DNA of 64,000 bases from assembly GCA_002069725.1 (NCBI GenBank), contig MWBW01000010.1:1046-65045 (forward strand). The letters are read 5' to 3'. Positions 1 to 64,000 of the stretch are shown here, one piece after another. A program made the translations under genes and the position numbers. The first letter of the stretch is position 1. Each line of letters begins with the position of its first letter. The notes beneath the pieces were generated by a model. It did not search any database and had not been told where the DNA came from. It worked only from the letters and a program-made list of their open reading frames with translations. The stretch comes from Firmicutes bacterium ADurb.Bin248. Lineage in GTDB: Bacteria > Bacillota > Clostridia > Christensenellales > CAG-138.

Positions 1-1599
1 GACGCCCTTGCCGCCGCGGTTCTGTGCCTTGTAGGTGTCGGGAGAAACGCGCTTGACGTACCCGAGGTGGGTCATGGTGACGGCCATGTCCTCCTCCTGG
101 ATGATGTCGTCGAGGTCGATGTCGTCGCTGGCGGGCTCTATGGCGGTGCGGCGCTCGTCCGCGAACTTGCGGCGGATCTCCAATATTTCCCCGCGGATGA
201 CGGCAAGCAGCTTGCTCTCGTCGGCGAGCACGCTCTCGTAGTAATCGACGATCTTTTTGAGCTCGTCCCGCTCCGCGAGGATTTTCTCGCGCTCGAGGCC
301 GGTCAGGCGCGCGAGGCGCATGTCGAGTATCGCCTGCGCCTGCTTCTCAGAGAGGCCGAAGCGCGCGCACAGAGCGGCCTTCGCGGCCGGCACGCTCTCG
401 GAGCGCTTGATGATGTCCACGACCTCGTCTATGTTGTCGAGCGCGATCAGAAGCCCTTCGAGTATGTGCAGGCGCTCCCTGGCGCGGTCGAGGTCGTACT
501 GCGTCCTTCTCGTGACGACCTGCTGCTGGAAGCGCAGGTAGTGATGGAGCATTTCGCGCAGGTTCAGCACCTTGGGTTCGCCGTCCACGAGGCAGAGCAT
601 GATCACGCCGAAGGTATCCTGCATCTGCGTGTGCTTGTAAAGCTGGTTTAATATGACGTTGGCGTTGACGTCGCGCTTGAGTTCGACGACGATGCGCATG
701 CCGTGGCGGTCCGTCTCGTCGCGCAGCGCAGATATGCCCTCGATGCGGCGGTCGTGCACGAGTTCGGCGATCTTCTCGACCAGACGCGCCTTGTTGACCT
801 GATACGGGATCTCCGTGACCACGATGCGGCTCCTGCCGCCGCCCATCTCCTCGATTTCAGCTTTCGCGCGGACGATCACCTTGCCGCGCCCCGTGCGGTA
901 GGCCTGGCGTATGCCCGCGTTGCCCATGATGATGCCTGCCGTGGGGAAATCCGGGCCGGGAATGTATGCCATGAGTTCCTCGACCGTGACGTCGCGGTTG
1001 TCGATCATGGCGACGTATGCGTCTATGACTTCGCCCAGGTTGTGCGGCGGTATGTTCGTCGCCATGCCCACGGCGATGCCGCCCGAGCCGTTGACCAGAA
1101 GGTTCGGATAGCGGCTCGGCAGCACGGTCGGCTGCATGAGCGTTTCGTCGAAGTTGGGGTAGAAATCGACGGTGTTTTTGCCGATGTCGGCCATCATCTC
1201 GTCGGAGAGCTTCGAGAGCCGCGCCTCGGTGTAACGCATGGCCGCGGCACTGTCGCCGTCGACTGAGCCGAAGTTGCCCTGCCCCTCGACGAGCATATAG
1301 CGCGTGTTGAAGTCCTGCGCGAGGCGCACCATGGCGTCGTAGACCGAGCTGTCGCCGTGCGGGTGGTATTTGCCCAGCACGTCGCCCACGATACGCGCGC
1401 TCTTGTGGAAGGGCTTGTCTGCGGTGAAGCCCTGCTCGTCCATCGAGTAGAGTATGCGCCGGTGCACGGGCTTGAGCCCGTCGCGCACGTCGGGCAGCGC
1501 CCGGTCCACGATGACCGCCATGGCGTAGGAAATGAAGCTGCGCTTCATTTCCGCTTCGATGTCAAGGGGGAGAATACGGGGACTTAATTTTTCGTCCAT
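1..1599 (-). CDS. gyrA: DNA gyrase subunit A, N-terminal 533 codons (3' part runs off the window start)
   Basis: Absent from the ORF track because there is no stop inside the window. My translation of the minus strand from ATG 1599..1597 gives [53 protein letters not shown]...[53 protein letters not shown]. This is the GyrA breakage-reunion domain with the AAMRYTE active-site motif. It lies immediately downstream of gyrB. Confidence 0.95.
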
Positions 1600-1612
1600 T
1601 TCATTACCTCTG

Positions 1613-3574
<1,962 letters not shown>

Positions 3575-4693
3575 TTATACGGCCGTCAATGTGCCGTTTT
3601 TGCACAAAAAGGCCGGTATATTGCTCATATCCATGCCCGCGCGTTTGAGCCCCTCGAGGCTCACGCAGGTCAAAAAGCTCTGGCAGTCGTGCATGGCCTC
3701 GAACAGCGCCCTCTGGCGGAGCTCGTCCAGCTCGCTGAGCACGTCGTCGAGCAGCAGCACGGGCGGCTCCCCGCGGTCCTCGCGCAAAAGCTCCAGCTCC
3801 GAAAGCTTCACGGAGAGCGCGGCGGTCCTCTGCTGCCCCTGCGAGCCGAAGGTGCGCACGCTGCCGCCCGAAAGCGATACGGCCACGTCGTCCCTGTGCG
3901 GGCCGGAGTTCGTGTAGCCGCGGCGGATGTCCTCCGCAACGCCGCCGTAGAGCGCGTCCGCGAACGCTTCCTCAAGCCCGCCGCCGTTCGGCTTCACGTT
4001 GGGGTCGTAGGCGAGCGCCAGGCTCTCGCGGCCGCCGGAAATTTCCCGGTGCAGGCGCGCGGCGATGGCTGCGAGCTTCCCAATGAACTCCGCGCGCCTT
4101 TGCATGATGTCCGCGCCCAGCGTGATGAGCTGCTCGTCCCAGACGTAGAGCTCGCGCCGCAGCGCCTCCCCCGTCCTCTCCTTGACGGCCTCGGGCCGGA
4201 GCAGGGCGTTTCGCTCGCGCAGCGCCTTGTTGTAGCGCTGCAGCGCGAAATAATAGGCCGGGCGGAACTGGCTCAGTTCCATGTCGAGGAAGCGACGCCG
4301 TTCGGCCGGGCCGCCCTTGACGAGCTCGAGGTCCTCAGGCGAGAACATCACAACGTTGAGCACGCCCATAAGCTCGCCGCTTCGCTCGCACGCGGCCTTG
4401 TCGATGAAGAGCTGCTTGCGCTCCCCGTCCCGCAGCTTGACCTCGACGGAGCGGCTGCCCGCGCGCGTCATGACGTCGAGCCCGACGTACGCGCCGCTCA
4501 TGCCGGAGGAAATCAGCTCGGCGTCGCGCGGCGTCCTGTGGGAGCGGCCGAAGGCGCATAAAAAAACCGCTTCGACAGCGTTGGTCTTGCCCTGCGCGTT
4601 CTCTCCGAAGATGACGTTGAGGCCGCCTCCGGGCGCGAGCCGGAGCGATTCGTAGTTGCGGAAATAATTCAATTTCAGCCGCTCAACCTGCAT
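3575..4693 (-). CDS. recF: DNA replication/repair protein RecF
   Basis: 372 aa. MQVERLKLNYFRNYESLRL...NVIFGENAQGKTNAVEAV (Walker A), SGGQQRTAALSVKL (signature) and PPVLLLDDVLSELD (Walker B). Classical recF-gyrB-gyrA order. Confidence 0.93.
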   Translation of the reverse strand: MQVERLKLNYFRNYESLRLAPGGGLNVIFGENAQGKTNAVEAVFLCAFGRSHRTPRDAELISSGMSGAYVGLDVMTRAGSRSVEVKLRDGERKQLFIDKAACERSGELMGVLNVVMFSPEDLELVKGGPAERRRFLDMELSQFRPAYYFALQRYNKALRERNALLRPEAVKERTGEALRRELYVWDEQLITLGADIMQRRAEFIGKLAAIAARLHREISGGRESLALAYDPNVKPNGGGLEEAFADALYGGVAEDIRRGYTNSGPHRDDVAVSLSGGSVRTFGSQGQQRTAALSVKLSELELLREDRGEPPVLLLDDVLSELDELRQRALFEAMHDCQSFLTCVSLEGLKRAGMDMSNIPAFLCKNGTLTAV

Positions 4694-4816
4694 TCCGCGC
4701 CCTTTCTTCCAAGCTTATTTTACCACGAAAACACGTGCTTAACAAGCTTTTGTTTATTATTATAAGAAGAAAGGGCATAAAAAACGCGTTTTGCGGTGCT
4801 TTGCGCGTCCGCGCGG

Positions 4817-4845
4817 TTGACATTTTCGCGAAGCGAGGAAATAAT
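4817..4845 (+). promoter_or_regulatory. Candidate sigma-A promoter for the cca-like gene (TTGACA-17-AATAAT)
   Basis: TTGACA at 4817-4822, 17-nt spacer, AATAAT at 4840-4845. The ATG at 4852 lies only 6 nt after the -10, so the mRNA could be leaderless. Alternatively GAGGAA at 4835-4840 serves as an RBS for a transcript starting further upstream. Confidence 0.35.
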
Positions 4846-4851
4846 AGGGCT

Positions 4852-6255
4852 ATGAAAAGCTTTCCGTTGAGCCAGAACCTGATGCGCCTCGCCCGTGCCT
4901 TTCGCGAAGCGGGCCATACGCTCTACGCCGTGGGCGGCATGGTGCGAAACCCGCTGCTCGGCCTGCCCGTGAGCGACGCGGACGTCTGCTCCGCCATGCG
5001 CCCGGACGGGGTCAAAGCTCTGTGCGAAAAAGAGGGCTTCGGCTGCTTCCCCAAGGGCGCGGCCTTCGGCACGCTCGACCTCGTCGCGGGCTGCGGCGCG
5101 GCGCGCGAGAAGTTCGAGTACGCGTGCTTTCGGAGCGAATCCTACGGCCGCGGCGGCGCGCACAGGCCGGAAAGGATCGCCTACTCCGACTCGCTCGAGC
5201 AGGACGCCTTCCGCCGCGACTTCACAATCAACGCAATCTACCTCGACATACTCGAAAGCCGCGTCGTAGACCCGACGGGCGGTATGGCCGACCTTCAAAG
5301 GAAACGTGTCCGCGCGACATCGCCCGACCCCGGCCTCATCATGGGGGACGACGCCCTGCGTATCCTTCGCATGGCGCGCTTCGCGGCGCAGCTCGGCTTT
5401 ACCATCGACCCCGCGACGATGGACGCCGCGCGCGCGCACGCCCGGGGCCTGCTGGATATTTCCCCCGAGCGGATCTGGGAGGAACTGACGAAGCTCCTGC
5501 TCGCGGACGCGCGCTACGGCGCGGGGCGGGAAAGCCTTCTGTACGGCCTCGAGGCGCTTCAGGCCTGCGGCGCGTATGAAACCATGCTGCCCGAGCTCGC
5601 GGCCTGCGCGGGCGTCGCGCAGAAGGCGCAGTACCACGCCTACGACGTGCTCGGCCACAGCCTGCGCGCAACGGCGGTCGCGCCCCCGGCGCTTTCGATC
5701 CGCCTCGCGATGCTGCTGCACGACGTGGGCAAGCCCGTTTCCCTCGCCCAAAGCGGCAGTATGCACGGACACGAGCTTTCCGGCGCGGAACTGGCGGACG
5801 CGGCGCTCCGCCGCCTGCGCTGCCCCAACGCGCTCCGGCGCGAGGTCATGACGCTCGTGCGCTGGCATATGTACGACCTCAAGGGCGAGGCGCGCGAATG
5901 CAAGGTGAGGCGCCGCTTCGTCGAGCTTGGCCGAGACATCGCGCACAAACTCTGCGACGTGCGCGAGGCGGACGTACACGGCAGCGGCCTGTGGGAAGGC
6001 CCCGTGCCCACGGCCGAGCGCTGGCGGGACATCCTCTCCCAAATGGAGCGCGAGGGCGCGCCGTTCACCGAGGGCGAGCTCGCCTGCACGGGCGACGACA
6101 TCGCCGCGTGGCTTTCCATCAGGCCCGGCGCGCGCATCGGGGAAATCAAGCGGGCGCTTCTGATGCACTGCGCCTGCAAACCCGGGGACAACACCGGGGA
6201 AAAGCTGCGCGCGCTCGCGCGCGACATGCAAAGGGGAAGCGCATGCGACAATTGA
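4852..6255 (+). CDS. tRNA nucleotidyltransferase / poly(A) polymerase family protein with HD domain (CCA-adding-enzyme-like)
   Basis: Internal ATG of track ORF 4735..6255. MKSFPLSQNLMRLARAFREAGHTLYAVGGMVRNPLLGLPVSDADVCS (GG-x-VRD/N, DxD nucleotidyltransferase core), RRDFTINAIY motif, and the later HDVGKP HD motif. Confidence 0.8.
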   Translation: MKSFPLSQNLMRLARAFREAGHTLYAVGGMVRNPLLGLPVSDADVCSAMRPDGVKALCEKEGFGCFPKGAAFGTLDLVAGCGAAREKFEYACFRSESYGRGGAHRPERIAYSDSLEQDAFRRDFTINAIYLDILESRVVDPTGGMADLQRKRVRATSPDPGLIMGDDALRILRMARFAAQLGFTIDPATMDAARAHARGLLDISPERIWEELTKLLLADARYGAGRESLLYGLEALQACGAYETMLPELAACAGVAQKAQYHAYDVLGHSLRATAVAPPALSIRLAMLLHDVGKPVSLAQSGSMHGHELSGAELADAALRRLRCPNALRREVMTLVRWHMYDLKGEARECKVRRRFVELGRDIAHKLCDVREADVHGSGLWEGPVPTAERWRDILSQMEREGAPFTEGELACTGDDIAAWLSIRPGARIGEIKRALLMHCACKPGDNTGEKLRALARDMQRGSACDN

Positions 6256-6313
6256 CGGACGGTACGAAAAAAACACGCGCGCCTTCTTGCGACATGCAAA
6301 GGGGAAATTCCGT

Positions 6314-7636
6314 ATGAGCGACACCATCTTCGCCCCCGCGACGCCTCTGGGCGGCGCCATCGCGGTATTGCGCATATCCGGGCCGGGCGCGCGCGCGGCG
6401 CTGGAAACCGTCTTTTTGTCGAAAGGCGCGCTCATTGCCCGGGAAATGAGGTTCGGCAGGCTCGTCGAGGGCGCGCAAGTCCTCGACGAATGCATGGCCT
6501 GCTTCTTCGCAGCGCCCGCGAGCTACACGGGCGAGGACATGGCGGAAGTTTACATCCACGGCTCCCAGGCGGTGGCGCGGCGCGCGCTGGCGCTGTTCTC
6601 CTCCCTTGGGCTTCGCCCCGCGGAGCCGGGCGAGTTCACCAGGCGCGCGTTCCTCAACGGAAAGATGTCCCTCTCGCGCGCGGAGGCCGTGATGGACCTC
6701 ATCAACGCGAGCACGGAGCGCGGCGCGAAAAGCGCCGTCGAACAGCTCGAGGGCAGCGTCGGCCGCATAGCCGGAGAGCTTGAGGAGGAGCTCCTCGACC
6801 TGCTCGCGGGCGCGGACGCGGCGCTCGATTATCCCGACGAGCTCGAGGAGGACACGCTTACGCTTATACCCGAGCGCGCGAGGGAGATCATGCTGCGGCT
6901 CGACGCGCTCATATCCGCGGGCGCGAAGGGAAGGCTTCTGCGCGAGGGGGCGGTCGTGGCGATACTCGGCATGCCCAACGCGGGCAAATCCTCGCTGTTC
7001 AACGCGCTCGTCGGGCACGCGCGCGCCATCGTGACGAGACTTCCCGGCACCACGCGCGACACGCTCGAGGAAACGGTTTCCATAGACGGCGTGCCCGTGC
7101 GCCTCGTGGATACGGCGGGGCTGCGCGAGGCGGCGGACGAGGCGGAGCAACTCGGCGTCGCACGCGCGCGGGCCGCGGCGGAGCGGGCGGACGCGCTCGT
7201 GCTCGCCTTCGACGCGGCCGGGGAGTTGGACGTCGAGGAAACGGATTTGCTCGAGGCGACGGCGGGCCGTCCCCGCGTGGCGGCGCTGTGCAAGGGCGAT
7301 TTGCCCCAGGTCCTCCGGCCGGACGCGCTCGCGCCGTACGCAATAGAAACCGTAACCGTCAGTTCCGTCACGGGCGAAGGGCTCGGCGCGCTCCGCCGCG
7401 CGCTCGCCGCGCGCCTTTTGCCCGAGGGGGAAAGCGCGCTCGTCACGAACGCCCGCCACATAGACGCGCTGATGCGCGCGCGCGACGCCCTCGCGGCCAT
7501 AGACCCGCGGGACGGCGCGGACTGCGCCGCCGTGCTGCTGCAAAGCGCCCTCTCGGCCCTTGGCGCCATCAGCGGGCGGGACGTGACCGAGGACGTCATC
7601 GAGCGCATCTTCGAGAAGTTCTGCGTGGGGAAGTAA
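6314..7636 (+). CDS. mnmE: tRNA modification GTPase MnmE
   Basis: MSDTIFAPATPLGGAIAVLRISGPGA N-terminus. G-domain VAILGMPNAGKSSLFNAL...TRDTLEE...LVDTAGLRE. Characteristic C-terminal FCVGK*. Start chosen at ATG 6314 (track ORF starts at 6287). Confidence 0.93.
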   Translation: MSDTIFAPATPLGGAIAVLRISGPGARAALETVFLSKGALIAREMRFGRLVEGAQVLDECMACFFAAPASYTGEDMAEVYIHGSQAVARRALALFSSLGLRPAEPGEFTRRAFLNGKMSLSRAEAVMDLINASTERGAKSAVEQLEGSVGRIAGELEEELLDLLAGADAALDYPDELEEDTLTLIPERAREIMLRLDALISAGAKGRLLREGAVVAILGMPNAGKSSLFNALVGHARAIVTRLPGTTRDTLEETVSIDGVPVRLVDTAGLREAADEAEQLGVARARAAAERADALVLAFDAAGELDVEETDLLEATAGRPRVAALCKGDLPQVLRPDALAPYAIETVTVSSVTGEGLGALRRALAARLLPEGESALVTNARHIDALMRARDALAAIDPRDGADCAAVLLQSALSALGAISGRDVTEDVIERIFEKFCVGK

Positions 7637-7830
7637 TAATTGACAATTGACAATTGACAATGGACAATTGACAATCAAAAACGCCGCCTGCGGGCGGGGA
7701 CGAGAGCAATTGACAATTGACAATGGACAATTGTCAATCAAAAACGCCGCCTGCGGACGGGGACGAGAGCAATTGACAATGGACAATTGACAATCAAAAA
7801 CGCCGCCACGGGCGCGATTTTTCTGTTTTC
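7637..7830 (+). repeat. Heptad-array + GC-hairpin composite repeat, array A (3 units)
   Basis: Tandem CAATTGA/CAATGGA heptads (8 exact TTGACA). Each block ends CAATCAAAAACGCCGCC-TGCG-GGCGGGGACGAGAG. The middle unit is exactly 63 bp. The third unit degenerates into a hairpin plus ATTTTTCTGTTTTC. The array starts 1 nt after the mnmE stop. Confidence 0.9.
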
Positions 7831-7941
7831 TTCATAAGCGTTGGGGATTCTGTGGAAGATGACCAAACGGAAGCCGCCGGGAACCGTCCCCACCCTTTCA
7901 AAAGGAAAATCCGCGGGCGGATGTCCTTCCCCGCCGAAGCT

Positions 7942-7976
7942 AAAAAAACGGCCTTCGCCTGTTAAAGCGAAGACCG
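7942..7976 (-). terminator. Rho-independent terminator downstream of the SH3b-sortase gene
   Basis: Minus strand reads CGGTCTTCGC-TTTAACAG-GCGAAGGCCG followed by TTTTTTT. Confidence 0.7.
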
Positions 7977-8006
7977 TTTGACTTATGCCCGATTGCCAAT
8001 TTTCAA

Positions 8007-9389
8007 TTATCCAACCGCCTTGAGCAGCATGTACATCCTTTGGTAGCTGTCGCCCGAGCTGTCCGCGCAGGTTACGATGACCATGACCTTGTCGTTCGAA
8101 GTCATGGAGCCGAGCGTCGCGCCCTTGTAGGAGGAGTTGCAGTAACCCATCATGTAGTTGATCCACTCCTGCAGCGCGGCGCCGGTGCGGTAGGACTGCA
8201 TGGCCGCCATAAGCTGGATGTTCTTGCGCGTGGTGGAGGAGCTGACGGTCGAGCTGGAGGCCTCGAAGAAGCCTACGAGCTGCCAGCGGGAAGAGCCGTT
8301 GTAGTTGATGTTGAACACGCTCGTCTTCGCGCCGGAGCAATCCTTGCCGCAGTATTCGCACTTGGCCTTGCCCAGCCACGCGTTCTGCACGTGGTGGAGC
8401 TGGTGCATGCCCGTGCCGGACTTGCGCATGTTGTGGCCGTAGATGACCGCGATGGGGTTGGTGAGGTAGCTCAGCGCGTAGAAGTAGTTGTAGCTCGAGG
8501 AGTACGCGTTGTAATAGAAGTTGCCCTTCTTGTCTATGGCGTTGCAGTAGATGGCCTGGCTGATGTTGGTGCCGTCCACCTGCATGTAGCCCCACTGGTC
8601 CGCCGAGGAACCCGTATAACTGGCATAGGAAAGCGTGCCGCCGGTCGTGCCGCTCGTGGCCCCGCCGGAAGTGCCGCCGGTGGTGCCGCCCGGCGCGCTT
8701 GAGATCTTGACGTACGGCCCGTAGATCCAGCCGGTGTAGGTCTTATAGTTGACCTTCCAGTATTTGCCGCCCGAGGTGTTGTCGAGTATGACCACGCTCG
8801 CGCCCTTGGGTATGGTGTTGCAGCCGGAAACCTTCGCGGACGAGGTGTCCGAGCCTATGCGGAAGTTGCACGTCGCGGTCGTCACGCCGTAGACGGTCGT
8901 GTTCGACGCGGTGCCGCCCGAGGTCGAGCCCGAGGTGGAGCCCGAGGAGCTTCCGCCGCCGAGGCTACCCGTGGTGCCGCCCGAGGTCGAGCCGGAAGTC
9001 GGGCCGCCGGAAGTGCCGCTTGGGGTGCCGCCGCTGAGCGAACCGCTCGTGGTACCGCCGGAAGCGCCGCCCGAAGTCGAACCCGAGGTCGAGCCCGAGC
9101 CGGAAGCGTTGAGCTTGACGTACGCGCCGTAGATCCAGCCGGTGTAGGTCTTATAGGCGACCTTCCAGTATTCGCCGCCGGTGGTGTTGTCCAGGACGGT
9201 CACGCTCGCGCCCTTGGGGATGGATTTGCATTCCGCAACCTGGGCGTAGGACTGGCCCGGTCCCGTGCGGAAGTTGCATTTCGTCGTGGTGACGCCGGTG
9301 ACCGTTTCGGCAAGCGTCGCCGCCGGCAGGAGCGTGAGCAGCACGGCCAGCGCGAGCGCGGCTGCAAGCATGCGGTGTGTTTTGTTCAT
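8007..9389 (-). CDS. Secreted protein: signal peptide + 2 x SH3b domains + C-terminal class B sortase-like domain
   Basis: Start taken at MNKTHRMLAAALALAVLLTLLPAATLAETV (RBS AGGAAAGGA upstream). There are two SH3_3-like modules (CNFR(T/I)G...IPKGASV.(V/I)LDNT.GG.YWKV.YKTYTGWIYG.YVK) separated by G/S/T linkers. The C-terminus aligns by eye to S. aureus SrtB: GYMQVDGTNISQAIY ~ GWIKLSGTSLNYPVL; VIYGHNMRKSGTGM ~ ILYGHHVGDNTM; VIVTCADSSGDSYQR ~ LSTCEDAYSETTKR, with Cys-to-Arg spacing +10 in both. Confidence 0.75.
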   Translation of the reverse strand: MNKTHRMLAAALALAVLLTLLPAATLAETVTGVTTTKCNFRTGPGQSYAQVAECKSIPKGASVTVLDNTTGGEYWKVAYKTYTGWIYGAYVKLNASGSGSTSGSTSGGASGGTTSGSLSGGTPSGTSGGPTSGSTSGGTTGSLGGGSSSGSTSGSTSGGTASNTTVYGVTTATCNFRIGSDTSSAKVSGCNTIPKGASVVILDNTSGGKYWKVNYKTYTGWIYGPYVKISSAPGGTTGGTSGGATSGTTGGTLSYASYTGSSADQWGYMQVDGTNISQAIYCNAIDKKGNFYYNAYSSSYNYFYALSYLTNPIAVIYGHNMRKSGTGMHQLHHVQNAWLGKAKCEYCGKDCSGAKTSVFNINYNGSSRWQLVGFFEASSSTVSSSTTRKNIQLMAAMQSYRTGAALQEWINYMMGYCNSSYKGATLGSMTSNDKVMVIVTCADSSGDSYQRMYMLLKAVG

Positions 9390-9426
9390 GTACGTATCCT
9401 TTCCTTTCGTGGGTGAGCTTTTCAGG

Positions 9427-9999
9427 TCATGCCTGATCGTTTGGGTTTCCTGCGTCCGCGGCGCCCTCGTCCGCGCCGGTTTTGCGCGTGAATTCACCCT
9501 GCGCTTCCTCCTCCTCGTCAAAGACGAACGCCGCGCGCAGGGGATCGCCCTTGCTGGCCCCGCGGCGTTCCTGATCCTGCCGCTTGCGCGCTTCCTCCAT
9601 GGCCTTGCGGTCGGTAAGCACGGCGTTGACCACGATCAGCGCGAGAAGCGCCACGAGGCCGACCGCCCAGAGCACGGTGTTGATGACGCCGTATTCTTCG
9701 AGCGTCAGCGCGAGGTAGGTCGTGCCCGAGAGGTACTCGAAGGCGCTGTTGGCGAGGATGACGAGCGCTGCGAACGCGCAGATGAGCCGCATCAAAAGCC
9801 GGTAGGTCTCGGGTTTGCACTTGGGGAACTGGTTGTCGATGAGCTTGCCTTTTCCGCGTATGGCGCCCGCGAGCAGGTACACCGCGATGACCACCTTGAA
9901 AAGCACCATCACGAGGCCCGGGTTACCGGTTGCGGCCGCCGGCTCGGACGACGTTGCCGCGTCGTCCATCAGGAGCGTTGCGAATCTCAGGTATTCCAT
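9427..9999 (-). CDS. Hypothetical integral membrane protein (about 3 TM segments, acidic C-terminal tail)
   Basis: 190-aa ORF with hydrophobic stretches VMVLFKVVIAVYLLAGAI, LICAFAALVILANSAF and VLWAVGLVALLALIVVNAVL. It is 37 bp upstream of, and co-directional with, the SH3b-sortase gene. Confidence 0.5.
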   Translation of the reverse strand: MEYLRFATLLMDDAATSSEPAAATGNPGLVMVLFKVVIAVYLLAGAIRGKGKLIDNQFPKCKPETYRLLMRLICAFAALVILANSAFEYLSGTTYLALTLEEYGVINTVLWAVGLVALLALIVVNAVLTDRKAMEEARKRQDQERRGASKGDPLRAAFVFDEEEEAQGEFTRKTGADEGAADAGNPNDQA

Positions 10000-10139
10000 A
10001 GAACATCTCCATTTCCAAGTAATTGATATGATACCATTCCGAAGGCGCGATTAAACCCCCGAAACATAAAGTTCAAACAATGTTAACCGATACGGCGCGC
10101 CGAAGCCCGCGGAGCTTGTCAGGGGGCCGCGCCCCCGGA

Positions 10140-11537
<1,398 letters not shown>

Positions 11538-11548
11538 ATAACCCTTTC

Positions 11549-12907
11549 CTAACGCCCCTTGAGGGCTTTATATCTGCTTGCGGCGGCCACGGCGGCGGTC
11601 ATGGTGAGCTTTTCCCTGGCGTCGACCTGGAGATCGACGCAGAGGTTCCTCACCTCCTGCCGGTCGAACGGCTCATCCTGCGTTTCCAGGAGCTCGCACA
11701 CGATGTCTATGAAATCCGCGATGCGCGGATATTTCATCTCGATCGCCAGCGGGAAAGTCCCCGGCGAGCCCGGCTCCCTCGATGTCGCGGCGAGCAGCAC
11801 GTTCTGCGGCAGCCCGCCGCGGCTACAGGCGCAAAGGAGCACCTTGGAGGCGTAGCCGTCCGCATCCACGCCGTCGAGCAGCAGCAAAAAGCGCAGCGGC
11901 TGGCGGCGGAGCCTTTCGATGAGGCCGAACACGTCGGTATGCCCGGGGTCGTCCACGACGGCGACGCGAAGCTCGGGCAGATCCTCCGCGAGGTTGAGCG
12001 CGAGCGCGGTCTTTCCGCAGCCCTCGGGGCCGTAGATCAGCGCGTGGGAGGCGGTCTCCCCGCGCATGAAGGCGATGACGCTTTCGGTGAGCCTGAGCCT
12101 CTGCGCGTCGCAGTACGACACGGGGCAGACCCACGGCGTGCTCTGTGCGGGCGCGAGAGAATCGCCCTTGGCGAAGAACACGCGCGTTTTAAGGAAATCC
12201 CCGCTGCCGTAGGCCGCGAACAAATTCCACAGGTCGTCGCACGCGCCGCGCCAGTCGGGCGACTTGAGCAGCCTCAGGTACACTTCCTCGAGCGCCTCGT
12301 CCGCGGCCCATTCGCCGGGGAAGGACTGCTCGCCGTAATGCCAGGGAAGCCATTCCTGCTCGGGGGGGAGCGCGACGAAAACGGGATGCCCGGAGTTCCC
12401 CTTCTGCTCCTGCTGGACGGCGCGCGGCGCGGAGCCGCTCCAGAGCGCGGTGGACATGGCGGAGATGTCGTCCTTGGGGTAGCGCGAGCGAAGCTGCAAT
12501 TCCCGGTGCCGCTCCTGCGCCATGCGCACGAGGTCCGTGCTCGCGAGCGTCGCAAGCTCGCCCAGCGCCGCGAGGTCCGCCTTCATGGCGAGCTGCTCGG
12601 GCGCCTCGAGGCGGCCCGAGGCCGCCATGCGCGCGAAGGCGTGCTCCCGCTCCAACACGAGCGAGAGGAGATAATCCATGAACAGGTCGCCGCTGACCCT
12701 GCGCGCGCCGCAGCCGAGCAGCGCGCGGGAGAGGTCGTGGTAGACGCGGTATGCGCCCGGCGTATCGCCGAGGCTCAGCGCCAGGGCGAATTCGCGCAAT
12801 ATGTCCAGAGGCCCCCCGGGTTCGTCCCGGAGCACCGTAAGCCTTGATGTGAGCGCCGCGATCCGCTCGGCCCCCTTGGCCGGGTCGCACTCCCTGAAAT
12901 CGCGCAT
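11549..12907 (-). CDS. AAA+/P-loop ATPase, DUF815-like
   Basis: 452 aa. FMRGETASHALIYGPEGCGKTALALNLA (Walker A) and FLLLLDGVD (Walker B). Only 11 bp upstream of cysS, so probably co-transcribed. Confidence 0.55.
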   Translation of the reverse strand: MRDFRECDPAKGAERIAALTSRLTVLRDEPGGPLDILREFALALSLGDTPGAYRVYHDLSRALLGCGARRVSGDLFMDYLLSLVLEREHAFARMAASGRLEAPEQLAMKADLAALGELATLASTDLVRMAQERHRELQLRSRYPKDDISAMSTALWSGSAPRAVQQEQKGNSGHPVFVALPPEQEWLPWHYGEQSFPGEWAADEALEEVYLRLLKSPDWRGACDDLWNLFAAYGSGDFLKTRVFFAKGDSLAPAQSTPWVCPVSYCDAQRLRLTESVIAFMRGETASHALIYGPEGCGKTALALNLAEDLPELRVAVVDDPGHTDVFGLIERLRRQPLRFLLLLDGVDADGYASKVLLCACSRGGLPQNVLLAATSREPGSPGTFPLAIEMKYPRIADFIDIVCELLETQDEPFDRQEVRNLCVDLQVDAREKLTMTAAVAAASRYKALKGR

Positions 12908-12983
12908 CCGTGGCCTCCCAAGTCCTGCCGCCGCTTTTTCCAGCGGATTCTATCATACTAATATAGCATAAAAGGGAACGAAG

Positions 12984-12992
12984 TGGTATAAT
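12984..12992 (+). promoter_or_regulatory. Extended -10 promoter element upstream of murG (TGgTATAAT)
   Basis: TG at 12984-12985 and TATAAT at 12987-12992, 50 nt upstream of the murG ATG. Confidence 0.45.
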
Positions 12993-13042
12993 TATTTCCG
13001 CTTTTATCAACCGGGGACGCGCCTCCCCACCGAAAGGCAAAC

Positions 13043-14161
13043 ATGAAGAAAAAGATCCTTTTCACCGGCGGAGGCACCGCCGGGCACGTCATGCCGAACC
13101 TCGCGCTCTTCCCGCAGCTTCTTGCCGAGGGGTGCGAGCTGCACTACGTCGGCACGAAGGACGGCATCGAGCGCGAACTGATCGAGGGGCGCGCGGGCAT
13201 AACCTACCACGCCATCCGCTCGGGAAAGCTGCGCCGCTATTTCGACTGGAAGAACTTCACCGATCCCTTCCGCGTCGTCGCGGGCGTCGCCGAGGCGGGC
13301 GCCGTCATGCGCAAGGTCAGGCCCGACGTCGTGTTCAGCAAGGGCGGCTTCGTGAGCGTGCCCGTCGTGCTCGCGGCCAGATCGCACGGCGTGCCCGTCG
13401 TGACGCACGAGTCGGACTATACGCCCGGCCTCGCCAACAGGATCAACGCCAGGTTCGCGGCCAAGGTCTGCGTCACCTTCGAGGATACGCTCGTTTACGC
13501 GGGCAACAAGGGCGTGCATACGGGCACGCCCATACGGCCTGAACTGTATCTCGGCAAGCGCGCCAAAGGGCTCGGCTTCCTCGGATTTTCCGGGGAGAAG
13601 CCCGTGCTGCTCGTCATGGGCGGCAGCCTCGGCGCCGCGGCCGTCAACGACGCGGTGCGCGGCGCGCTCGGCGCGCTCACGCAAAGCTTCGACGTCGCGC
13701 ACCTGTGCGGAAAAGATAAGCTTGACGCGAAGCTGCTGTGCGAAAGCTGCTACCGCCAGTTCGAGTTCGTCGGCCCCGAATTGCCCGACGTGTTCGCCGC
13801 GACGGACGTCATCGTTTCCCGCGCGGGCGCGAACGCGGTGTTCGAGTTCCTCGCGCTTGCGAAGCCCGCGCTGCTGATCCCGCTGCCGCTTTCGGCGAGC
13901 CGGGGCGACCAGATACTCAACGCGGGCTACTTCGCGCGAAAAGGCTATTCCATGGTGCTCGAGCAGGAGAAGCTGACGCCGCAAACGCTGCCCGACGCCG
14001 TCAACGACCTGTACGACCGCCGCCTCTCGTTCGTCGCGACCATGAGCGGCGAGGCGCTCGCAGACGGCACGGACGAGGTGCTCTCGGTCCTCCGCTGCGC
14101 GCTCTACGAGAGCAGGCGCAAGAAGCGCGCCTCAGGCAAGCACGGCGATCTTGCCGAGTGA
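13043..14161 (+). CDS. murG: Undecaprenyldiphospho-muramoylpentapeptide beta-N-acetylglucosaminyltransferase
   Basis: 372 aa. MKKKILFTGGGTAGHVMPNLAL (G-loop), LLVMGGSLGA, SRAGANAVFEFLALAKPALLIPLP. Its 3' end overlaps convergent selD by 30 bp. Confidence 0.93.
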   Translation: MKKKILFTGGGTAGHVMPNLALFPQLLAEGCELHYVGTKDGIERELIEGRAGITYHAIRSGKLRRYFDWKNFTDPFRVVAGVAEAGAVMRKVRPDVVFSKGGFVSVPVVLAARSHGVPVVTHESDYTPGLANRINARFAAKVCVTFEDTLVYAGNKGVHTGTPIRPELYLGKRAKGLGFLGFSGEKPVLLVMGGSLGAAAVNDAVRGALGALTQSFDVAHLCGKDKLDAKLLCESCYRQFEFVGPELPDVFAATDVIVSRAGANAVFEFLALAKPALLIPLPLSASRGDQILNAGYFARKGYSMVLEQEKLTPQTLPDAVNDLYDRRLSFVATMSGEALADGTDEVLSVLRCALYESRRKKRASGKHGDLAE

Positions 14162-15169
14162 AGCCTCCCGCACGAACCCCACGCGCCGCGCGAGCGGCGC
14201 TTTTTCTTTGAGCGCGGCCTCAAAAGCATCCGCGTCGGCGGGGTCCATCGCGACGAGCAGCCCGCCGGAGGTCTGCGGATCGAAGAGAAGGTCGGCAAAC
14301 GCCTGCTCCAACCCTTCGGCTTCCACATATGCTTCGGCGAACGCGCGGTTGCGGACCATCCCGCCGGGCAGGAGCCCTTGGCGGGCGAGCTCCAGCGCGC
14401 CGGGCAGCAGCGGGATCGCGGAAGCGGAAAACTCCAGCGCGGCGCCCGAAGCCTCGGCCATCTCGAGCGCATGGCCCATGAGCGAGAAGCCCGTCACGTC
14501 CGTGCAGGCGTGCGCGCGGAAATCCGCCATAACCTCGGCGGCGTATTTGTTGAGGCGCGTCATGCTCTCAACGGCGGCTTTGAGCGATTCCTCCGGGCAG
14601 CGCCCGGCCTTGGCGGCGGTCGTGACGACGCCGCAGCCGAGGGGCTTTGTGAGGAACAGCACGTCCCCGGCCTTCGCGCCCGCATTCGTGAGGATTCTGT
14701 CCGGATGCACGAAGCCCGTGACGCACATGCCGTATTTTGGCTCCTCGTCGAATATGCTGTGGCCGCCCGTGATGAGCGCGCCCGCCTCTCGCGCCGCGTC
14801 GAAGCCGCCGCGCAGGATTTCCTTGACGACCTCGCCCGGCATGTCCTCGGGGATGGCAAGTATGTTCTGCGCGAGTTTCGGCGTGCCGCCCATGGCGTAG
14901 ACGTCCGAGAGCGCGTTGGCCGCGGCGATGCGTCCGTAGGTATACGGGTCGTCCGCGATGGGCGGGAAGAAGTCGAGCGTCTGCACGAGCGCGAGCGTAT
15001 CCGTCACGCGGTAGACAGAGGCGTCGTCCGCGTGGTCGAACCCCACGAGCAGGTTCGGATCGGCCTCGGGCGGAAAATCGCCCAAAAGCTTCGCGAGCGT
15101 GCCCGCGCCGACCTTCGCGCCGCAGCCCGCGCAGTTGGCGAGCTTGGTCAGTTTGACTTCGGTTTCCAT
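14132..15169 (-). CDS. selD: Selenide, water dikinase (Cys-type)
   Basis: 345 aa. KLTKLANCAGCGAKVG N-terminal Cys/Lys active-site loop. DDASVY...QTLDFFPPIADDPYTYGRIAAANALSDVYAMGG is the PurM-like fold. Confidence 0.92.
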   Translation of the reverse strand: METEVKLTKLANCAGCGAKVGAGTLAKLLGDFPPEADPNLLVGFDHADDASVYRVTDTLALVQTLDFFPPIADDPYTYGRIAAANALSDVYAMGGTPKLAQNILAIPEDMPGEVVKEILRGGFDAAREAGALITGGHSIFDEEPKYGMCVTGFVHPDRILTNAGAKAGDVLFLTKPLGCGVVTTAAKAGRCPEESLKAAVESMTRLNKYAAEVMADFRAHACTDVTGFSLMGHALEMAEASGAALEFSASAIPLLPGALELARQGLLPGGMVRNRAFAEAYVEAEGLEQAFADLLFDPQTSGGLLVAMDPADADAFEAALKEKAPLARRVGFVREASLGKIAVLA

Positions 15170-15173
15170 CGAT

Positions 15174-15965
15174 CTATTTCCCTCCGTTCGTGAAATGCAA
15201 GATCGCCTCGAGCGCCGCGCCGCCCAGACTGCGCGCCTTGTCGGACACGGTGAAGCAGGCCTCCCTGTTGCCGCGCGGGTCGACGTCCCCGCTTTTCATG
15301 CCCGCCCGGACGCGGACGCCGTCGGGCAGCAAACCCCTGAGCACGCCCGAAAGCGCGGCTTTTACCGGCGCGCCGCCGACGAGCGCGACGGTTTCCCCGG
15401 CCTCGACCGCGTTGCCGATCTTTTTTATCCCCTTGAATACGCCGTTTGCGGGCGCGCGCAGCACCCGCGCCGCGCCCTGCCCGGCGATCTCCCCCGGCGT
15501 GCCGGTATCCGGTAAAGGCGAACCCTCATAGTATACCCGCCCGAGGTCGTGCCCGCGCATGGTTTCAATTGCGGCATGGCAGTCGAGCCCCGCCGTGAAG
15601 CCGGGGCCGAGGGCGATCACGACCGGCGCGTCTGAAATCCTTGTCCCCGTGTTGCGCTTGGCGAGTATGGCGTCGATGAGCGCGTGCGGGAGAAGCTGTT
15701 CGCGGCATTTCGCCTGTGGGTCGACGAGCACGGCGATATTCCCGCCCTGCGTGATCGCAAGCGCATCCGAAGCGTCCCGCGCGAGGCGCGCCGTCACGCC
15801 CTCGACCGTCGCCTGCCCGTGGCGCACGGCCTCGCTGAAGGCGACCGTCCTTCGTATGGCCGTAGGCGCGGCGATGTCGGTCATCGCGACGCAAAAGCCC
15901 GCGCGCAAAAGCCGTATGGCGACGCCCGTGGCGAGGTCGCCCGCCCCGCGGATCAATACCAGCAT
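15174..15965 (-). CDS. yqeB: Selenium-dependent molybdenum hydroxylase maturation protein, YqeB family (short form)
   Basis: 263 aa. MLVLIRGAGDLATGVAIRLLRAGF N-terminus is typical of the YqeB family as I recall it. It is sandwiched between selD and yqeC, the known conserved context. Confidence 0.72.
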   Translation of the reverse strand: MLVLIRGAGDLATGVAIRLLRAGFCVAMTDIAAPTAIRRTVAFSEAVRHGQATVEGVTARLARDASDALAITQGGNIAVLVDPQAKCREQLLPHALIDAILAKRNTGTRISDAPVVIALGPGFTAGLDCHAAIETMRGHDLGRVYYEGSPLPDTGTPGEIAGQGAARVLRAPANGVFKGIKKIGNAVEAGETVALVGGAPVKAALSGVLRGLLPDGVRVRAGMKSGDVDPRGNREACFTVSDKARSLGGAALEAILHFTNGGK

Positions 15966-15966
15966 G

Positions 15967-16671
15967 TCATTCCCTCCAAATTGCTTTTATGGCGCGCGGT
16001 TCGAGAAGCGCCGCGGCGAGCACCGCGCCCGTCGCGTAAGCCGCGGCGAAGCGCTCCGCCAGGGCGAGCGTTTTTCCATCGTCGACCTGATTGACGACCA
16101 CCGTGCCGCCCGGAAGATACGCCTGCACCGCCCGCGCCGCGAGTTCCGGCGTGACGGCCGCGTCCGGGCCGACGCCGAGCTTCGCGGCGTAAATCTCCGG
16201 CCTGTGCGCGGCCATCGAAATCGTTTTGCCGAAGCCGGACGCGCCCACGACGAAAATAACGCGCGCGCCGCCGGGTATGACGGGTTCGTGCGCCGCGTGC
16301 GCCTTGAGCGGCAGGCGCCGCGCGCCGTCCGCTTCGACGAGCACGTAGTCCGCGAGCCCTGCGAGCTCCCGAAACGGAACCGCGGGCGCGGACAGCTTGC
16401 CTTCCTGCGCAAACGATCCCGCGCAGACGAGCGGATTTTCCGCGAGCGCGGCCGCGATTTCCCCCGCGCCGCCCGTGACGAGCGGGATGCCCTCCGGCGG
16501 CCGTATGCGCGTGCTCGTCGCCACGACGACGCGCGCGCTTTTCGAAAGCTCCCGCGCGAGGCGCAGCATCAGCGTCGTCTTGCCGCCGGAGCCGACGAGG
16601 GCCGTCACGCCCGGCGCGATTTCGAGCGCGCGGGCGACGTTCGTGCGATTGAAAAAGAGGATACTTCTCAT
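15967..16671 (-). CDS. yqeC: Selenium cofactor biosynthesis protein YqeC
   Basis: Start at ATG 16671 (MRSILFF...; the track start at 16716 is a TTG). P-loop-like VTALVGSGGKTTLMLRLA, then YVLVEADGARRLPLKAH. Context is selD-yqeB-yqeC. Confidence 0.72.
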   Translation of the reverse strand: MRSILFFNRTNVARALEIAPGVTALVGSGGKTTLMLRLARELSKSARVVVATSTRIRPPEGIPLVTGGAGEIAAALAENPLVCAGSFAQEGKLSAPAVPFRELAGLADYVLVEADGARRLPLKAHAAHEPVIPGGARVIFVVGASGFGKTISMAAHRPEIYAAKLGVGPDAAVTPELAARAVQAYLPGGTVVVNQVDDGKTLALAERFAAAYATGAVLAAALLEPRAIKAIWRE

Positions 16672-16688
16672 AGCGTTATTCCAGCATG

Positions 16689-16738
16689 AGTATAACACAT
16701 GCGCGGGTCGTGTCAACCGCGCGGCGGTGTGTTATAAT
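16689..16738. promoter_or_regulatory. Back-to-back divergent extended -10 promoters embedded in a nested palindrome
   Basis: TATAACACA (16691-16699) and TGTGTTATA (16728-16736) are perfect reverse complements. An inner inverted repeat pairs GCGCGG (16701-06) with CCGCGC (16717-22). Plus strand reads TGtTATAAT (TATAAT 16733-38) toward the ModE-like gene. Minus strand reads TGtTATACT toward yqeC. Confidence 0.5.
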
Positions 16739-16758
16739 GAAAAAAAGGGAGGCGCATT

Positions 16759-17100
16759 ATGGAGGAAAAGCTCAGATATTCGCTGTGCGTCCGGCTGTTC
16801 CGGGGGGAGAAGTGCTTCGGCCCCGGCATCGCGGAATTGCTTCGCCGCGTGGACGGCGCGCGCAGCCTGCGCGCCGCGGCGGCGGAAATGGGCATGGCCT
16901 ACTCGAAGGCGTGGCGCATCATCAAGGAGTGCGAGGACGCGCTCGGTATGCGCCTGCTGCACTCGACCACGGGCGGGCACGGCGGCGGCGGCGCGGAACT
17001 GACCCCCGGGGGGCGGGACATGCTCGAAAAGTACGAAGCCTTTGCCGGCGGGATCGACGCCGAAGCCGGGAGGCTTATGGGGGAAATCTTTGGCGATTGA
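16759..17100 (+). CDS. ModE N-terminal-domain-like winged-helix regulator (no molybdate-binding domain)
   Basis: 113 aa. GMAYSKAWRIIKECEDALGMRLLHSTTGGHGGGGAELTPGG parallels E. coli ModE GISYKSAWDAINEMN...ERATGGKGGGGAVLTRYG. Confidence 0.7.
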   Translation: MEEKLRYSLCVRLFRGEKCFGPGIAELLRRVDGARSLRAAAAEMGMAYSKAWRIIKECEDALGMRLLHSTTGGHGGGGAELTPGGRDMLEKYEAFAGGIDAEAGRLMGEIFGD

Positions 17101-17229
17101 CGGAGACCAACGGAAATCCATCGCTTTGAACCGCGGATCTTTTTTATGACCGGATGACAGGACATCGTATTTTGAGACATGGCTCTGCGCGCCATGTTAT
17201 TGTAAACTATTCCCTGAAAGGAGGCGCCC

Positions 17230-18696
17230 GTGAACTGGATACAATGCCTGTCGAACGCCGTTCATTATATCGAAGAGCACCTGACCGACGATATCGGCAT
17301 AGACGAAATATCGAGCCGGGCTTATGCGTCAAGCTCGCATTTTCAGCTTATTTTTCATGTGGTGATGGGCATGACCGTCGGCGAGTACATTCGCAACAGG
17401 CGGCTGAGCCTGGCCGCTCAGGATTTATTGCAGCCAAACAGCAGAATCGCCGATGTGGCCGCGCGATACCGGTATGATACGCAGGAGAGCTTTTCCAAGG
17501 CGTTTACGCGGTTTCACGGCGTGCCGCCGTCGAAAGCGCGGCGCGGAAAGGTCAAGCTGTTTCATCCGCTGTCCATTCACGTTACCGTTCAAGGAGGGTT
17601 TGATATGTCCCGTAAACTGATTGACGAATTTTATTGGAGCGACATCGAAGGGCAAAAGGGAGAGAACCGGACGGATGCCGAGAAATACAAGAGGATTGCC
17701 GGCTGGGCGGCGAAAGCGAGGAGGCAAAATCCGGACGTTTTTGATGCGCTGACCGAATGGGTGATGGACGATTCCCAATGGAGCGACGAAAAGCTCGCTG
17801 AAAACGAGCAGATTTTGATGCAGGGCGTGTTTGCGCGGTTCAAAGAACAGAACGCGCGGCTTCGGGCATACCTGTCGGAGCTGGAGCCGTCCGGCGTGGT
17901 GAACGCGGCGGTGTTCAAGGCGTTGGACCGGTTTGACGACGAGCTGTCGGGGGCGGCTTATGACGAGCGGCTGCGGGAGGTGGTGGCCCGGGTGTTCGCC
18001 GACTTTTCCGCCATGCGGGAGCGCGGCGTACGGGAGCGGATCGCGGGGAATAAAACGGGTCCCGCGGGCGTCAACGGCGTGGATTTCTTTGGATATATCA
18101 ATTACCTGAAGGAGTGCGACGCGGGGGTACAGTGGGCGCTGTTTATGCCGGATATGGTCGAGAGGCAGCAAAAGGGCTTCAAAGTGGACAGCTTTGAATA
18201 CAAAAAAATGCCCGCCATGCGCTTTGTCGGGCGGGAAGGCGACGACTTGGCCGATATGGAGGTCCGCAAGGAGCTTTTCCGCGTTCTCGAGGCCATGGGC
18301 GAGTATCAATCGGGCTTTGACTATGATGTTTTGTTCATGCACCATTACGGGAAATGCGTCGACGTCGGCCCTTGGCATGGCTTTTGGGGGCGGTTTATGA
18401 AAGCTGACACGCCCGTGCCGGAAGGCTTTGTTCATTTCGACTTCGTGCCGGACGATACCGATACGCCGTATTTGACTTTCAGGCCGCAATTCGCATTCGC
18501 GAAATTTTCCGGTGACATGGATGCTATGCACAAACGCGAGGGCTATGACGTAGACGCCATGTACGACGTTACCAGAAATATTATACTTGGCCAAGGTGTA
18601 ACCATTCCATATCCTGAACGATACTGGACTGCGGAAGTGTTTCCCGACGGATGCGGCCAATACAGCACCGCTTATATGTTCAGCGCGGAACTGTAG
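17230..18696 (+). CDS. AraC-family transcriptional regulator with large (~370 aa) C-terminal domain of unknown function
   Basis: GTG start. N-terminal HTH_18-type region IDEISSRAYASSSHFQLIFHVVMGMTVGEYIRNRRLSLAAQDL...IADVAARYRYDTQESFSKAFTRFHGVPPS. G+C is visibly lower than the flanks. Confidence 0.7.
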   Translation: MNWIQCLSNAVHYIEEHLTDDIGIDEISSRAYASSSHFQLIFHVVMGMTVGEYIRNRRLSLAAQDLLQPNSRIADVAARYRYDTQESFSKAFTRFHGVPPSKARRGKVKLFHPLSIHVTVQGGFDMSRKLIDEFYWSDIEGQKGENRTDAEKYKRIAGWAAKARRQNPDVFDALTEWVMDDSQWSDEKLAENEQILMQGVFARFKEQNARLRAYLSELEPSGVVNAAVFKALDRFDDELSGAAYDERLREVVARVFADFSAMRERGVRERIAGNKTGPAGVNGVDFFGYINYLKECDAGVQWALFMPDMVERQQKGFKVDSFEYKKMPAMRFVGREGDDLADMEVRKELFRVLEAMGEYQSGFDYDVLFMHHYGKCVDVGPWHGFWGRFMKADTPVPEGFVHFDFVPDDTDTPYLTFRPQFAFAKFSGDMDAMHKREGYDVDAMYDVTRNIILGQGVTIPYPERYWTAEVFPDGCGQYSTAYMFSAEL

Positions 18697-18742
18697 AGGG
18701 CGCGCGGCGCGCGCAGAGAACAAGCAGAATACAAAGTTTTCG

Positions 18743-19510
18743 TCATTTGATCCCGTAGAGCCTCTTTCCGTTCTCCAATGTGACCCGCGCCACATGCTCC
18801 GCCGTCGTATTGCGGATCTCCGCGAGCCGCCGGATTGTGTGGACGATCTTCGAAGGGTCGTTGCGGCGGCCGCGAAACGGTACGGGCGTCAGGTACGGGC
18901 AGTCTGTCTCGACCAAAAGGCGGTCGTCCGGTATGTAGGCCGCGACCTCGAGCAGGCGGCGGGCGTTTTGGAACGTGACCGCGCCGCCGAGCGCGATGTA
19001 AAGGCCGAGCCCGAGGCATTCGCGCGCGGTTTCGACTGAGCCGGAGTAGCAGTGCATCTCGCCGCGAAGGCCGTCGCGGTGCGCGCGCAGGATCTCCATG
19101 CAGTCGCCGAACGCCTCGCGGATGTGGAGCTGCACGGGCAGGTCCAGTTCCCGCGCCAAATCGAGCTGACGGGCGAACATGCGTTTCTGATCCGGTTTTT
19201 CCGAAAGATCATAGTGGTAATCGAGGCCGATCTCGCCGAGGCTTACGGCTTTTTCGTCCGCGAGCGCGGCGCGGAGCTTATCCTCCCAATTTTCACCGGG
19301 GTTCGAGGCGACGTGCGGGTGTATGCCGTAGGCCCCGTAGAGGAAGGGATAGCGGCGCGTCAGTTCCGCGCAAGCGGAGAACTCGTCGGCTTCGCAGGCG
19401 ACGTTGACGCACAGCGCCACGCCCTGTTCGGGCAGGGAGGCGAGAAGCTCCGCGCGGTCCGTATCGAATTTTTCGTCGCACAGGTGCGCGTGCGTGTCGA
19501 AGCAGTTCAA
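18743..19510 (-). CDS. tatD: TatD-family metal-dependent hydrolase
   Basis: (L)NCFDTHAHLCDEKFDTDRAELL, then VQLHIREAF, GEMHCYSGS and LVETDCPYLTP motifs. I place the start at TTG 19510..19508, overlapping the GNAT TGA (TTGA), giving about 255 aa. The longer track ORF (to 19666) would overlap the GNAT gene by 160 nt. Confidence 0.8.
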   Translation of the reverse strand: MNCFDTHAHLCDEKFDTDRAELLASLPEQGVALCVNVACEADEFSACAELTRRYPFLYGAYGIHPHVASNPGENWEDKLRAALADEKAVSLGEIGLDYHYDLSEKPDQKRMFARQLDLARELDLPVQLHIREAFGDCMEILRAHRDGLRGEMHCYSGSVETARECLGLGLYIALGGAVTFQNARRLLEVAAYIPDDRLLVETDCPYLTPVPFRGRRNDPSKIVHTIRRLAEIRNTTAEHVARVTLENGKRLYGIK

Positions 19511-20040
19511 AGCATCAGCTCCATGAGTATTTCGTCGCAATACTGTCCGTTCACGAGTATGTGCTCGCGCCGCCTGCCGCATTCCGCGAAGCCGAAGCGG
19601 CGGTACAGCCCGAGCGCGCGCCCGTTTCCCGCGTGCGCCTCGAGGCAGAGCTTGTGGTAGCCCCACTCCCGCGCGCGGTCTATGGCGAGCGTCATAATGA
19701 TTGCGCCTATGCCAAGGCCCCAGCAGCCTTTGCGTACGGCGATGCCGAAAACGGCGTTCTGGCGAAGGCGCGGCCTGTCGCTGAGCGGATGAACGGAGAA
19801 CATGCCCGCGACTTCCCCGTCGACGAGCGCGAGGAACGCGCCCCGGTCGGGGGCGATCAGCGAGGCGGCGAGTATTTCCCGCTCCTCCTCGAGGCTCTGC
19901 CGCCAGCCGTTCTCATCCGTGCCGAGGAAGTCCGTTTCGCTTCCCATGACCTTTGAAAACGCGAGCAGCGCCGCGGCGTCGTCGGGCTCGGCCTCGCGTA
20001 TGATCAGGCTCTTCCCGTTTTTGATAGGGATCGCCTCCAT
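19507..20040 (-). CDS. GNAT-family N-acetyltransferase
   Basis: 177 aa. FGIAVRKGCWGLGIGAIIMTLAIDRAREWGYHKLCLEAHAGNGRALGLYRRFGF is the acetyl-CoA binding motif A region. Confidence 0.8.
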   Translation of the reverse strand: MEAIPIKNGKSLIIREAEPDDAAALLAFSKVMGSETDFLGTDENGWRQSLEEEREILAASLIAPDRGAFLALVDGEVAGMFSVHPLSDRPRLRQNAVFGIAVRKGCWGLGIGAIIMTLAIDRAREWGYHKLCLEAHAGNGRALGLYRRFGFAECGRRREHILVNGQYCDEILMELML

Positions 20041-22058
20041 CAGCAGACTTCGCTGCCGCCGGGCATGATTTCGTCCGCGGAAAGCAGGCGCAGCGTTTCA
20101 ACGCCGTTTTCCTCGGTCACGGCGCAGAGGAGCATGCCTCGGCTTTCGACGCCGCACATCTTCCTCGGCTTGAGGTTGACGCAGGCGACGAGGCGGCGGC
20201 CGACGAGCGCCTGCGGCTCGGGATACCATTTGCGTATGCCCGAGAGGATCACGCGCTCCGCGCCGTCCCCTGTGTCGAGCGTGAATTTCAGCAGCTTGTC
20301 GCTCTTTGGCACGAATTCGCAGCCCGTCACGACCGCGACGCGCAGCTTCACCTTTTCGAATTCGGAAAAGTCGATGCAGTCCGGCTCCGCAGGCGCTTGC
20401 GCAGCCTCCTGCGCGGGCGCTTCCGGCGCGGGCTTCGCCGCGCAAGCTTCCGCGGGCGTCTCTGCGACCCCTGCCTTAGCCTCGCGCAGCGCCTCGAGCG
20501 CGGCGAGCTCCTTCTTGAGGTCGATGCGCGGGAAAAGCGCCTCGCCTTTATACACCTTCGCGTCCGCGGGCATAACGCCCCACTCGCCCGCCTTCTCCCA
20601 CGAGGTCAAATCTTTGCCCGCGCCGATCTGCGCGAAGGCCTTTTCGCAGCTTCCGGGCATGAAGGGCAAAAGCAGCGTCAGCGACACGCGCAATGTTTCG
20701 ATTAGGTTATAGAGCACGCTCGCGAGGCGCGGCAGATTGGCTTCGTCCCGGGCGAGCACCCAGGGCGCGGTTTCGTCGATGTATTTGTTCGCGCGCGAAA
20801 CGGCGCGCATGATCTCCTCGAGCGCGGCCTGCGTGCCGAAGGAATCCATGAGCGCCTCGTATTTCCCCTTGAGGGAGGATACGATGCCTATGAGCTCGCC
20901 GTCGAGCGGCTCGGGCCTGCGCGCCTCGACCAGCGCGCCGCCGAAGTATTTTTCGACCATCGCGACCGTGCGCGAGAGCAGATTCCCGAGGTCGTTGGCG
21001 AGATCGGTGTTGATGCGCGAGATCAGAAGCTCGTTGGAGAACGCGCCGTCCGAGCCGAGCGGGAACTCGCGCATGAGATAGAAGCGCAGCGCGTCCACGC
21101 CGTAGCGGTTGGCGAGCACGACGGGATCGACGACGTTGCCCTTCGACTTGCTCATCTTGCCGCCGCCCAGCAGAAGCCAGCCGTGGCCGAACACCTTCCT
21201 GGGTATGGGCTCGTTGAGGCTCATCAGCATCGCGGGCCATATGATCGAGTGGAAGCGCACGATCTCCTTGCCCACCATGTGCACGTCCGCGGGCCAGTAT
21301 CTGGCGTAATCGTCATAGCGGCCGTTCTCGAAGCCGAGCGCGGTTGCGTAGTTGAACAGCGCGTCGATCCACACGTACACCACGTGGCCGGGGTCGAAGT
21401 CGACGGGCACGCCCCAGGTAAAGGACGTGCGCGACACGCACAGATCCTCGAGGCCGGGGTCGATGAAGTTTTTGACCATCTCGTTGACGCGGCTCGCGGG
21501 CTCGAGGAACTCCCCGCCCAGCAGAAGCTCGCGCACGCGCCGCGCGTACTTCGAGAGGCGGAAGAAATACGCCTCCTCCTCGGCGTAGCGCACCTCGCGC
21601 CCGCAGTCGGGGCACTTGCCCTCGACGAGCTGGCTCTCGGTCCAGAAGCTCTCGCAGGGCGTGCAGTACATGCCCGCGTATTTTCCTTTATAGATATCGC
21701 CGTTCTCGTACATCCTCTTGAAGATGCGCTGTATGGCGGCGACGTGGTAGGGGTCGGTCGTGCGGATGAACCTGTCGTTCGAAATGTCCATCAGCTTCCA
21801 TAAATCGCGTATGCCGCCCTCGCCCTCGACGATGGCGTCGACGAACGCCTGAGGCGTGACGCCCGCGGCCCTCGCCTTTTCCTCTATCTTCTGGCCGTGC
21901 TCGTCCGTTCCCGTGAGGAACATGACCTCGCAGCCGCACAGCCTTTTGTAGCGCGCGATGACGTCGCTCGCGACCGTGCAGTACGTGTGGCCGATGTGCA
22001 GCTTATCGCTCGGGTAATAGATCGGCGTCGTGATGTAGAACGTTTTTTTCTCCTGCAT
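20040..22058 (-). CDS. metG: Methionine--tRNA ligase with C-terminal tRNA-binding (EMAP/Trbp111-like) domain
   Basis: Start at ATG 22058 (MQEKKTFYITTPIYYPSDKLHIGHTY = HIGH; RBS GAGGAG). KMSKSKGNVV present. C-terminal LKFTLDTGDG...RQILSGIRKWY-type domain. The track ORF start at 22190 runs into the repeat and was rejected. Confidence 0.95.
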   Translation of the reverse strand: MQEKKTFYITTPIYYPSDKLHIGHTYCTVASDVIARYKRLCGCEVMFLTGTDEHGQKIEEKARAAGVTPQAFVDAIVEGEGGIRDLWKLMDISNDRFIRTTDPYHVAAIQRIFKRMYENGDIYKGKYAGMYCTPCESFWTESQLVEGKCPDCGREVRYAEEEAYFFRLSKYARRVRELLLGGEFLEPASRVNEMVKNFIDPGLEDLCVSRTSFTWGVPVDFDPGHVVYVWIDALFNYATALGFENGRYDDYARYWPADVHMVGKEIVRFHSIIWPAMLMSLNEPIPRKVFGHGWLLLGGGKMSKSKGNVVDPVVLANRYGVDALRFYLMREFPLGSDGAFSNELLISRINTDLANDLGNLLSRTVAMVEKYFGGALVEARRPEPLDGELIGIVSSLKGKYEALMDSFGTQAALEEIMRAVSRANKYIDETAPWVLARDEANLPRLASVLYNLIETLRVSLTLLLPFMPGSCEKAFAQIGAGKDLTSWEKAGEWGVMPADAKVYKGEALFPRIDLKKELAALEALREAKAGVAETPAEACAAKPAPEAPAQEAAQAPAEPDCIDFSEFEKVKLRVAVVTGCEFVPKSDKLLKFTLDTGDGAERVILSGIRKWYPEPQALVGRRLVACVNLKPRKMCGVESRGMLLCAVTEENGVETLRLLSADEIMPGGSEVC

Positions 22059-22101
22059 GTGCTTCTCCTCAGGGGCCTTCCCCTCCAGTTTAATACTAGA
22101 A

Positions 22102-22130
22102 AGTGTACGTTCAGGGGGTGTTTTTGTCAA
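22102..22130 (-). promoter_or_regulatory. Candidate sigma-A promoter of metG (TTGACA-17-TACACT)
   Basis: On the minus strand, TTGACA is at 22130..22125, followed by a 17-nt spacer and TACACT at 22107..22102. Confidence 0.4.
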
Positions 22131-22158
22131 CAAGGGAATGTGGTAGAATAGACGAGGG

Positions 22159-22295
22159 GCAATTGATAATTGACAATTGGCAATGGACAATTGTCAATCA
22201 GGGAACGCCGCCGCGGGCGGGAACGGGACGCTTGAGAATTGACAATGGACAATGGACAATTGACAATCGGGGGAACGCCGCCGCGGGCGGGATTG
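22159..22295 (+). repeat. Heptad-array + GC-hairpin composite repeat, array B (2 units)
   Basis: GCAATTGATAATTGACAATTGGCAATGGACAATTGTCAATCAGGGAACGCCGCC-GCG-GGCGGGAACGGGACGCTTGAG, then AATTGACAATGGACAATGGACAATTGACAATCGGGGGAACGCCGCC-GCG-GGCGGGATTGCAGGG. Lies between divergent metG and the methyltransferase gene. Confidence 0.9.
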
Positions 22296-22340
22296 CAGGG
22301 ACGGCCCGCCGACGGATAAAACCCCGCGCCGAGGATTGAT

Positions 22341-23012
22341 ATGCCCGTTGTTGTAGACGACCTTCAATATAAGGGACTCACGCTCCTGCGCGACACGGAG
22401 CGCTTTTCCTACGGGCACGACGCCGTGCTTCTGGCGAACTTCGTGCGCGCGAAGGCGGGCGGGCGCATGATCGACCTGGGCACGGGCACGGGCGTCATCG
22501 CGATACTCGCGCACGCGAAGACCGGCGCAAGCGTGCTCGCCGTGGACATCGACCCGGATTGCTGCGCTCTCGCGCGGCAAAGCGTTGCGATGAACGGGCT
22601 CGAGGGCGCCATCGAGGTGATGCAGGCCGACATGCGGGAACTAACGGTAGCAAAGGCCGGCTCGTTCGACCTGGCGGCGTGCAACCCGCCGTATTTCTCC
22701 GGGGGGACCGAAAGCCCGAATCCCTCCAGAAGAAGGAGCATGTTCCAGGATGACTGCGCGCTCGGGGACGCGGTAAAATGCGCTTCGCGGCTCTTGAAAA
22801 ACGGCGGGCGCTTCTTCATCTGCTATCCCGCGCGCCTGCTCGCGCCGCTGTGCGCGGAACTCGCGGCGGCACGCCTGCCGCCCAAGCGCATCCGCCTCGT
22901 GCGCGCCGGACAGGGCAAGCCCCCCTATCTCGTTTTGATCGAGGCCAAGAAAGGCGCGCGCGACGGCGCGATCGTCGAAGAAATCACGCTGGAGGGAACC
23001 TATGGAACCTGA
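22341..23012 (+). CDS. SAM-dependent methyltransferase, YabB/TrmN6-like (tRNA adenine-N6 type)
   Basis: 223 aa. MIDLGTGTGVIAILAH (motif I) and FDLAACNPPYF (NPPY motif IV). Sits upstream of rsmI, as in the B. subtilis yabB-yabC arrangement. Confidence 0.75.
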   Translation: MPVVVDDLQYKGLTLLRDTERFSYGHDAVLLANFVRAKAGGRMIDLGTGTGVIAILAHAKTGASVLAVDIDPDCCALARQSVAMNGLEGAIEVMQADMRELTVAKAGSFDLAACNPPYFSGGTESPNPSRRRSMFQDDCALGDAVKCASRLLKNGGRFFICYPARLLAPLCAELAAARLPPKRIRLVRAGQGKPPYLVLIEAKKGARDGAIVEEITLEGTYGT

Positions 23013-23859
23013 AGCAACGTCCCTCGCGCCCATGCTCTACCTGTGCGCGACGCCCATAGGCAACATGGAGGACATCACGCTGCGCGCCATACGCGTGCTC
23101 GGCGCGGTCGCCGCGGTCTATTGCGAGGACACGCGGCGCACGGGCGCGCTTCTTACCAAACTCAACATCAAAAAGCCGCTCGCGAGCTGCCGCAGGGAAA
23201 ACGAGGCCGCGCGCGCGCAGGAGATCGTCGCGCGCGTGCTTGCGGGCGAGGCCGTGGCCTACGTCAGCGACGCGGGCATGCCCGGCGTCAGCGATCCGGG
23301 AGAGCGGCTCGTTTCGGCCTGCGTCGCGGCGGGCGCGCCGTTCACGGTGATACCGGGGGCGAGCGCCATGACGGCGGCGCTCGTGCTCTCGGGGCTTCCC
23401 GCGGCGAACGCGTGCTTCGTGGGCTTCCTGCCGCGCGAAACCGGGGCGCGGCGCGCGGCGCTCGGGAGCATCGCGCCCCATAAAGGCACGCTCGTTTTCT
23501 ACGAAAGCCCGCTTCGCGTATCCGCCACGGCGCGGGAGCTTGCCGAAAAACTCGGCGATCGGAGCGCCGCGCTGTGCCGGGAGCTGACCAAGCTGCACGA
23601 AGAGGTCGCGCGCGGCACGCTCGGGGGCATCGCGGAGCAATACGCGCAAACGCCGCCCAAGGGCGAGTGCGTGCTCGTCGTCGCGGGCGCGCCCGAGGAT
23701 GCGGGCATGCCCGAGCAGGACGCGCGCTCTCTCGCAGCGCAACTCGCCGCCTCCGGCCTTCGCGCCAAAGAAGCCGCGGCGGAACTCGCCGGGCGCGCGG
23801 GCATTTCGAAAAACGAAGCGTATTCCCTGATTCGGCAAATAAAACGCGGGGAGGGATAA
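23002..23859 (+). CDS. rsmI: 16S rRNA (cytidine1402-2'-O)-methyltransferase
   Basis: 285 aa. LYLCATPIGNMEDITLRAIRVLGAVAAVYCEDTRRTGALL and AYVSDAGMPGVSDPGERLV. The start could instead be the internal Met 10 codons downstream. Confidence 0.9.
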   Translation: MEPEATSLAPMLYLCATPIGNMEDITLRAIRVLGAVAAVYCEDTRRTGALLTKLNIKKPLASCRRENEAARAQEIVARVLAGEAVAYVSDAGMPGVSDPGERLVSACVAAGAPFTVIPGASAMTAALVLSGLPAANACFVGFLPRETGARRAALGSIAPHKGTLVFYESPLRVSATARELAEKLGDRSAALCRELTKLHEEVARGTLGGIAEQYAQTPPKGECVLVVAGAPEDAGMPEQDARSLAAQLAASGLRAKEAAAELAGRAGISKNEAYSLIRQIKRGEG

Positions 23860-23861
23860 CC

Positions 23862-24926
23862 GTGGAAGAACGACGCGCGCCGGCCATGCGCGAAATTCTC
23901 GCCGGGCACGCGGAAAAGCACCCGTCCCTGCGGCCGCAGGACGCCGTGAAGCTCGCCTTTCAGGCGGCGTACGGCGCGGAGCACCTCGTTTCGGACGAGG
24001 CTTGCGCGCGCGCGCACTTCATGGAGGAGTTCGTGTCCGCAGAGCCGCGCGGGGCCCCGCTGCGCGAGGAGGTATCCCCCGCGCTCTGCCGCGCCGACAT
24101 CGGCGCGTGGAAGGCGCGCAGGCTTCCGCCCGAATGGCTGCTGCGCGCGTTCCTGCTTTCCCTTTCGCCCCCGCCGGAAGGCGCCGAGGAAACCTTCCTC
24201 GGATACCTCGCCGAGGCGCGGGCGCTCGCGAACGGGGGCGCGCTGCCGTTTTCCGGGGAGGAATTCGGGGTATTCGCGGAGGAATACCTTGCGGGGGGCG
24301 TGCGGCCCGTCCGTCACAGCGCCGGGTACCGCGCGGCGGAGAAGCCAGCCTACCGGATCATAGACAAGCGCGTCGCGCGGCTCTTCCCGCTGCTCGGGCG
24401 GATGAACGCGCTCGAAGGGGATGCGAAGGCCGTCGCGCTCGACGGGCGCTGCGCCTCGGGCAAGAGCTCTATGGCGCGCGATCTGGCGGTCATCGCGGGC
24501 GCTGGCGTCGTCCACATGGACGATTTTTTCCTGCCGCCGGAGCTTCGCACGGCGGAACGTCTCGCAGCGCCCGGCGGCAACGCGCATTTCGAGCGCTTCC
24601 GGGAGGAAGTCCTCTCCCGCCTGAATTCACACGAAGCGTTCTCCTACCGGATATTCGACTGCGGAACAATGGATTACGCAGGTCTGCGCGAGGTCGCGGC
24701 TTCCCCTTACCGCGTGGTCGAGGGCGCGTACTGCTGCCATCCCGCGCTCGGCGATTATATGGCGCTTCGCGCGTTTTCGGATGTCGATCCCGCGGCGCAG
24801 CTCGCGCGCATCGGCGAACGCGACGGCGCAAACGCGGCCCGAACGTTTGCCCAACGCTGGATCCCGATGGAGGAAGCGTATTTCGCGGCCTTTCGCATCC
24901 GCGAACGGGCGGACGTCGTGCTGTGA
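23862..24926 (+). CDS. Two-domain protein: unknown N-terminal domain + uridine-kinase-like P-loop NTPase
   Basis: GTG 23862 is preceded by GGGGAGGGA. P-loop VALDGRCASGKSSMARDL, then VVHMDDFF. The longer track ORF (from 23574) overlaps rsmI in another frame. Confidence 0.55.
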   Translation: MEERRAPAMREILAGHAEKHPSLRPQDAVKLAFQAAYGAEHLVSDEACARAHFMEEFVSAEPRGAPLREEVSPALCRADIGAWKARRLPPEWLLRAFLLSLSPPPEGAEETFLGYLAEARALANGGALPFSGEEFGVFAEEYLAGGVRPVRHSAGYRAAEKPAYRIIDKRVARLFPLLGRMNALEGDAKAVALDGRCASGKSSMARDLAVIAGAGVVHMDDFFLPPELRTAERLAAPGGNAHFERFREEVLSRLNSHEAFSYRIFDCGTMDYAGLREVAASPYRVVEGAYCCHPALGDYMALRAFSDVDPAAQLARIGERDGANAARTFAQRWIPMEEAYFAAFRIRERADVVL

Positions 24927-24971
24927 ATCCCGCTTGAAGCGCGCGCGGCGCTCCCGTATAATAAAGGCGCT

Positions 24972-25763
24972 ATGATCTACCTCACCCGCTTCGAAAAACT
25001 CCATACGCCGGAGAATCCGGGCTACCCCTTCACGGTGCCGCTCGTGGCCGCGCTCGAAGGGATCGAATTCGCCTCGCCCGTGACGGTTTTCGCGGGGGAC
25101 AACGGCAGCGGCAAGACGACGCTCCTCGAGCTGATGGCGGCCAAGCTTTCGAGCGTGCGCATCGGCGCGGGCAACCGGGGCGAGCGGCGCGCGCTGCTCG
25201 AGGGCGCGGCCAGGCATTTTCGCGTCACGCGGACGCGGACGCAGAGGCTCTGCTTCTACTTCACGGCGGAGGATTTCTCCCGCGAGCTCGAGGCGCGCAC
25301 GGAGATCCGGCGGGACGCCGAAGCGGCGCTTCGCGAGATCGAGGAGGGCTACGGCGGCCGTTCGGCCTACGCCAGGGGCCTCGCCTCGATGCCGTTCGCG
25401 CGCACCATAGGCGAGATGGACGCGCAATACCGCTCGGATCTGACCGAGCGGAGCCACGGCGAGGGTTTCCTCGATTTTTTCGGGAAACGGCTCGTGCGCG
25501 GCGGGCTGTACCTGCTCGACGAGCCCGAGGCCGCGCTGACATACTTCAACCAGCTCGTGCTGCTCAACATGATCCGCGACGCAATCGCGCAGGATTGCCA
25601 GTTCATACTCTCGACCCACTCGCCGGTGCTCTGCGCGTGCCCCGGCGCTGAGATTTATGAGCTTCAGCCGGAGGGGCCGGTCAAAACGGATTACGATTCG
25701 CTCGCCAACGTGCGCTTCCTTCGCATGTTCCTCGCCGAGCGGGAGAAGCTTTTAAGGCTGTGA
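24972..25763 (+). CDS. Stand-alone ABC/SMC-like AAA ATPase
   Basis: 263 aa. FAGDNGSGKTTLLELM (Walker A), LYLLDEPEAAL (Walker B), LSTHSP (H-loop). Confidence 0.65.
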   Translation: MIYLTRFEKLHTPENPGYPFTVPLVAALEGIEFASPVTVFAGDNGSGKTTLLELMAAKLSSVRIGAGNRGERRALLEGAARHFRVTRTRTQRLCFYFTAEDFSRELEARTEIRRDAEAALREIEEGYGGRSAYARGLASMPFARTIGEMDAQYRSDLTERSHGEGFLDFFGKRLVRGGLYLLDEPEAALTYFNQLVLLNMIRDAIAQDCQFILSTHSPVLCACPGAEIYELQPEGPVKTDYDSLANVRFLRMFLAEREKLLRL

Positions 25764-25795
25764 GCGCCGCGCCTTCGGGCGCACAGGAGGGAACT

Positions 25796-26734
25796 ATGGG
25801 CTACGTCGCGGGCGTCGGCGCGCTCAACGCCGACTTCATCGGGAAAAGCCGCGCCGATCCCGTGCTCAGGGACTCGAACCCCGGGTACGTGCGCATCAAC
25901 GCGGGCGGCGTCACGCGCAACATACTCGAGAACCTCGCGCGCATGGGGCTCGATTGCAGGCTGCTCACGGCCGTGGGGCGCGACGCGCTCGGCGACATGG
26001 CGCTCGACGCGACGCGCGAGGCCGGCGTGGACGTATCCCGCGCGCTTCGCGTATCCGGCGAGCCGACCTCAACCTACTGCGCGTTGCTCGAGCCTTCCGG
26101 GGAGATGTTCGCGGCGCTCTCCGACATGCGCATACTCGAACGGCTCGACGACGCGTATCTCGACGCGCACGCGGCCCTGTTATCCGGCGCGGACGTCGTG
26201 GCGCTCGACACGAGCCTGCCGGAGCGCGCCATAGACCGGGTGCTCGAGCTCGCCCGGGGCGCGCCTGTTTTCGCCGATCCGGTTTCGACGGCGTACGCGA
26301 AAAAGCTCCTCGGCCGCGTCGGGCGTTTCTCCATGCTCAAGCCCAACCGCATGGAGCTCGAAGTTCTCTCGCGCATGCGCGCGGACACGGAGGCCGCGCT
26401 TCGCGCGTCTGCGGAAAAGCTTGTCGCCGAAGGCTGCCGCGCGGTCTATGTCACGCTCGGCGCGGACGGCTGCGCCTTTGCGGATGCGCGGGGGCGCTAT
26501 CTGCGCATGAAGATGCGCCCGGTCGAGCACATGCAAAACGCCACAGGCGCGGGGGATGCGTTCGCGGCGGGCGCGCTTTACGGCTTTGTGAAACGATACG
26601 CGCCGGAGCGGACGCTCGCGCTCGCGCTGGCGGCCGGCCGCGCGGCGATACTTTCCCCCGGGACCGTGGAGCCGCGCGTCGGCGAATCGTTCCTCGATTC
26701 CATTTTGGCCGAAAACCCGGTCGCATCATGTTGA
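25796..26734 (+). CDS. PfkB-family carbohydrate/nucleoside kinase (pseudouridine-kinase-like)
   Basis: ATG 25796 after AGGAGGG. GVGALNADFIG...GGVTRNILENLARMG, and C-terminal NATGAGDAFAAGALYG (the PfkB signature). Confidence 0.75.
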   Translation: MGYVAGVGALNADFIGKSRADPVLRDSNPGYVRINAGGVTRNILENLARMGLDCRLLTAVGRDALGDMALDATREAGVDVSRALRVSGEPTSTYCALLEPSGEMFAALSDMRILERLDDAYLDAHAALLSGADVVALDTSLPERAIDRVLELARGAPVFADPVSTAYAKKLLGRVGRFSMLKPNRMELEVLSRMRADTEAALRASAEKLVAEGCRAVYVTLGADGCAFADARGRYLRMKMRPVEHMQNATGAGDAFAAGALYGFVKRYAPERTLALALAAGRAAILSPGTVEPRVGESFLDSILAENPVASC

Positions 26735-26785
26735 CATCCGGTTGAACTTGCGTTAAAATAACGAAGCGTCTTTAAAAAGACGCGT

Positions 26786-26861
26786 GCGCCCATAGCTCAG
26801 CGGATAGAGTGCCCGGCTACGAACCGGTAGGTCGCAGGTTCAAATCCTGCTGGGCGCGCCA
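26786..26861 (+). tRNA. tRNA-Arg (anticodon ACG)
   Basis: Hand-folded cloverleaf. Acceptor GCGCCCA/TGGGCGC. D arm GCTC-AGCGGATA-GAGT. Anticodon arm CCCGG-CTACGAA-CCGGT. T arm GCAGG-TTCAAAT-CCTGC. Discriminator G plus an encoded CCA. Confidence 0.9.
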
Positions 26862-26873
26862 GCAACCTGTTAA

Positions 26874-26908
26874 AAGAAGTCAACCCCAAAGGGATTGATT
26901 TCTTTTTT
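26874..26908 (+). terminator. Rho-independent terminator after tRNA-Arg
   Basis: AAGAAGTCAACCCC-AAA-GGGATTGATTTCTT followed by a T-run. Confidence 0.7.
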
Positions 26909-26968
26909 ATTGTGATATAATCTTCCTGAAACGGCGGATGCGGGCTGCACAATTAAGCGAGGTCAAAC

Positions 26969-27604
26969 ATGATATTATACATTTCTTCGTATAAGCTGGG
27001 GAATAAAACGGACGTGCTTACACAATGGATCGGCGAAAACAGCAATCAAATCGCGCTGATACCCAATTCCAGGGACGCTTACCCGGATGGGGAGAGAAAA
27101 GATCGGGGGCTTGCGGGCGACGTCAGGTCCCTGGAGGAATTGGGCTTTGATGTGACGGTTCTTTCACTAAAGAATTATTTTGGCAAACAGGAACGACTGC
27201 GGGCCGAATTAAGGGCGTTCAGCGCTTTTTTCGCCGTCGGAGGGAACACGTTTGTGTTAAGGCGGGCAATGAAACGCAGCGGCTTTGACGCGTGCCTAAA
27301 AGAGCTCTCGGGCTCCGATCATTATCTGTATGGAGGATATAGCGCGGGTATTTGCTTGCTTGCCCCAAACATGCATGGGATAGAATTGGCAGACGATCCG
27401 GCGGCGGACCCTTACGGCTGCGAAGCAATTTATGAGGGGCTCGGATTAATAGATTATTTGCCTGTTCCGCATTATCGGTCCGATCATCCTGAGTCCGAAG
27501 CCATGGAGGGCGTTGTGGAATACTTAAATAACAACGGGATAAAGTATGTCACACTGCGTGACGGCGATGTAATCATTGAGAACACGTGTTCGTTAGGCAA
27601 GTGA
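26969..27604 (+). CDS. Peptidase S51 (dipeptidase E)-like / class-I glutamine-amidotransferase-like protein
   Basis: 211 aa. AFFAVGGNTFVLRRAM and YGGYSAGICLLAP (G-x-S-A-G nucleophile elbow). A low-GC gene: 45% counted over 27001-27060. Confidence 0.6.
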   Translation: MILYISSYKLGNKTDVLTQWIGENSNQIALIPNSRDAYPDGERKDRGLAGDVRSLEELGFDVTVLSLKNYFGKQERLRAELRAFSAFFAVGGNTFVLRRAMKRSGFDACLKELSGSDHYLYGGYSAGICLLAPNMHGIELADDPAADPYGCEAIYEGLGLIDYLPVPHYRSDHPESEAMEGVVEYLNNNGIKYVTLRDGDVIIENTCSLGK

Positions 27605-27653
27605 CATTGGTGTTTTTTTGGACCGGATCTTTCGGCAAACAAAAGGAGACGCG

Positions 27654-28271
27654 ATGCTTCGATTATCGGATTGGCCCGAAATTAAGGAGGTTCCGTTTTC
27701 CGGCGACCTCGAAACGGACGCCGTCGCCCTGCTCGCGGCGAACGGCAAAACCGTCACGGCGGCGCACACCCCCGCCGTCGCGCGCAAAAGCGAGGCGCTG
27801 GCAAGGCGCTTCGGCCTCGACCAAGTCCGCGCGTCCCGCGCCGCGCTGCTGCACGACGTTTCCGGCGTGCTCAAACCGCGGGAAATGCTCGATTACGCCC
27901 TCCTTCGCGGCTGGAGCCTCGACGAAGCCGAGCGCAGGCACCCCGTGCTGCTGCACCAGCGCATATCGGCCGATTTTGCCAAAGACCTGTTCGGCGTAAA
28001 TGATGCGATCATTCTCTCGGCCATCGCGTGCCATACGACGCTCAGGGTAAATCCTTCCGATTACGACATGCTGCTCTTCCTCGCGGACAAGCTCGCCTGG
28101 GACCGCGCGGGCGTCCCCCCGTTCGAGGCGGCGGTAACGAAGGCGCTGGACCGCTCGCTCGCGCGGGCCTCGCTCGTCTATATCGATTACGCGCTCAACA
28201 ACGGCATGCTCCTTTTTCCACACGGGCAGCTCAATCAGGCGAAAGCCTGGCTGGAGACGGCGTGCTCTTAA
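27654..28271 (+). CDS. HD-domain phosphohydrolase, YqeK-like
   Basis: ATG 27654 after AAAGGAGA. AALLHDVSG (HD), AIACHTT, LLFLADKLAWDR. Confidence 0.6.
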   Translation: MLRLSDWPEIKEVPFSGDLETDAVALLAANGKTVTAAHTPAVARKSEALARRFGLDQVRASRAALLHDVSGVLKPREMLDYALLRGWSLDEAERRHPVLLHQRISADFAKDLFGVNDAIILSAIACHTTLRVNPSDYDMLLFLADKLAWDRAGVPPFEAAVTKALDRSLARASLVYIDYALNNGMLLFPHGQLNQAKAWLETACS

Positions 28272-28391
28272 ATCGCGTAGAACGCACTTAGAATCGGAGG
28301 ACGGAACGGGCAGCCGTCGCCCTTGTTAGGGGATGCGGGAACTGTCGCCCCGCCTGATTCTTAAACGCAGAACAGACGCTTCGGCGCCCGT

Positions 28392-29291
28392 TCAACAGTT
28401 TCCCCCGCCGCTTCCCACGCGCCCCGCGTCCTTCTTTTCAAGCAGCATGTTGATGATTGAGCCTGCGGAGACAAGCAGGCCGCCCGCGAGAAGGCGCGGC
28501 GTGAAGGCGGCGAGAAAAACCGCGTCTATGACGAGCCCCGCGAACACCTGGCCGATGAACAGGAACAGCGACATGTTGAGCGCGGACACCCTGGTCACGG
28601 TGCGGTTGAGCAGCAGCACGACGCACATGCCCAACGGGCCGCCCAGATAGATCCACGCTTTGGGCGAGAGCGCGAAGGCTGCGAACATGGGTTCGCCGCG
28701 GCCCAGAAGCAGGCAAACGGGAAGCGCCACCGCGAGGCCGACGGCGTAGTTGCAGAACGTGCTCGCGTGCAGGCTCGTGCGCTCCGCCAGGCGCGCGTTG
28801 AGCGTGCGCGCGGCGAGCAGTATGACGCCTGCGGCCAGCGAGGCGAGCACGGCGATCAGGTCGAATGTCTCTGTCATCGCGGCGACGCCCGCGAGCGTGA
28901 GCGCGAGGCCGGCGAGCGACTTCGCGCGGAATTTGCGTTTTGGCATGCCCAAAAGCCCGTATTGATCCACGAATATGCCCGCGACGCCCTGCGCGAACAG
29001 GCCGAGCGCCAGCATGGAGGAGACCCCGATGCGCGCGAAGGCGACGTTGTTGCACACGGTGAGCGGCACGCCCAGAGCGCCCCCCAGGAAAAGGTAAAGC
29101 GGGATTCCGCGGCAAACGAGCCTTTCCCTCCGGATCAGGCACAGCGGCGTGATCGCGAACAGGCCGATCAGATGGATCATCGCCGTCGAGGAATATACGC
29201 CGTATTGCGCCGAGAGGCCGCCGTTGAGCGCGACCATAACGGCGATCAGCGCGCCGGTGAGCAGCGCCAACGTTTCGTACAAGCTTTCCAC
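28392..29291 (-). CDS. DMT-superfamily membrane protein (duplicated DUF606/YdcZ-like halves)
   Basis: About 10 hydrophobic segments arranged as two similar halves. The start is uncertain: GTG 29291, TTG 29282, or the track start at 29333. Confidence 0.55.
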   Translation of the reverse strand: MESLYETLALLTGALIAVMVALNGGLSAQYGVYSSTAMIHLIGLFAITPLCLIRRERLVCRGIPLYLFLGGALGVPLTVCNNVAFARIGVSSMLALGLFAQGVAGIFVDQYGLLGMPKRKFRAKSLAGLALTLAGVAAMTETFDLIAVLASLAAGVILLAARTLNARLAERTSLHASTFCNYAVGLAVALPVCLLLGRGEPMFAAFALSPKAWIYLGGPLGMCVVLLLNRTVTRVSALNMSLFLFIGQVFAGLVIDAVFLAAFTPRLLAGGLLVSAGSIINMLLEKKDAGRVGSGGGNC

Positions 29292-29430
29292 CCCCTCCCC
29301 GCCTATTGTAACCGGGCCGGGGCGGCTTGGCAACCGCGCACGGGGCGGCGGCGGAAGGATCGCGAAACGGACGGCGAAAAAGCCCTCCGCATTTCGGGCG
29401 AAGGGCGCTTGAAAAGATTCCGGCCGGCGA

Positions 29431-29898
29431 TTATTGGATGATCTTGATCCCGCCGATCAGAGGCAGGGGTTTCATCTCGCCCTTGCACACCGCGATCAAA
29501 GCGATGATCCAGAACACGAACTCCGCGATGCCGATGATGATGCCGATGATGATGGCCGCGGTGATGCTGGCGACGATGCCAAGCAGGAACAGCAGAAGCG
29601 CCTGATTCGCCCAGAACTTGCCGAATTCGTCCTTATTGCCCGCGACGAGCGGCAGGAAGAACAGGATCGGGAAAACCACCGCGAGTATCGCCATGGTCTT
29701 ATCGCCCGCGTAGGCGGCGCCCGCCTGCTGGTATGGCGGCTGCTGGTAGACCGGCTGCTGGTAGTTCTGCTGCTGGTAGTTCTGCTGATAGGCGCCCTGG
29801 TCGGCGTTCGCCTGCGCCTGCTGGGCGGGTGAACCGCAGGCCGGGCAGAAGCGCACGCCCTCGTCGAACTGCTGGCCGCAACTGGTGCAGATTGGCAT
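29431..29898 (-). CDS. Zinc-ribbon protein with Q/Y-rich linker and C-terminal multi-TM (DUF4870-like) domain
   Basis: MPICTSCGQQFDEGVRFCPACG (CxxC...CxxC), then QGAYQQNYQQQNYQQPVYQQPPYQQ, then 3-4 hydrophobic helices. Confidence 0.65.
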   Translation of the reverse strand: MPICTSCGQQFDEGVRFCPACGSPAQQAQANADQGAYQQNYQQQNYQQPVYQQPPYQQAGAAYAGDKTMAILAVVFPILFFLPLVAGNKDEFGKFWANQALLLFLLGIVASITAAIIIGIIIGIAEFVFWIIALIAVCKGEMKPLPLIGGIKIIQ

Positions 29899-30079
29899 GG
29901 TGAAAACCTCCTGTCAATATGGATGTTTGCATGGGAATGCACAGCTTCATTATACACGCGGGCGGACGAGTTCGCAATGCGCACGTGGAAAAGGCCGAAA
30001 AAATTCGCAGCAATGCGTGCGAAAGGGGTTCGCTCCCCGCGCGCCCGAGCCCGAACCGCGGATTTTGCCCGTCCGGCGC

Positions 30080-30988
30080 TCAGACGCTCTCGTGCGGCGT
30101 GTAATAGCGCTCGTTCATGAAGCAGCGCGAGAAGCGGGAGGCCGTTTTGTTCCCCTTGCAGACCGCAAGCGTCAAATCGACCGTATACCATTTTTCGGTT
30201 TTGGAATCGTACGCGCTGTTCCAGGCGTGGTAGCCGTTGATCTTGGTGCTGTAGCCCTTGACAAGCTTGCACGGGATGCCCTGGCTGCGGCACATCGCGG
30301 CGAAAAGGGAGGCGAAATCGTAGCACACGCCTTTTTTGTTCGAAAGTATGCTCTCGGGGTTCGGCGTGTAGGCCGTGATCTGCCCGGAGATGACCTTGTT
30401 GGCGAAGTCGTAATCGTATTTGAAATTTTTTGCGATGTAATTGTAGATGGCGAGTATCTTCGCCTGATCGCCCTTGAGATCCTTGCACAGGGCGGCCGCC
30501 TTCCTGGCGATGGAGTCGTTCGCCGAGAAGGCGATTTCGGAAACGCTCCTGAGATACTGCGCATACTGCGGCGCAGCCGCGTTCGCCGCGCCCGCGGGTA
30601 CGGCGGAATCGCCCACGAGCGCCGTGAAGCTCTTCTGCGCGACGGTCACGTAGCTCGCGCCGACCTTCTTGAACAGCGCCGCGGAATAGCTGCCGCTGCC
30701 GCCGGTGAGCGCGAGCGAGAGGGTCATGCCCATTTTATAATCGTAGTAGGACCAGCTTCCGCCGTTAAAGCCCAGCCCCGCCTTCATCGCGGCGGAGGAG
30801 CCGTCGTCGTGAAAAAGGACGATGTACCCGAGCGAGGCCGTGGATGCGTCTATGCCCGCGCTCCGGCCCGCCGTCGAGAGCGAGCCGGAGGTGAGCGGCT
30901 CTCCCGCGGCGGCCGCGGGGGACGCAAGGGCGCTCAGCGCCAGGATCAGCGCGAGGGCAAGCGCGCCATGCCGGAACTGCTTTTTCAC
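30080..30988 (-). CDS. Secreted transglutaminase-like (Cys-His-Asp) protein
   Basis: GTG 30988 start (VKKQFRHGALALALILALSALASPAAAA signal peptide). Core KGVCYDFASLFAAMCRSQGIPCKLVKGY...GYHAWNSAY...WYTVDLT. Confidence 0.75.
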   Translation of the reverse strand: MKKQFRHGALALALILALSALASPAAAAGEPLTSGSLSTAGRSAGIDASTASLGYIVLFHDDGSSAAMKAGLGFNGGSWSYYDYKMGMTLSLALTGGSGSYSAALFKKVGASYVTVAQKSFTALVGDSAVPAGAANAAAPQYAQYLRSVSEIAFSANDSIARKAAALCKDLKGDQAKILAIYNYIAKNFKYDYDFANKVISGQITAYTPNPESILSNKKGVCYDFASLFAAMCRSQGIPCKLVKGYSTKINGYHAWNSAYDSKTEKWYTVDLTLAVCKGNKTASRFSRCFMNERYYTPHESV

Positions 30989-31434
30989 GTTTTCCGTCCT
31001 TTCTTTTCGCGAGGCGGCGCGCCGGGACCGGCCTATGCCTCTCAACTGCCCGAAAACGAAGAAAAAGCTCTCGTTTCGGCAACTGGCTGCCATGCGCTTT
31101 CGCGTTTAGGCCCTCTAGCTTTGCGGCCCCGCCTTTGGACGGGTGTGCCGGTTCGTCGGGATCTTCCGAACGGATATTCGATTCCGGCAACATTATAATT
31201 ACATCTACATAATATTGTCAAGTATAAAATTGTAACCGGGACGAAACGCGCCGTTTCCTGCCGAAAGCGCAGCCCCTGCGGCCGCGGCGCGGTTGCTCCG
31301 AGGTTGCGCGAGGGATGAAGCAAGGCGTCATGCGGCGCAACATTCGGCACAGGCCGTGCAATTCCACGCATTTCCGGAGGCGGAAGCCCAATTAGTTTAC
31401 AGAATATAGAAAAAAGGCGTCGAAAACGGCCTTT

Positions 31435-31467
31435 TGTAACCGCGCTGTAACTCCCTGTTGTTATAAT
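31435..31467 (+). promoter_or_regulatory. Promoter of the giant B-repeat gene: TGTAAC-N5-TGTAAC-N10-TATAAT
   Basis: TGTAAC at 31435-40 and 31446-51 (11-bp phasing), TATAAT at 31462-67. There is no TTGACA-like hexamer at the 17-bp position (ACCGCG). The same architecture occurs at 40722-40754. Confidence 0.55.
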
Positions 31468-31544
31468 TTCATCACAGAATCAGCCGAAACAGGCATATAT
31501 GCCCATAACGGGGCGCAAGCGCAAATACGTCGAGGGGGAAAACG

Positions 31545-34500
31545 ATGATGAAGAGGATCGGCTTGGCCAAGCTCCTGGCGCTCGCCATGACGCTGGTGAT
31601 GGTGTTTTCGGCGGTGAGCCCGGCGCTCGCCTGCGACATCAGCCAGACGACTATTTACTATTATAGAACCGCTGCGGAGAGCGCTTATGCCTCTTACGAT
31701 GTGGCTGCGGGCACCGGCACGAGCACAACGGTCAAGCACACGCTCAAGTCCGCGCCCACGCGCAACGGCTACACGTTCACCGGCTTCAACGTGTATGTCG
31801 GCAGCAAGACGGGTACGCTCATCAAGAGCAACGCCGCACCGGGCACATCGGTGAGCATACCGCTCACGCGCACGAGCACGGGCAAGAGCTGGCCCACGAT
31901 ACATGTGGTGGCCCAGTGGAGATCCAACTGCGTCACCTACGACGTGATCTTCAAGACCGTGCTCGTGGACGGCAAGGGCGGGCAGATCGGCAAGACGGGC
32001 TCCACGCTCGGCTATGCCGACATCGAGTACCTCAACAAGCAGCCCGACACCACGTTCCCGGCGATCCCGGTGACCGATCCCGACCCGGGCTATGTTTTCC
32101 TCGGCTGGTACACCTACAACGGTGCCACCTATACGAAGGTGACGTCGTTCCCGACCAAGATCGACAAGGATTACACCTTCTATGCCCGCTGGGAGGCCAA
32201 GCCCTACGTCGAGCGCAGCGTCTACACCCTCCATTATATAGGTAAGCCTTCCGACACGACCGGCGTCGTGTGGCCCGCGGACGTCGAGAAGCAGGCGTCC
32301 CCCGTCACAACGCTGGGCGTTGCCAGCAAGGTGGGCGCGACGTTCAACGGATGGAAGCTCAACGGCACGGGCGCGAACCGGACGACCCTCGCCGCTTCGG
32401 ACTACACAAAGAGTACGGCCGCGCCCGTCATCACCTACGACGCCGCCACGGACTCCTTCATCCGCACGACCGAGTACATCGCCAACGTCCACGGCGCGTT
32501 CGTCGCGCTCGAGGACGTGATTGAAAAATACTTCTCCGTTACTTACAAAATCGACCTCAACGGCGACGGCGACTATGCCGACGCGGGGGAGACGACGCTC
32601 GCCTTCGTCGACGCCCCGGTTATGCCCACCGCGGTCAATGCCGACGTTTCGGTGCCGGGCTACACCTTCGCGGGCTGGTATAAGAACGGCTCGGCCCCGA
32701 AGCTCACGACGCTCGCCTTCTCGAACTACGATCTCGACGCCTCCCGCACGCAGACCATCCCCGCGGGCCCCGGCACCGCCAAACGCATCAAGAATTACTA
32801 TTCGATCACGCTCGTGGGCACGCTGACCAAGAAGACCTGCCAGAAGAATCTCTACAACGTGACCTACACCGGCGATAAGGCCGGGGCCACCACCTGGCCC
32901 AACGACGTTGCCAACGCCACGAGCGCGCCCTCTCTCGCCGCGGACGCGACGAAGAACGGCTATACCTTCAACGGCTGGAAGATCGGCGGCAGCTCCGTCG
33001 GCTCCATCAACTGGAGCGCGAGCTACGTCACCGTCGCGAGCCGCGAATACTACGACCCGGCGCTCGGAAAGTTCGTCACGGAGACCACGCGCTCGGTCAC
33101 GGTGGTCGGCACCTTCACCAAGTGCGCCGACATCGAGCAGAAATACTACACGGTCGTCTACAAGATCGACCTCAACCTCGACGGCGTCGCCGAGGAAGTC
33201 GCCATGCCCGGCTATACCGTGAACAACGTCACCCCGATGCCCACGGGCGTCGCGGGCGCGCCCTCCGGCATCCCCGCCGGGTACAGCTTCATCGGATGGA
33301 GCGAGTCCGCGCCGCTCGCGCAGAGCGACTTCTCCTTCGTATCCGAAGAGACGGTCCCCAGCGGCACGCCCGGCGTGGGCGCTGTGCACAAGGTCTACTA
33401 TAAGCTGGCCATTACCGGCACGCTGAACAAGCTGACCTGCCAGAAGGACCTCTACAACGTGACTTACACCGGCGACAAGGCCGGGGCCACCACCTGGCCC
33501 AACGACGTCGCCAACGCCGCGAGCGCGCCTTCCCTCGCCGCGGACGCGACGCGGAACGGCTATACCTTCAGCGGCTGGAAGATCAACGGCAGCTCCGTCG
33601 GCTCCATCAACTGGAGCGCGAGCTACGTCACCGTCGCGAGCCGCGAATACTACGATCCGACGCTCGGAAAGTTCGTCACGGAGACCACGCGCTCGGTCAC
33701 GGTGGTCGGCACCTTCACCAAGTGCGCGGACATCGAGCAGAAATATTACACCGTCGTCTACAAGATCGACCTCAACCTCGACGGCGTCGCCGAGGAAGTC
33801 GCCATGCCCGGCTACACCGTGAACAACGTCACCCCGATGCCCACGGGCGTCGCGGGCGCGCCCTCCGGCATCCCCGCCGGATACAGCTTCATCGGATGGA
33901 GCGAGTCCGCGCCGCTCACGCAGAGCGACTTCTCCTTCGTATCCGAGGAGACGGTCCCCAGCGGCACGCCCGGCGTGGGCGCTGTGCACAAGGTCTACTA
34001 CAAGCTGGCCATTACCGGCACGCTGAACAAGCTGACCTGCCAGACGACGCTCTACAACGTGACTTACATCGGCGACAAGGCCGGGGCCACCACATGGCCC
34101 AACGACGTCGCCAACGCCGCGAGCGCGCCCTCCCTCGCCGCGGACGCGACGAGGAACGGCTACACGTTCAGCGGCTGGAAGATCGGCGGCAGCCCCGTCG
34201 GTTCCATCAGCTGGAACGCGAGCTACGTCACCGTCACGAGCCGCGAGTATTACGACGTTTCTCTCGGCAGATTCGTCACGGAGACCACGCGCTCGGTCAC
34301 GGTGGTCGGCACCTTCACCAAGTGCGCCGACATCGAGCAGAAATACTACACGGTCGTCTACAAGATCGACCTCAACCTCGACGGCGTCGCCGAGGAAGTC
34401 GCCATGCCCGGCTATACCGTGAACAACGTCACCCCGATGCCCACGGGCGTCGCGGGCGCGCCCTCCGGCATCCCCGCCGGGTACAGCTTCATCGGATGGA

Positions 34501-37500
34501 GCGAGTCCGCGCCGCTCGCGCAGAGCGACTTCTCCTTCGTATCCGAAGAGACGGTCCCCAGCGGCACGCCCGGCGTGGGCGCTGTGCACAAGGTCTACTA
34601 TAAGCTGGCCATTACCGGCACGCTGAACAAGCTGACCTGCCAGAAGGACCTCTACAACGTGACTTACACCGGCGACAAGGCCGGGGCCACCACCTGGCCC
34701 AACGACGTCGCCAACGCCGCGAGCGCGCCTTCCCTCGCCGCGGACGCGACGCGGAACGGCTATACCTTCAGCGGCTGGAAGATCAACGGCAGCTCCGTCG
34801 GCTCCATCAACTGGAGCGCGAGCTACGTCACCGTCGCGAGCCGCGAATACTACGATCCGACGCTCGGAAAGTTCGTCACGGAGACCACGCGCTCGGTCAC
34901 GGTGGTCGGCACCTTCACCAAGTGCGCGGACATCGAGCAGAAATATTACACCGTCGTCTACAAGATCGACCTCAACCTCGACGGCGTCGCCGAGGAAGTC
35001 GCCATGCCCGGCTACACCGTGAACAACGTCACCCCGATGCCCACGGGCGTCGCGGGCGCGCCCTCCGGCATCCCCGCCGGATACAGCTTCATCGGATGGA
35101 GCGAATCCGCGCCGCTCGCGCAGAGCGACTTTTCCTTCGTATCCGAGGAGACGGTCCCCAGCGGTACGCCCGGCGTGGGCGCGGTGCGCAAGGTCTACTA
35201 TAAGCTCGCCGTCACCGGCACGCTGAACAAGCTGACCTGCCAGACGACGCTCTACAACGTGACCTACACCGGCGACAAGGCCGGGGCCACCACCTGGCCC
35301 AACGACGTCGCCAACGCCACGAGCGCGCCCTCCCTCGCCGCGGACGCGACGCGGAACGGCTACACCTTCAGCGGCTGGAAGATCGGCGGCAGCCCCATCG
35401 GCTCCATCAACTGGAACGCGAGCTACGTCACCGTCACGAGCCGCGAGTACTACGACGTTTCTCTCGGCAAATTCGTCACGGAGACCACGCGCTCGGTCAC
35501 GGTGGTCGGCACCTTCACCAAGTGCGCCGACATCGAGAAGGAATACTACACCGTCGTTTACCGGATCGACCTCAACCGGGACGGCGTCGACGAGATCGTC
35601 AACATGATGGGCTACAGCGTCAGCGAAGTCGAAACCATGCCCACGGGCGTGGCGGGTTCGCCCATCATCCCCAACGGCTATACCTTCGGCGGGTGGGACA
35701 AGGACGCGCCTCTGGCGAAGGGCGACTTCACCGTTGAGCGCCAGGGAACGACCCCGAGCACGCAGCCCGGCGTGGGCGCGGTGCACAGCGTGTATTATAC
35801 GCTCACCATCAAAGGCACGCTGGACAAGCAGACCCTTGCCAAGACCGTCTACACCGTTCTTTACACCGGCGAGAAAGCCGGAGCGACCACCTGGCCCAGC
35901 GACGTGGTCGACGCCGAGACCCCGCCGACCCTCGCCGCAGACGCGACGAAGAACGGCTATACCTTCAACGGCTGGAAGATCAACGGCAACTCCGCCGGCT
36001 CGCTCAACTGGAGCGCGGGCTACGTCGTGAGCACGACCGACGCGGAGTACTACGACGCGGGCCTCAAGAAGTTCGTGACGGTGACGCACAAGACCATCAC
36101 GGTCACGGGCGCGTTCACCAAGTGCGAGGACGTCGAGGAGAAATACTTCTCCGTCACCTATAAGATCGACCTCAACGGCGACGGCGACTATGCCGACGAG
36201 AACGAGACCGTCAACGCCTACGTCGAGGCATCCCCCATGCCCACCGCGGTCAGCGCCGAGCTCGCGCTCGACGGTTATACCTTCGCGGGCTGGTTCAAGC
36301 AGGGCACGGACACGAAGCTCACCGCGCTCGCCTTCACGGATTACACTTTCGACCGGACGGTGACCGTACCCGGCGGCGTGGGCACGCCCAAGACCATCAA
36401 GAACTACTACGTCATCACGCTGACGGGCACGCTGAGCAAGCAAACGCTCGCCAAGACCGACTACTCGGTGACCTACACGGGCGACAAGGCCGGCGCGACC
36501 TTCTGGCCGGCGGACGTCGTGCGGGCCGCGAGCGCGCCCTCCATCGCCGCAGACGCGACGAAGAACGGCTATACCTTCAGCGGCTGGAGCCCCGCCTCGC
36601 TCGACTGGAACGCGGGCTACGTCGACGTGCAGACCGATTCCGAGTATTATGATGCGAGCCTCAAGAAGTTCGTGACGGTGACGCACAAGACCATCACGGT
36701 CACGGGCGCGTTCGTCAAGTGCGAGGACGTCGAGGAGAAGTATTTCTCCGTCACCTACGAGATCGACCTCAACGGCGACGGCGACTATGCCGACGCGGGC
36801 GAAACCGATCCCGCATACGTCGAGACGTTCCCCATGCCTGCCTCCGTCAGGCCGGACGTTTCCAAGGACGGCTATACCTTCCACGGCTGGTATAAGAAGG
36901 GCACGTCGGAGAAGCTCAGCGCGCTCGCCTTCGCGAACTACGATTACGTGCGCACCGTCACCGTGCCGGCAGGCGCGGGCACGCCGCAGATCACCAAGCA
37001 CTATTACGCCGTCACGCTCAGGGGTTCGCTCGTCAAGAGAGTCTGCCAGCAGACCTATTACAGCGTGAGCTACACCGGCGACAAGGAAGGCGCCGCCACC
37101 TGGCCCAACGACGTTGTGAACGCAGCGAGCGCCCCGTCCCTCGCCGCCGACGCGACGAAGAACGGCTTCGACTTCACCGGCTGGAAGATCAACGGCAGCC
37201 CGGTATCCTCGCTCAACTGGTATGCGAGCTACGTGACGGTGACGAGCCTGCCCGAGGAATACGACCCCGAGAGCGGCATGTTCATCACGAAGATCCACCG
37301 CTCCATCACCGTCGAGGGCCGCTTCGTCAAGTGTCCGGATATCGAGCAGGCCTTCTACTCGGTCATTTATAAGATCGACCTCAATCTGGACGGCGTCGCC
37401 GAAGAGGTCAACATGCTCGGCTACACCGTCACGAACGTCACCAAGATGCCCACGGGCGTCGCGGGCTCGCCCGACATCCCCGCCGGCTACAGCTTCAACG

Positions 37501-40460
37501 GGTGGGATCAGGCGCCGCCGCTCGAACTGGGCGATTTCTCCGTGACCTCCGAGGGCACGACGCCCAGCACGCTGCCCGGCGTGGGCGCGATCCACACGGT
37601 GCATTACCTGTGCAGCATCAAGGGCGCCATGACCAAGAACGAGCTGAACGTGGATGTGTACACCGCGCGCTATAACGTGCGCAACGACACCGCCGCGACG
37701 GTCGGCACGTACGACGCGGAGCAGACGGGCTCGGCCCCGCTGAGCGCGCAGGCGCTGCCCTCCGTGACGAAGGGCTACTCGATCCACGGCTGGTACGTGC
37801 AGCTCGACGAGAGCAACACGCCTTACGGCGGGGGCGACGCGCTCCCCTGGGGCTTTGCGAGCGTCAGCGTCGATGAAAAGCTCGAGAAGCACGGCAGCGC
37901 CTGGTACTGGGTGACCTACCACTACTATGCGCTCGGCCTTTCCGCGGTTGTCAGCGAGAACGAGCACGGCCGGGCGGAAGAATACAACCTCAGCTACAGC
38001 ATCGCGGGCGGCCCGTACACCGATCCGACCAGCGGCGCCGCGCTCAGCGCAAGCGGCATACCCGGCGACGTCTTTGCCTCGCCGACCATGCCCGCGCTCG
38101 GAGGCAATCCCTCGATGAAGGGTCACTCGTTCCAAGGCTGGATGCAGGGCGGCGCCGCGATCGGCTCGAGCGCGGACATCGACTGGACCCAAACCACGCG
38201 GCAGGACTACGACGAAGCAAACGACCGCATCATCGACGTGACCATCTATACCGCTGCGGTTTCGGGCGGCTTTACGATGAACCAGGGCGAGCGGACGAGC
38301 TACAACCTCGCCTACTCCTTCGCCAACGAGCCTTATCAGACGCCCGACGGCCTGAACCTCACCATCGGCAACAGGCCGGCCGACGTGAACGGCGCTTCAA
38401 CCCCGCCCGCCCTCGCGGGCGCGCCCTCGGCGCAGGGCCATACCTTCACCGGCTGGACGCAGAACGGCGCCGCCGTGAGCGACGCGACGCTCGCCTGGGG
38501 CAGCGCGGCCGTCAGCTACGAATACGACGCGGACAACGACAGATTCGTTCGGGTCTCGACCTACAGCGCGGCGGTCGTCGGCGACTTCACGCGCAACACC
38601 GGCGAGGAAACCCTGTATAACCTGACTTACACCATCGACGGCGAGCCGTATACGGACCCCGAGGGCAGGACGCTCAGCATAGGCAACCTCCCCGCGAACG
38701 TGAACGACTCCACGACCCGGCCGGGCCTCGCGGGCGCGCCGACGCTCGACGGCCACTCCTTCTCGGGCTGGAAGCAGGCGGGCAATCCCGTGGACGACGC
38801 GAGCCTCGACTTCGGCACGCCGGGCGTCGGCTACCGCTACGACGAAGCAGGCGACCGCTACGTCATGGTCTACAACTACTCCGCGGCCGTCTCCGGCTCC
38901 TTCACGCTCAACGAGATCGTCGAGAAGGAGATCTGGAACCTCACCTACACCGGCGACAAGGATCTCGCCGACCCGGGCACTTGGCCCGACGACCTCACCA
39001 ACCAGGCCAGCGAGCCCGCGCTGACCGGCCTGACGCCGGCCAAACGCGGCTACACCTTCGGCGGCTGGAAGCAGGGCGGCGCGTCCGTGACGGACATCGC
39101 CTGGTCCGCGACGCTGAGCTACGCGCTGGGCGCGGGCAACCGCTTCGTAAAGACCACCACGTATGAGGCGGCCATCGAAGGCAGGCTCACCATGAAGGGC
39201 GGCGTCGACGAGTATGTCTACATCGTGGACTACACCGTGCACGGCGGCTCGAACGATTACAGCCACCTCGACGTCAACGTCACGAATCCTCCCGCGCTCC
39301 CGACCATCGAACCCGAGCCCAGCGAGAGCGGCAAGGTGTTCGGCGGCTGGAACCCCGGTTCGCTCGACTGGGACGGCACCCCGGCCGTGCCGGGTGAACC
39401 GCGCTTCGACGAGACGCTCGACAAGTGGGTCACGCCCTACACCAAGAAGATCGACGTCACGGGCAGCTTCGGAGAGGTCGGGCATGTGTACGTCTACGAG
39501 CTGAGCTTCACCGGCCCCTCCGGCGCGACGTTGCCCGGCATGAAGAGCGGCACCTCCGTGCAGACCATAGAGGGCGAGACCGCCTCGCTCGACGGCCAGC
39601 GCTTCACGGGCTGGAGCCCCTCGAGCATCGGCGAGAGCGACTACACGGAGAACGAATCCCGCAAGACCGTTTCGGGCGACGGCCTGACCGTTACGCATTA
39701 CATGGAGGCCAGCACGCAGGCGCAGTTCGTCCCGACGGAAGGCCGCGAGCACTATACGCTGCATTATGAGATCGTGGGCAGCGTGCCCGGCCAGCCCGCC
39801 AACCCGCCGGACGAGACGGGCACAAGCCCCATCACGCCCAGCGCGCCGGTGAGCCTCGAGGGCTACAACTTCTCCGGCTGGTCCACCCCGGCGTGGGGCG
39901 TCGTGAACGTCACCAGCGAGATCGTCGACGGCGTCGATGTTTCCACGACCTGGTACGAAGCCACGGTCATCGGCTCCTTCACCGACATGCAGATCGTCGA
40001 GGACATCCGCTATTCGCTGCTCTATCAGGGCTACGTCAGCGGCGTCACCAACTGGCCCGGCGACGTGATCGACTCGACCATACCGCCCGCGCTCTCGGGC
40101 AGCCCGTACCTGTCCGGCTATCAGTTCAACGGCTGGGCGCCCGGTACGCTCGACTGGTCGAAGGCGAGCGCCAGCGTCGGCACGCAGGTCGTCACGCCCG
40201 AGGGGGGCGCGCCCTACATACTCAGGACCACGACCTACACGCTGATCGTCACGGCCAGCTTCTCGGGCTACTACCCGCCGCCGACGTCCTATCCCACGTA
40301 CGGCCCCGTGCCCACGCCGACCAAGCCGCCTCTGGGCACGCCGCAAACTGGCAACACCGGCCTGATCATCTTCTTCGCGGTGTTCTCGCTGATCACGGTC
40401 ATCTTCACGGCGAGCCTGTTCATCCGCAAGAAGATGCGCGCCATCGAGGAAGAGGATTGA
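31545..40460 (+). CDS. Giant (2971 aa) cell-surface protein built of InlB B-repeat / Listeria-Bacteroides-repeat modules with a C-terminal xPQTG sorting signal
   Basis: RBS GAGGGGG. Signal peptide MMKRIGLAKLLALAMTLVMVFSAVSPALA. Dozens of (P)x(K/R)xGY(T/S)FxGW motifs. The C-terminus is PLGTPQTGNTGLIIFFAVFSLITVIFTASLFIRKKMR. Confidence 0.9.
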   Translation: MMKRIGLAKLLALAMTLVMVFSAVSPALACDISQTTIYYYRTAAESAYASYDVAAGTGTSTTVKHTLKSAPTRNGYTFTGFNVYVGSKTGTLIKSNAAPGTSVSIPLTRTSTGKSWPTIHVVAQWRSNCVTYDVIFKTVLVDGKGGQIGKTGSTLGYADIEYLNKQPDTTFPAIPVTDPDPGYVFLGWYTYNGATYTKVTSFPTKIDKDYTFYARWEAKPYVERSVYTLHYIGKPSDTTGVVWPADVEKQASPVTTLGVASKVGATFNGWKLNGTGANRTTLAASDYTKSTAAPVITYDAATDSFIRTTEYIANVHGAFVALEDVIEKYFSVTYKIDLNGDGDYADAGETTLAFVDAPVMPTAVNADVSVPGYTFAGWYKNGSAPKLTTLAFSNYDLDASRTQTIPAGPGTAKRIKNYYSITLVGTLTKKTCQKNLYNVTYTGDKAGATTWPNDVANATSAPSLAADATKNGYTFNGWKIGGSSVGSINWSASYVTVASREYYDPALGKFVTETTRSVTVVGTFTKCADIEQKYYTVVYKIDLNLDGVAEEVAMPGYTVNNVTPMPTGVAGAPSGIPAGYSFIGWSESAPLAQSDFSFVSEETVPSGTPGVGAVHKVYYKLAITGTLNKLTCQKDLYNVTYTGDKAGATTWPNDVANAASAPSLAADATRNGYTFSGWKINGSSVGSINWSASYVTVASREYYDPTLGKFVTETTRSVTVVGTFTKCADIEQKYYTVVYKIDLNLDGVAEEVAMPGYTVNNVTPMPTGVAGAPSGIPAGYSFIGWSESAPLTQSDFSFVSEETVPSGTPGVGAVHKVYYKLAITGTLNKLTCQTTLYNVTYIGDKAGATTWPNDVANAASAPSLAADATRNGYTFSGWKIGGSPVGSISWNASYVTVTSREYYDVSLGRFVTETTRSVTVVGTFTKCADIEQKYYTVVYKIDLNLDGVAEEVAMPGYTVNNVTPMPTGVAGAPSGIPAGYSFIGWSESAPLAQSDFSFVSEETVPSGTPGVGAVHKVYYKLAITGTLNKLTCQKDLYNVTYTGDKAGATTWPNDVANAASAPSLAADATRNGYTFSGWKINGSSVGSINWSASYVTVASREYYDPTLGKFVTETTRSVTVVGTFTKCADIEQKYYTVVYKIDLNLDGVAEEVAMPGYTVNNVTPMPTGVAGAPSGIPAGYSFIGWSESAPLAQSDFSFVSEETVPSGTPGVGAVRKVYYKLAVTGTLNKLTCQTTLYNVTYTGDKAGATTWPNDVANATSAPSLAADATRNGYTFSGWKIGGSPIGSINWNASYVTVTSREYYDVSLGKFVTETTRSVTVVGTFTKCADIEKEYYTVVYRIDLNRDGVDEIVNMMGYSVSEVETMPTGVAGSPIIPNGYTFGGWDKDAPLAKGDFTVERQGTTPSTQPGVGAVHSVYYTLTIKGTLDKQTLAKTVYTVLYTGEKAGATTWPSDVVDAETPPTLAADATKNGYTFNGWKINGNSAGSLNWSAGYVVSTTDAEYYDAGLKKFVTVTHKTITVTGAFTKCEDVEEKYFSVTYKIDLNGDGDYADENETVNAYVEASPMPTAVSAELALDGYTFAGWFKQGTDTKLTALAFTDYTFDRTVTVPGGVGTPKTIKNYYVITLTGTLSKQTLAKTDYSVTYTGDKAGATFWPADVVRAASAPSIAADATKNGYTFSGWSPASLDWNAGYVDVQTDSEYYDASLKKFVTVTHKTITVTGAFVKCEDVEEKYFSVTYEIDLNGDGDYADAGETDPAYVETFPMPASVRPDVSKDGYTFHGWYKKGTSEKLSALAFANYDYVRTVTVPAGAGTPQITKHYYAVTLRGSLVKRVCQQTYYSVSYTGDKEGAATWPNDVVNAASAPSLAADATKNGFDFTGWKINGSPVSSLNWYASYVTVTSLPEEYDPESGMFITKIHRSITVEGRFVKCPDIEQAFYSVIYKIDLNLDGVAEEVNMLGYTVTNVTKMPTGVAGSPDIPAGYSFNGWDQAPPLELGDFSVTSEGTTPSTLPGVGAIHTVHYLCSIKGAMTKNELNVDVYTARYNVRNDTAATVGTYDAEQTGSAPLSAQALPSVTKGYSIHGWYVQLDESNTPYGGGDALPWGFASVSVDEKLEKHGSAWYWVTYHYYALGLSAVVSENEHGRAEEYNLSYSIAGGPYTDPTSGAALSASGIPGDVFASPTMPALGGNPSMKGHSFQGWMQGGAAIGSSADIDWTQTTRQDYDEANDRIIDVTIYTAAVSGGFTMNQGERTSYNLAYSFANEPYQTPDGLNLTIGNRPADVNGASTPPALAGAPSAQGHTFTGWTQNGAAVSDATLAWGSAAVSYEYDADNDRFVRVSTYSAAVVGDFTRNTGEETLYNLTYTIDGEPYTDPEGRTLSIGNLPANVNDSTTRPGLAGAPTLDGHSFSGWKQAGNPVDDASLDFGTPGVGYRYDEAGDRYVMVYNYSAAVSGSFTLNEIVEKEIWNLTYTGDKDLADPGTWPDDLTNQASEPALTGLTPAKRGYTFGGWKQGGASVTDIAWSATLSYALGAGNRFVKTTTYEAAIEGRLTMKGGVDEYVYIVDYTVHGGSNDYSHLDVNVTNPPALPTIEPEPSESGKVFGGWNPGSLDWDGTPAVPGEPRFDETLDKWVTPYTKKIDVTGSFGEVGHVYVYELSFTGPSGATLPGMKSGTSVQTIEGETASLDGQRFTGWSPSSIGESDYTENESRKTVSGDGLTVTHYMEASTQAQFVPTEGREHYTLHYEIVGSVPGQPANPPDETGTSPITPSAPVSLEGYNFSGWSTPAWGVVNVTSEIVDGVDVSTTWYEATVIGSFTDMQIVEDIRYSLLYQGYVSGVTNWPGDVIDSTIPPALSGSPYLSGYQFNGWAPGTLDWSKASASVGTQVVTPEGGAPYILRTTTYTLIVTASFSGYYPPPTSYPTYGPVPTPTKPPLGTPQTGNTGLIIFFAVFSLITVIFTASLFIRKKMRAIEEED
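32838..35837 (+). repeat. Five in-frame ~600-bp tandem copies (200-aa double B-repeat supermodule) inside the giant gene
   Basis: The C-Q-(K/T)-x-LYNVTY(T/I)GDKAGATTWPNDVANA module restarts at 32838, 33438, 34038, 34638 and 35238. More diverged copies follow at about 35838, 36447 and 37043. Segment 33072-33904 is base-for-base identical to 34272-35104. Confidence 0.95.
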
Positions 40461-40551
40461 TCCAAACCTCTATTACAGCCAATTCAGGAGCGGCCGAAAG
40501 GCCGCTCCCCCTCTAAACAGGATCGATCCGACGCCCAACACACCAGCCAAC

Positions 40552-40587
40552 ACGGGGGCGGCCGCAAGGCCGCCCCCGTCTCTTTTT
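40552..40587 (+). terminator. Rho-independent terminator after the giant gene
   Basis: ACGGGGGCGGCC-GCAA-GGCCGCCCCCGT followed by CTCTTTTT. It is preceded by a second hairpin, GGAGCGGCC-GAAA-GGCCGCTCC, at 40487-40508. Confidence 0.75.
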
Positions 40588-40721
40588 GGCCGCGCGGCAG
40601 GACGCGGCGCGAAAAACTTCGCGTCGACGTTTTTTTCAGCTTCCCTCGAGTTATGGGAACATTAATAATTTACCGTCATTATATGTCGAATGGGTAAATT
40701 ATAGAATGTTTTTTACGATTT

Positions 40722-40754
40722 TGTAACCGTGGCGTAACTGGGCGCGGTTATAAT
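40722..40754 (+). promoter_or_regulatory. Promoter of the small B-repeat gene: TGTAAC-N5-CGTAAC-N10-TATAAT
   Basis: TGTAAC at 40722-27, CGTAAC at 40733-38, TATAAT at 40749-54. The block TTTTGTAACCG...GTAACT...GTTATAATTTCA is shared with 31432-31471 (31 of 40 positions). Confidence 0.55.
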
Positions 40755-40836
40755 TTCAGGCGATAGGTGCCAATATAACCATGGAAAACTAATTTGGCCC
40801 ACAGGGCATAATAAAATCAAATGAGGGGGATCAATC

Positions 40837-41853
40837 ATGAAAACCAAAAGCATCTTCAAAAAGTTGGCGGCGCTCGCCGTCGTCCTCGCGCTCGTGCTGA
40901 GTCTCGGGGGCGCCGCACTGGCCGCGCCGGCGACGGTGACGGTTAACTTTAACGCGAACGGCGGCTCTCCGACACCGGCGTCGATAGAGGTTCCCGTGAC
41001 CGGAAGCGGCTGGACAGCAAGAATTACATTCAGCTTACCCACCGAGGCGGAATGCTCCAGGCCCGGGTATGCGCTGCTTTACTGGAATCACGGCGTCCTG
41101 CCCGGCGAGCCTGGCGATACGATGACCATTTTTCTGTTTGACAACTATTCCGCGCGGACCGTTACCGCACAGTGGATCGCCGCGGAGGATCATTACATCC
41201 TCAAATATGACATCACGTCCACGATCGACGGTCAGCCTGCCGATCCCCCGGATGAGCATTCTGACGCTCCCATCGTACCCGACGCCGAGGCATCCATGCC
41301 GGGTTATTATTTCTCCGGTTGGGCGCCTAATCCTCCCGACTGGAAGCTCATCAGCAGGGAACTTGTGGGCAGGGGAGACGACACCCACATGGTGCGCTTC
41401 TACGAGGCCACCGTCGAAGGCTTATTCACCGAGCTGGAGCCTGTTTACAGGACGACGTACACCCTCATCTTCGAGAACAAGCAGCCCGGCGTCGTATTCT
41501 GGCCGAATGATACCATAGGCTCCGAAACCATACCCTCGTATCCGGGAGACCCGGTGCTGGCGGGCTATCGGTTCGTCGGTTGGGACCCCGCTACGCTCAA
41601 GTGGGACAAAGCCAAGGTGACGGTCACCTACGATGTCATAACTCCGGAGGGGGATGACGCTCCGTATTTGCTGATCACCACGAATCGTGCGCTGACGCTC
41701 ACAGCCGTGTTCGAGGGCATTCCGACGCCGGCGACCCCGATTGAAGCGCCGCAGACGGGCGACGTCAACTATCTGGGCTACGCCATGCTGCTGCTCGGGC
41801 TCTCCGCGGGCCTCGCAGGCTTCGTGTTCGTGCGCAGCCGCAGGAAGAATTGA
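40837..41853 (+). CDS. Cell-surface InlB B-repeat protein (338 aa) with APQTGD sorting signal
   Basis: Signal peptide MKTKSIFKKLAALAVVLALVLSLGGAALA. PGYYFSGW and AGYRFVGW modules. C-terminus IEAPQTGDVNYLGYAMLLLGLSAGLAGFVFVRSRRKN. Its C-terminal third parallels the end of the giant protein (HY(T/I)L.Y(E/D)I...GQPA(N/D)PPDE...). Confidence 0.88.
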   Translation: MKTKSIFKKLAALAVVLALVLSLGGAALAAPATVTVNFNANGGSPTPASIEVPVTGSGWTARITFSLPTEAECSRPGYALLYWNHGVLPGEPGDTMTIFLFDNYSARTVTAQWIAAEDHYILKYDITSTIDGQPADPPDEHSDAPIVPDAEASMPGYYFSGWAPNPPDWKLISRELVGRGDDTHMVRFYEATVEGLFTELEPVYRTTYTLIFENKQPGVVFWPNDTIGSETIPSYPGDPVLAGYRFVGWDPATLKWDKAKVTVTYDVITPEGDDAPYLLITTNRALTLTAVFEGIPTPATPIEAPQTGDVNYLGYAMLLLGLSAGLAGFVFVRSRRKN

Positions 41854-41875
41854 CGATCGGCGATTGAATGAAATC

Positions 41876-41920
41876 CGAAGAGGCCGATCCCATATCGGCC
41901 TCTTCGAAGAATGTTTTTTG
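41876..41920 (+). terminator. Rho-independent terminator after the small B-repeat gene
   Basis: CGAAGAGGCCGAT-CCCAT-ATCGGCCTCTTCG followed by AAGAATGTTTTTT. Confidence 0.75.
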
Positions 41921-42014
41921 GAAAAAGTATAGCGGGCGGAAAGTCCGCCGCTGCGACGGCCCGAAACGGCCTTCGTTCTTAGCGAAGGCCGCTCGAATCA
42001 AATTCAATTGTCCA

Positions 42015-43001
42015 TTACTCCGTTTTCTCCCCCGGATACCACAACCCCCAGCTATGCCGTATGCCGTCCATCAGCTCCATGATGCGGATGGTCTCCGCGT
42101 GCGGCATGTCGGGACACTCGGACGCGCCCGAGAGTATGGCCTCGGTTATGGCGCGCACCTCGTATTCGTAGCCCGTGACCTGCGGCGGCCGCTCGACGCG
42201 CTCGATGAGATTGTAATCATCGTCGTAGGCGCGAAGGGACTCGAAGTTGTTGATGTTCTCTACGAGCGCGTAGCCCTTTTCTCCGTAGATGACGCCCAGG
42301 CGGTCCGTCGTGCCGAGCACGGAATAGAGGAGCGTCGCCATGCGCCCGTCCGAGTAGGTCAGGGCGATGGAGCCCTGCGTATCCACGCCAAGCTCGTTCT
42401 TGACGGCCGAACTCGTGAAGCCCGTGACCTCGCCGCCCAGTACGAGGGCCGCGAAGTTGAGCGTGTAGACGCCGACGTCCAGCAGCGCGCCGCCCGCGAG
42501 CTCCGGCTCCCTCAGGCGCGGCACGCCGGCTACCGGGTAGCCGAGGTTGCAGTATACCGCGTACACGCGCCCGATTCTGTCGCTCGCGCAGAAATCGCGG
42601 ATGGTTTTGGCCATGGGCATGTAGCGCGGCCAGATCGCCTCCGCGACGACGCGCTTCTTCTCGCGCGCGCGGGCGAGAACCTCTCTCGCCTGCTTCGCCG
42701 TGACGGTGAACGCCTTCTCGCACAGTATGTGCTTGCCCGCATCGAGGCAGGCGAGCATCTGTTCGGCGTGGCGGGAATGCGGCGATGCGACATACACGAC
42801 GTCCACGTCCGGGTCGGCGAGCAGTTCCGCGTCCGAGCCGTACGCTTTTCGTATGCCGTAGCGCGCGGCGAAGGCCTTCGCCCGCGCCGTTTCGCGCGAG
42901 GCGACGGCGTAAAGGTTTGCGTCGCCGGAGCGCGCGAGGGTATCCGCCATTTCGTTGGCGATCCAGCCCGTGCCGAGTATCCCGAAGTTCAGTTTTTTCA
43001 T
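42015..43001 (-). CDS. Gfo/Idh/MocA-family NAD(P)-dependent oxidoreductase
   Basis: 328 aa. MKKLNFGILGTGWIANEMADTL Rossmann N-terminus and HILCEKAF motif. Confidence 0.85.
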   Translation of the reverse strand: MKKLNFGILGTGWIANEMADTLARSGDANLYAVASRETARAKAFAARYGIRKAYGSDAELLADPDVDVVYVASPHSRHAEQMLACLDAGKHILCEKAFTVTAKQAREVLARAREKKRVVAEAIWPRYMPMAKTIRDFCASDRIGRVYAVYCNLGYPVAGVPRLREPELAGGALLDVGVYTLNFAALVLGGEVTGFTSSAVKNELGVDTQGSIALTYSDGRMATLLYSVLGTTDRLGVIYGEKGYALVENINNFESLRAYDDDYNLIERVERPPQVTGYEYEVRAITEAILSGASECPDMPHAETIRIMELMDGIRHSWGLWYPGEKTE

Positions 43002-43102
43002 GCCCGTTCTCCTTATAAGGCGTCGCCGGGCGCGCCCGCCCTTCGGGCGCGGTTTCCAGGCGCCTGTTTCGCTGCCCGGCGGAAATCGCCGGTTTCCAGG
43101 CG

Positions 43103-44170
43103 TCAGCCGGCGTAGTTTCGGTCGATTCTTCTTGTCATGGAGTCCGGATCGGAGGCGAAGTTGACCGCGTTGTCGTAGCTGATGCGCCCCTTGCGGTAGA
43201 GCTGCGTGATGCTCGCGCCCATGGAGATCATGGTTTCCGGGTTCGCGTAGATCACGTTGTCGATCTGGTGCGCTTTGCCCTCGCGGATGAGGTTCCGGAC
43301 GGCCGGGTTCGCGATCATGACCTCGAACGCGGGCGTCACGCCGCCGTCCACGGTGGGGATGAGCTGCTGGGATACGACCGCGTTGAGCGTCATCGAGAGC
43401 TGCACGCGCACCTGCTGCTGCTGGCCCGTCGGGAACACGTCTATGATCCTGTCCACGGTTTTGGCGGCGCCTATGGTGTGCAGCGTGGAGAGCACGAGCT
43501 GCCCGGTTTCCGCCGCGGTCATGGCGATGCTGATGGTCTCGTAATCCCGCATCTCGCCGACGAGTATCACGTTGGGCGCCTGGCGCAGCGCGTAGCGCAG
43601 CGCGCTCTTGAAGTCCTCGGTATCCAGGCCGACCTCGCGCTGGCTCACGATGCTCCTGTCGTTCTTGTAGAGGTACTCGATGGGGTCCTCAATCGTGATG
43701 ACGTGGCTGGGCAATGTCCTGTTGATGCGGTCCACGATGCAGGAGAGCGTCGTGGATTTGCCGCTGCCCGCGGGACCGGTGATCAGCACGAGGCCCTTCT
43801 TGGCGCTGTAAAGGTTGATCACGCCCGCCGGGATGCTGAGCAGCGCGGGGTCGGGCAGTTCGTGGCGCACGACCCGGATCACGGCCGCGCAGGAGCCCCG
43901 CTGGCGGTACACCGCCGTGCGGAACCTGCCCACGCCCGGTATGGAGAGGGAAAAGTCGTCGTCGCCCGTGCTCTGGAAGCGTTCCAGGCTGCGGTTCCCG
44001 GCGAGCTGGTAGATCTCGCGCACGAGCGCCTCGGTCTTGGCTGAGGTCATCGGCGCGTCCCCGCGGGGGGTGACCACGCCCGCGATTTTGAACGCGAGCG
44101 GGGAGCCCGGCGCGATGATCACATCGGATACGTTGAGGCTGATGGCCTCGATGAGCGTTTTTTCAATCAT
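43103..44170 (-). CDS. pilT: PilT-family type IV pilus retraction-type ATPase
   Basis: 355 aa. LITGPAGSGKSTTL (Walker A), VILVGEMRD (Walker B), TGQLVLSTLHT, and the PilT signature NPAVRNLIREGKAHQIDN. Confidence 0.85.
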   Translation of the reverse strand: MIEKTLIEAISLNVSDVIIAPGSPLAFKIAGVVTPRGDAPMTSAKTEALVREIYQLAGNRSLERFQSTGDDDFSLSIPGVGRFRTAVYRQRGSCAAVIRVVRHELPDPALLSIPAGVINLYSAKKGLVLITGPAGSGKSTTLSCIVDRINRTLPSHVITIEDPIEYLYKNDRSIVSQREVGLDTEDFKSALRYALRQAPNVILVGEMRDYETISIAMTAAETGQLVLSTLHTIGAAKTVDRIIDVFPTGQQQQVRVQLSMTLNAVVSQQLIPTVDGGVTPAFEVMIANPAVRNLIREGKAHQIDNVIYANPETMISMGASITQLYRKGRISYDNAVNFASDPDSMTRRIDRNYAG

Positions 44171-44672
44171 ACATTGTCACCCCGTCCCATAGAAATGGCA
44201 GTTGAGTATATTCCAGATCCCCGGTGACGACCGTGGCGTTGCGAACGAGCGTATAGCCGCCGCCGTCGAGCCGCACCCGGGTTTCCAGCGCCGTGTAGTC
44301 CGAAACCGCCGTGAAGAACGTTATGGTCGCCTCGCTTTGCGCCTTCTCATAAACGTACTTTTCGGCGGCGAGCGCCCCCTCCGCGTCCGGCCCGTCGAGT
44401 ATGCCCCCGGCGAGCAGCGCGTCGAGCCGGGCGAGACGCCGCTGCGCTTCGGCGTCCGCCTCATACCAGCGCACCGTGTTGTCGCCCATGCGCGAGGCGA
44501 GGCGCATCTCCGCGTTCGCGCTCACGAGCGAGAGCGCCGCGAAGCACACGAGGCAGAGCATCACGAACAGTATGATGACGCTCGGCGCGCCCACCGCGGC
44601 GAAGCCGCGCGCCGCGCGCCCGGGCGGGAGGCGCCGCGCGCTCACGCGCCGCCTCCCATAAAGCGCGCGCAT
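44163..44672 (-). CDS. Small membrane-anchored protein of the type IV filament-like operon
   Basis: 169 aa. Arg-rich N-terminus, then a single TM segment SVIILFVMLCLVCFAALSLV. Overlaps both neighbours, suggesting translational coupling. Confidence 0.5.
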   Translation of the reverse strand: MRALYGRRRVSARRLPPGRAARGFAAVGAPSVIILFVMLCLVCFAALSLVSANAEMRLASRMGDNTVRWYEADAEAQRRLARLDALLAGGILDGPDAEGALAAEKYVYEKAQSEATITFFTAVSDYTALETRVRLDGGGYTLVRNATVVTGDLEYTQLPFLWDGVTMYD

Positions 44673-45055
44673 GAAAGAGAATAGATCGCTTCCCCGTCCT
44701 TCTCGCGGACGGACACCGTCATTTCACACATGCCGCCGGCCCGCTCGCACTCGAGCCGGAGTATGTACTCCTGCAGCCCGCCCGGCAAAAAGCTCGGATC
44801 GAGCCACGCCTCGTATCCGCCCTCGGCCTCAACCGCGCCGTAACGCACGGTGAAATCCGCCTCGGGGGAAATTGACGTGCGAACGAGCTCCGCCGCGGAG
44901 CTCGCCGCGAGTATCGCGCCGGAGAGCTCCGCGGCCTCTCCGGCGCGCTTGTCCGCGCCGACGAAGAGCGTGATCACCGCCGTCGCCGCGAGCGCGAAGA
45001 ACAGTATGACCGCAGTCATCTCCACGAGAAAGGCGTAGCCACCGCGCGCGTTCAC
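44642..45055 (-). CDS. Pseudopilin-like protein (degenerate prepilin leader)
   Basis: 137 aa. MNARGGYAFLVEMTAVILFFALAATAVITL resembles the (K/R)G-FTLxEM class III leader but has one extra residue before the Glu. Confidence 0.5.
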   Translation of the reverse strand: MNARGGYAFLVEMTAVILFFALAATAVITLFVGADKRAGEAAELSGAILAASSAAELVRTSISPEADFTVRYGAVEAEGGYEAWLDPSFLPGGLQEYILRLECERAGGMCEMTVSVREKDGEAIYSLSCARFMGGGA

Positions 45056-45543
45056 GGGGAGGCCTCCCCGGCGCGGAGCCGCACATCGAGCGCGCGCATG
45101 GTCCCCTCGAAGGTGTAGGCCGTGAAGGCGTAGCCGCCCTCGATCTCGCGTATGGTGAAATCCGCGAGCTCGGCGATCCTCTGCCCCGCGCCGGGATCGA
45201 AGCGCGCGGCGGCCTCGACGGTCTGCTCCATCAGCGCGCCGTCGAAGAAATAGACCAAAGTCACGCTTTCCCGCTCCTCGTCCCGCAGGCGGAGCACGGG
45301 GAGCCCTTCCGCCTGCTCGATGTCCACGCCGCCAGCGCCGTCGTGCGCGTGGAGCTTGTTGGCGACGTACGAGAGGGACGCGCGCAGGTTGTACCCGTCG
45401 TCCATGCGTCCGGCCACGCGCTCATATACGGCCGCGCCGTAGAGCGCCTGCAGCAGGCTCAGCAAAGCGAATGCCGTGAACAGCAGCAGCATCGCCGCCG
45501 TCGCAGTGATGCCGCGCCCCGCGTCCCGAAGCATGCGCGTCAC
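45052..45543 (-). CDS. Small N-terminally anchored protein (possibly DUF4860-like) of the filament operon
   Basis: 163 aa. MTRMLRDAGRGITATAAMLLLFTAFALLSLL. 4-nt overlaps with both neighbours. Confidence 0.45.
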   Translation of the reverse strand: MTRMLRDAGRGITATAAMLLLFTAFALLSLLQALYGAAVYERVAGRMDDGYNLRASLSYVANKLHAHDGAGGVDIEQAEGLPVLRLRDEERESVTLVYFFDGALMEQTVEAAARFDPGAGQRIAELADFTIREIEGGYAFTAYTFEGTMRALDVRLRAGEASP

Positions 45544-45869
45544 CTCCTCGCGACCCAGATGGTCGGGTAGACGTTCGAGGCGAAGGCCTCGTGGTGGATG
45601 TAATACTTGCTCTGGTCGACCTCGAGGCCGTAGTTTTCAATGAGATAATCGATGCCGGGCGGATAGAAGCCCTCCATGGCGTAGCAGGAAACCACCGCGC
45701 GGTTGACCGCGCGCTCGACGAGCGCAAGCTCCTTTTGCTCCACGCCCAGCCGCGTGCGCTCTATGCCGCGGAGCATCAGCGTCAGGCAGGCCAGGAAAAC
45801 CGCCGCCGTGACGAGAAGCCCGCCCCACCACGGAAAGCCCGCGTTCCGTTTTCCGATGCGCCGCGCCAT
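45540..45869 (-). CDS. Small N-terminally anchored protein of the filament operon
   Basis: 109 aa. MARRIGKRNAGFPWWGGLLVTAAVFLACLTLML. A G-F junction is present but there is no Glu5. Confidence 0.45.
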   Translation of the reverse strand: MARRIGKRNAGFPWWGGLLVTAAVFLACLTLMLRGIERTRLGVEQKELALVERAVNRAVVSCYAMEGFYPPGIDYLIENYGLEVDQSKYYIHHEAFASNVYPTIWVARR

Positions 45870-45879
45870 ACCGCCCCGC

Positions 45880-46923
45880 TCAGCCGATGCCCGCCATGAT
45901 GTCCATCAGCGGCAGCGTCACCGAGAGCAGTATCGCCCCGATGATGAGGCACAGCAGCGCCACGAGCGCGGGCTCTATGACGCCCACGAGCCGGGCGATC
46001 GAGCGGTCGATCTCATCCTCGTAGAGGGCGGCGACCTTGGCGCTCACGCGCTCGAGCGCGCCCGCGCGAAAGCCCACGCCGAGTATGTGCGCGTACATGC
46101 CCGGGAAGAGACCGCTTTCCTCGACGGCTTTGGAAAAGGACGCGCCCTGGGCTATGGCCTCGCGGCAGGCGAGTATCTGCGCGGCCGCCCTGTCGCTGTC
46201 TACGACGAGGGGCAGTTTCGCGAGCGCGTCGTCGAGCGCGTACCCGCTTTCGAGCAGCATCGAGAGCGCGAAGGCGAAACGTCCCGCGGCGATTTTTTCG
46301 GCGAGCCTTCGCGTGAAGCCGAGGCGCGCCAGGCCGCGCATGAGCGCGGCGTAGCCCGAGGCGGAGCGTAGCCTCGCAAAGAGATGGATGCACAGGACGA
46401 GCATCAGCGCCGCGAGCGCGAGCGCGAGGTAGCCCGCGATCTCGCCGAACGACGCGATCTCCGGAGAAACCGCGCCCGCCGCGCCCCCGAGGTCCGCGAA
46501 CACATCCGCGAAAACGGGCAGCACCCGGATGAGCAGCACCGCGATCACGACGATCATGATCGCCACGAGCGCCATCGGGTAGAACACCGCGGATTTGATC
46601 TGGTTTCTGACGGCGTGCTCGCGCTCGTAGTAGAGGCCGAGCGCCTCCATGACCTGCTCGAGCTTGCCCGCGGCTTCGCCCAGATCCACCATGCCCAGCA
46701 TATAATCCGGGAAGGCGTCCGTTGCGCGCATCGCGGGTGCGAGTCCGGCGCCGCCCTGCAAGGCGGTATGGAGCCTCGCGACGACGGGGTCGCCGCTTTC
46801 CTTGGCCATGGCCGCCATGCCGTCGGGCAAAAACATGCCGGTGCGCAGCACCAGCGCAAGCTCCGCGCAAAACGCGGAAAGCTCCTGCGCCGTATAGGGC
46901 CGGACGCCGTTTTTGTTCGCCAT
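45880..46923 (-). CDS. Type II secretion system F-family (PilC/ComGB-like) platform protein
   Basis: 347 aa. Two T2SSF-like halves with conserved TM helices (AVFYPMALVAIMIVVIAVLLIRVLPVF... and ...ALVALLCLIIGAILLSVTLPLMDIM). Confidence 0.8.
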   Translation of the reverse strand: MANKNGVRPYTAQELSAFCAELALVLRTGMFLPDGMAAMAKESGDPVVARLHTALQGGAGLAPAMRATDAFPDYMLGMVDLGEAAGKLEQVMEALGLYYEREHAVRNQIKSAVFYPMALVAIMIVVIAVLLIRVLPVFADVFADLGGAAGAVSPEIASFGEIAGYLALALAALMLVLCIHLFARLRSASGYAALMRGLARLGFTRRLAEKIAAGRFAFALSMLLESGYALDDALAKLPLVVDSDRAAAQILACREAIAQGASFSKAVEESGLFPGMYAHILGVGFRAGALERVSAKVAALYEDEIDRSIARLVGVIEPALVALLCLIIGAILLSVTLPLMDIMAGIG

Positions 46924-46972
46924 ATGCCGCCTCCCTTCGCGGAACGGTCGGTTTACGGTAGGTCTGTTTACT

Positions 46973-47001
46973 ATTCTATAATAACATTCTTCCCCTTACA
47001 A
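46973..47001 (-). promoter_or_regulatory. Candidate sigma-A promoter of the filament operon (TTGTAA-17-TAGAAT)
   Basis: On the minus strand, TTGTAA is at 47001..46996, followed by a 17-nt spacer and TAGAAT at 46978..46973. RBS GAAGGGAGG precedes the ATG at 46923. Confidence 0.45.
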
Positions 47002-47033
47002 GAGATGTTGTGATGTAATGTTTCATTTTTGCC

Positions 47034-47390
47034 TCATCGCACGTTCGCCGTGGCGACGAAGTTCGCACAGGTGCCGCATACGTTCGCAAGTACAACCTCG
47101 CCGATGCGGATCGGCGGCTGCACGGTTACATGGCCGAGCGCCGCGAGCGCGTCGAAAATGAGATCCTTATCGATGGGGCGGTCGGTTTTGACAGGCAGGG
47201 GCTGAGCGCGCCCTTTGACCCGTACGAGCGCCGTCACCATGCGGACCGGGCGCGTGAGCTCCTCGCGCGCGTAGGTTTCGCCGCGCTTGCAGGTGAAGCC
47301 CGTGACGGATGTGATGGTTCCCCCTTCGAGCGTCGCCTTCATGCGGCAGCCCATGGGGCAGTTGATGCAGATGAGTTCCCTCTCCTCCAT
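47034..47390 (-). CDS. DUF1667-domain protein (third subunit of the clostridial glycerol-3-phosphate oxidoreductase-type cluster)
   Basis: 118 aa. MEERELICINCPMGCRMKATLEGG...GFTCKRGETYAREE. Confidence 0.8.
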   Translation of the reverse strand: MEERELICINCPMGCRMKATLEGGTITSVTGFTCKRGETYAREELTRPVRMVTALVRVKGRAQPLPVKTDRPIDKDLIFDALAALGHVTVQPPIRIGEVVLANVCGTCANFVATANVR

Positions 47391-47391
47391 G

Positions 47392-48645
47392 CTATACCTC
47401 TATGCGCACGCGCACAGGCTCGCGCCCCGAGCCGAGCGCGTCCTTTTTGAGCGTGACGCCGACCATTTCGCCCGGCACGAGTATCATTTCCCTTTTGGAA
47501 TAGATTTCGCGCCCGCCCCGCTCGGCGACCACGCGCGCCTTTTTATAGATCCCGCGCGTCCGGAACATCAGCTTCACGTCGCCCTCGATCTGCTCGCCGA
47601 GGAATTGCGGCACGATTCCGCCCACGCCCGAGCCCGCCTCGACCGGCACCGTCCCGCGCGGCCGCGTTTCTCCCGCGGCGTAGCGCGCGGCGGCTTTGCC
47701 CGCGCGCGCGGCTTCCTCGGAGACGAAGTCCACGAGGTCGTGCACGTGCAATACGTTCCCGCAGGAGAACACGCCGGGCACCGCGGTCTGAAGGTTCTCG
47801 TCCACCTCAGCGCCGCCCGTCGCGGGGGACAGCCGCACGCCCGCCGTCGAACTGAGTTCGTTTTCCGGCAGCAAGCCTACGGAAAGAAGCAGCGTGTCGC
47901 ACGCAAGCTCCCGCTCCGTGCCGGGAATGGGAGAAAGCGTTTCGTCGACCGCCGCGACGCTCACGCCCTCGAGCCGCTCGCGGCCCTTGATGTCCACGAC
48001 CGTGTGCGAGAGCAGGAGCGGTATGCCGAAATCGTCGAGGCACTGAACGATGTTGCGCGTAAGCCCCGCCGAGTAGGGCATCAGCTCCACGCAGGCGAGC
48101 ACCCGCGCGCCCATGAAGGTCATGCGCCGCGCCATGATGAGGCCGATGTCGCCTGAGCCGAGTATGACCACGCGCTTCCCGGGCATGAGTCCTTTCATGT
48201 TGACGAGTTTTTGCGCGTTGCCCGCCGTGTAAACGCCCGCGCAGCGGCTGCCCGGCGTCGCGAGCGCGCCGCGCGGCCGCTCCCGGCAGCCCATCGCGAG
48301 CACGACCGCGCCCGCGCGGACGGTTTCGAGCCCGCGCGCCCGGCTCACGATCGTGGCGACTCTGCCGCCCGTAAGATCGATCGCCATCGTCCCGCATGCG
48401 ACCTCGACACCCGCGGCGAAAGCCTTTTCGATATACCGCTCCGCGTACTCGGTACCGGTCAGCTCCTCGCCGAACGCCTGCAGGCCGAAGCCGTTGTGTA
48501 TGCACTGCTTGAGTATGCCTCCGGGCGCGTCCTCGCGATCCACGACGAGCACGCGCGCGCACCCCGCCTCTTTCGCGGCGATGCCCGCGGCGAGCCCCGC
48601 CGGGCCGCCGCCGATGACGAGCACGCCGACCTCCCTCTCCCTCAT
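47392..48645 (-). CDS. NAD(P)/FAD-dependent pyridine-nucleotide-disulfide-type oxidoreductase
   Basis: Start at ATG 48645 (MREREVGVLVIGGGPAGLAAGIAAKE). A second dinucleotide fold, VVILGSGDIGLIMARR. ATGA overlap with the upstream gene. Confidence 0.8.
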   Translation of the reverse strand: MREREVGVLVIGGGPAGLAAGIAAKEAGCARVLVVDREDAPGGILKQCIHNGFGLQAFGEELTGTEYAERYIEKAFAAGVEVACGTMAIDLTGGRVATIVSRARGLETVRAGAVVLAMGCRERPRGALATPGSRCAGVYTAGNAQKLVNMKGLMPGKRVVILGSGDIGLIMARRMTFMGARVLACVELMPYSAGLTRNIVQCLDDFGIPLLLSHTVVDIKGRERLEGVSVAAVDETLSPIPGTERELACDTLLLSVGLLPENELSSTAGVRLSPATGGAEVDENLQTAVPGVFSCGNVLHVHDLVDFVSEEAARAGKAAARYAAGETRPRGTVPVEAGSGVGGIVPQFLGEQIEGDVKLMFRTRGIYKKARVVAERGGREIYSKREMILVPGEMVGVTLKKDALGSGREPVRVRIEV

Positions 48646-50102
48646 GCGCGCCCGCCCTCCTCCTCGCCGAATATGCGCCCGCTCACGAGGTATGAGCCGC
48701 CGCCCGATTTCGTGATTTCCGTTTCCGGCACGCCCAGTTCCTCCGCGAGTATCTCCATGACCCGCGTGAGGCAGAAGCCGCTCTGGCAGCGCCCCATGCC
48801 CGCCCGCGCGCGGAACTTGACCCCGTCCACGCTGCGCGCGCCGACCGGCCTTCGGATGCATTCGCGTATTTCCGCTTCGCTCACGTTCTCGCAGCGGCAG
48901 ACGATTTTGGCGTAATCCGGGTTTTTCGCGATGGCCGCCGCGCGCTCGTCCGCGTCCATCGTGCGAAACGCGGGTATGGCTTTTCGCACCGGGTCGAACG
49001 CGGGGTTTTCCGCCGCGCGAAGCCGCTGCGCGACGCTCTCGGCGAGGTATACCGCGATCGCGGGCGCGGCAGTGAGCCCCGGCGACTCGATGCCCGCCGC
49101 GTTGAAAAAGAGCGGCGCGTCCCCGGGTTCGCCGAGCACGAAATCATCCTTATCGCAGTGCGCGCGTATGCCCGAAAACGTCGTGATGAAGCCGCGGCGC
49201 GGGATATCCTCCCAGGTGAGCGCGGCGCGCTCGAGCACTTTCGCGAGGCCCCCGGCCGTGGTGGACTTATCCTCCCGGTCGGGAATATCCTCGGCCGTCG
49301 GGCCGAGCAATATCGTATCCTCCACCGTGCGCGCGACGAGCACGCCCTTGCCCATGGCGGTCGGAAGCTGAAAGATCGCGCTTTTGAACAGCTTTCCGTA
49401 GCTCTTGTCGACGATGTGGTATTCGCCGCGGCGCGGCGTGATGCCGATCCTCTCCGCGCTCACGCGGTTGTTGATTTCGTCCGCATGGACGCCCGCGCAG
49501 TTGACCACGGCGCGCGCGGCGCACTCCCGCCCGCCCGCGCGCACGAGATAGCCGCCCCTGCCGTCGCGCCGCACATCCGTAACGGGCGCTTCGCGGAAGA
49601 CCGCCGCGCCGTTTTTAACGGCGTTCTCGGCATAGGCGAAGGTCAGCTCGTACGGGCTGACGATGCCGCCCGAGGGCGCAAACAGCGCGGCGACCGCCTT
49701 CGCGCTCACGTTCGGCTCCAGGTTGCGCAGTTCCTCCGCGCGGATCACGCGGAGCCCTTTTACGCCGTTGGCCACGCCGCGCCAGACGAGCTTCTCGAGC
49801 TCCGGGATGCCCTCGTCCGAAAACGCGAGCACGATTGAGCCGTTGCGCTCGAAGTGCACGTCCAACTCCCGCGCGAGCGTATCGAACATGGCGTTGCCGA
49901 TGACGTTGAAGCGCGCCTTGTCGGTGCCGGGCTTGGCGTCGAAGCCCGCGTGGACGATGGCGGTGTTGGCCTTGCTCTGGCCGGAGCAGATGTCCGGCGC
50001 GCCTTCGAAAAGCGCGACGCGAAGCTTATAGCGCGTCAGCTCCCTTGCCGTGGCGCAGCCCACCACGCCGCCGCCGATGATTACGACATCGTATTTCTGC
50101 AT
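48642..50102 (-). CDS. FAD-dependent glycerol-3-phosphate dehydrogenase/oxidase-like protein with C-terminal BFD-like [2Fe-2S] motif
   Basis: Start at ATG 50102 (MQKYDVVIIGGGVVGCATAREL). C-terminal IVCRCENVSEAEIRECI...GMGRCQSGFC. Confidence 0.8.
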   Translation of the reverse strand: MQKYDVVIIGGGVVGCATARELTRYKLRVALFEGAPDICSGQSKANTAIVHAGFDAKPGTDKARFNVIGNAMFDTLARELDVHFERNGSIVLAFSDEGIPELEKLVWRGVANGVKGLRVIRAEELRNLEPNVSAKAVAALFAPSGGIVSPYELTFAYAENAVKNGAAVFREAPVTDVRRDGRGGYLVRAGGRECAARAVVNCAGVHADEINNRVSAERIGITPRRGEYHIVDKSYGKLFKSAIFQLPTAMGKGVLVARTVEDTILLGPTAEDIPDREDKSTTAGGLAKVLERAALTWEDIPRRGFITTFSGIRAHCDKDDFVLGEPGDAPLFFNAAGIESPGLTAAPAIAVYLAESVAQRLRAAENPAFDPVRKAIPAFRTMDADERAAAIAKNPDYAKIVCRCENVSEAEIRECIRRPVGARSVDGVKFRARAGMGRCQSGFCLTRVMEILAEELGVPETEITKSGGGSYLVSGRIFGEEEGGRA

Positions 50103-50118
50103 CCAAAAGTTCCCCTTT

Positions 50119-50192
50119 GGGCAATTGACAATTGACAATTGACAATTGACAATTAAATTTATCCGCAGGGGCCGATTCCATATCGGCCCGCG
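50119..50192 (+). repeat. Heptad block C (5 x CAATTGA) plus a different hairpin, between glpK and the GlpA-like gene
   Basis: GGGCAATTGACAATTGACAATTGACAATTGACAATTAAATTTATCCGCAGGGGCCGAT-TCCAT-ATCGGCCC. The heptads are antisense relative to the operon. Confidence 0.85.
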
Positions 50193-50197
50193 CCGTC

Positions 50198-51691
50198 TTA
50201 TTCCTCGCCCCACGCCCGCGCCGAGCGGACCGCCTTCTTCCATCCAGCGAGCTTCTCCGCGCGCGCGGCCTCGTCCATGTTCGGCTCGAACCGGTCCGGT
50301 TCGGGCACGCGGCGGCCAAGCTCCTCGCGGTCCTTCCAGAAGCCGCAGGCGAGCCCCGCGAGGTACGCGGCGCCCAGCGCGGTCGTCTCGACGCATTGCG
50401 GGCGCAGCACCGGCGCGTCGATGACGTCCGCCTGGAACTGCATGAGCAAATCGTTCGCGCTCGCGCCGCCGTCGGCCTTGAGCGCGGCGAGGCGTATGCC
50501 CGAATCCTCCTGCATGGCGCGCAGCACGTCGCTGGTCTGATACGCGAGGGATTCGAGCGTCGCGCGCACGATGTGGCTTTTGTTGACGCCGCGCGTGACG
50601 CCCACGATCGCCCCGCGCGCGTAGGGGTCCCAGTACGGCGCGCCGAGGCCGACGAACGCGGGCACGACGTAGCAGCCGTTCGTGTCCGGAACCTCGCGGG
50701 CGAGCTTCTCGCTCTCGGCGGCGGAGGAGATCAGGCGCACCTCGTCGCGCAGCCACTGTATGGCCGCGCCCGCGATGAAAACCGAGCCCTCGAGCGCGTA
50801 CTCGACCTTTCCCGCGTAGCCCCACGCGATGGTCGTGATCAGGCCGTTCGCGCTCGCGACCGGCGCGCCGCCCGTGTTCATCAGCAGGAAGCACCCCGTG
50901 CCGTAGGTGTTCTTCGCCTCGCCCGGCGAAAAGCACCTCTGCCCGAACAGCGCCGCCTGCTGGTCGCCCGCCGCGCCGCAGATGGGGATGGCCGCGCCGA
51001 AATGCGCGGGGTCTGTTTGGGCGAAGACATGGCTCGAGGGAAGCGCTTTGGGCAACATTTCCCGGGGAATGTCGAACTCCGCGAGGATCTCGTCGTCCCA
51101 GTCGAGCGTGTGGATGTTGAACAGCAGCGTGCGCGAGGCGTTGGAGTAGTCCGTCACGTGCGCGCGGCCGCCCGTGAGTTTATAGATGAGCCATGTGTCC
51201 ACCGTGCCGAACAGAAGCTCGCCGCGCTTCGCGCGCGCTCTCGCGTCGGGAACGTTGTCGAGTATCCACTTGAGCTTGGTGCCGGAAAAATACGCGTCGA
51301 TCATCAGGCCGGTCTTGTCGCGGAACCATTCCGCGAGGCCGCGCGCCTTGAGCGAATCGCAATATTTGGCCGTGCGGCGGCACTGCCAGACGATGGCGCG
51401 GCACACAGGCTCGCCCGTGCGCTTATCCCACACGACGGTCGTTTCGCGCTGATTCGCGATGCCGATGGCCGCGATGTCCCCGGCGGCCGCGTCCACGCGC
51501 GCCATGGCCTCGCGCGCCGCGCCAAGCTGAGCCGCCCAGATTCCCATCGCGTCGTGCTCGACCCAGCCGGGCCGCGGGTAGATCTGCGGGAACTCGTTCT
51601 GCGCGCTGCTTTCGACATGGCCGTTCGCGTTGAAGAGCATCGCACGGCTGCTGGTCGTGCTCGCGTCCAAAGCCATGACGTATTTCGCCAT
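50198..51691 (-). CDS. glpK: Glycerol kinase
   Basis: Start at ATG 51691 ([21 protein letters not shown]...[17 protein letters not shown]). RETTVVWDK and [11 protein letters not shown] motifs. Confidence 0.95.
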
Positions 51692-51780
51692 AAAACCCTC
51701 CGATATCGGGCGGATATAGAATCCGCCCCTGCTGCGCCCGTCGGAATCCGTCCTGCGAAATCCCGTCGCGGCGCGGTTTT

Positions 51781-52130
51781 TAATTGTCAATGATCCCGTC
51801 CCGCCCGCGGCGGCGTTCTTTGATTGTCAATTATCAATTGTCAATTGTCAATTATCAATTATCAATGATCCCATCCCGCCCGCAGGCGGCGTTCCCCGAT
51901 TGTCAATTGTCAATTATCAATTATCAATTATCCCATCCCGCCCGCGGCGGCGTTCCCCGATTGTCAATTGTCAATTATCAATTATCAATTATCCCGTCCC
52001 GCCCGCGGCGGCGTTCCCCGATTGTCAATTGTCAATTGTCAATTATCAATTATCAATTATCCCATCCCGCCCGCAGGCGGCGTTCCCCGATTGTCAATTG
52101 TCAATTGTCAATTGTCAATTATCAATTGCC
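51781..52130 (-). repeat. Heptad-array + GC-hairpin composite repeat, array D (5 units; largest)
   Basis: Five CCC(G/A)TCCCGCCCGC(A)GGCGGCGTTC hairpin cores centred near 51808, 51883, 51945, 52006 and 52074 (spacings 75, 62, 61, 68 bp). They are separated by CAATTGT/CAATTAT heptad runs. This is the reverse complement of arrays A and B, so it is co-oriented with glgA. Confidence 0.92.
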
Positions 52131-53574
52131 CATACAGCTCCTCGTAGTCCTTTGCGCGTTCGTCCCACGAGAAGTTCTCCCGCATCGCGCGCGCGACGAG
52201 CCGCGCCCAGAGCGCGGGGTCGTCGCAAAAGTAATCGACGGCGCGCTGCACGGTGTAGAGAAGCTCGTGCGCGTTGTAGTTCAGGAACGAGAAACCCGTG
52301 CCCGTATCCTCGTATCGATTATAGGATTTGACGCTGTCCCTGAGGCCGCCGGTTTCGCGCACGACCGGGATCGTGCCGTAGCGCATGGCGATCATCTGCG
52401 CGAGGCCGCAGGGTTCGAACAGCGAGGGCATCAGGAACAGGTCCGCGCCCGCGTAGATGCGCCGCGCGAGGCCCTCGTTGTATTCGATGCGCGCGGCGGC
52501 GCGCCCGGGGAAGCGCTTCTGCACCCAGTTGAAGAAGCCCTCGTAATGCGCCTCCCCCGTGCCGAGCACGGCGAGCTGCACGGGCTTTTCCATCATTTCG
52601 AACAGCACGCGCTCGACGAGGTCGAAGCCCTTCTGCGAGGTCAGGCGGGAAACGATGGCGAGGATGGGCGCGCCCGGGTCTTCCCCGAGTCCGAGCTCCT
52701 TTTGAAGCGCGGCCTTGCATAGAGCCTTTCCCGCCATGTCGTCGACGGAAAAGTTCGCGGGAAGCGCCTTGTCCACCGCGGGATCGAACTCCCTGGTGTC
52801 GATGCCGTTGAGTATGCCCGTGAGCCTGCCCGCGCGCGCGCGCAGGATGCCGTCGAGCGTTTCGCCGAAGAAGCTGGTCTGTATCTCCGAGGCGTAGGTC
52901 GGGCTCACGGTATTGATGGCGTCGGCAAAGGCGAGGCCGCCCTTCATGTAGCTGACGCACCCGCAGTATTCAAGCGCGTTGGGGTCGAACGCGATGGGGC
53001 CGAGGGTGAGCAGCTCGTCCGTGAAGCCGCGGTCGAACACGCCCTGGAAGCGCAGGTTGTGGATCGTGAAAAGCGACCTGACCCGCGCGTATTCGGGTAT
53101 GTGCGCGTACTGCGTCTTGAGGAGCGCCGCGGCCATGCCCGTCTGCCAGTCGTTGAGGTGCAATACGTCGGGATAGAAATCGAGCCGCGCCATGAGTTCG
53201 ACGAGCGCCTTTGAGAAAAAGCCGAAGCGCTCGGCCTCGTCGCAGTTGAACACGCCGTAGATGTTGTCCCGTCCGAAGTAGAACTCGTTGTCCACGAAAT
53301 AGTAGGCGACGCCGTCGCGCGCCATGCCCTCCACGCCGAGGAACTGCTCGCGCCAGCCCAGGCGGATGTTGCCGTCGTAGAGGTGGACGAGCTCCTCGCC
53401 GTACGCGCGGCGGATCTGCTTATACAAAGGCAGCGCGACGCGCACGTCGTAGCCGCGCCTTGCGAGCGCTGCGGGCAGCGCGCCCGCGACATCCGCGAGG
53501 CCGCCGGTTTTGACGAAGGGCGCGCACTCGCTGGCTGCGAAGAGTATGCTCGGCTTTTTCGCGGTTTGGCTCAT
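52108..53574 (-). CDS. glgA: Glycogen synthase (ADP-glucose type)
   Basis: 488 aa. ILFAASECAPFVKTGGLADVAGALP N-terminus and EPCGLAQMIAMRYGTIPVVRETGGLRDS. The last codons (..GQLIIDN*) and the TGA lie inside the heptad repeat. Confidence 0.95.
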   Translation of the reverse strand: MSQTAKKPSILFAASECAPFVKTGGLADVAGALPAALARRGYDVRVALPLYKQIRRAYGEELVHLYDGNIRLGWREQFLGVEGMARDGVAYYFVDNEFYFGRDNIYGVFNCDEAERFGFFSKALVELMARLDFYPDVLHLNDWQTGMAAALLKTQYAHIPEYARVRSLFTIHNLRFQGVFDRGFTDELLTLGPIAFDPNALEYCGCVSYMKGGLAFADAINTVSPTYASEIQTSFFGETLDGILRARAGRLTGILNGIDTREFDPAVDKALPANFSVDDMAGKALCKAALQKELGLGEDPGAPILAIVSRLTSQKGFDLVERVLFEMMEKPVQLAVLGTGEAHYEGFFNWVQKRFPGRAAARIEYNEGLARRIYAGADLFLMPSLFEPCGLAQMIAMRYGTIPVVRETGGLRDSVKSYNRYEDTGTGFSFLNYNAHELLYTVQRAVDYFCDDPALWARLVARAMRENFSWDERAKDYEELYGQLIIDN

Positions 53575-54684
53575 ATGGTGCTGCCCTTTCGGATGATGAC
53601 GGGGAAGCTCTCGTACCCCGCGAGCCTGCGCCCCGCGCGCACGGTCACGCCCTTGTCGAGTATCACATGCTCGAGCGAGCAGTTTTCACGCACGTCGCTC
53701 GCCTGCATGAGTATGCAATCCTTTAGGATGCTGCCCACGCCGATGTGCACGCCGCGAAAGAGCACGCAGTTCTCTATGCTGCCCTCGACGATGCATCCGT
53801 CCGCCACGAGCGAATTCGCGACATGCGCGTCCGGCCCGTAGGTCGCGGGCGCCTCGTCCTTGACCTTGGTGTAGATCGGGTGCTGCGGGTTGAACAGGTC
53901 GCTTCGCACGCCCCGGTCGAGCACGGCCATGTTGTGCTTGAAATAGCTCGAGAGCGAATTCATGCGCGCGACGTAGCCGTCGTAGCGGTAGCCGTAGAGC
54001 TTGAGCGTCGAAACGTTCTTGACGAGTACGTCGCGCACGAAGTCGGTCAGCGCGTGCGAGGCCGCTTCCTCGACGAGGTATTCGAGCAGCGTCTTTTCCA
54101 TGATGTACAGATCGCAGCTCTGGCTCGGCGTCATGGGGCGGTAGGGGTCGATTTGCAAATCGTAGACGCGGCCCTTCTCGTCGAGCATCAGCCGCAGGTC
54201 GTCATACTGGTCGTCCCGGTCGAAGGCGGTCACGTCGTTGTAGAGTATGGTGATGTCCGCGCAGGTTTTGATGTGCTGCGCGAGCATATCCGAATAGGTC
54301 GTGTTGTAGATGGTATGGCTGCCCGTAAGCAGCACATAGCGCTGGCTGCTTCGCCGCACGTAGCCCAATACGGAGCGGATGGCGTCCACCGTGCCGTTGT
54401 AGATGCCCGTGTTGTCGCGCGTGACAAAAGGCGGCAGTATGAACAGGCCGTCGCGCTTCCTGTGCAGATCCCATTCCTTGCCCGAACCGAGATGGTCCAT
54501 GAGCGAGTGGTAGTTTTTCTGCGTGATGACGCCTACGTTGGAGATGCCCGTGTTGACGAGATTGCTCAGGATGAAGTCGATGCAGCGATAGCGCCCCGCG
54601 AAGGGCACCGCCGCGACCGAGCGCGAATAGGTCAATTCCCGAAGCTGGAGGTTGGCTTCCCCCGTATAGATGAGGCCAAATGCG

Positions 54685-54695
<11 letters not shown>
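53571..54695 (-). CDS. glgD: Glucose-1-phosphate adenylyltransferase regulatory subunit GlgD
   Basis: 374 aa. [27 protein letters not shown]. Lacks the GGxGxRL loop of GlgC. Positioned between glgC and glgA. Confidence 0.88.
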
Positions 54696-55923
<1,228 letters not shown>

Positions 55924-55953
55924 ACTTGCTCCGCCTCCTTCTACTAATAGGAT

Positions 55954-57807
55954 TCAGGGAAGTAAATCGATTTTATACCAAGCGGCCTCATATCCCGCGA
56001 GCGGGATGCGCGCCGTGCAGCCGCCCGCGTCCTCCGCAACGGAAACGGGCGCTTCCGGCCCCTCGACGCTCGACATCGCGCGGCGAAGCTTCGCGCGGTA
56101 CGGCAGGCGGATCGGATACGCGCCGTGCGGCACGGGCGTGAAGTTGAATATGCACAAAAGCTCTCTCCCCGCGTCGTCCCTGCGGCAGAAGGCGAGCACG
56201 CTGTGGGCGGAATCGTCCGCGCTTCGCCATTCGAAGCCCTCCCAGCCGTCGTCCCGCTCGTAGAGCGCGGGCTCGCTTTTATAAAACAGGTTCAGCGCCT
56301 TGACGAACTCGCGGAGCGCCGCGTGCTGCGGAAAATCGAGCAGCATCCAGTCGAGCGAGCGGCGGAAGTTCCACTCCGCGAACTGGCCGAACTCGCCCCC
56401 CATAAAGAGCAGCTTCTTGCCCGGGTGCGCGTACTGGTACATATAAAGCAGGCGAAGCTGCGCGAACATCTCGTCATACGTGCCGGGGAAGCGGCCGATC
56501 AGCGAATTTTTCATGTGCACGACCTCGTCGTGCGAGAAGGGCAGTATATAGTTTTCCGAGAATGCGTAGCACATGGAGAAGGTCAGCTTGTCGTGGTTGA
56601 ACTTGCGAAAATAGCTGTCCAGCTTGCAGTAGGAGAGCGTGTCGTTCATCCAGCCCATGTTCCATTTGAAGTTGAAGCCGAGGCCGCCGTCCTCCGGCGG
56701 GGCGGTCACGAGCGGGAAGGCCGTGCTCTCCTCGGCGATGAGCAGACTGCCGGGGCACTCGCGCCCCACGGCGCGCGAGAGCGCGCGGAAGAACTCCACG
56801 GCGGCGAGGTTCTCGTGCCCGCCCTCGGCGTTGGGGACCCACTCCCCCTCGCGCCTGCCGTAGTCGAGGTAGAGCATGCAGCTCACCGCATCCACGCGAA
56901 GCCCGTCTATGTGGAATTCCTTGAAGAAATAGACCGCGTTGGAGATGAGAAAGCTGCGCACCTCGCTCTTTTCGAGATCGAAGAGCATGGTGCCCCAGTC
57001 CGGCTGCTCACCGCGGCGCGGGTCGGGATGCTCGTAGAGCGCGCTGCCGTCGAAGCGGCGAAGGCCGTGCGCGTCCTTTGTGAAGTGCGCGGGCACCCAA
57101 TCGAGCAGCACGCCTATGCCAGCCCTGTGGAAGGCGTTGACCAACAGCTTGAACTGCTCCGGCGTGCCGTAGCGCGAGGTGACGGCGTAATAGCCCGTGA
57201 CCTGGTAGCCCCAACTGTCGTCCAAAGGATATTCGCACACGGGCATGAACTCGACGTGCGTGTAGCCGAGATCCGCGACGTAATCGACGAGCTCGGCGGC
57301 GAGCTGCGCGTAATCCCGTCCCTCCCGCCACGAGCCCAGGTGCACCTCGTAGATGCTCATGGGGGCCTCGCGGGGCGGCCTTGCGGGACGGCGGCGCGCG
57401 GCCATATGCGCGTCGTCCGTCCATTTGAAGGGGATCGGGTCCCAGACGACGGAGGCCGTTTCAGGCCTCGGCTCGCTGAAAAACGCGTAAGGGTCGGCCT
57501 TGTAGATCAACTCGCCCTTTTTCGTCATGATCGCGTATTTGTAAAGATTCCCGTGCCGGGCGATGCCCACGTGCGCCTGCCACACGCCCGTGGTGCCGCA
57601 GGGGGTCATCGGGTCGGCGCGCGGGTTCCAGCCGTTGAAGCTGCCCACGACGCTCACCGCCCGCGCGTCCGGCGCCCAGACGGCGAAGCGGAAGGCTTCG
57701 TATCCCTCGGGCATGGCCACGCGATGACAGCCGAGCGCCCGGTAGGCGTACGCGCTTTTTCCCGTGTTGAACAGGTAGAGCTCGTTGTCGTCAAGGTATG
57801 GATTCAT
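55954..57807 (-). CDS. glgB: 1,4-alpha-glucan branching enzyme
   Basis: 617 aa. FAVWAPDARAVSVVGSFNGWN (CBM48), GVLLDWVPAHF, DGLRVDAV, IAEEST (GH13 catalytic motifs). Confidence 0.95.
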   Translation of the reverse strand: MNPYLDDNELYLFNTGKSAYAYRALGCHRVAMPEGYEAFRFAVWAPDARAVSVVGSFNGWNPRADPMTPCGTTGVWQAHVGIARHGNLYKYAIMTKKGELIYKADPYAFFSEPRPETASVVWDPIPFKWTDDAHMAARRRPARPPREAPMSIYEVHLGSWREGRDYAQLAAELVDYVADLGYTHVEFMPVCEYPLDDSWGYQVTGYYAVTSRYGTPEQFKLLVNAFHRAGIGVLLDWVPAHFTKDAHGLRRFDGSALYEHPDPRRGEQPDWGTMLFDLEKSEVRSFLISNAVYFFKEFHIDGLRVDAVSCMLYLDYGRREGEWVPNAEGGHENLAAVEFFRALSRAVGRECPGSLLIAEESTAFPLVTAPPEDGGLGFNFKWNMGWMNDTLSYCKLDSYFRKFNHDKLTFSMCYAFSENYILPFSHDEVVHMKNSLIGRFPGTYDEMFAQLRLLYMYQYAHPGKKLLFMGGEFGQFAEWNFRRSLDWMLLDFPQHAALREFVKALNLFYKSEPALYERDDGWEGFEWRSADDSAHSVLAFCRRDDAGRELLCIFNFTPVPHGAYPIRLPYRAKLRRAMSSVEGPEAPVSVAEDAGGCTARIPLAGYEAAWYKIDLLP

Positions 57808-57890
57808 GCGAACCTCCCGCGCGCGCCGCGCGCCTGCGTATCCTTATTTTAACGCATCCGCCGCCCAATTGGTAGAAGAATCTTGCAGCG

Positions 57891-57937
57891 AAAAAGGGAT
57901 GAACCCCCGGCGGAACGGTCTTGCCGGGGATTCATCC
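57891..57937 (-). terminator. Rho-independent terminator after the aldo/keto reductase gene
   Basis: Minus strand reads GGATGAATCCCC-(17 nt)-GGGGGTTCATCC followed by CTTTTT. Confidence 0.55.
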
Positions 57938-58005
57938 GGGGAGGGCCGCGAACGGCAGTCAGGCTCTTGCCGCCCGCGCGCGCGGCGGGAACCGCGGGAC
58001 GCCTT

Positions 58006-59034
58006 CTATCTTTCCCCGCGCGCGAGGTAGACCGCGTCGTAGTCTGAGAGCATTTCCTTTAGCAGGTTCGGCGTGTCCAGGCCGTACGGGCAGCGGGAAG
58101 CGCAGGCGCGGCAGCCGGTGCAAGCGTCTATCCTGTGCATGAGCACGCGGTATTCTTTCGAGAGCAGCTTCCCCGTCGGCGCGCGGCGCAGCATGCAGTT
58201 CATGCGCGCTGCCGTGGGGATGTCGATCCCGGCCGGGCAGGGCAGGCAGTAGCCGCAGCCGCGGCAGAAGTTGCCGGAAAGCTCCCGGCGGTCCCGTTCG
58301 ATCAGGGCGGCCAGTTCCGGCGTGAGCGCCAGGTCGTCCCGCGCGGCGAGGGCGAGGAATTCGTCGAGCTCGCTCTCGCGCTGTATGCCCCAGATGGGCG
58401 CGACCGTGGAGTGCGCGCGCATGAAGGCGGCGCAGGCCTCGGCGTTGGTCAGCAGGCCTCCCGCGAGCGCCTTCATGGCGATGAAGCCCATGTCCGCATC
58501 CCGGCAGAGCGCGACGAGTTCCGTTTCCTCTTTGGAGGCGAGGTAGCTGAACGGGAACTGCAGCGTGTCGTAAAGGCCGGAGGCGATCGCCTCGCGCGCG
58601 ACGGCGAGCCTGTGGTTGGTGACGCCGATGTGGCGCACGTATCCCCGGCGCTTGGCTTCAAGCGCGGCCGCGAGCGCGCTGTCGGGATCGTCCGGATCGG
58701 GGAGCGACTCCGGGTTGTGGAGCTGGAAAAGGTCTATGTAATCCGTCCCGAGCGCGCGAAGGCTCTGCTCGATGTGCGAAAGCACGGTCTTTTTATCCTT
58801 GGCCATGGACTTGGTCGAGAGGATCACCTCGCGCCGCACGCCCGAGAGCGCGAGGCCGAGCTTCTGCTCGCTGTCGGTATAGGCGTTGGCGGTGTCGAAA
58901 TAGTTGACGCCGCCCTCATAGGCGCGGCGGATGAGCCGCACGGCTTCGCCGCGCGGGACGCGCTGCACGGGCAGCGCCCCGAAGGATACCTCCGTGACCG
59001 TCAGCTCCGTGCGCCCGAGGCGGATTTTTCGCAT
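58006..59034 (-). CDS. Aldo/keto reductase with C-terminal 4Fe-4S-type Cys cluster
   Basis: Start at ATG 59034 after GGAGGAG (MRKIRLGRTELTVTEVSFGALP). YFDTANAY and DLFQLHNP motifs. C-terminal CRGCGYCLPCPAGI...CTGCRACASRCPYG. Confidence 0.85.
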   Translation of the reverse strand: MRKIRLGRTELTVTEVSFGALPVQRVPRGEAVRLIRRAYEGGVNYFDTANAYTDSEQKLGLALSGVRREVILSTKSMAKDKKTVLSHIEQSLRALGTDYIDLFQLHNPESLPDPDDPDSALAAALEAKRRGYVRHIGVTNHRLAVAREAIASGLYDTLQFPFSYLASKEETELVALCRDADMGFIAMKALAGGLLTNAEACAAFMRAHSTVAPIWGIQRESELDEFLALAARDDLALTPELAALIERDRRELSGNFCRGCGYCLPCPAGIDIPTAARMNCMLRRAPTGKLLSKEYRVLMHRIDACTGCRACASRCPYGLDTPNLLKEMLSDYDAVYLARGER

Positions 59035-59099
59035 GGTGCTCCTCCAAAAGAGAATTCCCGGGCGCGAAAGCGCCCGGGAATGATTATACCACGCTTCTC

Positions 59100-60803
59100 T
59101 CAGTTGCTGAAGCCCGTAATGCCCAGCGGCGTCGCCATGTCGCAGTCGACCACGAAGCAGGGGCCGGAGCCGTCGCCCCACGGGTCCTGGAGATAGGCGA
59201 GCCACTGCTCGTCGTCGAAATAGCGCACGAAGCTGTCCCAGTCGCTCTCGCCGTCGAAGGGGAGCATCGTGGTTTCGATAAGCCAGTAATCCCCGCTCTG
59301 GTTCCAGTCCTCGACGGCGACCTGCGCGTGCCCCGGCGGCAGTATGATCATGGCGTGCATGTTGGCGCTCTGTATGGCGCTGGCCATAATCAGGGCGGTT
59401 TCGATGCAAACGCCGCTGCCCGCGTAGAGGCTGGCGTCCGGCAGCAGCACGCGCTGGTTCGCGCCCTCGGTCATGGAGAACGCGCCCATGTTGTAGCGCA
59501 TGCCCAGCTCGCTCATGGCGGCCTGTACGCCGATCACCTGCCAGATGACGTTGAGATAATATTCATCCTCGCCGAAAAGCGCGAGCTGGTAGCCCGGCAG
59601 GGAATTGAGCTGCCCGTCGGTGTAATACTCCAGCCACGAGATCGCGGTGCGGCGCAGCGTCAGTATCCCCTCGGACTCCGGCGTGAGCCACGCGAGCAGG
59701 TCGTAGTCGCTGTACACGCCGAACTCGTCGCTCCAGAGGCAGAAGTCGTATATGCTCATCAGCTTGACCTTGCGCGATTCCCGCGCGTAGACCTTGCCCG
59801 TGTTCACGTCGGACACGGCGATGCTGATCTGCGCGTCCTTGGAGGAGGTCAGATCGATGTTGCCGGGGAGCAGCGCGGGCTTGGCGTAGATCTTGGTGAT
59901 TTGGGAACTGAGCGTCACTTTCTGCTCGTACGGCTGCGTGAAGCCGGGGATCTCCACGCGAACGAGCACCTCCGTGTCGCCCCCCTCGCTCGTGGCGGTG
60001 AGGTTGACCACGCTGTCCATCGTGGAGTAAAGGTTGGGATAGATGGTCTCGCACGTGACGAAATCCACCTCGACCGAGTTTTCCCTGGCGGCGTAGGAAT
60101 AGGATATGCCGGGCAGATCCGCGTCGGAAAGCACTTTGTCCGCGAGCGAGCCCGACGGCGTGTTGAGCGCCTCGCCCCCCTTGCCGCCCGTGTTCCGCTT
60201 ATCGCCCGGGGAGAGCGCGAGCACGAGCACCACGGCGAGCACCGCGACGCCCACGAGTATGCCGCCGATGATAAACCCCGTTTTCGCGCCTTTGCCGCCT
60301 TTTTTGGCGGGCGGCGGCGCGCCGTATTGATATGCCGGAGCCTGATACGCGCCGGGCTGCTGCGGCGGCGCCTGATACGGGGACGCGGGCGGCGCGGGCC
60401 GGTACGCGGGGGCCTGCGGCGCGGCGGGCGCCTGGTACGCCGGGGCCTGCGGCGGCGCCTGATATGCGCCGGTTTGCGGCGCGGCGGGGGCCCGGTACGC
60501 CGGCGCCTGATACGCGCCGGGTTGCGGCGCGGCGGGGGTCTGATACGCCGGGGCCTGCGGCGGCGCCTGATACGCGCCGGTTTGCGGCGCGGCGGGGGCC
60601 CGATACGTCGGGCCCTGCGGCGGCGCCTGATATGCGCCTGCTTGCGGCGCGGCGGGCTGGGACGGAAAAACGGGCTGCGCGGCGGGCGCCTGCGCGGCCC
60701 CGCCCGCGGGAACGCGCCCCGCGTCGGCGGCGTTGCCGCACGAGGGACAGAAGGCTTCGCCCTCCCTGATCGGGGAGCCGCAGTTTACGCAAAATTTCGC
60801 CAT
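59100..60803 (-). CDS. Zinc-ribbon / P-A-Q-Y repeat linker / single TM / extracellular transglutaminase-like-core protein
   Basis: 567 aa. MAKFCVNCGSPIREGEAFCPSCG. About 140 aa of (GAYQAPPQAPAYQAPAAPQ)-like repeats. TM segment FIIGGILVGVAVLAVVLVLAL. C-terminal GSGVCIETALIMASAIQSANMHAMIILPPGHAQVAVE...YWLIETT follows a Cys-His-Glu pattern like papain-fold transglutaminase-like domains. Confidence 0.65.
   Translation of the reverse strand: MAKFCVNCGSPIREGEAFCPSCGNAADAGRVPAGGAAQAPAAQPVFPSQPAAPQAGAYQAPPQGPTYRAPAAPQTGAYQAPPQAPAYQTPAAPQPGAYQAPAYRAPAAPQTGAYQAPPQAPAYQAPAAPQAPAYRPAPPASPYQAPPQQPGAYQAPAYQYGAPPPAKKGGKGAKTGFIIGGILVGVAVLAVVLVLALSPGDKRNTGGKGGEALNTPSGSLADKVLSDADLPGISYSYAARENSVEVDFVTCETIYPNLYSTMDSVVNLTATSEGGDTEVLVRVEIPGFTQPYEQKVTLSSQITKIYAKPALLPGNIDLTSSKDAQISIAVSDVNTGKVYARESRKVKLMSIYDFCLWSDEFGVYSDYDLLAWLTPESEGILTLRRTAISWLEYYTDGQLNSLPGYQLALFGEDEYYLNVIWQVIGVQAAMSELGMRYNMGAFSMTEGANQRVLLPDASLYAGSGVCIETALIMASAIQSANMHAMIILPPGHAQVAVEDWNQSGDYWLIETTMLPFDGESDWDSFVRYFDDEQWLAYLQDPWGDGSGPCFVVDCDMATPLGITGFSN
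60308..60728 (-). repeat. Imperfect ~48-60-bp tandem DNA repeats encoding the P/A/Q/Y linker
   Basis: Recurrent CCTGATA(C/T)GCGCCGG(T/G)TTGCGGCGCGGCGGGGG(C/T)C... units are visible on the plus strand between about 60330 and 60700. Confidence 0.8.
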
Positions 60804-60816
60804 ACTCGTTCCTCCC

Positions 60817-61683
60817 TTACAGCGCGCCGAGCAGCGCCTGGCAGTTGGCGTCCAGTTCCGACTTGAGCGTGCCGATGTTGCCGTCCAGGCGGTTGCGCAC
60901 CTTTTCGTACTGGAGGTTGAACAGCTCCGTCAGCTCGATCTCGCAATAGCCGACCTCGATCTGCATCCTGCCGAGCAGATAGTTCGCGGAGGCGCTGCGC
61001 AGCACGTCCTCGATCTGGATGGCGGTGTACATGGTTTCGAGCACGGCCAGGTACTTGCGCGTCGCGCGGATGTACTTGTCGAAGCATTCCTGCATGAACG
61101 CGGGGCAGTCTATGACTTCCATCGCGTCGGTCATATCCTGTATGACGTAGTAAAGCTCGGCGATGGCTTCCGACATGTCGGAATACTGCTCGATGTCGTA
61201 CGCTGCGAGGCCCTCGGCCGCCTCATACTCCGCGAAGTAGAAGTCGAAAATGCTCATCAAATCGCGCAGCGCGTCCTCGAGCCACGCGAAATACGTTTTG
61301 GCGGCGGCGACGGTTTCGTCCACGCTTTCGAGTCCCGTCACGCGCAGCGCGTCCACCTGGGCCCGCAGCGCCACAACGCTGCTGATGGAGGCGTCGAGTT
61401 CGTCCGCCTTGGCGCGGACCTCGTCGTAGTTGTCCTCGGACTCATACTCCTCGCCGTTGCGCAGCGCTTCCCGGTAAGCCTCGAGCTCCGCCGCGGAGTC
61501 CTCGAGCTGCCAGTCGATGAGCGCCCGCGCGGAGGACAGTATGCCGTCCGTCTGCGCGACGCAGGCGCCGATCGTTTCGAGTATGGCCCGCACGTCCGCC
61601 CCCGTGTAACCGGACGCGGCCGAAGGCGCGCCCAAAGCGGCGAGCAGCGCTAACACCATGCAAATGCTTATGGCGCGTTTCAT
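60817..61683 (-). CDS. Hypothetical secreted, acidic, predominantly helical protein
   Basis: 288 aa. Signal peptide MKRAISICMVLALLAALGAPSAASG. Lies 14 bp upstream of, and co-directional with, the zinc-ribbon/TGase-like gene. Confidence 0.5.
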   Translation of the reverse strand: MKRAISICMVLALLAALGAPSAASGYTGADVRAILETIGACVAQTDGILSSARALIDWQLEDSAAELEAYREALRNGEEYESEDNYDEVRAKADELDASISSVVALRAQVDALRVTGLESVDETVAAAKTYFAWLEDALRDLMSIFDFYFAEYEAAEGLAAYDIEQYSDMSEAIAELYYVIQDMTDAMEVIDCPAFMQECFDKYIRATRKYLAVLETMYTAIQIEDVLRSASANYLLGRMQIEVGYCEIELTELFNLQYEKVRNRLDGNIGTLKSELDANCQALLGAL

Positions 61684-61849
61684 GTTTATGACGATACCCC
61701 CCTTATTCGATTTGAAAACGTGAGCCTGTTTCTGTAATTATACCATATCGCGGCCGCTGCACAATATCTCGACGCAAACCGCGCCGATGAGTTTTTATGC
61801 GCGAGCGCCGCCGATTATGCATTGAAAAAGCCGCCCTGCGTCGCATTTG

Positions 61850-61879
61850 TTGACTCCGGCATATGTATAATGCTATAAT
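61850..61879 (+). promoter_or_regulatory. Candidate strong sigma-A promoter (TTGACT-18-TGcTATAAT) preceding a ~260-nt leader of ldcA
   Basis: TTGACT at 61850-55, TG at 61871-72, TATAAT at 61874-79. Confidence 0.5.
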
Positions 61880-62145
61880 ATATACCGGCCGGAGGCGCTT
61901 ACCGCTGTCGGGCGAACCGAATTTTCACGGCAAAGCCGCCGCGCGCGCTCGCGCGGAACTGAAATTTCTGCCCAACAAATCTTCGAAAAGCGATTTTTCG
62001 CGGAATCCCCCGGGGACGCGGAACAGGTTATGATCGTCTTGGGCTTGCCATAATTCGCCGCGTTTCGCGACGGGTTGATCGCGTTTTGCTTATTGGGGAT
62101 AAGGCCGGACATATCCGAATGAAACGGACGAAGGAGGGCGACGTC

Positions 62146-63093
62146 ATGATCAAGGCGAAAAAGCTGAGCAAAGGAGACACCATAGGCATCATATCGCCCG
62201 CGAGCGCCTCCTTCCACAGGAGCGACGTGCTCAGGGCGCAGGAGATGCTCGAGTCGATGGGCTTCAACGTGCTGCTGGGCAGGCACGTCAACGAGACCAA
62301 GGGCTTCTTCGCGGCGAGCGAGGAGCACCGCGTCAGGGATTTCAACGATATGTTCTATAACGACGCGGTGGACGCCGTGTTCGTCACGCAGGGCGGCTAC
62401 GGCAGCGCGCAGATACTCGGCAAAATCGACTACGAGGCCATACGCGCGAACCCCAAGATCTTCACGGGCTTCTCCGACATCACCTCCATCCATCTGGCCA
62501 TCTACCGCAGGGCGGGCGTCATGACCTTCCACGGACCGGGCATGACGCGCTTTACGACCGAGGACCTCACCGAATACACGAGAAAGCAGTTCTTCAAGGC
62601 CATCAGCACGCCGGAGCCGCTCGGTGAAATCGAGCTTGCGGACAAGCGCAAGTGGCTCTATTCCATCGCGCCCGGCGCCTGCGAGGGCGAGCTTGTCGGC
62701 GGCAACCTCACGCTCGTGTGCGCCACGCTCGGCACGCCCTACGAGATCGACACGCGGGGCAAAATCCTCTTCCTCGAGGAGGTCGATTCCGAGCCGTGGG
62801 TCATGGACCACTGCCTCTCGCACCTTCGAAACGCGGGCAAGCTCGCCGACCTCGCGGGCATCGTCATAGGCGAGTGCAACAACTGCGACCCGCGTATCTT
62901 CGACCCGGGCTATTACAGCGACACGGACATCGAGGATGTGTTCAATTATTACTTCGCGGATCTCGGCGTGCCCGTGCTCTACGGGCTGCCTCTGGGTCAC
63001 ACCGAGGACACGGCGACCATCCCCATGGGCGCGCGCGCGCGGCTCGACGCCGACGAAAAGAAGCTCGTCGTACTCGAGAGCGGGGTCGTATGA
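62146..63093 (+). CDS. ldcA: LD-carboxypeptidase (peptidase S66, muramoyltetrapeptide carboxypeptidase-like)
   Basis: ATG 62146 after AAGGAGGG. GDTIGIISPASA, GFSDITSIHLA (Ser nucleophile), and GHTEDTATIPMG near the C-terminus. Confidence 0.85.
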   Translation: MIKAKKLSKGDTIGIISPASASFHRSDVLRAQEMLESMGFNVLLGRHVNETKGFFAASEEHRVRDFNDMFYNDAVDAVFVTQGGYGSAQILGKIDYEAIRANPKIFTGFSDITSIHLAIYRRAGVMTFHGPGMTRFTTEDLTEYTRKQFFKAISTPEPLGEIELADKRKWLYSIAPGACEGELVGGNLTLVCATLGTPYEIDTRGKILFLEEVDSEPWVMDHCLSHLRNAGKLADLAGIVIGECNNCDPRIFDPGYYSDTDIEDVFNYYFADLGVPVLYGLPLGHTEDTATIPMGARARLDADEKKLVVLESGVV

Positions 63094-63191
63094 ACGGCCC
63101 GGATTCGATGTAGCATTTTTTTGTCCTTTGGTATACAATACAGCCGGAAGCGATCAACACCTCCAATCGTCATATTGAAAGGATGGAAAAG

Positions 63192-64000
63192 ATGAAACCG
63201 GCAAAAAGAATCATCGCGCTGCTGCTTGCGCTCGCATTGGCCGTGCCTCTCGCGGCGTGCGGGGGGAACGAGGACGACACGGCTTACTTCCGGTTCGGCT
63301 TCGGCGAGGAGCCGGATTCGCTCAACCCGTATCTGGGAACGCATACCATCTCCTACTATGTGAACAACTCCATCTACGACTCGCTCTTCGCGCGCGGCGC
63401 GGACTACGAGCTCTCGGGAAGCCTCTGCGCCGCGTATGAAACCGCGCTCAACGACGACGGAAGCTGCGTCTACACCATGACCATACGGGACGGCGTGAAG
63501 TGGCAGGACGGCGAGGCGCTCACGGCCGGCGACGTCGCCTTCACGCTCTACACGACCTACTACTGGTCGGCTTCGCATTCCTACGACCTGCTCTTCCTCG
63601 ATCCGGATTCGATCGAGGTCGCAAACGACACCACGCTCAGCTTTACGGTCGAGGCCGATTATCCCTACATACTCGAATACCTCGCGTACTGCCCGATACT
63701 GCCCGAGCACGTCTGGAAGCAGTGTTTCACGGACGACGCGGGGAACTGGCTCTCGCCCGACGACGAAACGGTTTACGACAAGCTGCAGCTCGATCTCACG
63801 GCCGAGAACATGACGGGCTCCGGCCCGTTCAAGTGGCACGGCGCGGACGAGACCGCCTGCACGCTCGTGCGAAACGACGGCTACTGGAACGGTAAAAGCG
63901 GCATAGACGCGCTCGTGTACGTCTACCACGTGTCCGAGCCGCTGACCGCGCTTCAGAACGGCGAGCTCGACGCCTGCGAGTACATGACCGCCAGCGCGCT
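63192..64000 (+). CDS. ABC transporter substrate-binding lipoprotein, family 5 (peptide/nickel type), 5' part (runs off the window end)
   Basis: Not in the ORF track (no stop). My translation from ATG 63192 gives MKPAKRIIALLLALALAVPLAACGGNEDD (lipobox LAAC), ...FGFGEEPDSLNPY...TIRDGVKWQDGEALTAGDVAFT...TGSGPFKW. Confidence 0.8.
   Translation, partial: MKPAKRIIALLLALALAVPLAACGGNEDDTAYFRFGFGEEPDSLNPYLGTHTISYYVNNSIYDSLFARGADYELSGSLCAAYETALNDDGSCVYTMTIRDGVKWQDGEALTAGDVAFTLYTTYYWSASHSYDLLFLDPDSIEVANDTTLSFTVEADYPYILEYLAYCPILPEHVWKQCFTDDAGNWLSPDDETVYDKLQLDLTAENMTGSGPFKWHGADETACTLVRNDGYWNGKSGIDALVYVYHVSEPLTALQNGELDACEYMTASA

Follow-up and report, generated by a model that had tools for sequence, protein, structure and literature searches.

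A polar heptad array with an attached GC hairpin forms a dispersed gene-end repeat in GC-rich Christensenellales-like bacteria

Dispersed heptamers have been known in cyanobacteria since about 1990; Mazel in 1990 is said to have described the STRR heptanucleotides and Mrazek in 2007 the long simple sequence repeats. Cyanobacterial STRR and the "long simple sequence repeats" of 5–11 nt are taken here as summarised in PMC4679880. Like the repeat studied here, STRR are tandem heptamers dispersed genome-wide in non-coding DNA near gene boundaries, with one to a few favoured heptads per genome, but their arrays are often longer, lack a fixed hairpin and are not reported to be anchored at stop codons. 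Heptamer repeats have been described in Beggiatoaceae and Bacteroidetes since 2015, with no accepted function (PMC4679880). The TAACTGA repeat of marine Beggiatoaceae, cyanobacteria and some Bacteroidetes (MacGregor 2015, PMC4679880) occurs in sets of 2–6 tandem 7-nt units and lies almost wholly between genes with a strong orientation bias to them; its forward strand closes every frame with a stop (LITDN-) and its reverse strand is open. Its sets mostly end one to a few nucleotides before start codons and overlap the RBS, and the heptamers studied in Nostoc lie near promoters and start codons (bioRxiv 10.1101/2022.06.06.494920). REP, BIME and REPIN elements of Proteobacteria (PMC2817692) are GC-rich stem-loops outside coding sequence, found where genes end and between the genes of operons; they build composite mosaics with other short motifs, cluster in tandem, vary in copy number and presence, and form long hairpins as inverted doublets. 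The function of REP/BIME is still debated. TAACTGA heptamers, STRR and REP/BIME are the closest precedents of the repeat presented here, which is a variant of two known repeat kinds and not a new kind of system.

The window, the whole stretch of 64,000 nucleotides that was analysed, had been annotated initially from its letters as carrying an unrecognised composite repeat of 7-nt arrays and hairpins. We confirmed that a dispersed family, in which a heptad array is coupled to a short GC hairpin, is genuine. Its hosts are uncultured, GC-rich (60–65%) Christensenellales-like gut and digester bacteria. The features in the window are given below with their strand.

7634–7636, plus: stop codon TAA of mnmE, to which the array directly adjoins at 7637 as TAATTGA
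7637–7676, plus: array A1, TAATTGA and four heptads (one CAATGGA variant), ending in CAATC
7677–7706, plus: purine tract and hairpin of A1, AAAAA, CCGCC (7684–7688)-TGCG-GGCGG (7693–7697), then the purine flank GGACGAGAG
7707–7769, plus: unit A2, exactly 63 bp, four heptads, the last a TTGTCAA variant
7770–7830, plus: unit A3, three heptads, altered hairpin CGCCGCCACGGGCGCG (7801–7816), T-run
7989–8009, minus: degenerate array TAATTGAAAATTGGCAATCG, beginning with the stop (8007–8009) of a convergent SH3-domain gene
22160–22220, plus: unit B1, five heptads, purine tract AGGGAA, hairpin at 22208–22220 (loop GCG)
22232–22290, plus: unit B2, five heptads, purine tract GGGGGAA, hairpin at 22278–22290
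41995–42017, minus: degenerate array TAATGGACAATTGAATTTGATTC, beginning with the stop (42015–42017) of a GFO/IDH/MocA oxidoreductase gene
50122–50155, plus: array C, 4.7 perfect CAATTGA heptads without the CGCCGCC hairpin
50165–50189, plus: REP-like hairpin GCAGGGGCCGATTCCATATCGGCCC, adjoining array C; a separate repeat family that co-occurs with the units
51708–51733, minus: REP-like hairpin GCAGGGGCGGATTCTATATCCGCCC, in the gap that separates array D from the RBS/start of glpK (51691)
51781–52128, minus: array D, five full units recurring every 61–69 bp and a terminal partial array at 51781–51792

The unit reads YAAT-(TGACAAT)3-6-C, followed by a purine tract of 5–8 nt, a GC stem-loop and a purine-rich flank. 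There are 3–6 heptads per array with a mode of 4, the modal array being exactly 29 nt. The hairpin, preceded by CAATC, purines and (A)CG, has a 5-bp all-GC stem and a UGCG or GCG loop (CCGCC-(T)GCG-GGCGG, 13–14 nt). The last heptad was intact in 50 of 53 units and variants were concentrated in the inner heptads, where they are position-specific and not homogenised; in contrast to TAACTGA, the array is not a uniform microsatellite. The arrays form blocks of 71% AT within a 64% GC genome, and CAATTGACAAT with at most one mismatch occurred 57 times in the window against 0.3 expected, a count reached in none of 100 shuffles.

A covariance model built from 30 units found exactly 10 full composite units in the window: three at 7637–7826 (matches on the plus strand at 7662–7707, 7725–7770 and 7781–7825), two at 22160–22290 (plus strand, 22185–22230 and 22254–22300) and five at 51781–52128 (minus strand, 51791–51836, 51866–51912, 51928–51973, 51989–52034 and 52057–52103). 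It also matched one heptad-only array at 50126–50157 and, weakly, two degenerate traces on the minus strand at 7986–8005 and 42003–42013, which the initial annotation had placed near 7985–8010 and 42003–42015. At least 11 modules had been claimed, with the same module at 22159–22295, 50119–50160 and 51781–52130. Arrays B and D bear this out, but array C consists of heptads only and has a REP-like hairpin in place of the CGCCGCC one. In the fetched loci, a sample gathered by pattern matching and not a whole-genome census, 55 units were counted.

Array A was as initially described, following the mnmE stop with eight exact TTGACA hexamers (at 7640, 7647, 7654, 7668, 7710, 7717, 7773 and 7787) and with a middle unit of 63 bp. 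TRF returned a period of 7 inside each run and a 63-bp super-period (2.4 copies, 95% identity). Each run had also been said to end in one and the same hairpin string; the first run does so exactly, but in the second a G>A change (GGACGG) breaks one stem pair of the hairpin at 7747–7760, and the third ends in CGCCGCCACGGGCGCG followed by ATTTTTCTGTTTTC, where A-tract, hairpin and T-tract give the array a terminator-like end. The mnmE product read from a TTG start had no exact match on record, because the true start gives a protein of 440 aa.

The heptads of B1 include the variants TTGATAA, TTGGCAA, TGGACAA and TTGTCAA. This unit lies within the divergent metG/methyltransferase spacer, downstream of TGgTAGAAT (22140–22148), which resembles an extended -10 promoter; at the orthologous position MAG JAPXSN01 (L015) carries a single unit, versus two in the window. 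Array D has TTGATAA and then TTGACAA heptads, and its hairpin loops alternate between TGCG and GCG. Array C is antisense to both of its minus-strand neighbours (glpK, stop at 50198; G3P dehydrogenase, start at 50102), and its 5' end lies 20 nt from the start codon of the latter, beside the RBS.

An assembly artefact was ruled out, because the family recurs in several MAGs and in L145, which was assembled independently from the same organism and is 99.87% identical over 13.5 kb. L145 has all five units of the array at 51.8 kb, with a 4-bp deletion in one hairpin as the sole difference. Heptad numbers were identical in all five units between the two independent samples, and since they match and the variants are position-specific, we rejected a contingency locus, i.e. 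phase variation, as the main reading. Rfam was searched at gathering and permissive thresholds with the window, both large arrays and four related loci, and nothing relevant was found; the best matches on the arrays had E values of 0.2–6.8, far below gathering scores. The sole CRISPR-DR match in Rfam reached 17.9 bits (E 6.8). As had been proposed, a CRISPR was rejected because its "spacers" are not unique but are the heptads themselves, the inter-hairpin stretches being near-identical arrays; the neighbouring genes are glgA, glpK and mnmE. No composite-pattern match was found among 2.9 million viral contigs and a phage origin was rejected. Full-text literature searches for the strings CAATTGACAATTGA and TTGACAATTGACAA returned no paper. 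The family is thus unrecognised as far as Rfam goes, but heptamers with the same coding asymmetry are known (PMC4679880), and TAACTGA differs from the window heptad by one or two bases. Table 3 of the same paper lists TAATTGA as a one-base variant with the translation LIIDN-, to be compared with the end ..LIIDN* of GlgA in the window.

The unit is polar: the 5' end of the array adjoins a gene boundary and the hairpin end faces the spacer. In 24 of 32 clusters a co-oriented upstream gene ends within -17 to +14 nt of the array start, against 7.1 expected from uniform placement in the available spacer, and none of 200,000 simulations reached 24. Two kinds of stop are used, a TAA that makes the initial heptad TAATTGA and a TGA lying in heptad 1, 2 or 3. 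Between co-directional genes 21 arrays were forward and 2 reverse (p=6.6e-5), and 11 arrays lay in convergent spacers versus 3 in divergent ones. Reverse arrays (50122–50155 in the window, L093 5712–5860, L148, L150 and L147) also adjoin a boundary, 20–45 nt upstream of the start of the next gene, and this minority is the only one found beside a start codon. As filtering of gene calls on the loci by GC3>GC1>GC2 misses some genes, several neighbour genes were checked by hand or with Pfam. Outside the GC-rich clade stop-anchoring was weak (12 of 46, versus 5 of 46 in the reverse control), and the (TTGACAA)n arrays of unrelated taxa were therefore not pooled. With one favoured heptad (CAATTGA/TAATTGA), many intergenic sites and an orientation bias, the arrays qualify as heptamer direct repeats, but they are stop-anchored and do not follow the BOGUAY pattern of placement just upstream of start codons. 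A coupled hairpin, a tandem super-repeat and a REP context, all present here, are not described for TAACTGA (PMC4679880), and the host is a GC-rich Firmicute, unlike the hosts of TAACTGA.

The CAATTGA strand has a TGA every 7 nt, while the TCAATTG strand is without a stop trinucleotide. Positions 52108–52128 of array D form the coding end of glgA, its final seven codons with the stop (GQLIIDN*), so that the claim that all copies lie between genes does not hold strictly. In five relatives, with proteins of 79–100% identity, the C-terminus QLTIDN* or QLIIDN* of GlgA is likewise array translation, and more distant GlgA proteins have other C-termini. The arrays thus supply stop codons and C-terminal residues (..IDN*) of housekeeping proteins. 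Polarity and abutment to stops could also be what is left of tolerated insertions and expansions of a selfish REPIN- or MITE-like palindromic repeat without host function, an explanation that we consider possible though rather unlikely. A forward insertion would truncate a gene harmlessly and a reverse one would add a long C-terminal extension, and this tolerance argument has already been published for TAACTGA (PMC4679880). Such a filter, however, leaves unexplained the 21:2 forward bias in truly intergenic co-directional spacers and the placement at the stop as opposed to elsewhere in the spacer. Selfishness is also at odds with the glgA overlap being kept across about 20% protein divergence, with the identical arrays in two samples of the organism, and with the narrow array length and near-invariant last heptad, the opposite of a decaying or slipping microsatellite.

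The -35-like hexamer pointed out in the initial annotation is real as a match, since four heptads and one further base give TTGACA-N17-GACAAT. If the unit were a portable promoter of the sigma-70 type whose hairpin stabilises the 5' end, its purine tract would be the discriminator and transcription would begin 1–3 nt ahead of the GC hairpin, so that each RNA carried a protective stem-loop at its 5' terminus. Every full array scores 10/12 consensus at 17-bp spacing against 0.2–0.6 expected, TTGACAA and TTGATAA being among only four heptads (derived by hand) that give this score. The near-invariant last heptad, which would be the -10, and the 29-nt mode fit promoter geometry at least as well as they fit a spacer; the variants fall in the "spacer" heptads and the distance from -10 to hairpin is constant at 6–8 nt. 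It is because of the position of the arrays that we disfavour this function and judge it improbable: they are placed by the upstream stop, at gene 3' ends, with the next gene -2 to about 1500 nt away; the preference for convergent over divergent spacers is the reverse of what a promoter predicts; an intrinsic terminator follows many arrays after 12–17 nt; and reverse arrays adjoin the RBS of the next gene yet point away from it. Moreover, three-heptad arrays have no -35, and arrays of a second heptad, GAATAGT, share the architecture without promoter similarity.

The coupled hairpin was examined in 53 distinct units, in which 95.7% of 258 cells were paired. The stem showed 13 double changes (GC to CG or the converse), at two pairs, and its covariation score was reached by none of 500 shuffles. 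Slid stem controls were 36–54% paired, except for the -3 slide at 89%, where only 101 cells were counted. Wobble cells, two U-G and one C-A (unit A2), were too few to show the functional strand. Hairpins of the CGCCGCC type without a U-tract were mostly found between co-directional genes; where convergent genes end, canonical intrinsic terminators come after the same arrays (L005, L003, L059, L070, L139). In the window, the degenerate array TAATTGAAAATTGGCAATCG is followed by the intrinsic terminator of the SH3-domain gene (7946–7979) and TAATGGACAATTGAATTTGATTC by a terminator hairpin. On the forward strand the internal units continue into purines (GGGGACGAGAG, GGGATGGGA) and only A3 has a T-run; on the reverse strand of array A CGTTTTTGAT follows each hairpin, which was called terminator-like. 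Units with GGGGAA tracts were not terminator-like on either strand.

Phased binding of a protein to duplex DNA had been suggested initially. A nucleoid-associated or regulatory protein that reads CAATTG or AT-rich heptads would then mark or insulate gene boundaries, for which the AT-rich arrays in a GC-rich genome, a CAATTG palindrome every 7 bp (three heptads making two helical turns) and the 21-bp sub-periods found by TRF in some arrays are suitable. Heptad arrays as protein sites have precedent in ctx TTTTGAT and SARP heptamers. The TTTTGAT heptads of the Vibrio cholerae ctxAB promoter share the 7-bp tandem period, the AT-richness and a TTGA core, but they occupy one locus upstream of a -35, act on duplex DNA through H-NS and ToxT, and are neither dispersed nor at gene ends nor joined to a hairpin. 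Duplex binding sits poorly with the data, and we regard such sites as an improbable explanation. The polarity of the array rests on one base per heptad (CAATTG-A versus CAATTG-T), to which a dimer reading CAATTG is blind, yet polarity tracks gene direction; dimers cannot fill all sites spaced 7 bp apart; GAATAGT is non-palindromic; and the covarying coupled hairpin points to a single-stranded form.

In L018–21, the GAATAGT heptad occupies the same place (stop, heptads, GC hairpin), and in L150 a GAATAGT and a TTGACAA array lie on one contig. Read from the sequences, GAATAGT and ACTATTC likewise have stops on the gene strand and none on the other. Common to both heptads are AT-richness and stops in all frames of the gene strand with none on the opposite strand; no binding word is shared.

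The units adjoin GTAG-type REP-like hairpins of the form G(T/C)AGGGGCGGAT..ATCCGCCC in mosaics. In the glgA-glpK spacer of L150 these make a single palindrome of about 250 nt that begins and ends with an array, array>hairpin>REP...REP<hairpin<array (MFE -148 kcal/mol, z -13.4). Inverted halves forming a single palindrome were found in L148 and L150, whereas the arrays of the window are all head-to-tail and, apart from the self-complementary CAATTG, have no terminal inverted repeats. L147 has 2.9 tandem copies of a 134-bp unit that takes in the last approx. 40 nt of glpK. The architecture at orthologous sites turns over fast, with 1–5 units, forward or reverse halves, the other heptad, or absence; the element is absent at the orthologous junctions of L149 and L022–24, and an AraC-like gene together with a unit is present in L008 and absent at the orthologous site of the window. 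The GGGGACGGTTC motif, a distinct element in related loci, was not enriched in the window (1 match versus 1.5 expected).

On the selfish reading, these mosaics could spread and amplify alone, or with the help of a RAYT-type transposase that works on the neighbouring GTAG hairpins. The terminal arrays of the L150 palindrome, the junction to REP-like hairpins, the quick turnover with absence in some relatives, the coding sequence dragged along in tandem amplification and the AraC-like gene of L008 all speak for it, and fast turnover at orthologous sites is also expected of a selfish element. Against it, no target-site duplication was seen by eye in the sequences flanking the L150 mosaic. Correia/NEMIS elements of Neisseria are, like the units here, small palindromic intergenic repeats with promoter-like hexamers and long hairpins; they are co-transcribed with flanking genes and their hairpins are cut by RNase III. 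Correia elements differ in having 26-bp terminal inverted repeats and a TA target duplication, and are not known to show heptad periodicity or stop anchoring.

To our knowledge, no described REP or BIME motif is a heptamer array. The coupled hairpin of 13–14 nt is too short for the REP palindrome, which is imperfect and 20–40 nt long, and has no GTAG-type tetranucleotide; the separate REP-like hairpins have such a palindrome, and GTAG/GCAG occurs on them only. The units share with REP/BIME an extragenic, multicopy occurrence and clustering in mosaics, here with REP-like hairpins and further motifs. In orientation they are head-to-tail in the window and inverted in the halves of L148 and L150. 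The initial statement that the repeat is not REP/BIME was therefore right for the unit itself, but the unit is embedded in GTAG-type REP-like mosaics and behaves as a BIME/REPIN component.

Our tentatively preferred reading is that the unit is a component of a lineage-specific, BIME/REPIN-like mosaic, co-transcribed at gene 3' ends or between cistrons and acting on the RNA level. An RNA-level or single-strand element had been the other suggestion of the initial annotation, and it fits better, because the stem has compensatory changes and strand polarity follows gene direction. That the units are transcribed, and every functional effect on RNA, we infer. Since the array usually lies at the stop of a co-oriented upstream gene, the unit would be transcribed either between two cistrons or in the 3' UTR of that gene. 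Along the transcribed strand its heptads put stops in all three frames, 7 and 3 having no common factor, within a stretch that is AU-rich and would be weakly structured; by these properties the array may end translation in any frame and keep the terminating ribosome about 30 nt from the hairpin. By analogy with REP elements, the GC stem-loop, which has no U-tract in most copies, may be a barrier to 3' exonucleases and/or a partial terminator. The model for this role is REP325, which acts as terminator and stabiliser in an E. coli 3' UTR (bioRxiv 10.64898/2026.03.23.713779). As CAAUUG is self-complementary, neighbouring or inverted arrays may pair into long AU-rich stems enclosing the hairpins, and such stems could be processing sites. 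Copy number would shift through unequal recombination or duplication between arrays, and the unit itself would not transpose cleanly. At 5 bp the stem is rather short to block exonucleases, and this counts against the preferred reading. Only weak selection for "back-up stops" is to be expected, so that the all-frame stops could be no more than a filter on the orientation tolerated near coding ends, as was argued for TAACTGA (PMC4679880).

A wider proposal, which we hold to be highly improbable, is that the arrays serve in cis as "gene-boundary punctuation". Their reader would be a dedicated single-strand nucleic-acid-binding factor, with a footprint of 7 nt, that recognises them at stops and, in mirror image, at the RBS, and it would control termination or ribosome release, mRNA processing or the uncoupling of cistrons; TTGACAA, GAATAGT, TAACTGA and STRR would then belong, by convergence or by relatedness, to a single unrecognised post-transcriptional system. 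This lineage presents a cleaner case than the earlier heptamers, with short, fixed-length, strictly polar and stop-locked arrays that are coupled at a fixed distance to a covarying hairpin and that come in two interchangeable heptad "alleles". Length, polarity, stop-locking, hairpin coupling and the two heptads together narrow the hypotheses to strand-specific ones (RNA or ssDNA). The arrays also give strong false promoter predictions, and they break short-read contigs; the short-read contig L146 terminates inside the array.

Directly 3' of the mnmE stop codon (TAA, 7634-7636) the sequence continued as TAATTGA and further heptads, for which TRF reported a period of 7 inside the runs plus a 63-bp super-period. 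CAATTGACAAT with at most one mismatch occurred 57 times, against 0.3 expected. A covariance model made from 30 units was run on the window and identified exactly ten full units; array C matched by its heptads only and both degenerate traces matched weakly:

7662-7825 (+): array A, three full units
22185-22300 (+): array B, two full units
50122-50155 (+): array C, heptads only
51791-52103 (-): array D, five full units
7989-8009 (-) and 41995-42017 (-): degenerate traces

The phased heptads and hairpin described after mnmE in the initial annotation were thus borne out by sequence, TRF, motif excess and modelled units. Its statement that all copies lie between genes did not hold for the array at 52108-52128, whose sequence supplies the final seven codons of glgA together with its stop. 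A second, independently made assembly of this organism (99.87% identity over 13.5 kb) contained all five array D units, with a 4-bp deletion as the sole difference, so the repeat cannot be put down to an assembly artefact, the possibility which that annotation had named as a refutation. In the third unit of array A an altered hairpin preceded a T-run, making this unit terminator-like.

Aligned from the 3' boundary, the array followed the consensus YAAT-(TGACAAT)n-C with mostly four heptads (range 3-6) and a modal length of 29 nt. The last heptad was intact in 50 of 53 distinct units and variants of inner heptads were position-specific (GGACAAT at -2 in 18 units, TGAAAAT at -3 in 8). Rather than a homogenised microsatellite, the array is a conserved, internally periodic sequence of about 35 nt. 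It was followed by 5-8 purines (AAAAA, GGGGAA, AAAGAA), CG, a CCGCC/GGCGG stem with a TGCG or GCG loop, and a purine-rich flank. Across the 53 units 95.7% of 258 stem cells were paired, 13 cells at two stem pairs carried GC-to-CG double changes in either direction, and the covariation score was equalled by 0 of 500 shuffles. In slid controls pairing was 36-54%, an exception being the -3 slide, for which just 101 cells were counted and 89% paired. Array and hairpin are separable parts. In loci fetched from related or pattern-matched genomes (L handles), stop-linked arrays preceded ordinary intrinsic terminators or other hairpins (L003, L005, L012, L033, L059, L070, L139), and in L010 the array preceded the RBS of the next gene. 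The permease genes of L005 and L006, about 90% identical, had gene end and array in common and diverged fully immediately 3'.

What is new here, and our main result, is the polarity of the arrays and their anchoring at gene boundaries. We called genes by codon-position GC and counted array clusters with both neighbours called. Between co-directional genes 21 arrays were forward and 2 reverse (p=6.6e-5); 11 lay in convergent and 3 in divergent spacers. In 24 of 32 cases the end of the upstream co-oriented gene lay -17 to +14 nt from where the array starts; uniform placement predicts 7.1, and none of 200,000 simulated runs reached 24. As stop codon these genes had either a TAA that makes the first heptad or a TGA lying in one of heptads 1 to 3, hence C-termini such as ..IDN*. 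GlgA ended in QLTIDN* or QLIIDN* in five relatives (79-100% identity), so that the glgA/array overlap persisted through speciation; more distant GlgA proteins had other C-termini. Since 7 is coprime to 3, the forward strand carried stops in every frame; the reverse strand carried none. The rare reverse arrays (array C, L093, L147, L148, L150) lay 20-45 nt 5' of the next gene's start, adjoining its RBS. The rule is an array set against a gene boundary, with its hairpin side facing the spacer.

A promoter is attractive on geometry, as the array offers TTGACA-N17-GACAAT (a 10/12 match) within its modal length, with a near-invariant -10 heptad and the hairpin at a fixed 6-8 nt thereafter. It fails on position: arrays follow upstream stops rather than downstream starts, favour convergent spacers and are often directly followed by terminators, and reverse copies face away from the adjacent gene. 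Both the covarying stem and a polarity set by a single base speak against arrays as duplex-DNA binding sites. Separately, the divergent metG/methyltransferase spacer (22102-22148) carried two motifs conserved in L015, the orthologous site in MAG JAPXSN01: a promoter-like TTGACA-17-TACACT (minus strand) and an extended -10, TGgTAGAAT (plus strand). Array B, downstream of the latter, would lie in a 5' leader.

The glgA-glpK and glpK-G3PDH junctions differed in architecture among three relatives with GlgA about 80% identical. The L150 glgA-glpK spacer (3425-3700) was one palindrome of about 250 nt, array>hairpin>REP...REP<hairpin<array (MFE -148 kcal/mol, z -13.4), and in L148 a forward array was accompanied by one unit in reverse. 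L147 (JAXGNN010000001.1) had one unit and a duplicated gene-end/array junction; in addition, at 5577-5969 a 134-bp unit, repeated 2.9 times, comprised the last ~40 nt of glpK, heptad array, hairpin and REP-like hairpin, and the glpK product ended ..WGEEAIDN* with its stop supplied by the array. Amplification is therefore via duplication or unequal recombination able to drag flanking sequence, and the forward and reverse halves resemble leftovers of mosaics that were palindromic. A serious rival to a function is that the element is purely selfish and has passed through a filter of selection. In L149 (GlgA 79% identical) the glgA-glpK junction was without a TTGACAA array; its 50-nt glgA-end spacer (3967-4016) held another heptad in two copies, GTTCACC GTTCACC. 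In an 85%-identical relative (L018-21), the stops of mnmE and of the neighbour convergent with it were followed by GAATAGT in place of TTGACAA. L150 had GAATAGT heptads after the glpK stop (5190-5240), followed by a CGC-TGCG-GCG hairpin of the same kind as in TTGACAA units, and a TTGACAA array on the same contig. What both share is AT-richness and stop asymmetry, not the sequence word, and GAATAGT arrays, having no promoter likeness, also count against a promoter.

With promoter and duplex-DNA binding disfavoured on these grounds, we favour a putative REP/BIME-like element that would be co-transcribed at a 3' end or between cistrons. The array would act as all-frame stop and AU-rich spacer, and the GC stem-loop, by analogy with REP325, could be an exonuclease barrier or partial terminator. 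Neighbouring arrays might pair as RNA, CAAUUG being self-complementary; array A folded on both strands with z about -5.7.

Among described phenomena, the TAACTGA heptamer direct repeats of Beggiatoaceae, cyanobacteria and Bacteroidetes (PMC4679880) come closest, being similar in set size, intergenic bias and stop asymmetry and likewise without assigned function; TAATTGA (LIIDN-) appears in that paper's list. Those repeats occur mainly at start codons and are not described with a coupled hairpin (PMC4679880), and the present arrays differ in both. The marked regularity of the unit makes it of interest for the heptamer-repeat question. Other relatives are cyanobacterial STRR/LSSR and REP/BIME/REPIN. 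The initial failure to recognise REP/BIME was borne out for the unit itself, which with its short stem and lack of GTAG fails the REP definition and is repeated head-to-tail in the window, but not for its surroundings: units sit in mosaics with REP-like hairpins G(T/C)AGGGGCGGAT..ATCCGCCC, GTAG foot included, as well as with an inverted-repeat element of GGGGACGGTT type. These hairpins, G(T/C)AGGGGC(C/G)GAT-loop-ATC(G/C)GCCC with a GTAG or GCAG foot, form a second repeat family, and the GGGGACGGTT element spans about 230 bp, in which four GGGGACGGTT(C/T) motifs delimit two successive inverted-repeat hairpins of ~85 nt:

50165-50189 (+): REP-like hairpin
51708-51733 (-): REP-like hairpin
41880-41905: REP-like hairpin
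L002, L003, L013, L022-24, L028, L061, L106, L112: REP-like hairpins outside the window
L003 917-1160, L008 2501-2721, L022 5360-5538, L124 11356-11577: GGGGACGGTT element
7836-7895: short version of the GGGGACGGTT element

In L022-24 the REP-like hairpin abuts the stop of mnmE, a TAG that forms part of GTAG; in L061 it occurred three times in tandem, ~99 bp apart. The GGGGACGGTT element, often just 3' of heptad-hairpin units, had no match in Rfam and could be a MITE or structured RNA. L008 (1426-3067, a related MAG) had an extra AraC/GyrI-like gene, its product ending ..KAMDN* inside a heptad array, and ~600 bp of GGGGACGGTT-type repeats, both missing from the orthologous window site (57887-58012).

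MnmE and GlgA had their best named relatives in Clostridia/Christensenellales MAGs. Scanning species-representative genomes for the array-hairpin junction pattern gave matches in three MAGs: Clostridia bacterium JAPXSN01 (ten loci), Christensenellales bacterium JAXGNN01 (1.6-Mb contig) and a Bacillota bacterium. Five other matches were chance hits to single palindromes. The composite pattern had no match in viral contigs. A heptad-only metagenome scan returned, among the matches listed, GC-rich contigs with the full module and many unrelated contigs (24-56% GC) in which (TTGACAA)n frequently formed inverted pairs. Stop-codon anchoring was weak in these taxa (12/46 against 5/46 in the reverse control, among the matches listed) and we therefore treat them as a separate phenomenon. 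There (L025-L144, among the matches listed; examples are L034, L076, L077, L117 and L029/L073, the last two on one 413-kb human-gut contig) inverted pairs often flanked a short spacer and stood beside other heptad arrays, AGTTGAT, CTACACT and TCACTTT. In L034 GGGGACGGTTCTC directly followed the array. Two (TTGACAA)n loci of a ~47% GC human-gut species recurred in dozens of samples.

Other features were also observed in the window:

31075-31159 (-): c-di-GMP-I riboswitch (67 bits), 5' of a transglutaminase-like gene (30080-31093, -) and divergent from the gene of a 2971-aa Listeria-Bacteroides-repeat (Flg_new) protein (31545-40460, +)
28290-28361 (+): skipping-rope RNA (Rfam RF02924, 58.7 bits), directly 3' of an HD-domain gene (27618-28271)
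60334-60684: GC-rich tandem repeats (periods 24-168 bp) within a 567-aa ORF with an N-terminal zinc ribbon (59100-60803, -), presumably a repetitive low-complexity protein region

What the first reader, a model, noticed from the sequence alone, without database searches (positions are those of the whole stretch)
31431..31471. Both B-repeat genes share a promoter lacking a -35 box but carrying 11-bp-phased (T/C)GTAAC direct repeats: a probable response-regulator-dependent regulon
31432-31471 (TTTTGTAACCGCGCTGTAACTCCCTGTTGTTATAATTTCA) and 40719-40758 (TTTTGTAACCGTGGCGTAACTGGGCGCGGTTATAATTTCA) match at 31 of 40 positions. The conserved parts are two hexamers, TGTAAC and (T/C)GTAAC, spaced 11 bp start-to-start, and a TATAAT exactly 10 bp after the second hexamer. 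The 17-bp position holds ACCGCG or ACCGTG, which is not -35-like.

Direct repeats phased at one helical turn and replacing the -35 are the classic layout of OmpR/PhoB-type activator sites such as Pho boxes. A third TTGTAACCG occurs at 31229-31237. No response regulator is encoded in this window, so the regulator is unidentified.
Basis: partly seen in the sequence, partly recalled or inferred. Interest (0 to 1): 0.55.

Follow-up and report, generated by a model that had tools for sequence, protein, structure and literature searches.

The report
Response-regulator-type promoters of two adhesin genes
Two giant or variable cell-surface protein genes of an uncultured digester Clostridia bacterium each carry the textbook promoter layout of a two-component response regulator, which matches the binding consensus of the cell-wall regulator WalR; this is a conserved but ordinary kind of control element.

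Summary
TGTAAC-N5-YGTAAC-N10-TATAAT occurs exactly twice in the window, at 31435-31467 and 40722-40754 on the + strand, against 0 expected by chance. Each copy lies about 80 nt upstream of a signal-peptide B-repeat (Flg_new) gene, and neither has a -35-like hexamer.

- **Conservation.** Orthologous loci were reached through the neighbouring transglutaminase gene, without using the motif. In four other species the hexamers, their spacing and the -10 are kept (95% pairwise identity). Spacers and flanks have randomised (45-52%).
- **Geometry.** The layout is identical to CiaR-activated promoters (TTTAAG-N5-TTTAAG-N10-TATAAT). It is also the Pho-box layout I recall for E. coli.
- **Sequence.** The repeat fits the WalR/VicR consensus TGTWAH-N5-TGTWAH.
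- **Linkage to walRK.** In a scan of species-representative genomes, the same architecture sits directly after a walRK-like operon in 17 Clostridia. It also precedes other large surface proteins (Flg_new, MucBP, SLH/S8).
- **Not WalR-specific.** The same architecture serves pst genes in Campylobacterota and ABC-transporter modules with their own regulator in Bacilli MAGs. The regulator here therefore cannot be named with certainty.

WalR is the leading candidate. This is a new member of a known kind, of modest interest.

The parts
31435..31451 (+). Site 1: direct repeat TGTAAC-CGCGC-TGTAAC, a perfect match to TGTWAH-N5-TGTWAH. It would span about -40 to -24 of the predicted gene 1 promoter.
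   Evidence: Invariant in orthologues L150, L149 and L152; L153 and L066 have CGTAAC in the second half-site.
31459..31467 (+). Extended -10 of gene 1 (TGtTATAAT). There is no -35: ACCGCG lies 17 bp upstream. Predicted TSS is about 31474 (inferred).
   Evidence: The G two bases before the -10 hexamer is kept in every orthologue, and TTGnTAT is kept in the g1-type promoters. No other + strand sigma-70-like site exists in this intergenic region.
31410..31416 (+). A-tract about 20-27 nt upstream of site 1, in the position of an UP element.
   Evidence: The A-run is conserved in g1-type promoters of five species although the flanks are unalignable. Function is inferred.
31545..40460 (+). Gene 1: a 2971-aa secreted protein with Listeria-Bacteroides (Flg_new) repeats. 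It contains at least 8 tandem 600-nt units.
40722..40738 (+). Site 2: direct repeat TGTAAC-CGTGG-CGTAAC, 11 of 12 to the WalR consensus. The C-start second half-site resembles the footprinted S. mutans gbpB site TGTAAT-N5-CGTAAT.
   Evidence: PMC4168254 Table 1. Conserved in L007, L011, L012, L149 and L153.
40749..40754 (+). -10 TATAAT of gene 2. There is no -35: ACCGTG lies 17 bp upstream. Predicted TSS is about 40760 (inferred).
40552..40636 (+). Two intrinsic terminators after gene 1, so gene 2 needs its own promoter.
   Evidence: stems at 40552-40579 and 40605-40626, each followed by a T-run.
40837..41853 (+). Gene 2: a 338-aa B-repeat protein with a signal peptide, a PQTG sorting-like motif and a C-terminal TM plus basic tail. 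It is monocistronic, because the next gene is on the minus strand.
31231..31247 (+). Site 3: imperfect repeat TGTAAC-CGGGA-CGAAAC. It lies 9 nt upstream of the -35 of the divergent minus-strand promoter.
   Evidence: 3 matches at up to 1 mismatch against 0.10 expected. The first half TGTAAY is conserved 8-9 nt from the -35 in L149, L150, L152, L153 and L154. The second half varies.
31187..31221 (-). Divergent consensus sigma-70 promoter (TTGACA-N18-TATAAT). Its -10 is embedded in TGTAAT-TATAA-TGTTGC, which is one mismatch from the WalR consensus.
   Evidence: The repeat is a perfect TGTWAH-N5-TGTWAH in L152 and L154. Binding is speculative.
31075..31159 (-). c-di-GMP-I riboswitch leading the divergent transglutaminase-like gene (30080-30988; called as 302 aa).
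   Evidence: 67 bits, E = 6e-11.

Best explanation
Each B-repeat gene has its own housekeeping-sigma promoter with a strong -10 and no -35. I infer that transcription depends on an activator.

- **Proposed mechanism.** A phosphorylated dimer of an OmpR/PhoB-family response regulator binds head-to-tail to the two TGTAAC hexamers. These lie 11 bp apart, on one face of the helix, and end exactly 10 bp before the -10. From there the dimer would stand in for the missing -35 contact and recruit RNA polymerase, as PhoB does at Pho boxes and CiaR at its promoters.
- **Likely regulator.** The most likely regulator is the organism's WalR (YycF/VicR) orthologue. That would tie expression of these wall-anchored surface proteins to the cell-envelope homeostasis system. 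A paralogous OmpR-family regulator is the main alternative.
- **Neighbouring gene.** The same regulator may also act on the divergent transglutaminase gene controlled by a c-di-GMP riboswitch, whose promoter carries further TGTAAY hexamers.
- **Shown.** The motif, its non-random occurrence, its conservation, its geometry, and its linkage to walRK-like operons elsewhere.
- **Inferred.** Binding, activation, the TSS, and the identity of the regulator.
For: 1. **Non-random in the window.** The motif has 2 matches against 0 expected. The WalR-type consensus has 2 against 0.04.
2. **A promoter is needed here.** Gene 1 is divergent from its neighbour, and gene 2 follows two terminators. No other + strand sigma-70-like site exists in either intergenic region.
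3. **Phylogenetic footprint.** Eleven promoters from at least six species were compared. The 18 motif positions show 95% mean pairwise identity, against 52% for spacers and 45% for flanks. Loci L149, L150, L152 and L153 were found through the neighbouring gene, not through the motif. In L149 the g2-type 5'UTR is entirely different, yet the motif and its spacing persist.
4. **Geometry.** It equals CiaR promoters, TTTAAG-N5-TTTAAG-N10-TATAAT (PMC3091779). Strict spacing between Pho box and core promoter is noted for PhoB (PMC10294691).
5. **Sequence.** It fits TGTWAH-N5-TGTWAH.
6. **Genome scan.**
   - 64 of 120 hits are Clostridia-class Firmicutes.
   - In 17 of them the motif lies 1.8-2.1 kb after a regulator 53-62% identical to B. 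subtilis WalR, with one kinase gene between.
   - In the two loci checked, the best NCBIfam hits are YycF and WalK.
   - These promoters carry up to four phased TGTAA repeats.
7. **Downstream genes in Clostridia.**
   - 36 of 54 encode signal-peptide-like proteins, against 25% of control ORFs (p = 5e-9).
   - They include Flg_new, MucBP and SLH/S8 surface proteins, and also a transglycosylase, an M23 peptidase and MreB.
   - A SpaA/collagen-binding adhesin turned up in the separate metagenome scan.
   - This is a cell-envelope theme typical of WalR regulons (PMC9210968).
Against: - **No direct evidence.** There is no binding, TSS or expression evidence.
- **Not WalR-specific.** The same architecture precedes phosphate-transport genes with a nearby regulator in Campylobacterota. 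It also precedes ABC-transporter ATPase genes with a nearby, only about 34% WalR-like regulator in Bacilli MAGs.
- **Different flanking bases.** The walRK-adjacent promoters read TGTAACA...TGTAACA(A/T)T. The window promoters and all 8 large surface-protein promoters read TGTAAC(C/T)G...YGTAACT (p = 1e-6). This may indicate a different regulator.
- **WalRK not confirmed here.** Its presence in this organism could not be checked.
- **Weak activator requirement at gene 1.** Its extended -10 might allow some activator-independent transcription.
- **Possible recombination.** Part of the conservation among g2 orthologues could reflect recombination of a 5' cassette (promoter, UTR and signal peptide) rather than selection on the site alone.
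Confidence: 0.65

Rival explanations
1. The mechanism is the same, but the regulator is not WalR. It is instead a dedicated or lineage-specific OmpR-family regulator, or less likely PhoP, with the extended specificity TTTGTAACYG-N3-YGTAACT that controls large surface adhesins.
For: - All 8 large surface-protein hits in Clostridia have TGTAACC as the first half-site, against 5 of 46 other hits.
- The 11 window-clade promoters share TTTGTAACyG and GTAACT, unlike the walRK-adjacent TGTAACA type.
- Several regulator subfamilies use this architecture.
- E. coli PhoB binds TGTAACCCGTATGTAACA.
Against: - No such regulator gene lies in the window or next to any of the surface-protein loci held.
- None of the 64 Clostridia-class hits showed a phosphate-transport family in the Pfam scans run on their downstream genes, which argues against PhoP.
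- The flank difference is post hoc and may partly reflect the higher G+C of those genomes.
Confidence: 0.3
2. These are constitutive promoters driven by the -10 (extended at gene 1) plus an upstream A-tract. The hexamers would be bound by a repressor or another non-response-regulator factor, or by nothing.
For: Gene 1 has TGnTATAAT and a conserved A-tract at the UP-element position. WalR-family sites overlapping promoters can be repressive (PMC4168254 discussion).
Against: - Gene 2 and its orthologues lack the TG extension.
- Exact N5 and N10 spacing is preserved over deep divergence, and is the spacing of known activated promoters.
- Absence of any -35 makes a pure repressor site unlikely.
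- The hexamers are the most conserved positions in the region.
Confidence: 0.12
3. The similarity is only shared ancestry. A promoter, UTR and signal-peptide cassette is copied between paralogous surface-protein genes by duplication or recombination, with no regulatory meaning in the repeats.
For: - In L012 the first 174 nt (promoter, UTR and start of the CDS) are 86-91% identical to the window, while the rest of the gene is 34-74% identical.
- Several contigs break inside this region.
- The proteins are hypervariable.
Against: - Gene 1 and gene 2 promoters differ at 6 of 10 spacer positions and in most of the UTR, yet keep the hexamers.
- The L149 g2-type promoter has an unrelated UTR with the same motif.
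- Unrelated genes in other Clostridia families carry the same architecture.
Confidence: 0.05
4. TGTAAC is the -35 of an ECF-sigma promoter (B. subtilis SigX-type TGTAAC-N17-CGAC, from my own knowledge). Alternatively, on the other strand, GTTACA is the -35 of an antisense promoter.
For: TGTAAC resembles ECF -35 boxes. At site 2 the minus strand reads GTTACA-N18-TATAAT, 10 of 12 matches, and this is conserved in L007 (read from A1).
Against: No CGTC- or CGAC-like -10 lies 16-17 nt after either hexamer at either site. At site 1 the minus-strand spacing would be 26 nt. Neither idea explains the duplicated hexamer or the fixed N10 to TATAAT.
Confidence: 0.03

Closest known systems
WalR/VicR (YycF) boxes of Firmicutes, consensus TGTWAH-N5-TGTWAH
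   Same: Site 1 is a perfect match and site 2 matches 11 of 12. Its CGTAAC second half resembles the footprinted S. mutans gbpB site. The targets are exported cell-envelope proteins. The identical architecture sits next to walRK-like operons in 17 Clostridia.
   Different: Binding is untested. The base after each hexamer is C/T here, not the A favoured by S. mutans VicR and by the walRK-adjacent sites. Published WalR sites occur at varied positions and on either strand, whereas here the position is fixed at N10 from the -10.
CiaR-dependent promoters of streptococci (TTTAAG-N5-TTTAAG-N10-TATAAT)
   Same: The geometry is exactly the same: hexamer, N5, hexamer, N10, -10 (PMC3091779).
   Different: The hexamer sequence differs (TTTAAG against TGTAAC). 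CiaR is a Streptococcus regulator.
Pho boxes of PhoB (E. coli), and the TTGTAACC-N3-TTGTAACC sites upstream of pst-type genes in Campylobacterota found here
   Same: Both have 11-bp phased direct repeats upstream of a good -10. By my own recollection, the E. coli Pho box replaces the -35 and lies 10 bp from the -10. PhoB binds TGTAAC-type repeats in vivo. The Campylobacterota sites even share TTGTAACC(G).
   Different: The downstream genes here are adhesins, not phosphate-acquisition genes. None of the Clostridia hits whose downstream genes were scanned showed a phosphate-transport family.

Membership tests
OmpR/PhoB-family class II activated promoter | Two direct-repeat half-sites phased at about one helical turn | tested here: met
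   Hexamers are 11 bp start to start at both sites. The phasing is invariant in 11 orthologous promoters.
OmpR/PhoB-family class II activated promoter | The site abuts or replaces the -35 at a fixed distance from a recognisable -10 | tested here: met
   N10 to TATAAT at both sites, with ACCGCG or ACCGTG at the -35 position. The spacing is the same as in CiaR promoters.
OmpR/PhoB-family class II activated promoter | Transcription depends on the phosphorylated regulator, with the TSS about 7 nt after the -10 | not testable with these tools
   No expression, TSS or binding data are available.
WalR/VicR box | Match to TGTWAH-N5-TGTWAH | tested here: met
   Site 1 matches 12 of 12 and site 2 matches 11 of 12. 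Consensus from PMC4168254 and PMC9210968.
WalR/VicR box | The organism encodes WalRK, and WalR binds the site | not testable with these tools
   There is no regulator in the window. The statement that WalRK occurs in all Firmicutes comes from the PMC9210968 abstract.
WalR/VicR box | Targets belong to cell-envelope metabolism or surface proteins | tested here: met
   Both genes encode signal-peptide B-repeat proteins, and gene 2 has a PQTG anchor motif.
WalR/VicR box | Same extended half-site as sites linked to walRK in Clostridia (TGTAACA...TGTAACAWT) | tested here: not met
   Window-clade promoters read TGTAACYG...YGTAACT, against TGTAACA at 13 of 17 first halves and 17 of 17 second halves in walRK-adjacent promoters.
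Pho box / Pho regulon | Downstream genes serve phosphate acquisition | tested here: not met
   The downstream genes are Flg_new surface proteins. Phosphate-transport hits were found in Campylobacterota and not among the Clostridia genes scanned.
ECF-sigma promoter (TGTAAC-type -35) | A CGTC- or CGAC-like -10 lying 16-17 nt downstream of the -35 | tested here: not met
   Read from the sequence. TTGT or CGGT follows the first hexamer at N17, and TCAT or TCAG follows the second.

The most novel reading that the evidence does not exclude
A so far uncharacterised OmpR-family regulator, not WalR, recognises the extended site TTTGTAACYG-N3-YGTAACT. It controls a conserved 'adhesin regulon' of giant, hypervariable, wall-anchored proteins (Flg_new, MucBP, SpaA-type) across gut and digester Clostridia. 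In this clade it is wired together with c-di-GMP riboswitch control of the divergent transglutaminase gene, forming an attachment/lifestyle switch.
Probability: 0.2. Interest if true: 0.6.

Novelty: new member of a known kind. Interest (0 to 1): 0.35.

Why it matters
If correct, it gives a sequence-level handle on how uncultured Clostridia switch on their largest and most variable surface adhesins. A position weight matrix built from the 11 promoters could enumerate the regulon in MAGs. The walRK-adjacent promoters would serve as an internal positive control for WalR specificity in a class where WalR targets are poorly defined. In C. difficile the direct regulon is still unclear (PMC9210968). 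The mechanism itself is textbook, so it would not change how two-component regulation is understood.

Tried and rejected
- **Gene 1 homologue search.** The first 400 aa of gene 1 returned no hit at E <= 1e-10, so gene 1 orthologues were reached through the neighbouring transglutaminase gene instead.
- **Metagenome scan.** The strict pattern gave only 9 loci, one of them from the source species. It added a human-gut adhesin example but no paralogues.
- **Genome scan limit.** The total count and the regulon in the source genome could therefore not be obtained.
- **Viral contigs.** These gave 7 scattered hits, which were not pursued.
- **Known RNA families.** Rfam found nothing in either 5'UTR, even at E <= 1, so the conserved g2-type UTR is not a known riboswitch.
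- **Tandem repeats.** Tandem Repeats Finder missed the 600-nt repeats because of its period limit. The repeat finder found them.
- **ECF-sigma reading.** Rejected because no matching -10 exists.
- **Antisense promoter reading.** Rejected as a general explanation because its spacing fails at site 1.
- **TTGTAACCG 9-mer with one mismatch.** This is not enriched. Only the exact 9-mer is.

Full report
**1. What is in the sequence**

The two 40-mers are exactly as quoted and agree at 31 of 40 positions.
- The pattern TGTAAC-N5-YGTAAC-N10-TATAAT occurs at 31435-31467 and 40722-40754, both on the + strand. It occurs nowhere else in the 64 kb, even with two mismatches allowed. Dinucleotide-preserving shuffles gave none.
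- The looser WalR-type pattern TGTWAH-N5-YGTWAH also finds only these two sites (0.04 expected).
- With one mismatch, a third site appears at 31231-31247 (TGTAACCGGGACGAAAC).
- The exact 9-mer TTGTAACCG occurs four times against 0.23 expected. With one mismatch it is not enriched.
- The window is about 64% G+C, which makes these A+T-rich motifs rarer still.

**2. Context**

Downstream of each motif, after about 77-82 nt and a GAGGGGG Shine-Dalgarno sequence, lies a gene for a signal-peptide protein with Listeria-Bacteroides (Flg_new) repeats.
- Gene 1 is 31545-40460 and encodes 2971 aa.
- Gene 2 is 40837-41853 and encodes 338 aa, with a PQTG motif, a C-terminal TM segment and a basic tail.

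Both genes need their own promoter.
- Gene 1 is divergent from its neighbour.
- Gene 2 follows two intrinsic terminators and is monocistronic.
- The consensus scan found no other + strand sigma-70-like promoter in either intergenic region.
- Gene 1 has an extended -10 (TGtTATAAT). Gene 2 does not.

The divergent neighbour of gene 1 is a transglutaminase-like gene. It is led by a c-di-GMP-I riboswitch (31159-31075, 67 bits) and a perfect minus-strand TTGACA-N18-TATAAT promoter.

No response regulator is encoded in the window. The organism is the digester MAG 'Firmicutes bacterium ADurb.Bin248' / GCA_029553945.1.

**3. Conservation**

Gene 2 orthologues all keep the promoter:
- L011, the same species. 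The neighbouring protein is 98% identical, yet the surface protein is only 67% identical.
- L007, a sister species. Fourfold-degenerate sites are about 78-81% identical.
- L012, which has different synteny and a protein 51% identical.

In L012 the first 174 nt (promoter, UTR and start of the CDS) are 86-91% identical to the window. The remainder is 34-74% identical.

For a test that does not depend on the motif, I took orthologues of the transglutaminase neighbour and fetched their loci.
- L150 (80% aa), L149 (76%), L152 (74%) and L153 (67%) all retain a divergent giant Flg_new gene.
- All four carry TTTGTAAC(C/T)G-N3-YGTAACT...TATAAT. In L150 the -10 is TATGAT.
- In L149 and L152 the surrounding intergenic DNA is unalignable.
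- L149 and L153 also have the second, g2-type gene with the motif. In L149 the 5'UTR is completely different and the -10 is TATACT.
- L154 (64%) and L155 (55%) lack the Flg_new neighbour and lack the motif.

Over 11 promoters, mean pairwise identity is 0.95 at the 18 motif positions, 0.52 in the spacers and 0.45 elsewhere. Further near-invariant bases are TT before the first hexamer, G two bases after it, T after the second hexamer, and G two bases before the -10. There is also an upstream A-tract. This is a clean phylogenetic footprint of the two hexamers, their phasing and the -10.

**4. The same architecture elsewhere**

Of the 120 loci, 64 are Clostridia-class Firmicutes, 19 are Bacilli, 17 are Campylobacterota and 20 are other taxa.

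*Next to walRK-like operons*
- In 17 Clostridia the motif lies 1.8-2.1 kb downstream of a regulator 53-62% identical to B. subtilis WalR.
- In the two loci checked, exactly one kinase gene lies between them. The best NCBIfam hits are the YycF equivalog (339 and 328 bits; cut-off 340) and WalK over its full length.
- The motif there drives a small secreted protein of 145-280 aa.
- It is preceded by one or two further TGTAA repeats at 11-bp phasing.

*In front of other surface and cell-wall genes in Clostridia*
- Other hits precede Flg_new proteins (L066, L076, L118), MucBP proteins (L069, L122) and an SLH plus subtilase protein (L050).
- They also precede peptidoglycan-related genes: a transglycosylase, an M23 peptidase and MreB.
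- A SpaA/collagen-binding adhesin in human-gut contigs came from the separate metagenome scan (L141).
- 36 of 54 downstream ORFs look exported or membrane-anchored by a simple heuristic, against 25% of control ORFs in the same loci (p = 5e-9).

*Used by other regulators outside Clostridia*
- In Campylobacterota the motif precedes solute-binding and permease genes. The five checked by Pfam fit phosphate-type transport, and several have an OmpR-family regulator nearby. They are most simply read as Pho boxes.
- In low-G+C Bacilli MAGs it precedes an ABC-transporter ATPase gene, with a nearby regulator only about 34% identical to WalR.

The architecture is therefore a general device of OmpR/PhoB-family regulators, and the hexamer TGTAAC is shared by several of them.

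**5. Comparison with the literature**
- The WalR consensus is TGTWAH-N5-TGTWAH. S. mutans VicR footprints include TGTAAT-N5-CGTAAT at gbpB and sites overlapping promoters (PMC4168254).
- The same consensus was used for C. difficile, whose WalR regulon is rich in exported proteins (PMC9210968).
- CiaR-activated promoters were searched with TTTAAG, distance five, TTTAAG, distance ten, TATAAT (PMC3091779). This is the same geometry as here.
- E. coli PhoB ChIP-seq sites include TGTAACCCGTATGTAACA. PhoB activation needs strict spacing to the core promoter (PMC10294691).

**6. Interpretation**

The best-supported reading is that both genes have activator-dependent promoters. A response-regulator dimer on the direct repeat would replace the -35 contact.

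WalR is the leading candidate for three reasons:
- the sites match its consensus;
- the targets are cell-envelope proteins;
- the identical architecture is conserved next to walRK-like operons across Clostridia families.

Against a firm WalR assignment:
- Other subfamilies use the same hexamer.
- The walRK-adjacent sites read TGTAACA...TGTAACAWT, whereas the window clade and all eight large surface-protein promoters in Clostridia read TGTAAC(C/T)...TGTAAC(T/C/A) (8 of 8 against 5 of 46 for the C after the first hexamer; p = 1e-6, post hoc).
- WalRK could not be sought in the source genome.

A dedicated 'adhesin' regulator therefore remains a live alternative.

**7. Rejected readings**
- Constitutive promoters.
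- A repressor site.
- Pure cassette inheritance.
- An ECF-sigma promoter.
- An antisense promoter.

Each is less consistent with the spacing conservation, the missing -35, the divergent UTRs, or the lack of a matching -10 (see the rival explanations).

**8. Verdict**

It is a new member of a known kind of regulatory element, of modest interest.

Noticed in passing
window 31075-31159 (-); L149, L152, L153, L154: A c-di-GMP-I riboswitch leads the divergent transglutaminase-like gene. The orthologous loci carry two tandem aptamers where the window has one (alignment A3; sequences).
   Followed up: partly
window 31187-31203 (-) and 31231-31236: The -10 of the riboswitch gene's perfect sigma-70 promoter is embedded in TGTAAT-TATAA-TGTTGC, which is a perfect WalR-type repeat in L152 and L154. 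A conserved TGTAAY lies 8-9 nt upstream of its -35 in every orthologue. The same regulator may act on both divergent genes.
   Followed up: partly
window 40837-41853; L011, L007, L012: Gene 2 is hypervariable. It is 67% identical in a strain whose neighbouring gene is 98% identical. Its 5' end (promoter, UTR, signal peptide) and 3' anchor are conserved while the middle has diverged. This pattern fits diversifying selection or cassette recombination.
   Followed up: partly
window 32744-37573: Gene 1 contains at least 8 tandem 600-nt (200-aa) repeats, up to 94% identical. The same gene is 2371 aa in a metagenome contig of the same species (L001), a difference of three units. This suggests copy-number variation or assembly collapse.
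   Followed up: partly
L023, L037, L043, L055, L057, L059, L079, L081, L091-L093, L101, L107, L110, L114, L126, L127: In many Clostridia a walRK-like operon is followed by a small secreted protein gene of 145-280 aa. Some of these hit Pfam Glucodextran_B. Its promoter has up to four 11-bp-phased TGTAA repeats plus TATAAT. This looks like an uncharacterised conserved WalR target.
   Followed up: partly
window 40698-40727 (-): On the minus strand the first half-site of site 2 reads GTTACA, followed by N18 and TATAAT (10 of 12 to sigma-70 consensus). This is conserved in L007. It may be an antisense or divergent promoter towards the 3' end of gene 1, and no ORF is evident there.
   Followed up: no
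window 29306-29314: A fourth exact TTGTAACCG (as TTGTAACCGGG, like site 3) overlaps the -10 (TACAAT) of a minus-strand promoter-like site upstream of the YdcZ-family exporter gene. It has no second half-site.
   Followed up: partly
L140 versus L141-L143, L146, L147 (human-gut contigs): The SpaA/collagen-binding adhesin gene downstream of the motif starts ATGAAAGG in five contigs but ATGAAAAAGG in one. The latter shifts the frame into an early stop. This is either a poly-A slippage phase switch or an assembly error.
   Followed up: no
window 28290-28361 (+) and 26786-26858 (+): A skipping-rope RNA (58.7 bits) and a tRNA lie upstream of the region.
   Followed up: no

Follow-up and report, generated by a model that had tools for sequence, protein, structure and literature searches.

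A giant, predicted wall-anchored surface protein built of InlB B-repeat-like modules in Firmicutes bacterium ADurb.Bin248

The gene for a giant surface protein lies at positions 31545..40460 (forward strand) of the window, the 64,000-nt stretch of Firmicutes bacterium ADurb.Bin248 DNA analysed here. The open reading frame starts with ATG and encodes 2971 amino acids, the coordinates and length given for it originally proving exact, and its product corresponds to OQA73234.1 read from the second Met. The mature protein is expected to be ~310 kDa and acidic (pI 4.7), and its composition is rich in Thr, Gly, Ala and Tyr and poor in Leu. The G+C content at codon positions 1, 2 and 3 (0.53/0.50/0.91) supports the coding frame. 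An antisense open reading frame of 2243 aa (31461..38192, reverse strand) has values of 0.90/0.50/0.52; since these mirror the real frame, it is a shadow and not a gene, and the earlier advice against annotating it was sound.

Both termini carry the export and anchoring signals that the original prediction had claimed. Residues 1-29 (31545..31631, forward strand) read directly as a signal peptide, MMKRIGLAKLLALAMTLVMVFSAVSPALA|C, with an AxA cleavage site, ALA|C, and similar N-termini are found in family members. With Pro at position -4 and Ala at -3, this site has no canonical lipobox, and a lipoprotein reading was ruled out. At the other end, the predicted sorting signal (40338..40457, forward strand) is tripartite, with TPQTG (aa 2932-2936), 21 hydrophobic residues and a basic tail, RKKMRAIEEED. 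The LPXTG_anchor profile TIGR01167 scores 14.4 bits here, just under its cut-off of 15.9, and the motif starts with Thr in place of Leu; the pattern [STVIA]PxTG, transmembrane segment and R/K tail is kept in 14 family members. A segment at 40269..40331 (forward strand; aa 2909-2929), YYPPPTSYPTYGPVPTPTKPP, had been described as a Pro-rich stalk. It is Pro-rich, but this short (~25 aa) segment is predicted to be a wall-spanning linker, and the stalk is the module array. No sortase was found in the window by a scan for the TLxTC signature or by Pfam scans of 30 window ORFs, and precomputed Pfam labels of neighbouring genes revealed neither a sortase nor a two-component system near related loci.

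The protein between the termini consists of repeats. Strict G[YFH]x[FI]xGW motifs occur 25 times, spaced ~100 aa apart, and when degenerate cores are counted by module HMM or motif there are 29 modules, contiguous over residues 30-2908 and of 85-116 aa (about 100 aa typically), with no gap between them big enough to hold another domain. The 'dozens' of modules first expected thus amount to 29. Domain parsing confirmed their identity as Listeria-Bacteroides repeats, with PF09479 (Flg_new) scoring 197 bits against a cut-off of 27 and TIGR02543 scoring 91.8 bits against 20.95; fragments belonging to the cluster of the giant protein are named 'InlB B-repeat-containing protein' by NCBI. Pfam and NCBIfam profile scans together with module tiling identified no enzymatic or head domain, in agreement with the initial impression that no enzymatic domain is present. 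Weak matches to GARS_C, GEVED and laterosporulin were rejected as below cut-offs or repeat-driven.

Four regions can be distinguished along this stalk, all on the forward strand. Modules 1-4 (31632..32831; aa 30-429), delimited by Pfam and module tiling, would form the distal tip; the best Pfam stretch (aa 180-214) falls in module 2, the most canonical Flg_new repeat of the protein. A near-identical tandem array of 4.5 supermodules of 600 nt, made of A and B modules, follows at 32832..35534 (aa 430-1330), then diverged A/B supermodules that are 50-75% identical to the array units (35535..37655; aa 1331-2037), and finally the non-duplicated modules 21-29, three of them C-type, which are colinear with orthologues (37656..40268; aa 2038-2908). 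The several sub-families and the internal near-identity foreseen in the original prediction were both recovered: modules fall into types A, B1, B2 and C plus singletons, and the four 600-nt array units share 93-98.3% nucleotide identity with exact common runs of up to 467 nt, their number varying by assembly. A D-L-N-x-D-G loop, which resembles Ca2+-binding DxDxDG loops, is kept in 9/9 B-type modules. With the exception of module 2, the canonical Flg_new unit (~65-70 aa with an aromatic-x-A-x-W end) is not matched; after the GW core the modules have an extra hairpin (model strands 67-75 and 80-97) replacing the LYAKW end. The 100-aa module is an elaborated variant of the InlB B-repeat (Flg_new) unit.

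Structure prediction of a supermodule, which had been recommended, gave a confident AlphaFold2 model of the two-module unit (pLDDT 93.5), and a single module was modelled equally well (pLDDT 94.6); both are all-beta. A Foldseek comparison with the PDB returned no significant solved homologue of the module models at E<=0.001, and the fold assignment consequently rests on sequence. The best meaningful PDB match of the models appears to be InlB 36-392, which includes the B-repeat. This match is weak: InlB comes first with the two-module model (E 0.011, prob 0.54), whereas with the single module it ranks third (TMq 0.41, 20% identity, E 1.2), and TMq values span 0.2 to 0.41. Rows for BamA-POTRA, cadherin and Nudix structures (E>0.1) were set aside as noise, and a phmmer search of PDB sequences with the whole giant protein gave no match.

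A putative promoter core at 31435..31467 (forward strand) comprises the direct repeat TGTAAC-CGCGC-TGTAAC (31435-31451), 10 nt and TATAAT (31462-31467). Similar repeats are recognised by many OmpR-family regulators. This one fits the WalR-type consensus TGTWAH-N5-TGTWAH (PMC9210968) and is the sole exact match to it in the 64 kb window. A TGTAAC-N5-(T/C)GTAAC box was found in nine promoters that serve Flg_new genes, large as well as small; six of them match exactly, the remaining three having C as the first base of the second half-site. The ribosome-binding site GAGGGGG (31532..31538, forward strand) is located 6 nt ahead of the ATG, and its GGGGGA is kept in the alignment. Past the stop codon, a 12-bp GC stem with a T run (40552..40589, forward strand) is predicted to be an intrinsic terminator, and a second terminator-like site is present at 40605-40636. 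The dedicated promoter attributed to this gene was thus located, together with a terminator of its own. Pfam scans of the window ORFs identified no two-component system in the 64 kb.

Immediately downstream is a small paralogue (40837..41853, forward strand; 338 aa) with a signal peptide, 2-3 modules related to giant modules 27-29, and an APQTG sorting signal that scores 17.0 bits with TIGR01167, above the 15.9 cut-off; NCBI names fragments of it 'LPXTG cell wall anchor'. Its promoter core (40722..40754, forward strand) reads TGTAAC-CGTGG-CGTAAC ... TATAAT. Divergent from the giant gene is a gene for a secreted transglutaminase-like protein (30080..30988, reverse strand; 302 aa, GTG start), identical to OQA73233.1 and matching PF01841 (Transglut_core) with 78 bits. 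This protein has a papain-fold Cys-His-Asp arrangement, and the solved structures nearest to it are those of putative cysteine proteases and of uncharacterised proteins. A sigma-70 promoter with 12/12 consensus positions (TTGACA-18-TATAAT; 31192..31221, reverse strand) is predicted to drive this gene and, ahead of it, a c-di-GMP-I riboswitch aptamer (31075..31159, reverse strand; RF01051, 67.1 bits against a gathering score of 35). The riboswitch is kept in the related loci L012 and L026 and, as a tandem pair, in L013 and L025; when its expression platform was folded, no terminator stood out clearly (z-score 0.13). The 5' regions of both Flg_new genes were searched against Rfam with permissive settings, and neither of these surface-protein genes yielded a riboswitch.

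The block made up of the giant gene, the divergent enzyme gene and one or two small paralogues recurs with conserved synteny in four to five related lineages. Its neighbours are core genes (gyrB, recF, cysS, murG, and glycogen and glycerol genes) and the G+C content of the giant gene is that of its surroundings, so that the description of the gene as an accessory feature was not upheld. Only 14 relatives were found at E<=1e-30 among 1.84 billion representatives, and the family is therefore rare. The comparison of presence and length that had been proposed identified orthologues in related lineages with lengths of 1764, 1659, 2466 and 1462 aa, differing in their arrays. In the L012 orthologue, which was compared in detail, the termini are colinear and modules 1-4 are conserved, and the central array is shorter.

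Concern about the assembly of the repeats, raised at the outset, was justified. Four assemblies of the same strain-level population carry clean deletions of 0 (the window), 1200 (L015), 1800 (L001) and 2400 nt (L016), so their length differences are exact multiples of 600 nt, and the 1800-nt deletion has its junction within 62 nt of identical sequence. Some 17 further contigs end inside the giant gene, roughly ten of them at the array entry or exit. Because the four assemblies differ and these contigs end within the gene, 2971 aa is to be taken as one assembly's answer; the database representative of the protein is a collapsed form of 2371 aa. The apparent length variation comes from short-read metagenome assemblies, which cannot tell variation from assembly collapse. 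It is thus a serious possibility, although we put it at somewhat less than even odds, that the gene is real and its 2971-aa form is an assembly product, with an array that was mis-counted through collapse, expansion or strain mosaicism and a different true number of 200-aa supermodules. Beyond the four arrangements in otherwise identical DNA and the contigs ending at the array edges, exact common runs of 366-467 nt exceed short-read length, the gene falls into three ORFs in one ENA contig, and in L015 it is frameshifted near the 3' end. Against a purely artefactual array, the four window units have distinct SNP patterns (93-98% pairwise identity) beyond what an assembler would invent, so that the population must hold at least four variants of the unit. 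The frame is also intact across the array, the unique parts of the gene agree at 99.8-100% among the contigs overlapping it, and, outside the array, the contigs of the N-terminal part agree with the window.

Taken together, these findings are best explained, with a probability of about 0.65, by a gene encoding a secreted fibrillar surface protein that is covalently anchored to the wall by sortase, has an expandable central A/B array, is regulated in a WalR-like manner and probably attaches the cell or shapes its surface. The sequence of the termini suggests that the protein would be exported by the Sec pathway and cleaved at the signal peptide, that sortase would then process TPQTG with its hydrophobic segment and basic tail, and that the Pro-rich linker would span the wall. 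Judging by other proteins with tandem stalk domains, the 29 head-to-tail all-beta modules probably make an elongated fibre, which would measure ~100 nm at an assumed 3-4 nm per module. We infer that the protein acts as an adhesin. With no head domain set apart for catalysis or adhesion, the modules themselves would have to do any binding, and the divergent modules 1-4 at the distal end are the most plausible candidates. The array is both the part that is near-identical in DNA and the part that differs between orthologues, and its length may change by recombination in 600-nt (200-aa) steps, which would alter the reach of the tip as in 'periscope' proteins; in tandem domain arrays, high DNA identity drives length variation (PMC8201768). 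In work on fibrillar adhesins, Flg_new is classed among the stalk domains (bioRxiv 10.1101/2021.12.07.471604). The giant gene appears to be monocistronic, and its direct repeat stands at the usual place of a -35 element, a geometry suggestive of activation by a WalR-like response regulator of the OmpR/PhoB family. As for the binding partner, most records come without a habitat, and the source names that bear one (ADurb.Bin248, 'binned_ad' and 'CPH_Sewage') were read by us as digesters or sewage. The host interaction put forward originally therefore looks unlikely on these few names; particles or other cells are more plausible partners, and the protein probably attaches the cell to them, or shapes its surface, in anaerobic-digester communities.

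Other functions were considered for the same fibre. The absence of a head domain from a protein composed entirely of stalk-type modules, and the acidity of the mature form (pI 4.7), would suit a passive spacer or shield that sets the distance between cells or between cell and particle, masks shorter surface molecules, or guards against phage or predators. The literature discusses both proteins that consist of stalk only and steric regulators, SasG among them (bioRxiv 10.1101/2021.12.07.471604). We nonetheless consider a purely passive role unlikely: modules 1-4 are unlike the array and have been retained in the L012 orthologue, and this suggests that the tip has a specific function. Modules of the Flg_new type may, in addition, contact ligands themselves, as the InlB B-repeat does. 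If many modules bound ligand, the protein could instead be a multivalent scaffold that holds the cell to a food particle through a polymer (e.g. polysaccharide), a mineral or a Ca2+-bridged surface. The DxDxDG-like loop of the B-type modules, the weak, sub-threshold GEVED match and a Thr/Gly/Ala/Tyr-rich composition typical of glycan-contacting surfaces are all consistent with such a scaffold, as is the occurrence of Flg_new repeats in enzymes of gut polysaccharide degraders. Pfam and NCBIfam scans, however, identified no CBM, cohesin, dockerin or enzyme domain, no carbohydrate-active genes adjoin the giant gene, and the Ca2+ motif is a resemblance only, so that the scaffold is improbable.

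An S-layer-like coat had also been suggested. The protein is large, repetitive and secreted, and could be abundant given its strong ribosome-binding site and promoter, but no SLH or CWB2 domain was detected with Pfam or NCBIfam, the C-terminus is a covalent sorting signal, and a linear array of 29 modules is not lattice-forming. The suggestion thus found no support, and an S-layer or other self-assembling coat protein is very hard to reconcile with these features. The anchored fibre remains our preferred reading.

Such a fibre has counterparts among known surface proteins. It resembles the fibrillar adhesin-like proteins with Flg_new stalks described by Monzon and Bateman in Firmicutes and Actinobacteria in its signal peptide, tandem stalk array, sortase-type anchor and Thr-rich, Leu-poor composition; it differs from them in having no recognisable adhesive or catalytic head and in the size of its modules (85-116 aa, with an extra beta-hairpin, versus about 65-70 aa). 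Periscope proteins (SasG, Aap, Rib, Sgo_0707 and Esp; Whelan et al. 2021, PMC8201768) also have a near-identical array of folded domains, with an N-terminal tip on one side and an anchor of LPXTG type on the other, and their genes differ in length by whole repeats, as do the giant-gene assemblies, which are short-read only. The giant protein departs from them in that its modules are not SHIRT, G5-E or Rib domains, each repeat unit spans two modules (a 200-aa supermodule), the near-identical units among the 29 modules number only 4.5, and the N-terminus (aa 30-429) consists of four more Flg_new-type modules rather than a distinct ligand-binding domain. The GY(T/S)FxGW core is common to the giant protein and the B-repeat of Listeria monocytogenes InlB, the founding member of PF09479. 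InlB, however, has one B-repeat between its LRR/IR domain and its GW anchoring modules, whereas the giant protein has 29 elaborated repeats, no LRR and a covalent anchor. Gut methanogens (Methanomassiliicoccales, Methanimicrococcus) likewise encode large, predicted surface proteins with Flg_new repeats, which have been proposed as habitat-adaptation factors; these are archaeal, are anchored in another way, have no supermodule array and show no close sequence kinship to the giant protein.

A parallel at the level of the locus is with CD2831/CD3246 and ZmpI/PPEP-1 of C. difficile (PMC6366702), where the sortase substrate likewise has an xPxTG motif without Leu and a Pro-rich stretch beside its anchor. 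Both loci have a secreted enzyme next door and a class I c-di-GMP riboswitch on the enzyme mRNA. The enzyme here differs from the Pro-Pro metalloprotease of C. difficile in its predicted transglutaminase-like Cys-His-Asp fold, and the surface-protein genes, on which no riboswitch was found, carry a WalR-type box. Speculatively, the giant protein, its paralogue(s) and the transglutaminase-like enzyme might form one conserved attach-and-release (or attach-and-cross-link) module, in which a WalR-type envelope-sensing regulator would drive the fibres, c-di-GMP would set the enzyme level via one or two class I riboswitches, and the enzyme would trim the fibres off the wall or cross-link them. Its target could be the conserved (I/P)PLGxPxTG/Pro-rich segment or the linkers between modules, which bear Cys, Gln and Lys. 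We regard this arrangement as unlikely; if true, it would be a functional analogue of PPEP-1/CD2831 assembled from unrelated parts.

The giant protein belongs to an ordinary class, the sortase-anchored repeat fibres of Gram-positive bacteria, and represents a rare, lineage-restricted InlB B-repeat variant, whose 100-aa module is arranged in 200-aa supermodules and has a very confident model with no solved counterpart. With four lengths for one gene, it also illustrates clearly how giant repeat genes are misrepresented in short-read metagenome assemblies. The pairing with an enzyme under a c-di-GMP riboswitch, together with the WalR-type box, leads to hypotheses on switching between attached and free states in uncultured digester Clostridia, a switch that bears on floc and granule formation.

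The giant gene (31545..40460, + strand) runs from an ATG start through 2971 codons to a stop, as originally predicted. From its second Met the product is identical to OQA73234.1 ('hypothetical protein BWY35_00734'), encoded on a 66,024-nt contig of Firmicutes bacterium ADurb.Bin248; NCBI taxonomy ranks this organism as unclassified Bacillota only. The translation begins MMKRIGLAKLLALAMTLVMVFSAVSPALA, followed by C, and ends ...SGYYPPPTSYPTYGPVPTPTKPPLGTPQTGNTGLIIFFAVFSLITVIFTASLFIRKKMRAIEEED; the mature protein, of ~310 kDa and pI 4.7, is rich in Thr, Gly, Ala, Val, Ser and Tyr. An antisense ORF (31461..38192, 2243 aa) was recovered exactly as noted. Its G+C at codon positions 1/2/3 (0.90/0.50/0.52) mirrors that of the forward frame (0.53/0.50/0.91), as expected for a shadow ORF in a genome of 64% G+C.

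The giant protein matched Pfam Flg_new (PF09479, 197 bits) and TIGR02543 (91.8 bits) far over their cut-offs, and Pfam and NCBIfam scans placed no other family above threshold. In its strict form the core motif, G[YFH]x[FI]xGW, occurs 25 times; when degenerate cores are included, 29 modules of 85-116 aa each tile residues 30-2908. An HMM of one module type finds nearly all of the others, and the rest have the motif or a canonical Pfam match. Since modules of one family tile the protein, there is no space for a head or enzyme domain, in agreement with the earlier statement that no enzymatic domain is evident. The several sub-families predicted were resolved into A modules (starting LYNVTYTGDKAGATTWP), B1 and B2 modules (starting YYTVVYKIDLNxDG), three C modules (starting YNLxYxIxxEPYTDP) and singletons, with A/B alternation producing 200-aa supermodules. 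Nearly all of the 17 cysteines fall one per inter-module linker (LNKLTCQK, FTKCADIE), at aa 432, 527, 632, 727 ... 1930 (window 32838-37334) with spacing alternating between 95 and 105 aa; they are conserved in the orthologue at locus L012 and not in the database protein P0010.

AlphaFold2, run on a shallow alignment of internal repeats, returned very confident all-beta models with long strands for both a two-module unit (pLDDT 93.5) and a single module (pLDDT 94.6). Foldseek searches of the PDB with these two models gave no significant match, the best meaningful ones being to InlB 36-392, B-repeat included (the two-module model at E 0.011, the single module at TMq 0.41 and 20% identity). We read the modules as an elaborated B-repeat with an extra hairpin in place of the canonical LYAKW end; as modelled, they are without a solved structural counterpart.

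In the DNA, four 600-nt units and half of a fifth are 93-98.3% identical, with exact common runs of up to 366 and 467 nt, and further units have diverged to ~70%. The array was compared with contigs from other public assemblies that carry the flanking genes and are 99.8-100% identical to the window outside the array. Four arrangements occur: with the window as the reference, clean deletions were observed of 1200 nt in L015 (a 117-kb contig, GCA_022706965.1), 1800 nt in L001 (JGI 3300010344; database representative P0009, 2371 aa), where the junction lies within a 62-nt identical stretch, and 2400 nt in L016. About 17 further contigs terminate within the giant gene, ~10 of them where the array is entered or, near 35532, where it is left. 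Each of the four units has its own SNP pattern, which speaks for at least four unit variants; for the length differences between assemblies the short-read data fit either collapse or true variation. The gene is real; its 2971 aa are one assembler's count and assembly-dependent. A frameshift near the 3' end in L015 (1729-9444, - strand) splits the giant gene into 2426 + 131 aa, and a 57,887-nt ENA contig (source of proteins P0017, P0018 and P0020) has it as three ORFs and the small paralogue as two; these splits may reflect errors of assembly or, in certain populations, pseudogenisation.

A full-length search with the giant protein returned only four proteins. With a profile built from the five C-terminal modules and the anchor, exhaustive HMMER searching of 1.84 billion representatives matched 145 proteins at E<=1e-3, of which 14 reached E<=1e-30, these 14 comprising about seven large proteins (1046-2466 aa) covering all or most of the profile and about seven small, paralogue-like or fragmentary ones (154-460 aa). 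The family is thus rare. Orthologues measure 1764 aa (L012, Clostridia MAG 'binned_ad_9.19'), 1659, 2466 and 1462 aa, and in L026, possibly of the L012 lineage, no less than 1326 aa. In the L012 protein the first 430 aa and the last ~1140 aa are colinear with the window protein, and the central A/B array is shorter. All family members share a similar signal peptide and, at the C-terminus, (I/P)P(L/V/T)G-[STVIA]-P-x-T-G followed by a hydrophobic stretch and then an R/K tail; this anchor motif resembles the C. difficile sortase motif, (S/P)PxTG. Against TIGR01167 (cut-off 15.9 bits) the giant protein scored 14.4 bits, just below, and the small paralogue 17.0 bits. The paralogue (40837-41853, + strand; OQA73235.1, 338 aa) combines a signal peptide with 2-3 modules resembling giant modules 27-29 and an APQTG anchor, and its gene has a promoter copy of its own; related lineages carry either one such gene or two (in L025, 10695-11747 and 12008-13102).

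A promoter core common to the giant gene and the paralogue, TTTGTAAC-N6-GTAAC-N10-TATAAT, is confined to these two places in the window. Its two copies (31435-31467 and 40722-40754, both + strand) place TGTAAC-N5-(T/C)GTAAC 10 nt upstream of TATAAT. Nine promoters of several lineages retain the core at a constant distance of ~110 nt from the ATG, while their flanks diverge; beyond the window, the repeat occurs in L011, L012, L013, L014 and L025, and in the loci examined only at Flg_new surface-protein genes. The repeat stops 10 nt short of the -10 box, where a -35 element would stand, a spacing that we take to be the geometry of OmpR/PhoB-type activated promoters. TGTAAC-N5-TGTAAC of the giant gene matches the WalR consensus, TGTWAH-N5-TGTWAH (PMC9210968), and no other sequence in the 64 kb window does so exactly. 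At the paralogue, the repeat is preceded at a distance of 11 nt by a third phased half-site, TTTTAC (40711). Because two intrinsic terminators follow the giant-gene stop, the gene is monocistronic. The dedicated promoter of the original prediction is supported, and its appearance is that of a regulated promoter, not a constitutive one.

Divergent from the giant gene, a sigma-70 promoter (31192-31221, - strand; 12/12 consensus) precedes a c-di-GMP-I riboswitch (RF01051, 67.1 bits; 31075-31159, - strand) and a transglutaminase-like gene (30080-30988, - strand) encoding 302 aa from a GTG start, with a signal peptide and a PF01841 match of 78 bits; the nearest solved relatives of the product are putative cysteine proteases or uncharacterised proteins. 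The riboswitch-enzyme arrangement recurs in 5/5 loci examined, with tandem aptamers in two (L013, 9477-9566 and 9627-9713; L025, 5450-5544 and 5604-5699), and the riboswitch is predicted to control the secreted transglutaminase-like protein. The enzyme gene and the giant gene belong to a block conserved in four to five related lineages (the window, L012, L013, L025 and L026, the last possibly the L012 lineage), which has, in this order, a DMT_YdcZ transporter, a zinc-ribbon membrane protein and the transglutaminase-like gene on one strand, and on the other the giant Flg_new gene with its small Flg_new/xPQTG paralogues, of which there are one or two. The zinc-ribbon protein (29431-29898, - strand; 155 aa), adjoining the transglutaminase-like gene, has an N-terminal zinc-ribbon and a weak MamF_MmsF match; a 567-aa protein (59100-60803, - strand) has an N-terminal zinc-ribbon and no other recognised domain.

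An accessory, island-like status of the gene was not supported. The G+C of the giant gene is that of its surroundings, and the window carries gyrB, recF, cca, mnmE, cysS, murG and glycerol and glycogen genes. With gyrB and recF at its left end (1613-4693, - strand) and a glycogen operon of glgA, glgD/glgC-like and glgB at its right side (52108-57807, - strand), the window is core chromosome, and gyrB/recF suggests a replication origin close to the left end. Neither a sortase nor a two-component system was found in the 64 kb. About 2.6 kb downstream of the giant-gene stop begins a type IV pilus/T2SS-like cluster (43103-46923, - strand) that encodes a 355-aa T2SSE ATPase, a 347-aa T2SSF platform protein and four small proteins, DUF4860 among them; its synteny holds within the window's own population and in L012 and L026, and does not extend to L025. 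A skipping-rope RNA (RF02924, 58.7 bits; 28290-28361, + strand) lies directly downstream of an HD-domain gene (27618-28271), and a tRNA-Arg(ACG) is at 26786-26861.

The best-supported reading is that the giant protein is a sortase-anchored fibrillar surface protein built of stalk-type modules only, with a divergent distal tip and a recombination-prone core. In this it resembles fibrillar adhesins with Flg_new stalks and periscope proteins. From this class and from habitat, for which three source names hint at digesters or sewage, we infer adhesion to particles or other cells. Three rivals were weighed: that the protein is a passive spacer or shield; that it is a multivalent substrate-binding scaffold, a reading based on a D-L-N-x-D-G loop, Ca2+-site-like by resemblance, in 9/9 B modules; and that it is an S-layer-like coat, as named in the original prediction, for which no support was found. 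A bolder reading, of low probability, is that the fibre would be functionally coupled to the c-di-GMP-controlled transglutaminase-like enzyme, by analogy with PPEP-1/CD2831 of C. difficile (PMC6366702) but with an unrelated enzyme. The original observation is confirmed, and its interpretation is borne out in part. The giant protein is a new member of an already known class; its importance is modest and gains a little from the conserved regulatory setting of its gene.

Follow-up and report, generated by a model that had tools for sequence, protein, structure and literature searches.

The C termini of two Listeria-Bacteroides B-repeat proteins encoded by Firmicutes bacterium ADurb.Bin248 raise the question of whether they are sortase sorting signals and, if so, what kind of enzyme would process them. 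We therefore analyzed both proteins in a 64-kb stretch of DNA, here called the window, which spans 64,000 nucleotides (Table 1). The giant protein matched PF09479 with an E value of 4.3e-59 and TIGR02543 in 11 stretches in a profile search, and its gene contains a 600-nt tandem array. The 338-aa paralogue matched the same two families. In the translated giant protein, a basic n-region is followed by a hydrophobic core with ALA at its end. At each C terminus, a single residue separates the pentapeptide from the hydrophobic stretch, which is followed by a basic patch. The tripartite architecture of sortase substrates, with a non-Leu first residue, had been described in the earlier note and was confirmed in the exact sequences of both proteins. 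The positions it gave for the motif of the 338-aa protein, 41749-41760, hold PQTG, but the full pentapeptide starts at 41746. The giant protein carries an acidic extension behind the basic patch, which is atypical of textbook sorting signals. Two terminator-like hairpins lie between the two genes, which are therefore probably separate transcription units.

Table 1. Positions of the two B-repeat proteins, their C-terminal parts, and the SH3b protein in the window
Feature	Position	Strand	Basis
SH3b protein, candidate enzyme, 460 aa: probable signal peptide, two SH3b domains, Gly/Ser/Thr linkers	8007..9389	-	SH3_3 E = 6.5e-15
SH3b protein, divergent class-B sortase-like domain	8010-8633	-	predicted fold; His, Cys, Arg; conserved Cys/His insert
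Giant gene, 2971-aa Listeria-Bacteroides B-repeat surface protein	31545..40460	+	ORF and translation; stop = 40458-40460
Giant protein, predicted Sec signal peptide MMKRIGLAKLLALAMTLVMVFSAVSPALA	31545..31631	+	by-eye reading of translation
Giant protein, TPQTG pentapeptide and Asn	40338..40355	+	TPQTG = 40338-40352, N = 40353-40355
Giant protein, predicted sortase cut between Thr2935 and Gly	40347-40349 / 40350-40352	+	
Giant protein, 23-residue hydrophobic membrane-retention segment TGLIIFFAVFSLITVIFTASLFI	40356..40424	+	translation
Giant protein, basic stop-transfer patch RKKMR, then acidic AIEEED	40425..40457	+	translation; RKKMR = 40425-40439, AIEEED = 40440-40457
Two terminator-like hairpins between the giant and 338-aa genes	40552..40636	+	consensus matches only
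338-aa B-repeat paralogue gene	40837..41853	+	ORF, translation, profile matches
338-aa protein, predicted signal peptide, residues 1-29	40837-40923	+	translation inspected: basic n-region, hydrophobic core, ALA
338-aa protein, APQTG pentapeptide and Asp	41746..41763	+	APQTG = 41746-41760, D = 41761-41763
338-aa protein, predicted cut between Thr307 and Gly	41755-41757 / 41758-41760	+	
338-aa protein, 23-residue hydrophobic segment VNYLGYAMLLLGLSAGLAGFVFV	41764-41832	+	translation
338-aa protein, basic tail RSRRKN	41833-41850	+	translation

A scan of the kind that had been proposed, for motif, transmembrane segment, and basic tail, was run on all six frames of the 64 kb, and xPxTG followed by an uncharged stretch and a basic tail near the C terminus was found only in the giant and 338-aa ORFs. 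The 46 called genes (18,506 aa) contain seven x-P-x-T-G matches, of which only the two in these proteins lie 45 residues or fewer from the C terminus, indicating that their placement is not due to chance.

The tails were scored against models of C-terminal sorting signals. The 338-aa protein passed the TIGR01167 cutoff of 15.9 bits both as a whole protein (17.0 bits) and with its tail (22.4 bits), and the tail also passed PF00746 (20.3 bits; cutoff, 20). The giant tail fell narrowly short of TIGR01167, with 15.1 bits, and short of PF00746, with 16.8 bits. The orthologue P0004 is named an LPXTG cell wall anchor domain-containing protein by NCBI. Both tails thus score at or just below the thresholds of the LPXTG-anchor models, and the separation from LPXTG signals drawn in the earlier note was overstated. 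The Ruminococcus NPXTG model NF033846 gave 13.2 bits (cutoff, 23.5), and neither signal has Asn at the first position. Other models of SrtB signals, such as TIGR03068, gave no match at an E value of ≤1.

Conservation was examined in orthologues and more distant homologues. The sequence E-A-P-Q-T-G-D was unchanged in all four relatives; the orthologues of the 338-aa protein have identities of 72% (P0002), 67% (P0003), and 51% (P0004). In the giant-protein orthologue (L001/L002), PLGTPQTGN was identical while the linker upstream had diverged. PQTG is therefore kept in the orthologues, a point on which the earlier proposal had been made to depend, and this conservation confirms selection on the motif. 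In homologues with 46 to 53% identity, VPNTGS, SPNTGS, and TPGTGG occupy the same place as the signal of the giant protein, and a more distant paralogue on L038 has VPQTGS. Pro and Thr-Gly are fixed in distant homologues, whereas the first and X positions vary (VPNTG, SPNTG, TPGTG, and VPQTG), which is the pattern expected of a protease recognition site. The acidic C-terminal end recurs as well, as AIEEED in the giant-protein orthologue and as DGE, EDGE, QEEE, or EEDE in homologues.

The first position is not Leu (V, A, T, S, or I) in 36 of 38 signal-bearing B-repeat homologues, which include SPQTG, SPNTG, and SPSTG forms, and is Leu in the other two. The pentapeptides are thus non-LPXTG at the first residue, Thr or Ala, as had been noted, but this is not unusual in context. 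Judged by these homologues, B-repeat proteins of uncultured Clostridia usually carry an xPXTG signal without Leu.

Taken by their sequences, both proteins are probably genuine sortase substrates with a clostridial xPXTG cell wall sorting signal. Each protein would be exported by the Sec pathway through its N-terminal signal peptide and then be retained in the membrane by the hydrophobic segment and the basic patch at its C terminus. A sortase-family cysteine transpeptidase, most likely of the class B type, would cut between Thr and Gly of T/A-P-Q-T-G. The Thr carboxyl would then be joined to an amine of the peptidoglycan cross-bridge, and the B-repeat array would be displayed on the cell surface. 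We infer cleavage and wall linkage for both proteins alike. Searches of the literature yielded nothing relevant on APQTG or TPQTG as natural motifs or on sortases of Christensenella.

Neither the window nor about 16 kb of additional flank of this genome was found to contain a canonical sortase gene, including one of the TIGR03064 type. Within these approximately 80 kb, a sortase fold was seen only for the gene of the SH3b protein, in which a class-B-like catalytic domain had previously been proposed. Modeling agrees with that proposal: the AF2 model of the domain has a pLDDT of 87.6 and a pTM of 0.87, and each of the top 19 Foldseek matches in the PDB is a class B sortase (E = 1.8e-8 to 3e-5; TM, 0.5 to 0.7), compared with a TM of about 0.4 for other sortase classes. 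A fold of the class B sortase type is therefore predicted for the C-terminal domain. The profile of the SH3b family also matched C. perfringens SrtB in the PDB with an E value of 6.2e-5. All 39 family members share His67 and Cys189 (domain numbering), and the window protein has Arg199 at Cys+10, a spacing that also occurs in S. aureus SrtB. The family was found in 32 GTDB species, most of which carry the labels Christensenellales/Christensenellaceae, Pelethousia, Oscillospiraceae, or unclassified Clostridia. The substrate orthologues come from uncultured Clostridia MAGs of this kind as well.

These results could point to the SH3b protein as the cognate enzyme for T/A-PQTG, the pairing suggested in the earlier note; it would then be either wall bound or on a long tether and specialized for xPXTG signals with a small first residue. 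However, the protein fails PF04203 (E = 0.12; 12.5 bits against a cutoff of 26.6) and has no sortase match, or match to any family, in NCBIfam at an E value of ≤10, whereas the canonical SrtB on locus L037 scores 171.8 bits on TIGR03064. The catalytic Arg is present in 25 family members and replaced in 14 of 39, including those of the single-copy loci L012-L017. In most members, a conserved ALA-type site closes the hydrophobic segment at the N terminus, a feature that suggests a cleaved signal peptide and thus a secreted enzyme bound to the wall by SH3b rather than a membrane anchor. The gene lies 22 kb from the two substrate genes, and no sorting-signal protein is encoded within 10 kb of the SH3b family genes in 32 loci; class B sortases are commonly linked genomically to their substrates. 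In addition, the SH3b family has a much narrower distribution than xPXTG signals. On balance, it is rather unlikely that this protein is the cognate enzyme, and that an SH3b-tethered, probably secreted protein serves as the working sortase of a Christensenellales-like lineage, recognizing [A/T/S/V]PxTG, is equally to be called unlikely. If true, it would represent a new sortase subclass that is attached to the wall through SH3b domains instead of residing in the membrane, in a family of 32 GTDB species that the sortase models of Pfam and NCBIfam do not detect. The conserved Cys/His insert of the family possibly binds zinc.

The tails themselves could be read in two other ways. Three points speak against sortase substrates and for a plain, uncleaved membrane anchor with PQTG as a conserved part of the linker that is not cut: the lack of a canonical sortase in about 80 kb, the giant tail below both cutoffs, and its atypical acidic extension. 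However, in homologues of only 30 to 50% identity, Pro and Thr-Gly are fixed and their short spacing to the hydrophobic segment is constant, while the surrounding residues vary. A passive anchor would hardly account for this, and the 338-aa protein scores above the cutoffs of both LPXTG-anchor models, so that this reading is improbable. The tripartite layout is also common to exosortase/PEP-CTERM, rhombosortase/GlyGly-CTERM, and perhaps another Firmicute-specific C-terminal tag, and one tail weakly matched the PEP-CTERM model (13.8 bits; cutoff, 20.7; E = 0.065). Such a system is nevertheless highly improbable, as the LPXTG anchors were the best models and the only ones near their cutoffs for either tail, a PEP or GG motif is absent, and neither a by-eye reading of the ORFs nor the gene tables for related loci brought up a gene resembling an exosortase or rhombosortase. 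The reading as sortase substrates with an xPXTG signal is thus preferred. Since this form is usual in the family and close to signals cut by class B sortases, the signal is a real but fairly ordinary feature.

Compared to class B sortases (TIGR03064; PDB 5b23, 1ng5, and 4ux7), the SH3b protein shares the predicted fold, the TC active-site motif, and the Arg at Cys+10, and it has a YGHNMRK motif like that of the canonical SrtB on L037. It differs in its lack of HMM membership, its two SH3b domains, its long Gly/Ser/Thr linkers, its probable cleaved signal peptide, and its conserved H-x2-HH...C-x2-C-x3-C insert, and the Arg is not family-wide.

The two signals have the P, T, and G positions, the hydrophobic segment, and the basic tail in common with the canonical LPXTG anchor of class A substrates (TIGR01167/PF00746). 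In contrast, Leu is replaced by Thr in the giant protein and by Ala in the 338-aa protein, and the giant tail has its acidic extension and subthreshold scores. Among class B signals, NPQTN of S. aureus IsdC has the same P-Q-T core and NPKTG of B. anthracis the same Gly after Thr, but the signals described here lack Asn at the first position and have no Isd or heme context. The resemblance to class B-type signals that had been suggested earlier is supported: in sequence, the closest characterized signal is SPQTGDV of C. difficile, which is cut by SrtB between T and G (PMC4155245). The PQTGDV of the SrtB substrate CD2768 (...IHSPQTGDV...) is identical to that of the 338-aa protein, and SPQTG and PPKTG were the best in vitro substrates of that enzyme (PMC4155245). 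The C. difficile (S/P)PXTG signals likewise have a small first residue instead of Leu, and their hydrophobic segment precedes the basic tail, as it does here. However, this residue is Ser or Pro there and Ala or Thr here, and the T/G cleavage demonstrated there on a peptide corresponds to predicted sites here. C. difficile belongs to the Peptostreptococcaceae and has a TIGR03064-type SrtB, which was not found in the window and flanks of this genome, and the host here is a Christensenellales-like MAG. Mediterraneibacter gnavus SrtB3, a class B sortase from a similar gut/anaerobe Clostridia lineage, anchors SPXTG proteins in vivo, namely, the superantigens IbpA and IbpB (PMC13121745). These belong to another protein family with another first residue, and they come from an organism with available genetics rather than a MAG, but they provide a precedent for anchoring of xPXTG proteins by a class B sortase.

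Both B-repeat proteins in the window, the 2971-aa giant protein and the 338-aa paralogue encoded by the next gene, carry signal-peptide-like N-terminal segments and end in a non-LPXTG pentapeptide, a hydrophobic segment and a basic tail. These tripartite tails, which the earlier note had read from the sequence, were confirmed; the position that it gave for the motif of the 338-aa protein, 41749-41760, holds PQTG, but the full APQTG starts one codon earlier. The Listeria-Bacteroides B-repeat PF09479 is present in both proteins (E = 4.3e-59 in the giant protein and 6e-8 in the 338-aa protein), and TIGR02543 matches the giant protein but not the 338-aa protein. A six-frame scan of the window (64% G+C) for xPxTG near a C terminus, with an uncharged stretch and then a basic tail behind it, returned these two ORFs only. 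Seven x-P-x-T-G strings occur in the 46 called genes (18,506 aa), and these two alone lie near a C terminus, indicating that the tails are real and not placed by chance. The pentapeptide by itself is not diagnostic, since APQTG also occurs by chance, far from the C terminus, in a protein that combines a zinc-ribbon at the N terminus with a Pro/Gln-rich repeat, a transmembrane segment and two internal PAAPQTGAYQAP strings. The signal of the giant protein is unusual compared to textbook signals in that an acidic extension follows its basic patch; the giant-protein homologues (P0033-P0042) conserve such an extension as DGE, EDGE, QEEE or EEDE, and the 338-aa paralogue is without one.

Features of the window considered in the analysis of the two C-terminal tails
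Feature	Position in window	Strand	Description
gyrA, gyrB, recF	1-4693	-	Window start
SH3b sortase-like protein	8007-9389	-	460 aa from ATG; gene callers agree on start
Syntenic upstream genes	28392-31093	-	Upstream of giant gene
Transglutaminase-core protein	30080-31093		Secreted
Giant-protein ORF	31545-40460	+	2971 aa; end ...KPPLGTPQTGN-TGLIIFFAVFSLITVIFTASLFI-RKKMR-AIEEED
Tandem array	32744-37573	+	Inside giant gene
TPQTGN of giant protein	40338-40355	+	From translation
Acidic extension of giant protein	40440-40457		AIEEED
338-aa ORF	40837-41853	+	Next gene after giant-protein gene; end ...TPIEAPQTGD-VNYLGYAMLLLGLSAGLAGFVFV-RSRRKN
APQTG of 338-aa protein	41746-41760	+	From translation
T2SSE/T2SSF cluster	43103-46923	-	
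Protein with internal APQTG	59100-60803	-	

Loss of PQTG in orthologues had been set beforehand as an observation that would speak against a sorting signal, and no such loss was seen. In the relatives of the 338-aa protein (100%, 72%, 67% and 51% identity), E-A-P-Q-T-G-D is retained throughout, as are the hydrophobic segment and the basic tail; the 51% relative, from a Clostridia MAG, bears the NCBI name "LPXTG cell wall anchor domain-containing protein." On contigs L001 and L002, an orthologue of the giant protein lies upstream of an orthologue of the 338-aa paralogue and ends in KPPLGTPQTGNTGLIIF...RKKVRAIEEED, with the linker directly before this end changed from SGYYPPPTSYPTYGPVPTPT to VKEGGPDPTPDPSPTPT. 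MAGs with the locus are GCA_022706965.1, GCA_035367135.1, GCA_035395665.1 and GCA_029553945.1. Giant-protein homologues with 46 to 53% identity end in PIGVPNTGS, PLGSPNTGS and PLGTPGTGG, and the more distant syntenic paralogue on contig L038 ends in VPQTGS. Across homologues, Pro and Thr-Gly are fixed, X varies and a small or beta-branched residue occupies the first position. This is the behavior expected of a sortase recognition site.

Word-indexed homologue searches gave only 4 and 3 matches, and an exhaustive search of representatives was therefore needed for a motif tally. The exhaustive phmmer search with the 338-aa protein against 1.84 billion cluster representatives gave 187 matches. 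Among the matches listed (150 of the 187) plus earlier relatives, 38 proteins have a recognizable x-x-x-T-G signal with a hydrophobic segment and a basic tail. The first position is V in 11, A in 9, T in 6, S in 6, I in 4 and L in 2, indicating that B-repeat surface proteins in these uncultured Firmicutes as a rule have non-Leu signals. The second position is Pro in 36/38 (34 as scored, and two TPQTGNTG tails after register correction), and Asp follows the Gly in 18/38. Both tails are typical of their protein family, and curated LPXTG models already half-recognize them. TIGR01167 (cutoff, 15.9) scored 17.0 with the whole 338-aa protein, 22.4 with its tail and 15.1 with the giant tail; PF00746 (cutoff, 20) was not listed for the whole 338-aa protein and scored 20.3 and 16.8 with the two tails, respectively. 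The Ruminococcus NPXTG model (13.2 bits, well below its cutoff of 23.5) and a weak match to the PEP-CTERM model (13.8 bits versus a cutoff of 20.7) were rejected, and beyond these the other C-terminal sorting models of NCBIfam and Pfam gave no match.

The giant gene contains a tandem array with a unit of 600 nt (200 aa), in which five copies are 89 to 94% identical and more copies are degenerate. Tandem Repeats Finder reported nothing on this gene because the 600-nt period is above its limit, but a separate repeat search did show the array. Arrays of this kind easily collapse in assembly or vary in copy number. The L038 homologue of the giant protein (46% identity) has only 1046 aa. A match of NF033806 (laterosporulin class IId bacteriocin) to residues 525-544 of the giant protein (48.4 bits versus a cutoff of 40) has no stretch that is significant on its own and is probably spurious, a sum of scores from a short motif repeated in the array. 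Synteny upstream of the giant gene is conserved on L038 (6129-9509) and comprises genes for a DMT/YdcZ transporter, a zinc-ribbon/MamF-like membrane protein and the transglutaminase-core protein, transcribed divergently from the giant gene; the last of these proteins could act on the surface protein. What looks like a gene cluster for a type IV pilus or pseudopilus lies about 1.2 kb downstream of the two surface-protein genes, in an arrangement kept on L001; it encodes a T2SSE ATPase, a T2SSF platform protein and four small proteins that have a hydrophobic segment at the N terminus. The gyrA, gyrB and recF genes in the window, together with dnaN, dnaA, rpmH and rnpA just past its left edge on identical-sequence MAG contigs (L042), indicate that the window adjoins the replication origin.

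The SH3b sortase-like protein has a hydrophobic segment at its N terminus, two SH3_3 domains and long Gly/Ser/Thr linkers; its C-terminal domain spans 208 aa (residues ~253-460). Against sortase models, this domain gave E = 0.12 with PF04203 and no match in NCBIfam. With its predicted structure (pLDDT 87.6, pTM 0.87), the top 19 Foldseek matches in the PDB were class B sortases (E from 1.8e-8, TM 0.5 to 0.7), including the C. perfringens, S. aureus, S. pneumoniae, C. difficile, B. anthracis, Listeria and S. pyogenes enzymes, followed by class A, C, D and E sortases at a TM of ~0.4. The family profile also matched the sequences of C. perfringens SrtB (6.2e-5) and S. aureus SrtB (7.7e-4). These matches support the class-B-like catalytic domain that the earlier note had assigned to this protein.

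Of 28 homologues that we collected, 23 went into alignment A2 together with the domain encoded in the window. Among the GTDB genomes scanned, the family occurs in 32 species, most of them labeled Christensenellales/Christensenellaceae, Pelethousia, Oscillospiraceae or unclassified Clostridia MAGs; the nearest member (93%) comes from a bin of an anaerobic digester. His67 and Cys189 occur in all 39 aligned ORFs. A conserved Cys/His insert (H77, H80, H81, C92, C95 and C99; pattern H-x2-HHVQNA-x-LG-x3-C-x2-C-x3-C) is present in 36 to 39 of the 39 and may bind zinc. Arg199, the sortase catalytic Arg, is found in 25/39 and missing in 14/39; the single-copy loci L012-L017 are without it. At some loci, two paralogues lie in tandem. 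In most members, the hydrophobic segment at the N terminus ends in an ALA-like site (A2), which suggests that the proteins are secreted and wall-bound via SH3b rather than membrane-anchored. In one ENA assembly (L044, 4202-5550), the gene is broken into three short ORFs, probably by a frameshift or an assembly error in the low-complexity Gly/Ser/Thr linker.

This class-B-like protein was the earlier note's candidate enzyme for the T/A-PQTG signals. No sorting-signal protein lies within 10 kb at any of the 32 SH3b-family loci, and 22 kb separate the gene from the two substrate genes in the window. Over ~480 kb of flanks around the SH3b genes, neither a motif-based scan nor one that looked, without a motif, for a hydrophobic segment and basic tail at the C terminus gave a credible match, the sole output of both being two obviously spurious ORFs. 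Canonical sortases were searched for with a regular-expression motif and, by phmmer, with an authentic TIGR03064 SrtB encoded on contig L037; none was found in the window, the 32 loci or ~16 kb of further flank of the same genome, taken from identical-sequence MAG contigs, and only the SH3b sortase-like family was returned. On these grounds, the pairing of this protein with the two tails is possible but rather unlikely.

The processing enzyme is the more interesting question and hinges on the divergent SH3b sortase-like family, whose class B sortase fold escapes the Pfam and NCBIfam sortase models; this SH3b-tethered family is a more novel object than the two tails. The [V/A/T/S/I]PxTG signals that uncultured Clostridia, Christensenellales-like lineages among them, carry on their surface proteins are themselves useful for annotation. 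Because LPXTG-only motif searches overlook them and HMMs detect them only marginally, too few anchored surface proteins are called in these gut and digester anaerobes. The T/A variants provide peptide substrates ready for class B sortase specificity tests (KPPLGTPQTGNTG and TPIEAPQTGDVNY).

In the searchable literature, APQTG and TPQTG appear only as unrelated peptides and not as natural sorting motifs, APXTG appears only with engineered sortases, and nothing relevant was found on Christensenella sortases or on a class B sortase with SH3. C. difficile 630 has only one class B sortase, which cuts (S/P)PXTG peptides between T and G, with SPQTG and PPKTG as the best substrates (PMC4155245). The CD2768-derived peptide, IHSPQTGDV (PMC4155245), has PQTGDV in common with the 338-aa protein. 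In M. gnavus, deletion of srtB3, a class B sortase gene, releases SPXTG superantigens from the wall (PMC13121745). Both tails are probably genuine and conserved signals for sortase-type sorting to the cell wall, of the clostridial xPXTG type; where they are cut, how they are linked to the wall and by which enzyme are inferred. APQTG and TPQTG extend the known (S/P)PXTG set as a new pair of sequence variants inside a known kind of signal, rather than a new kind.
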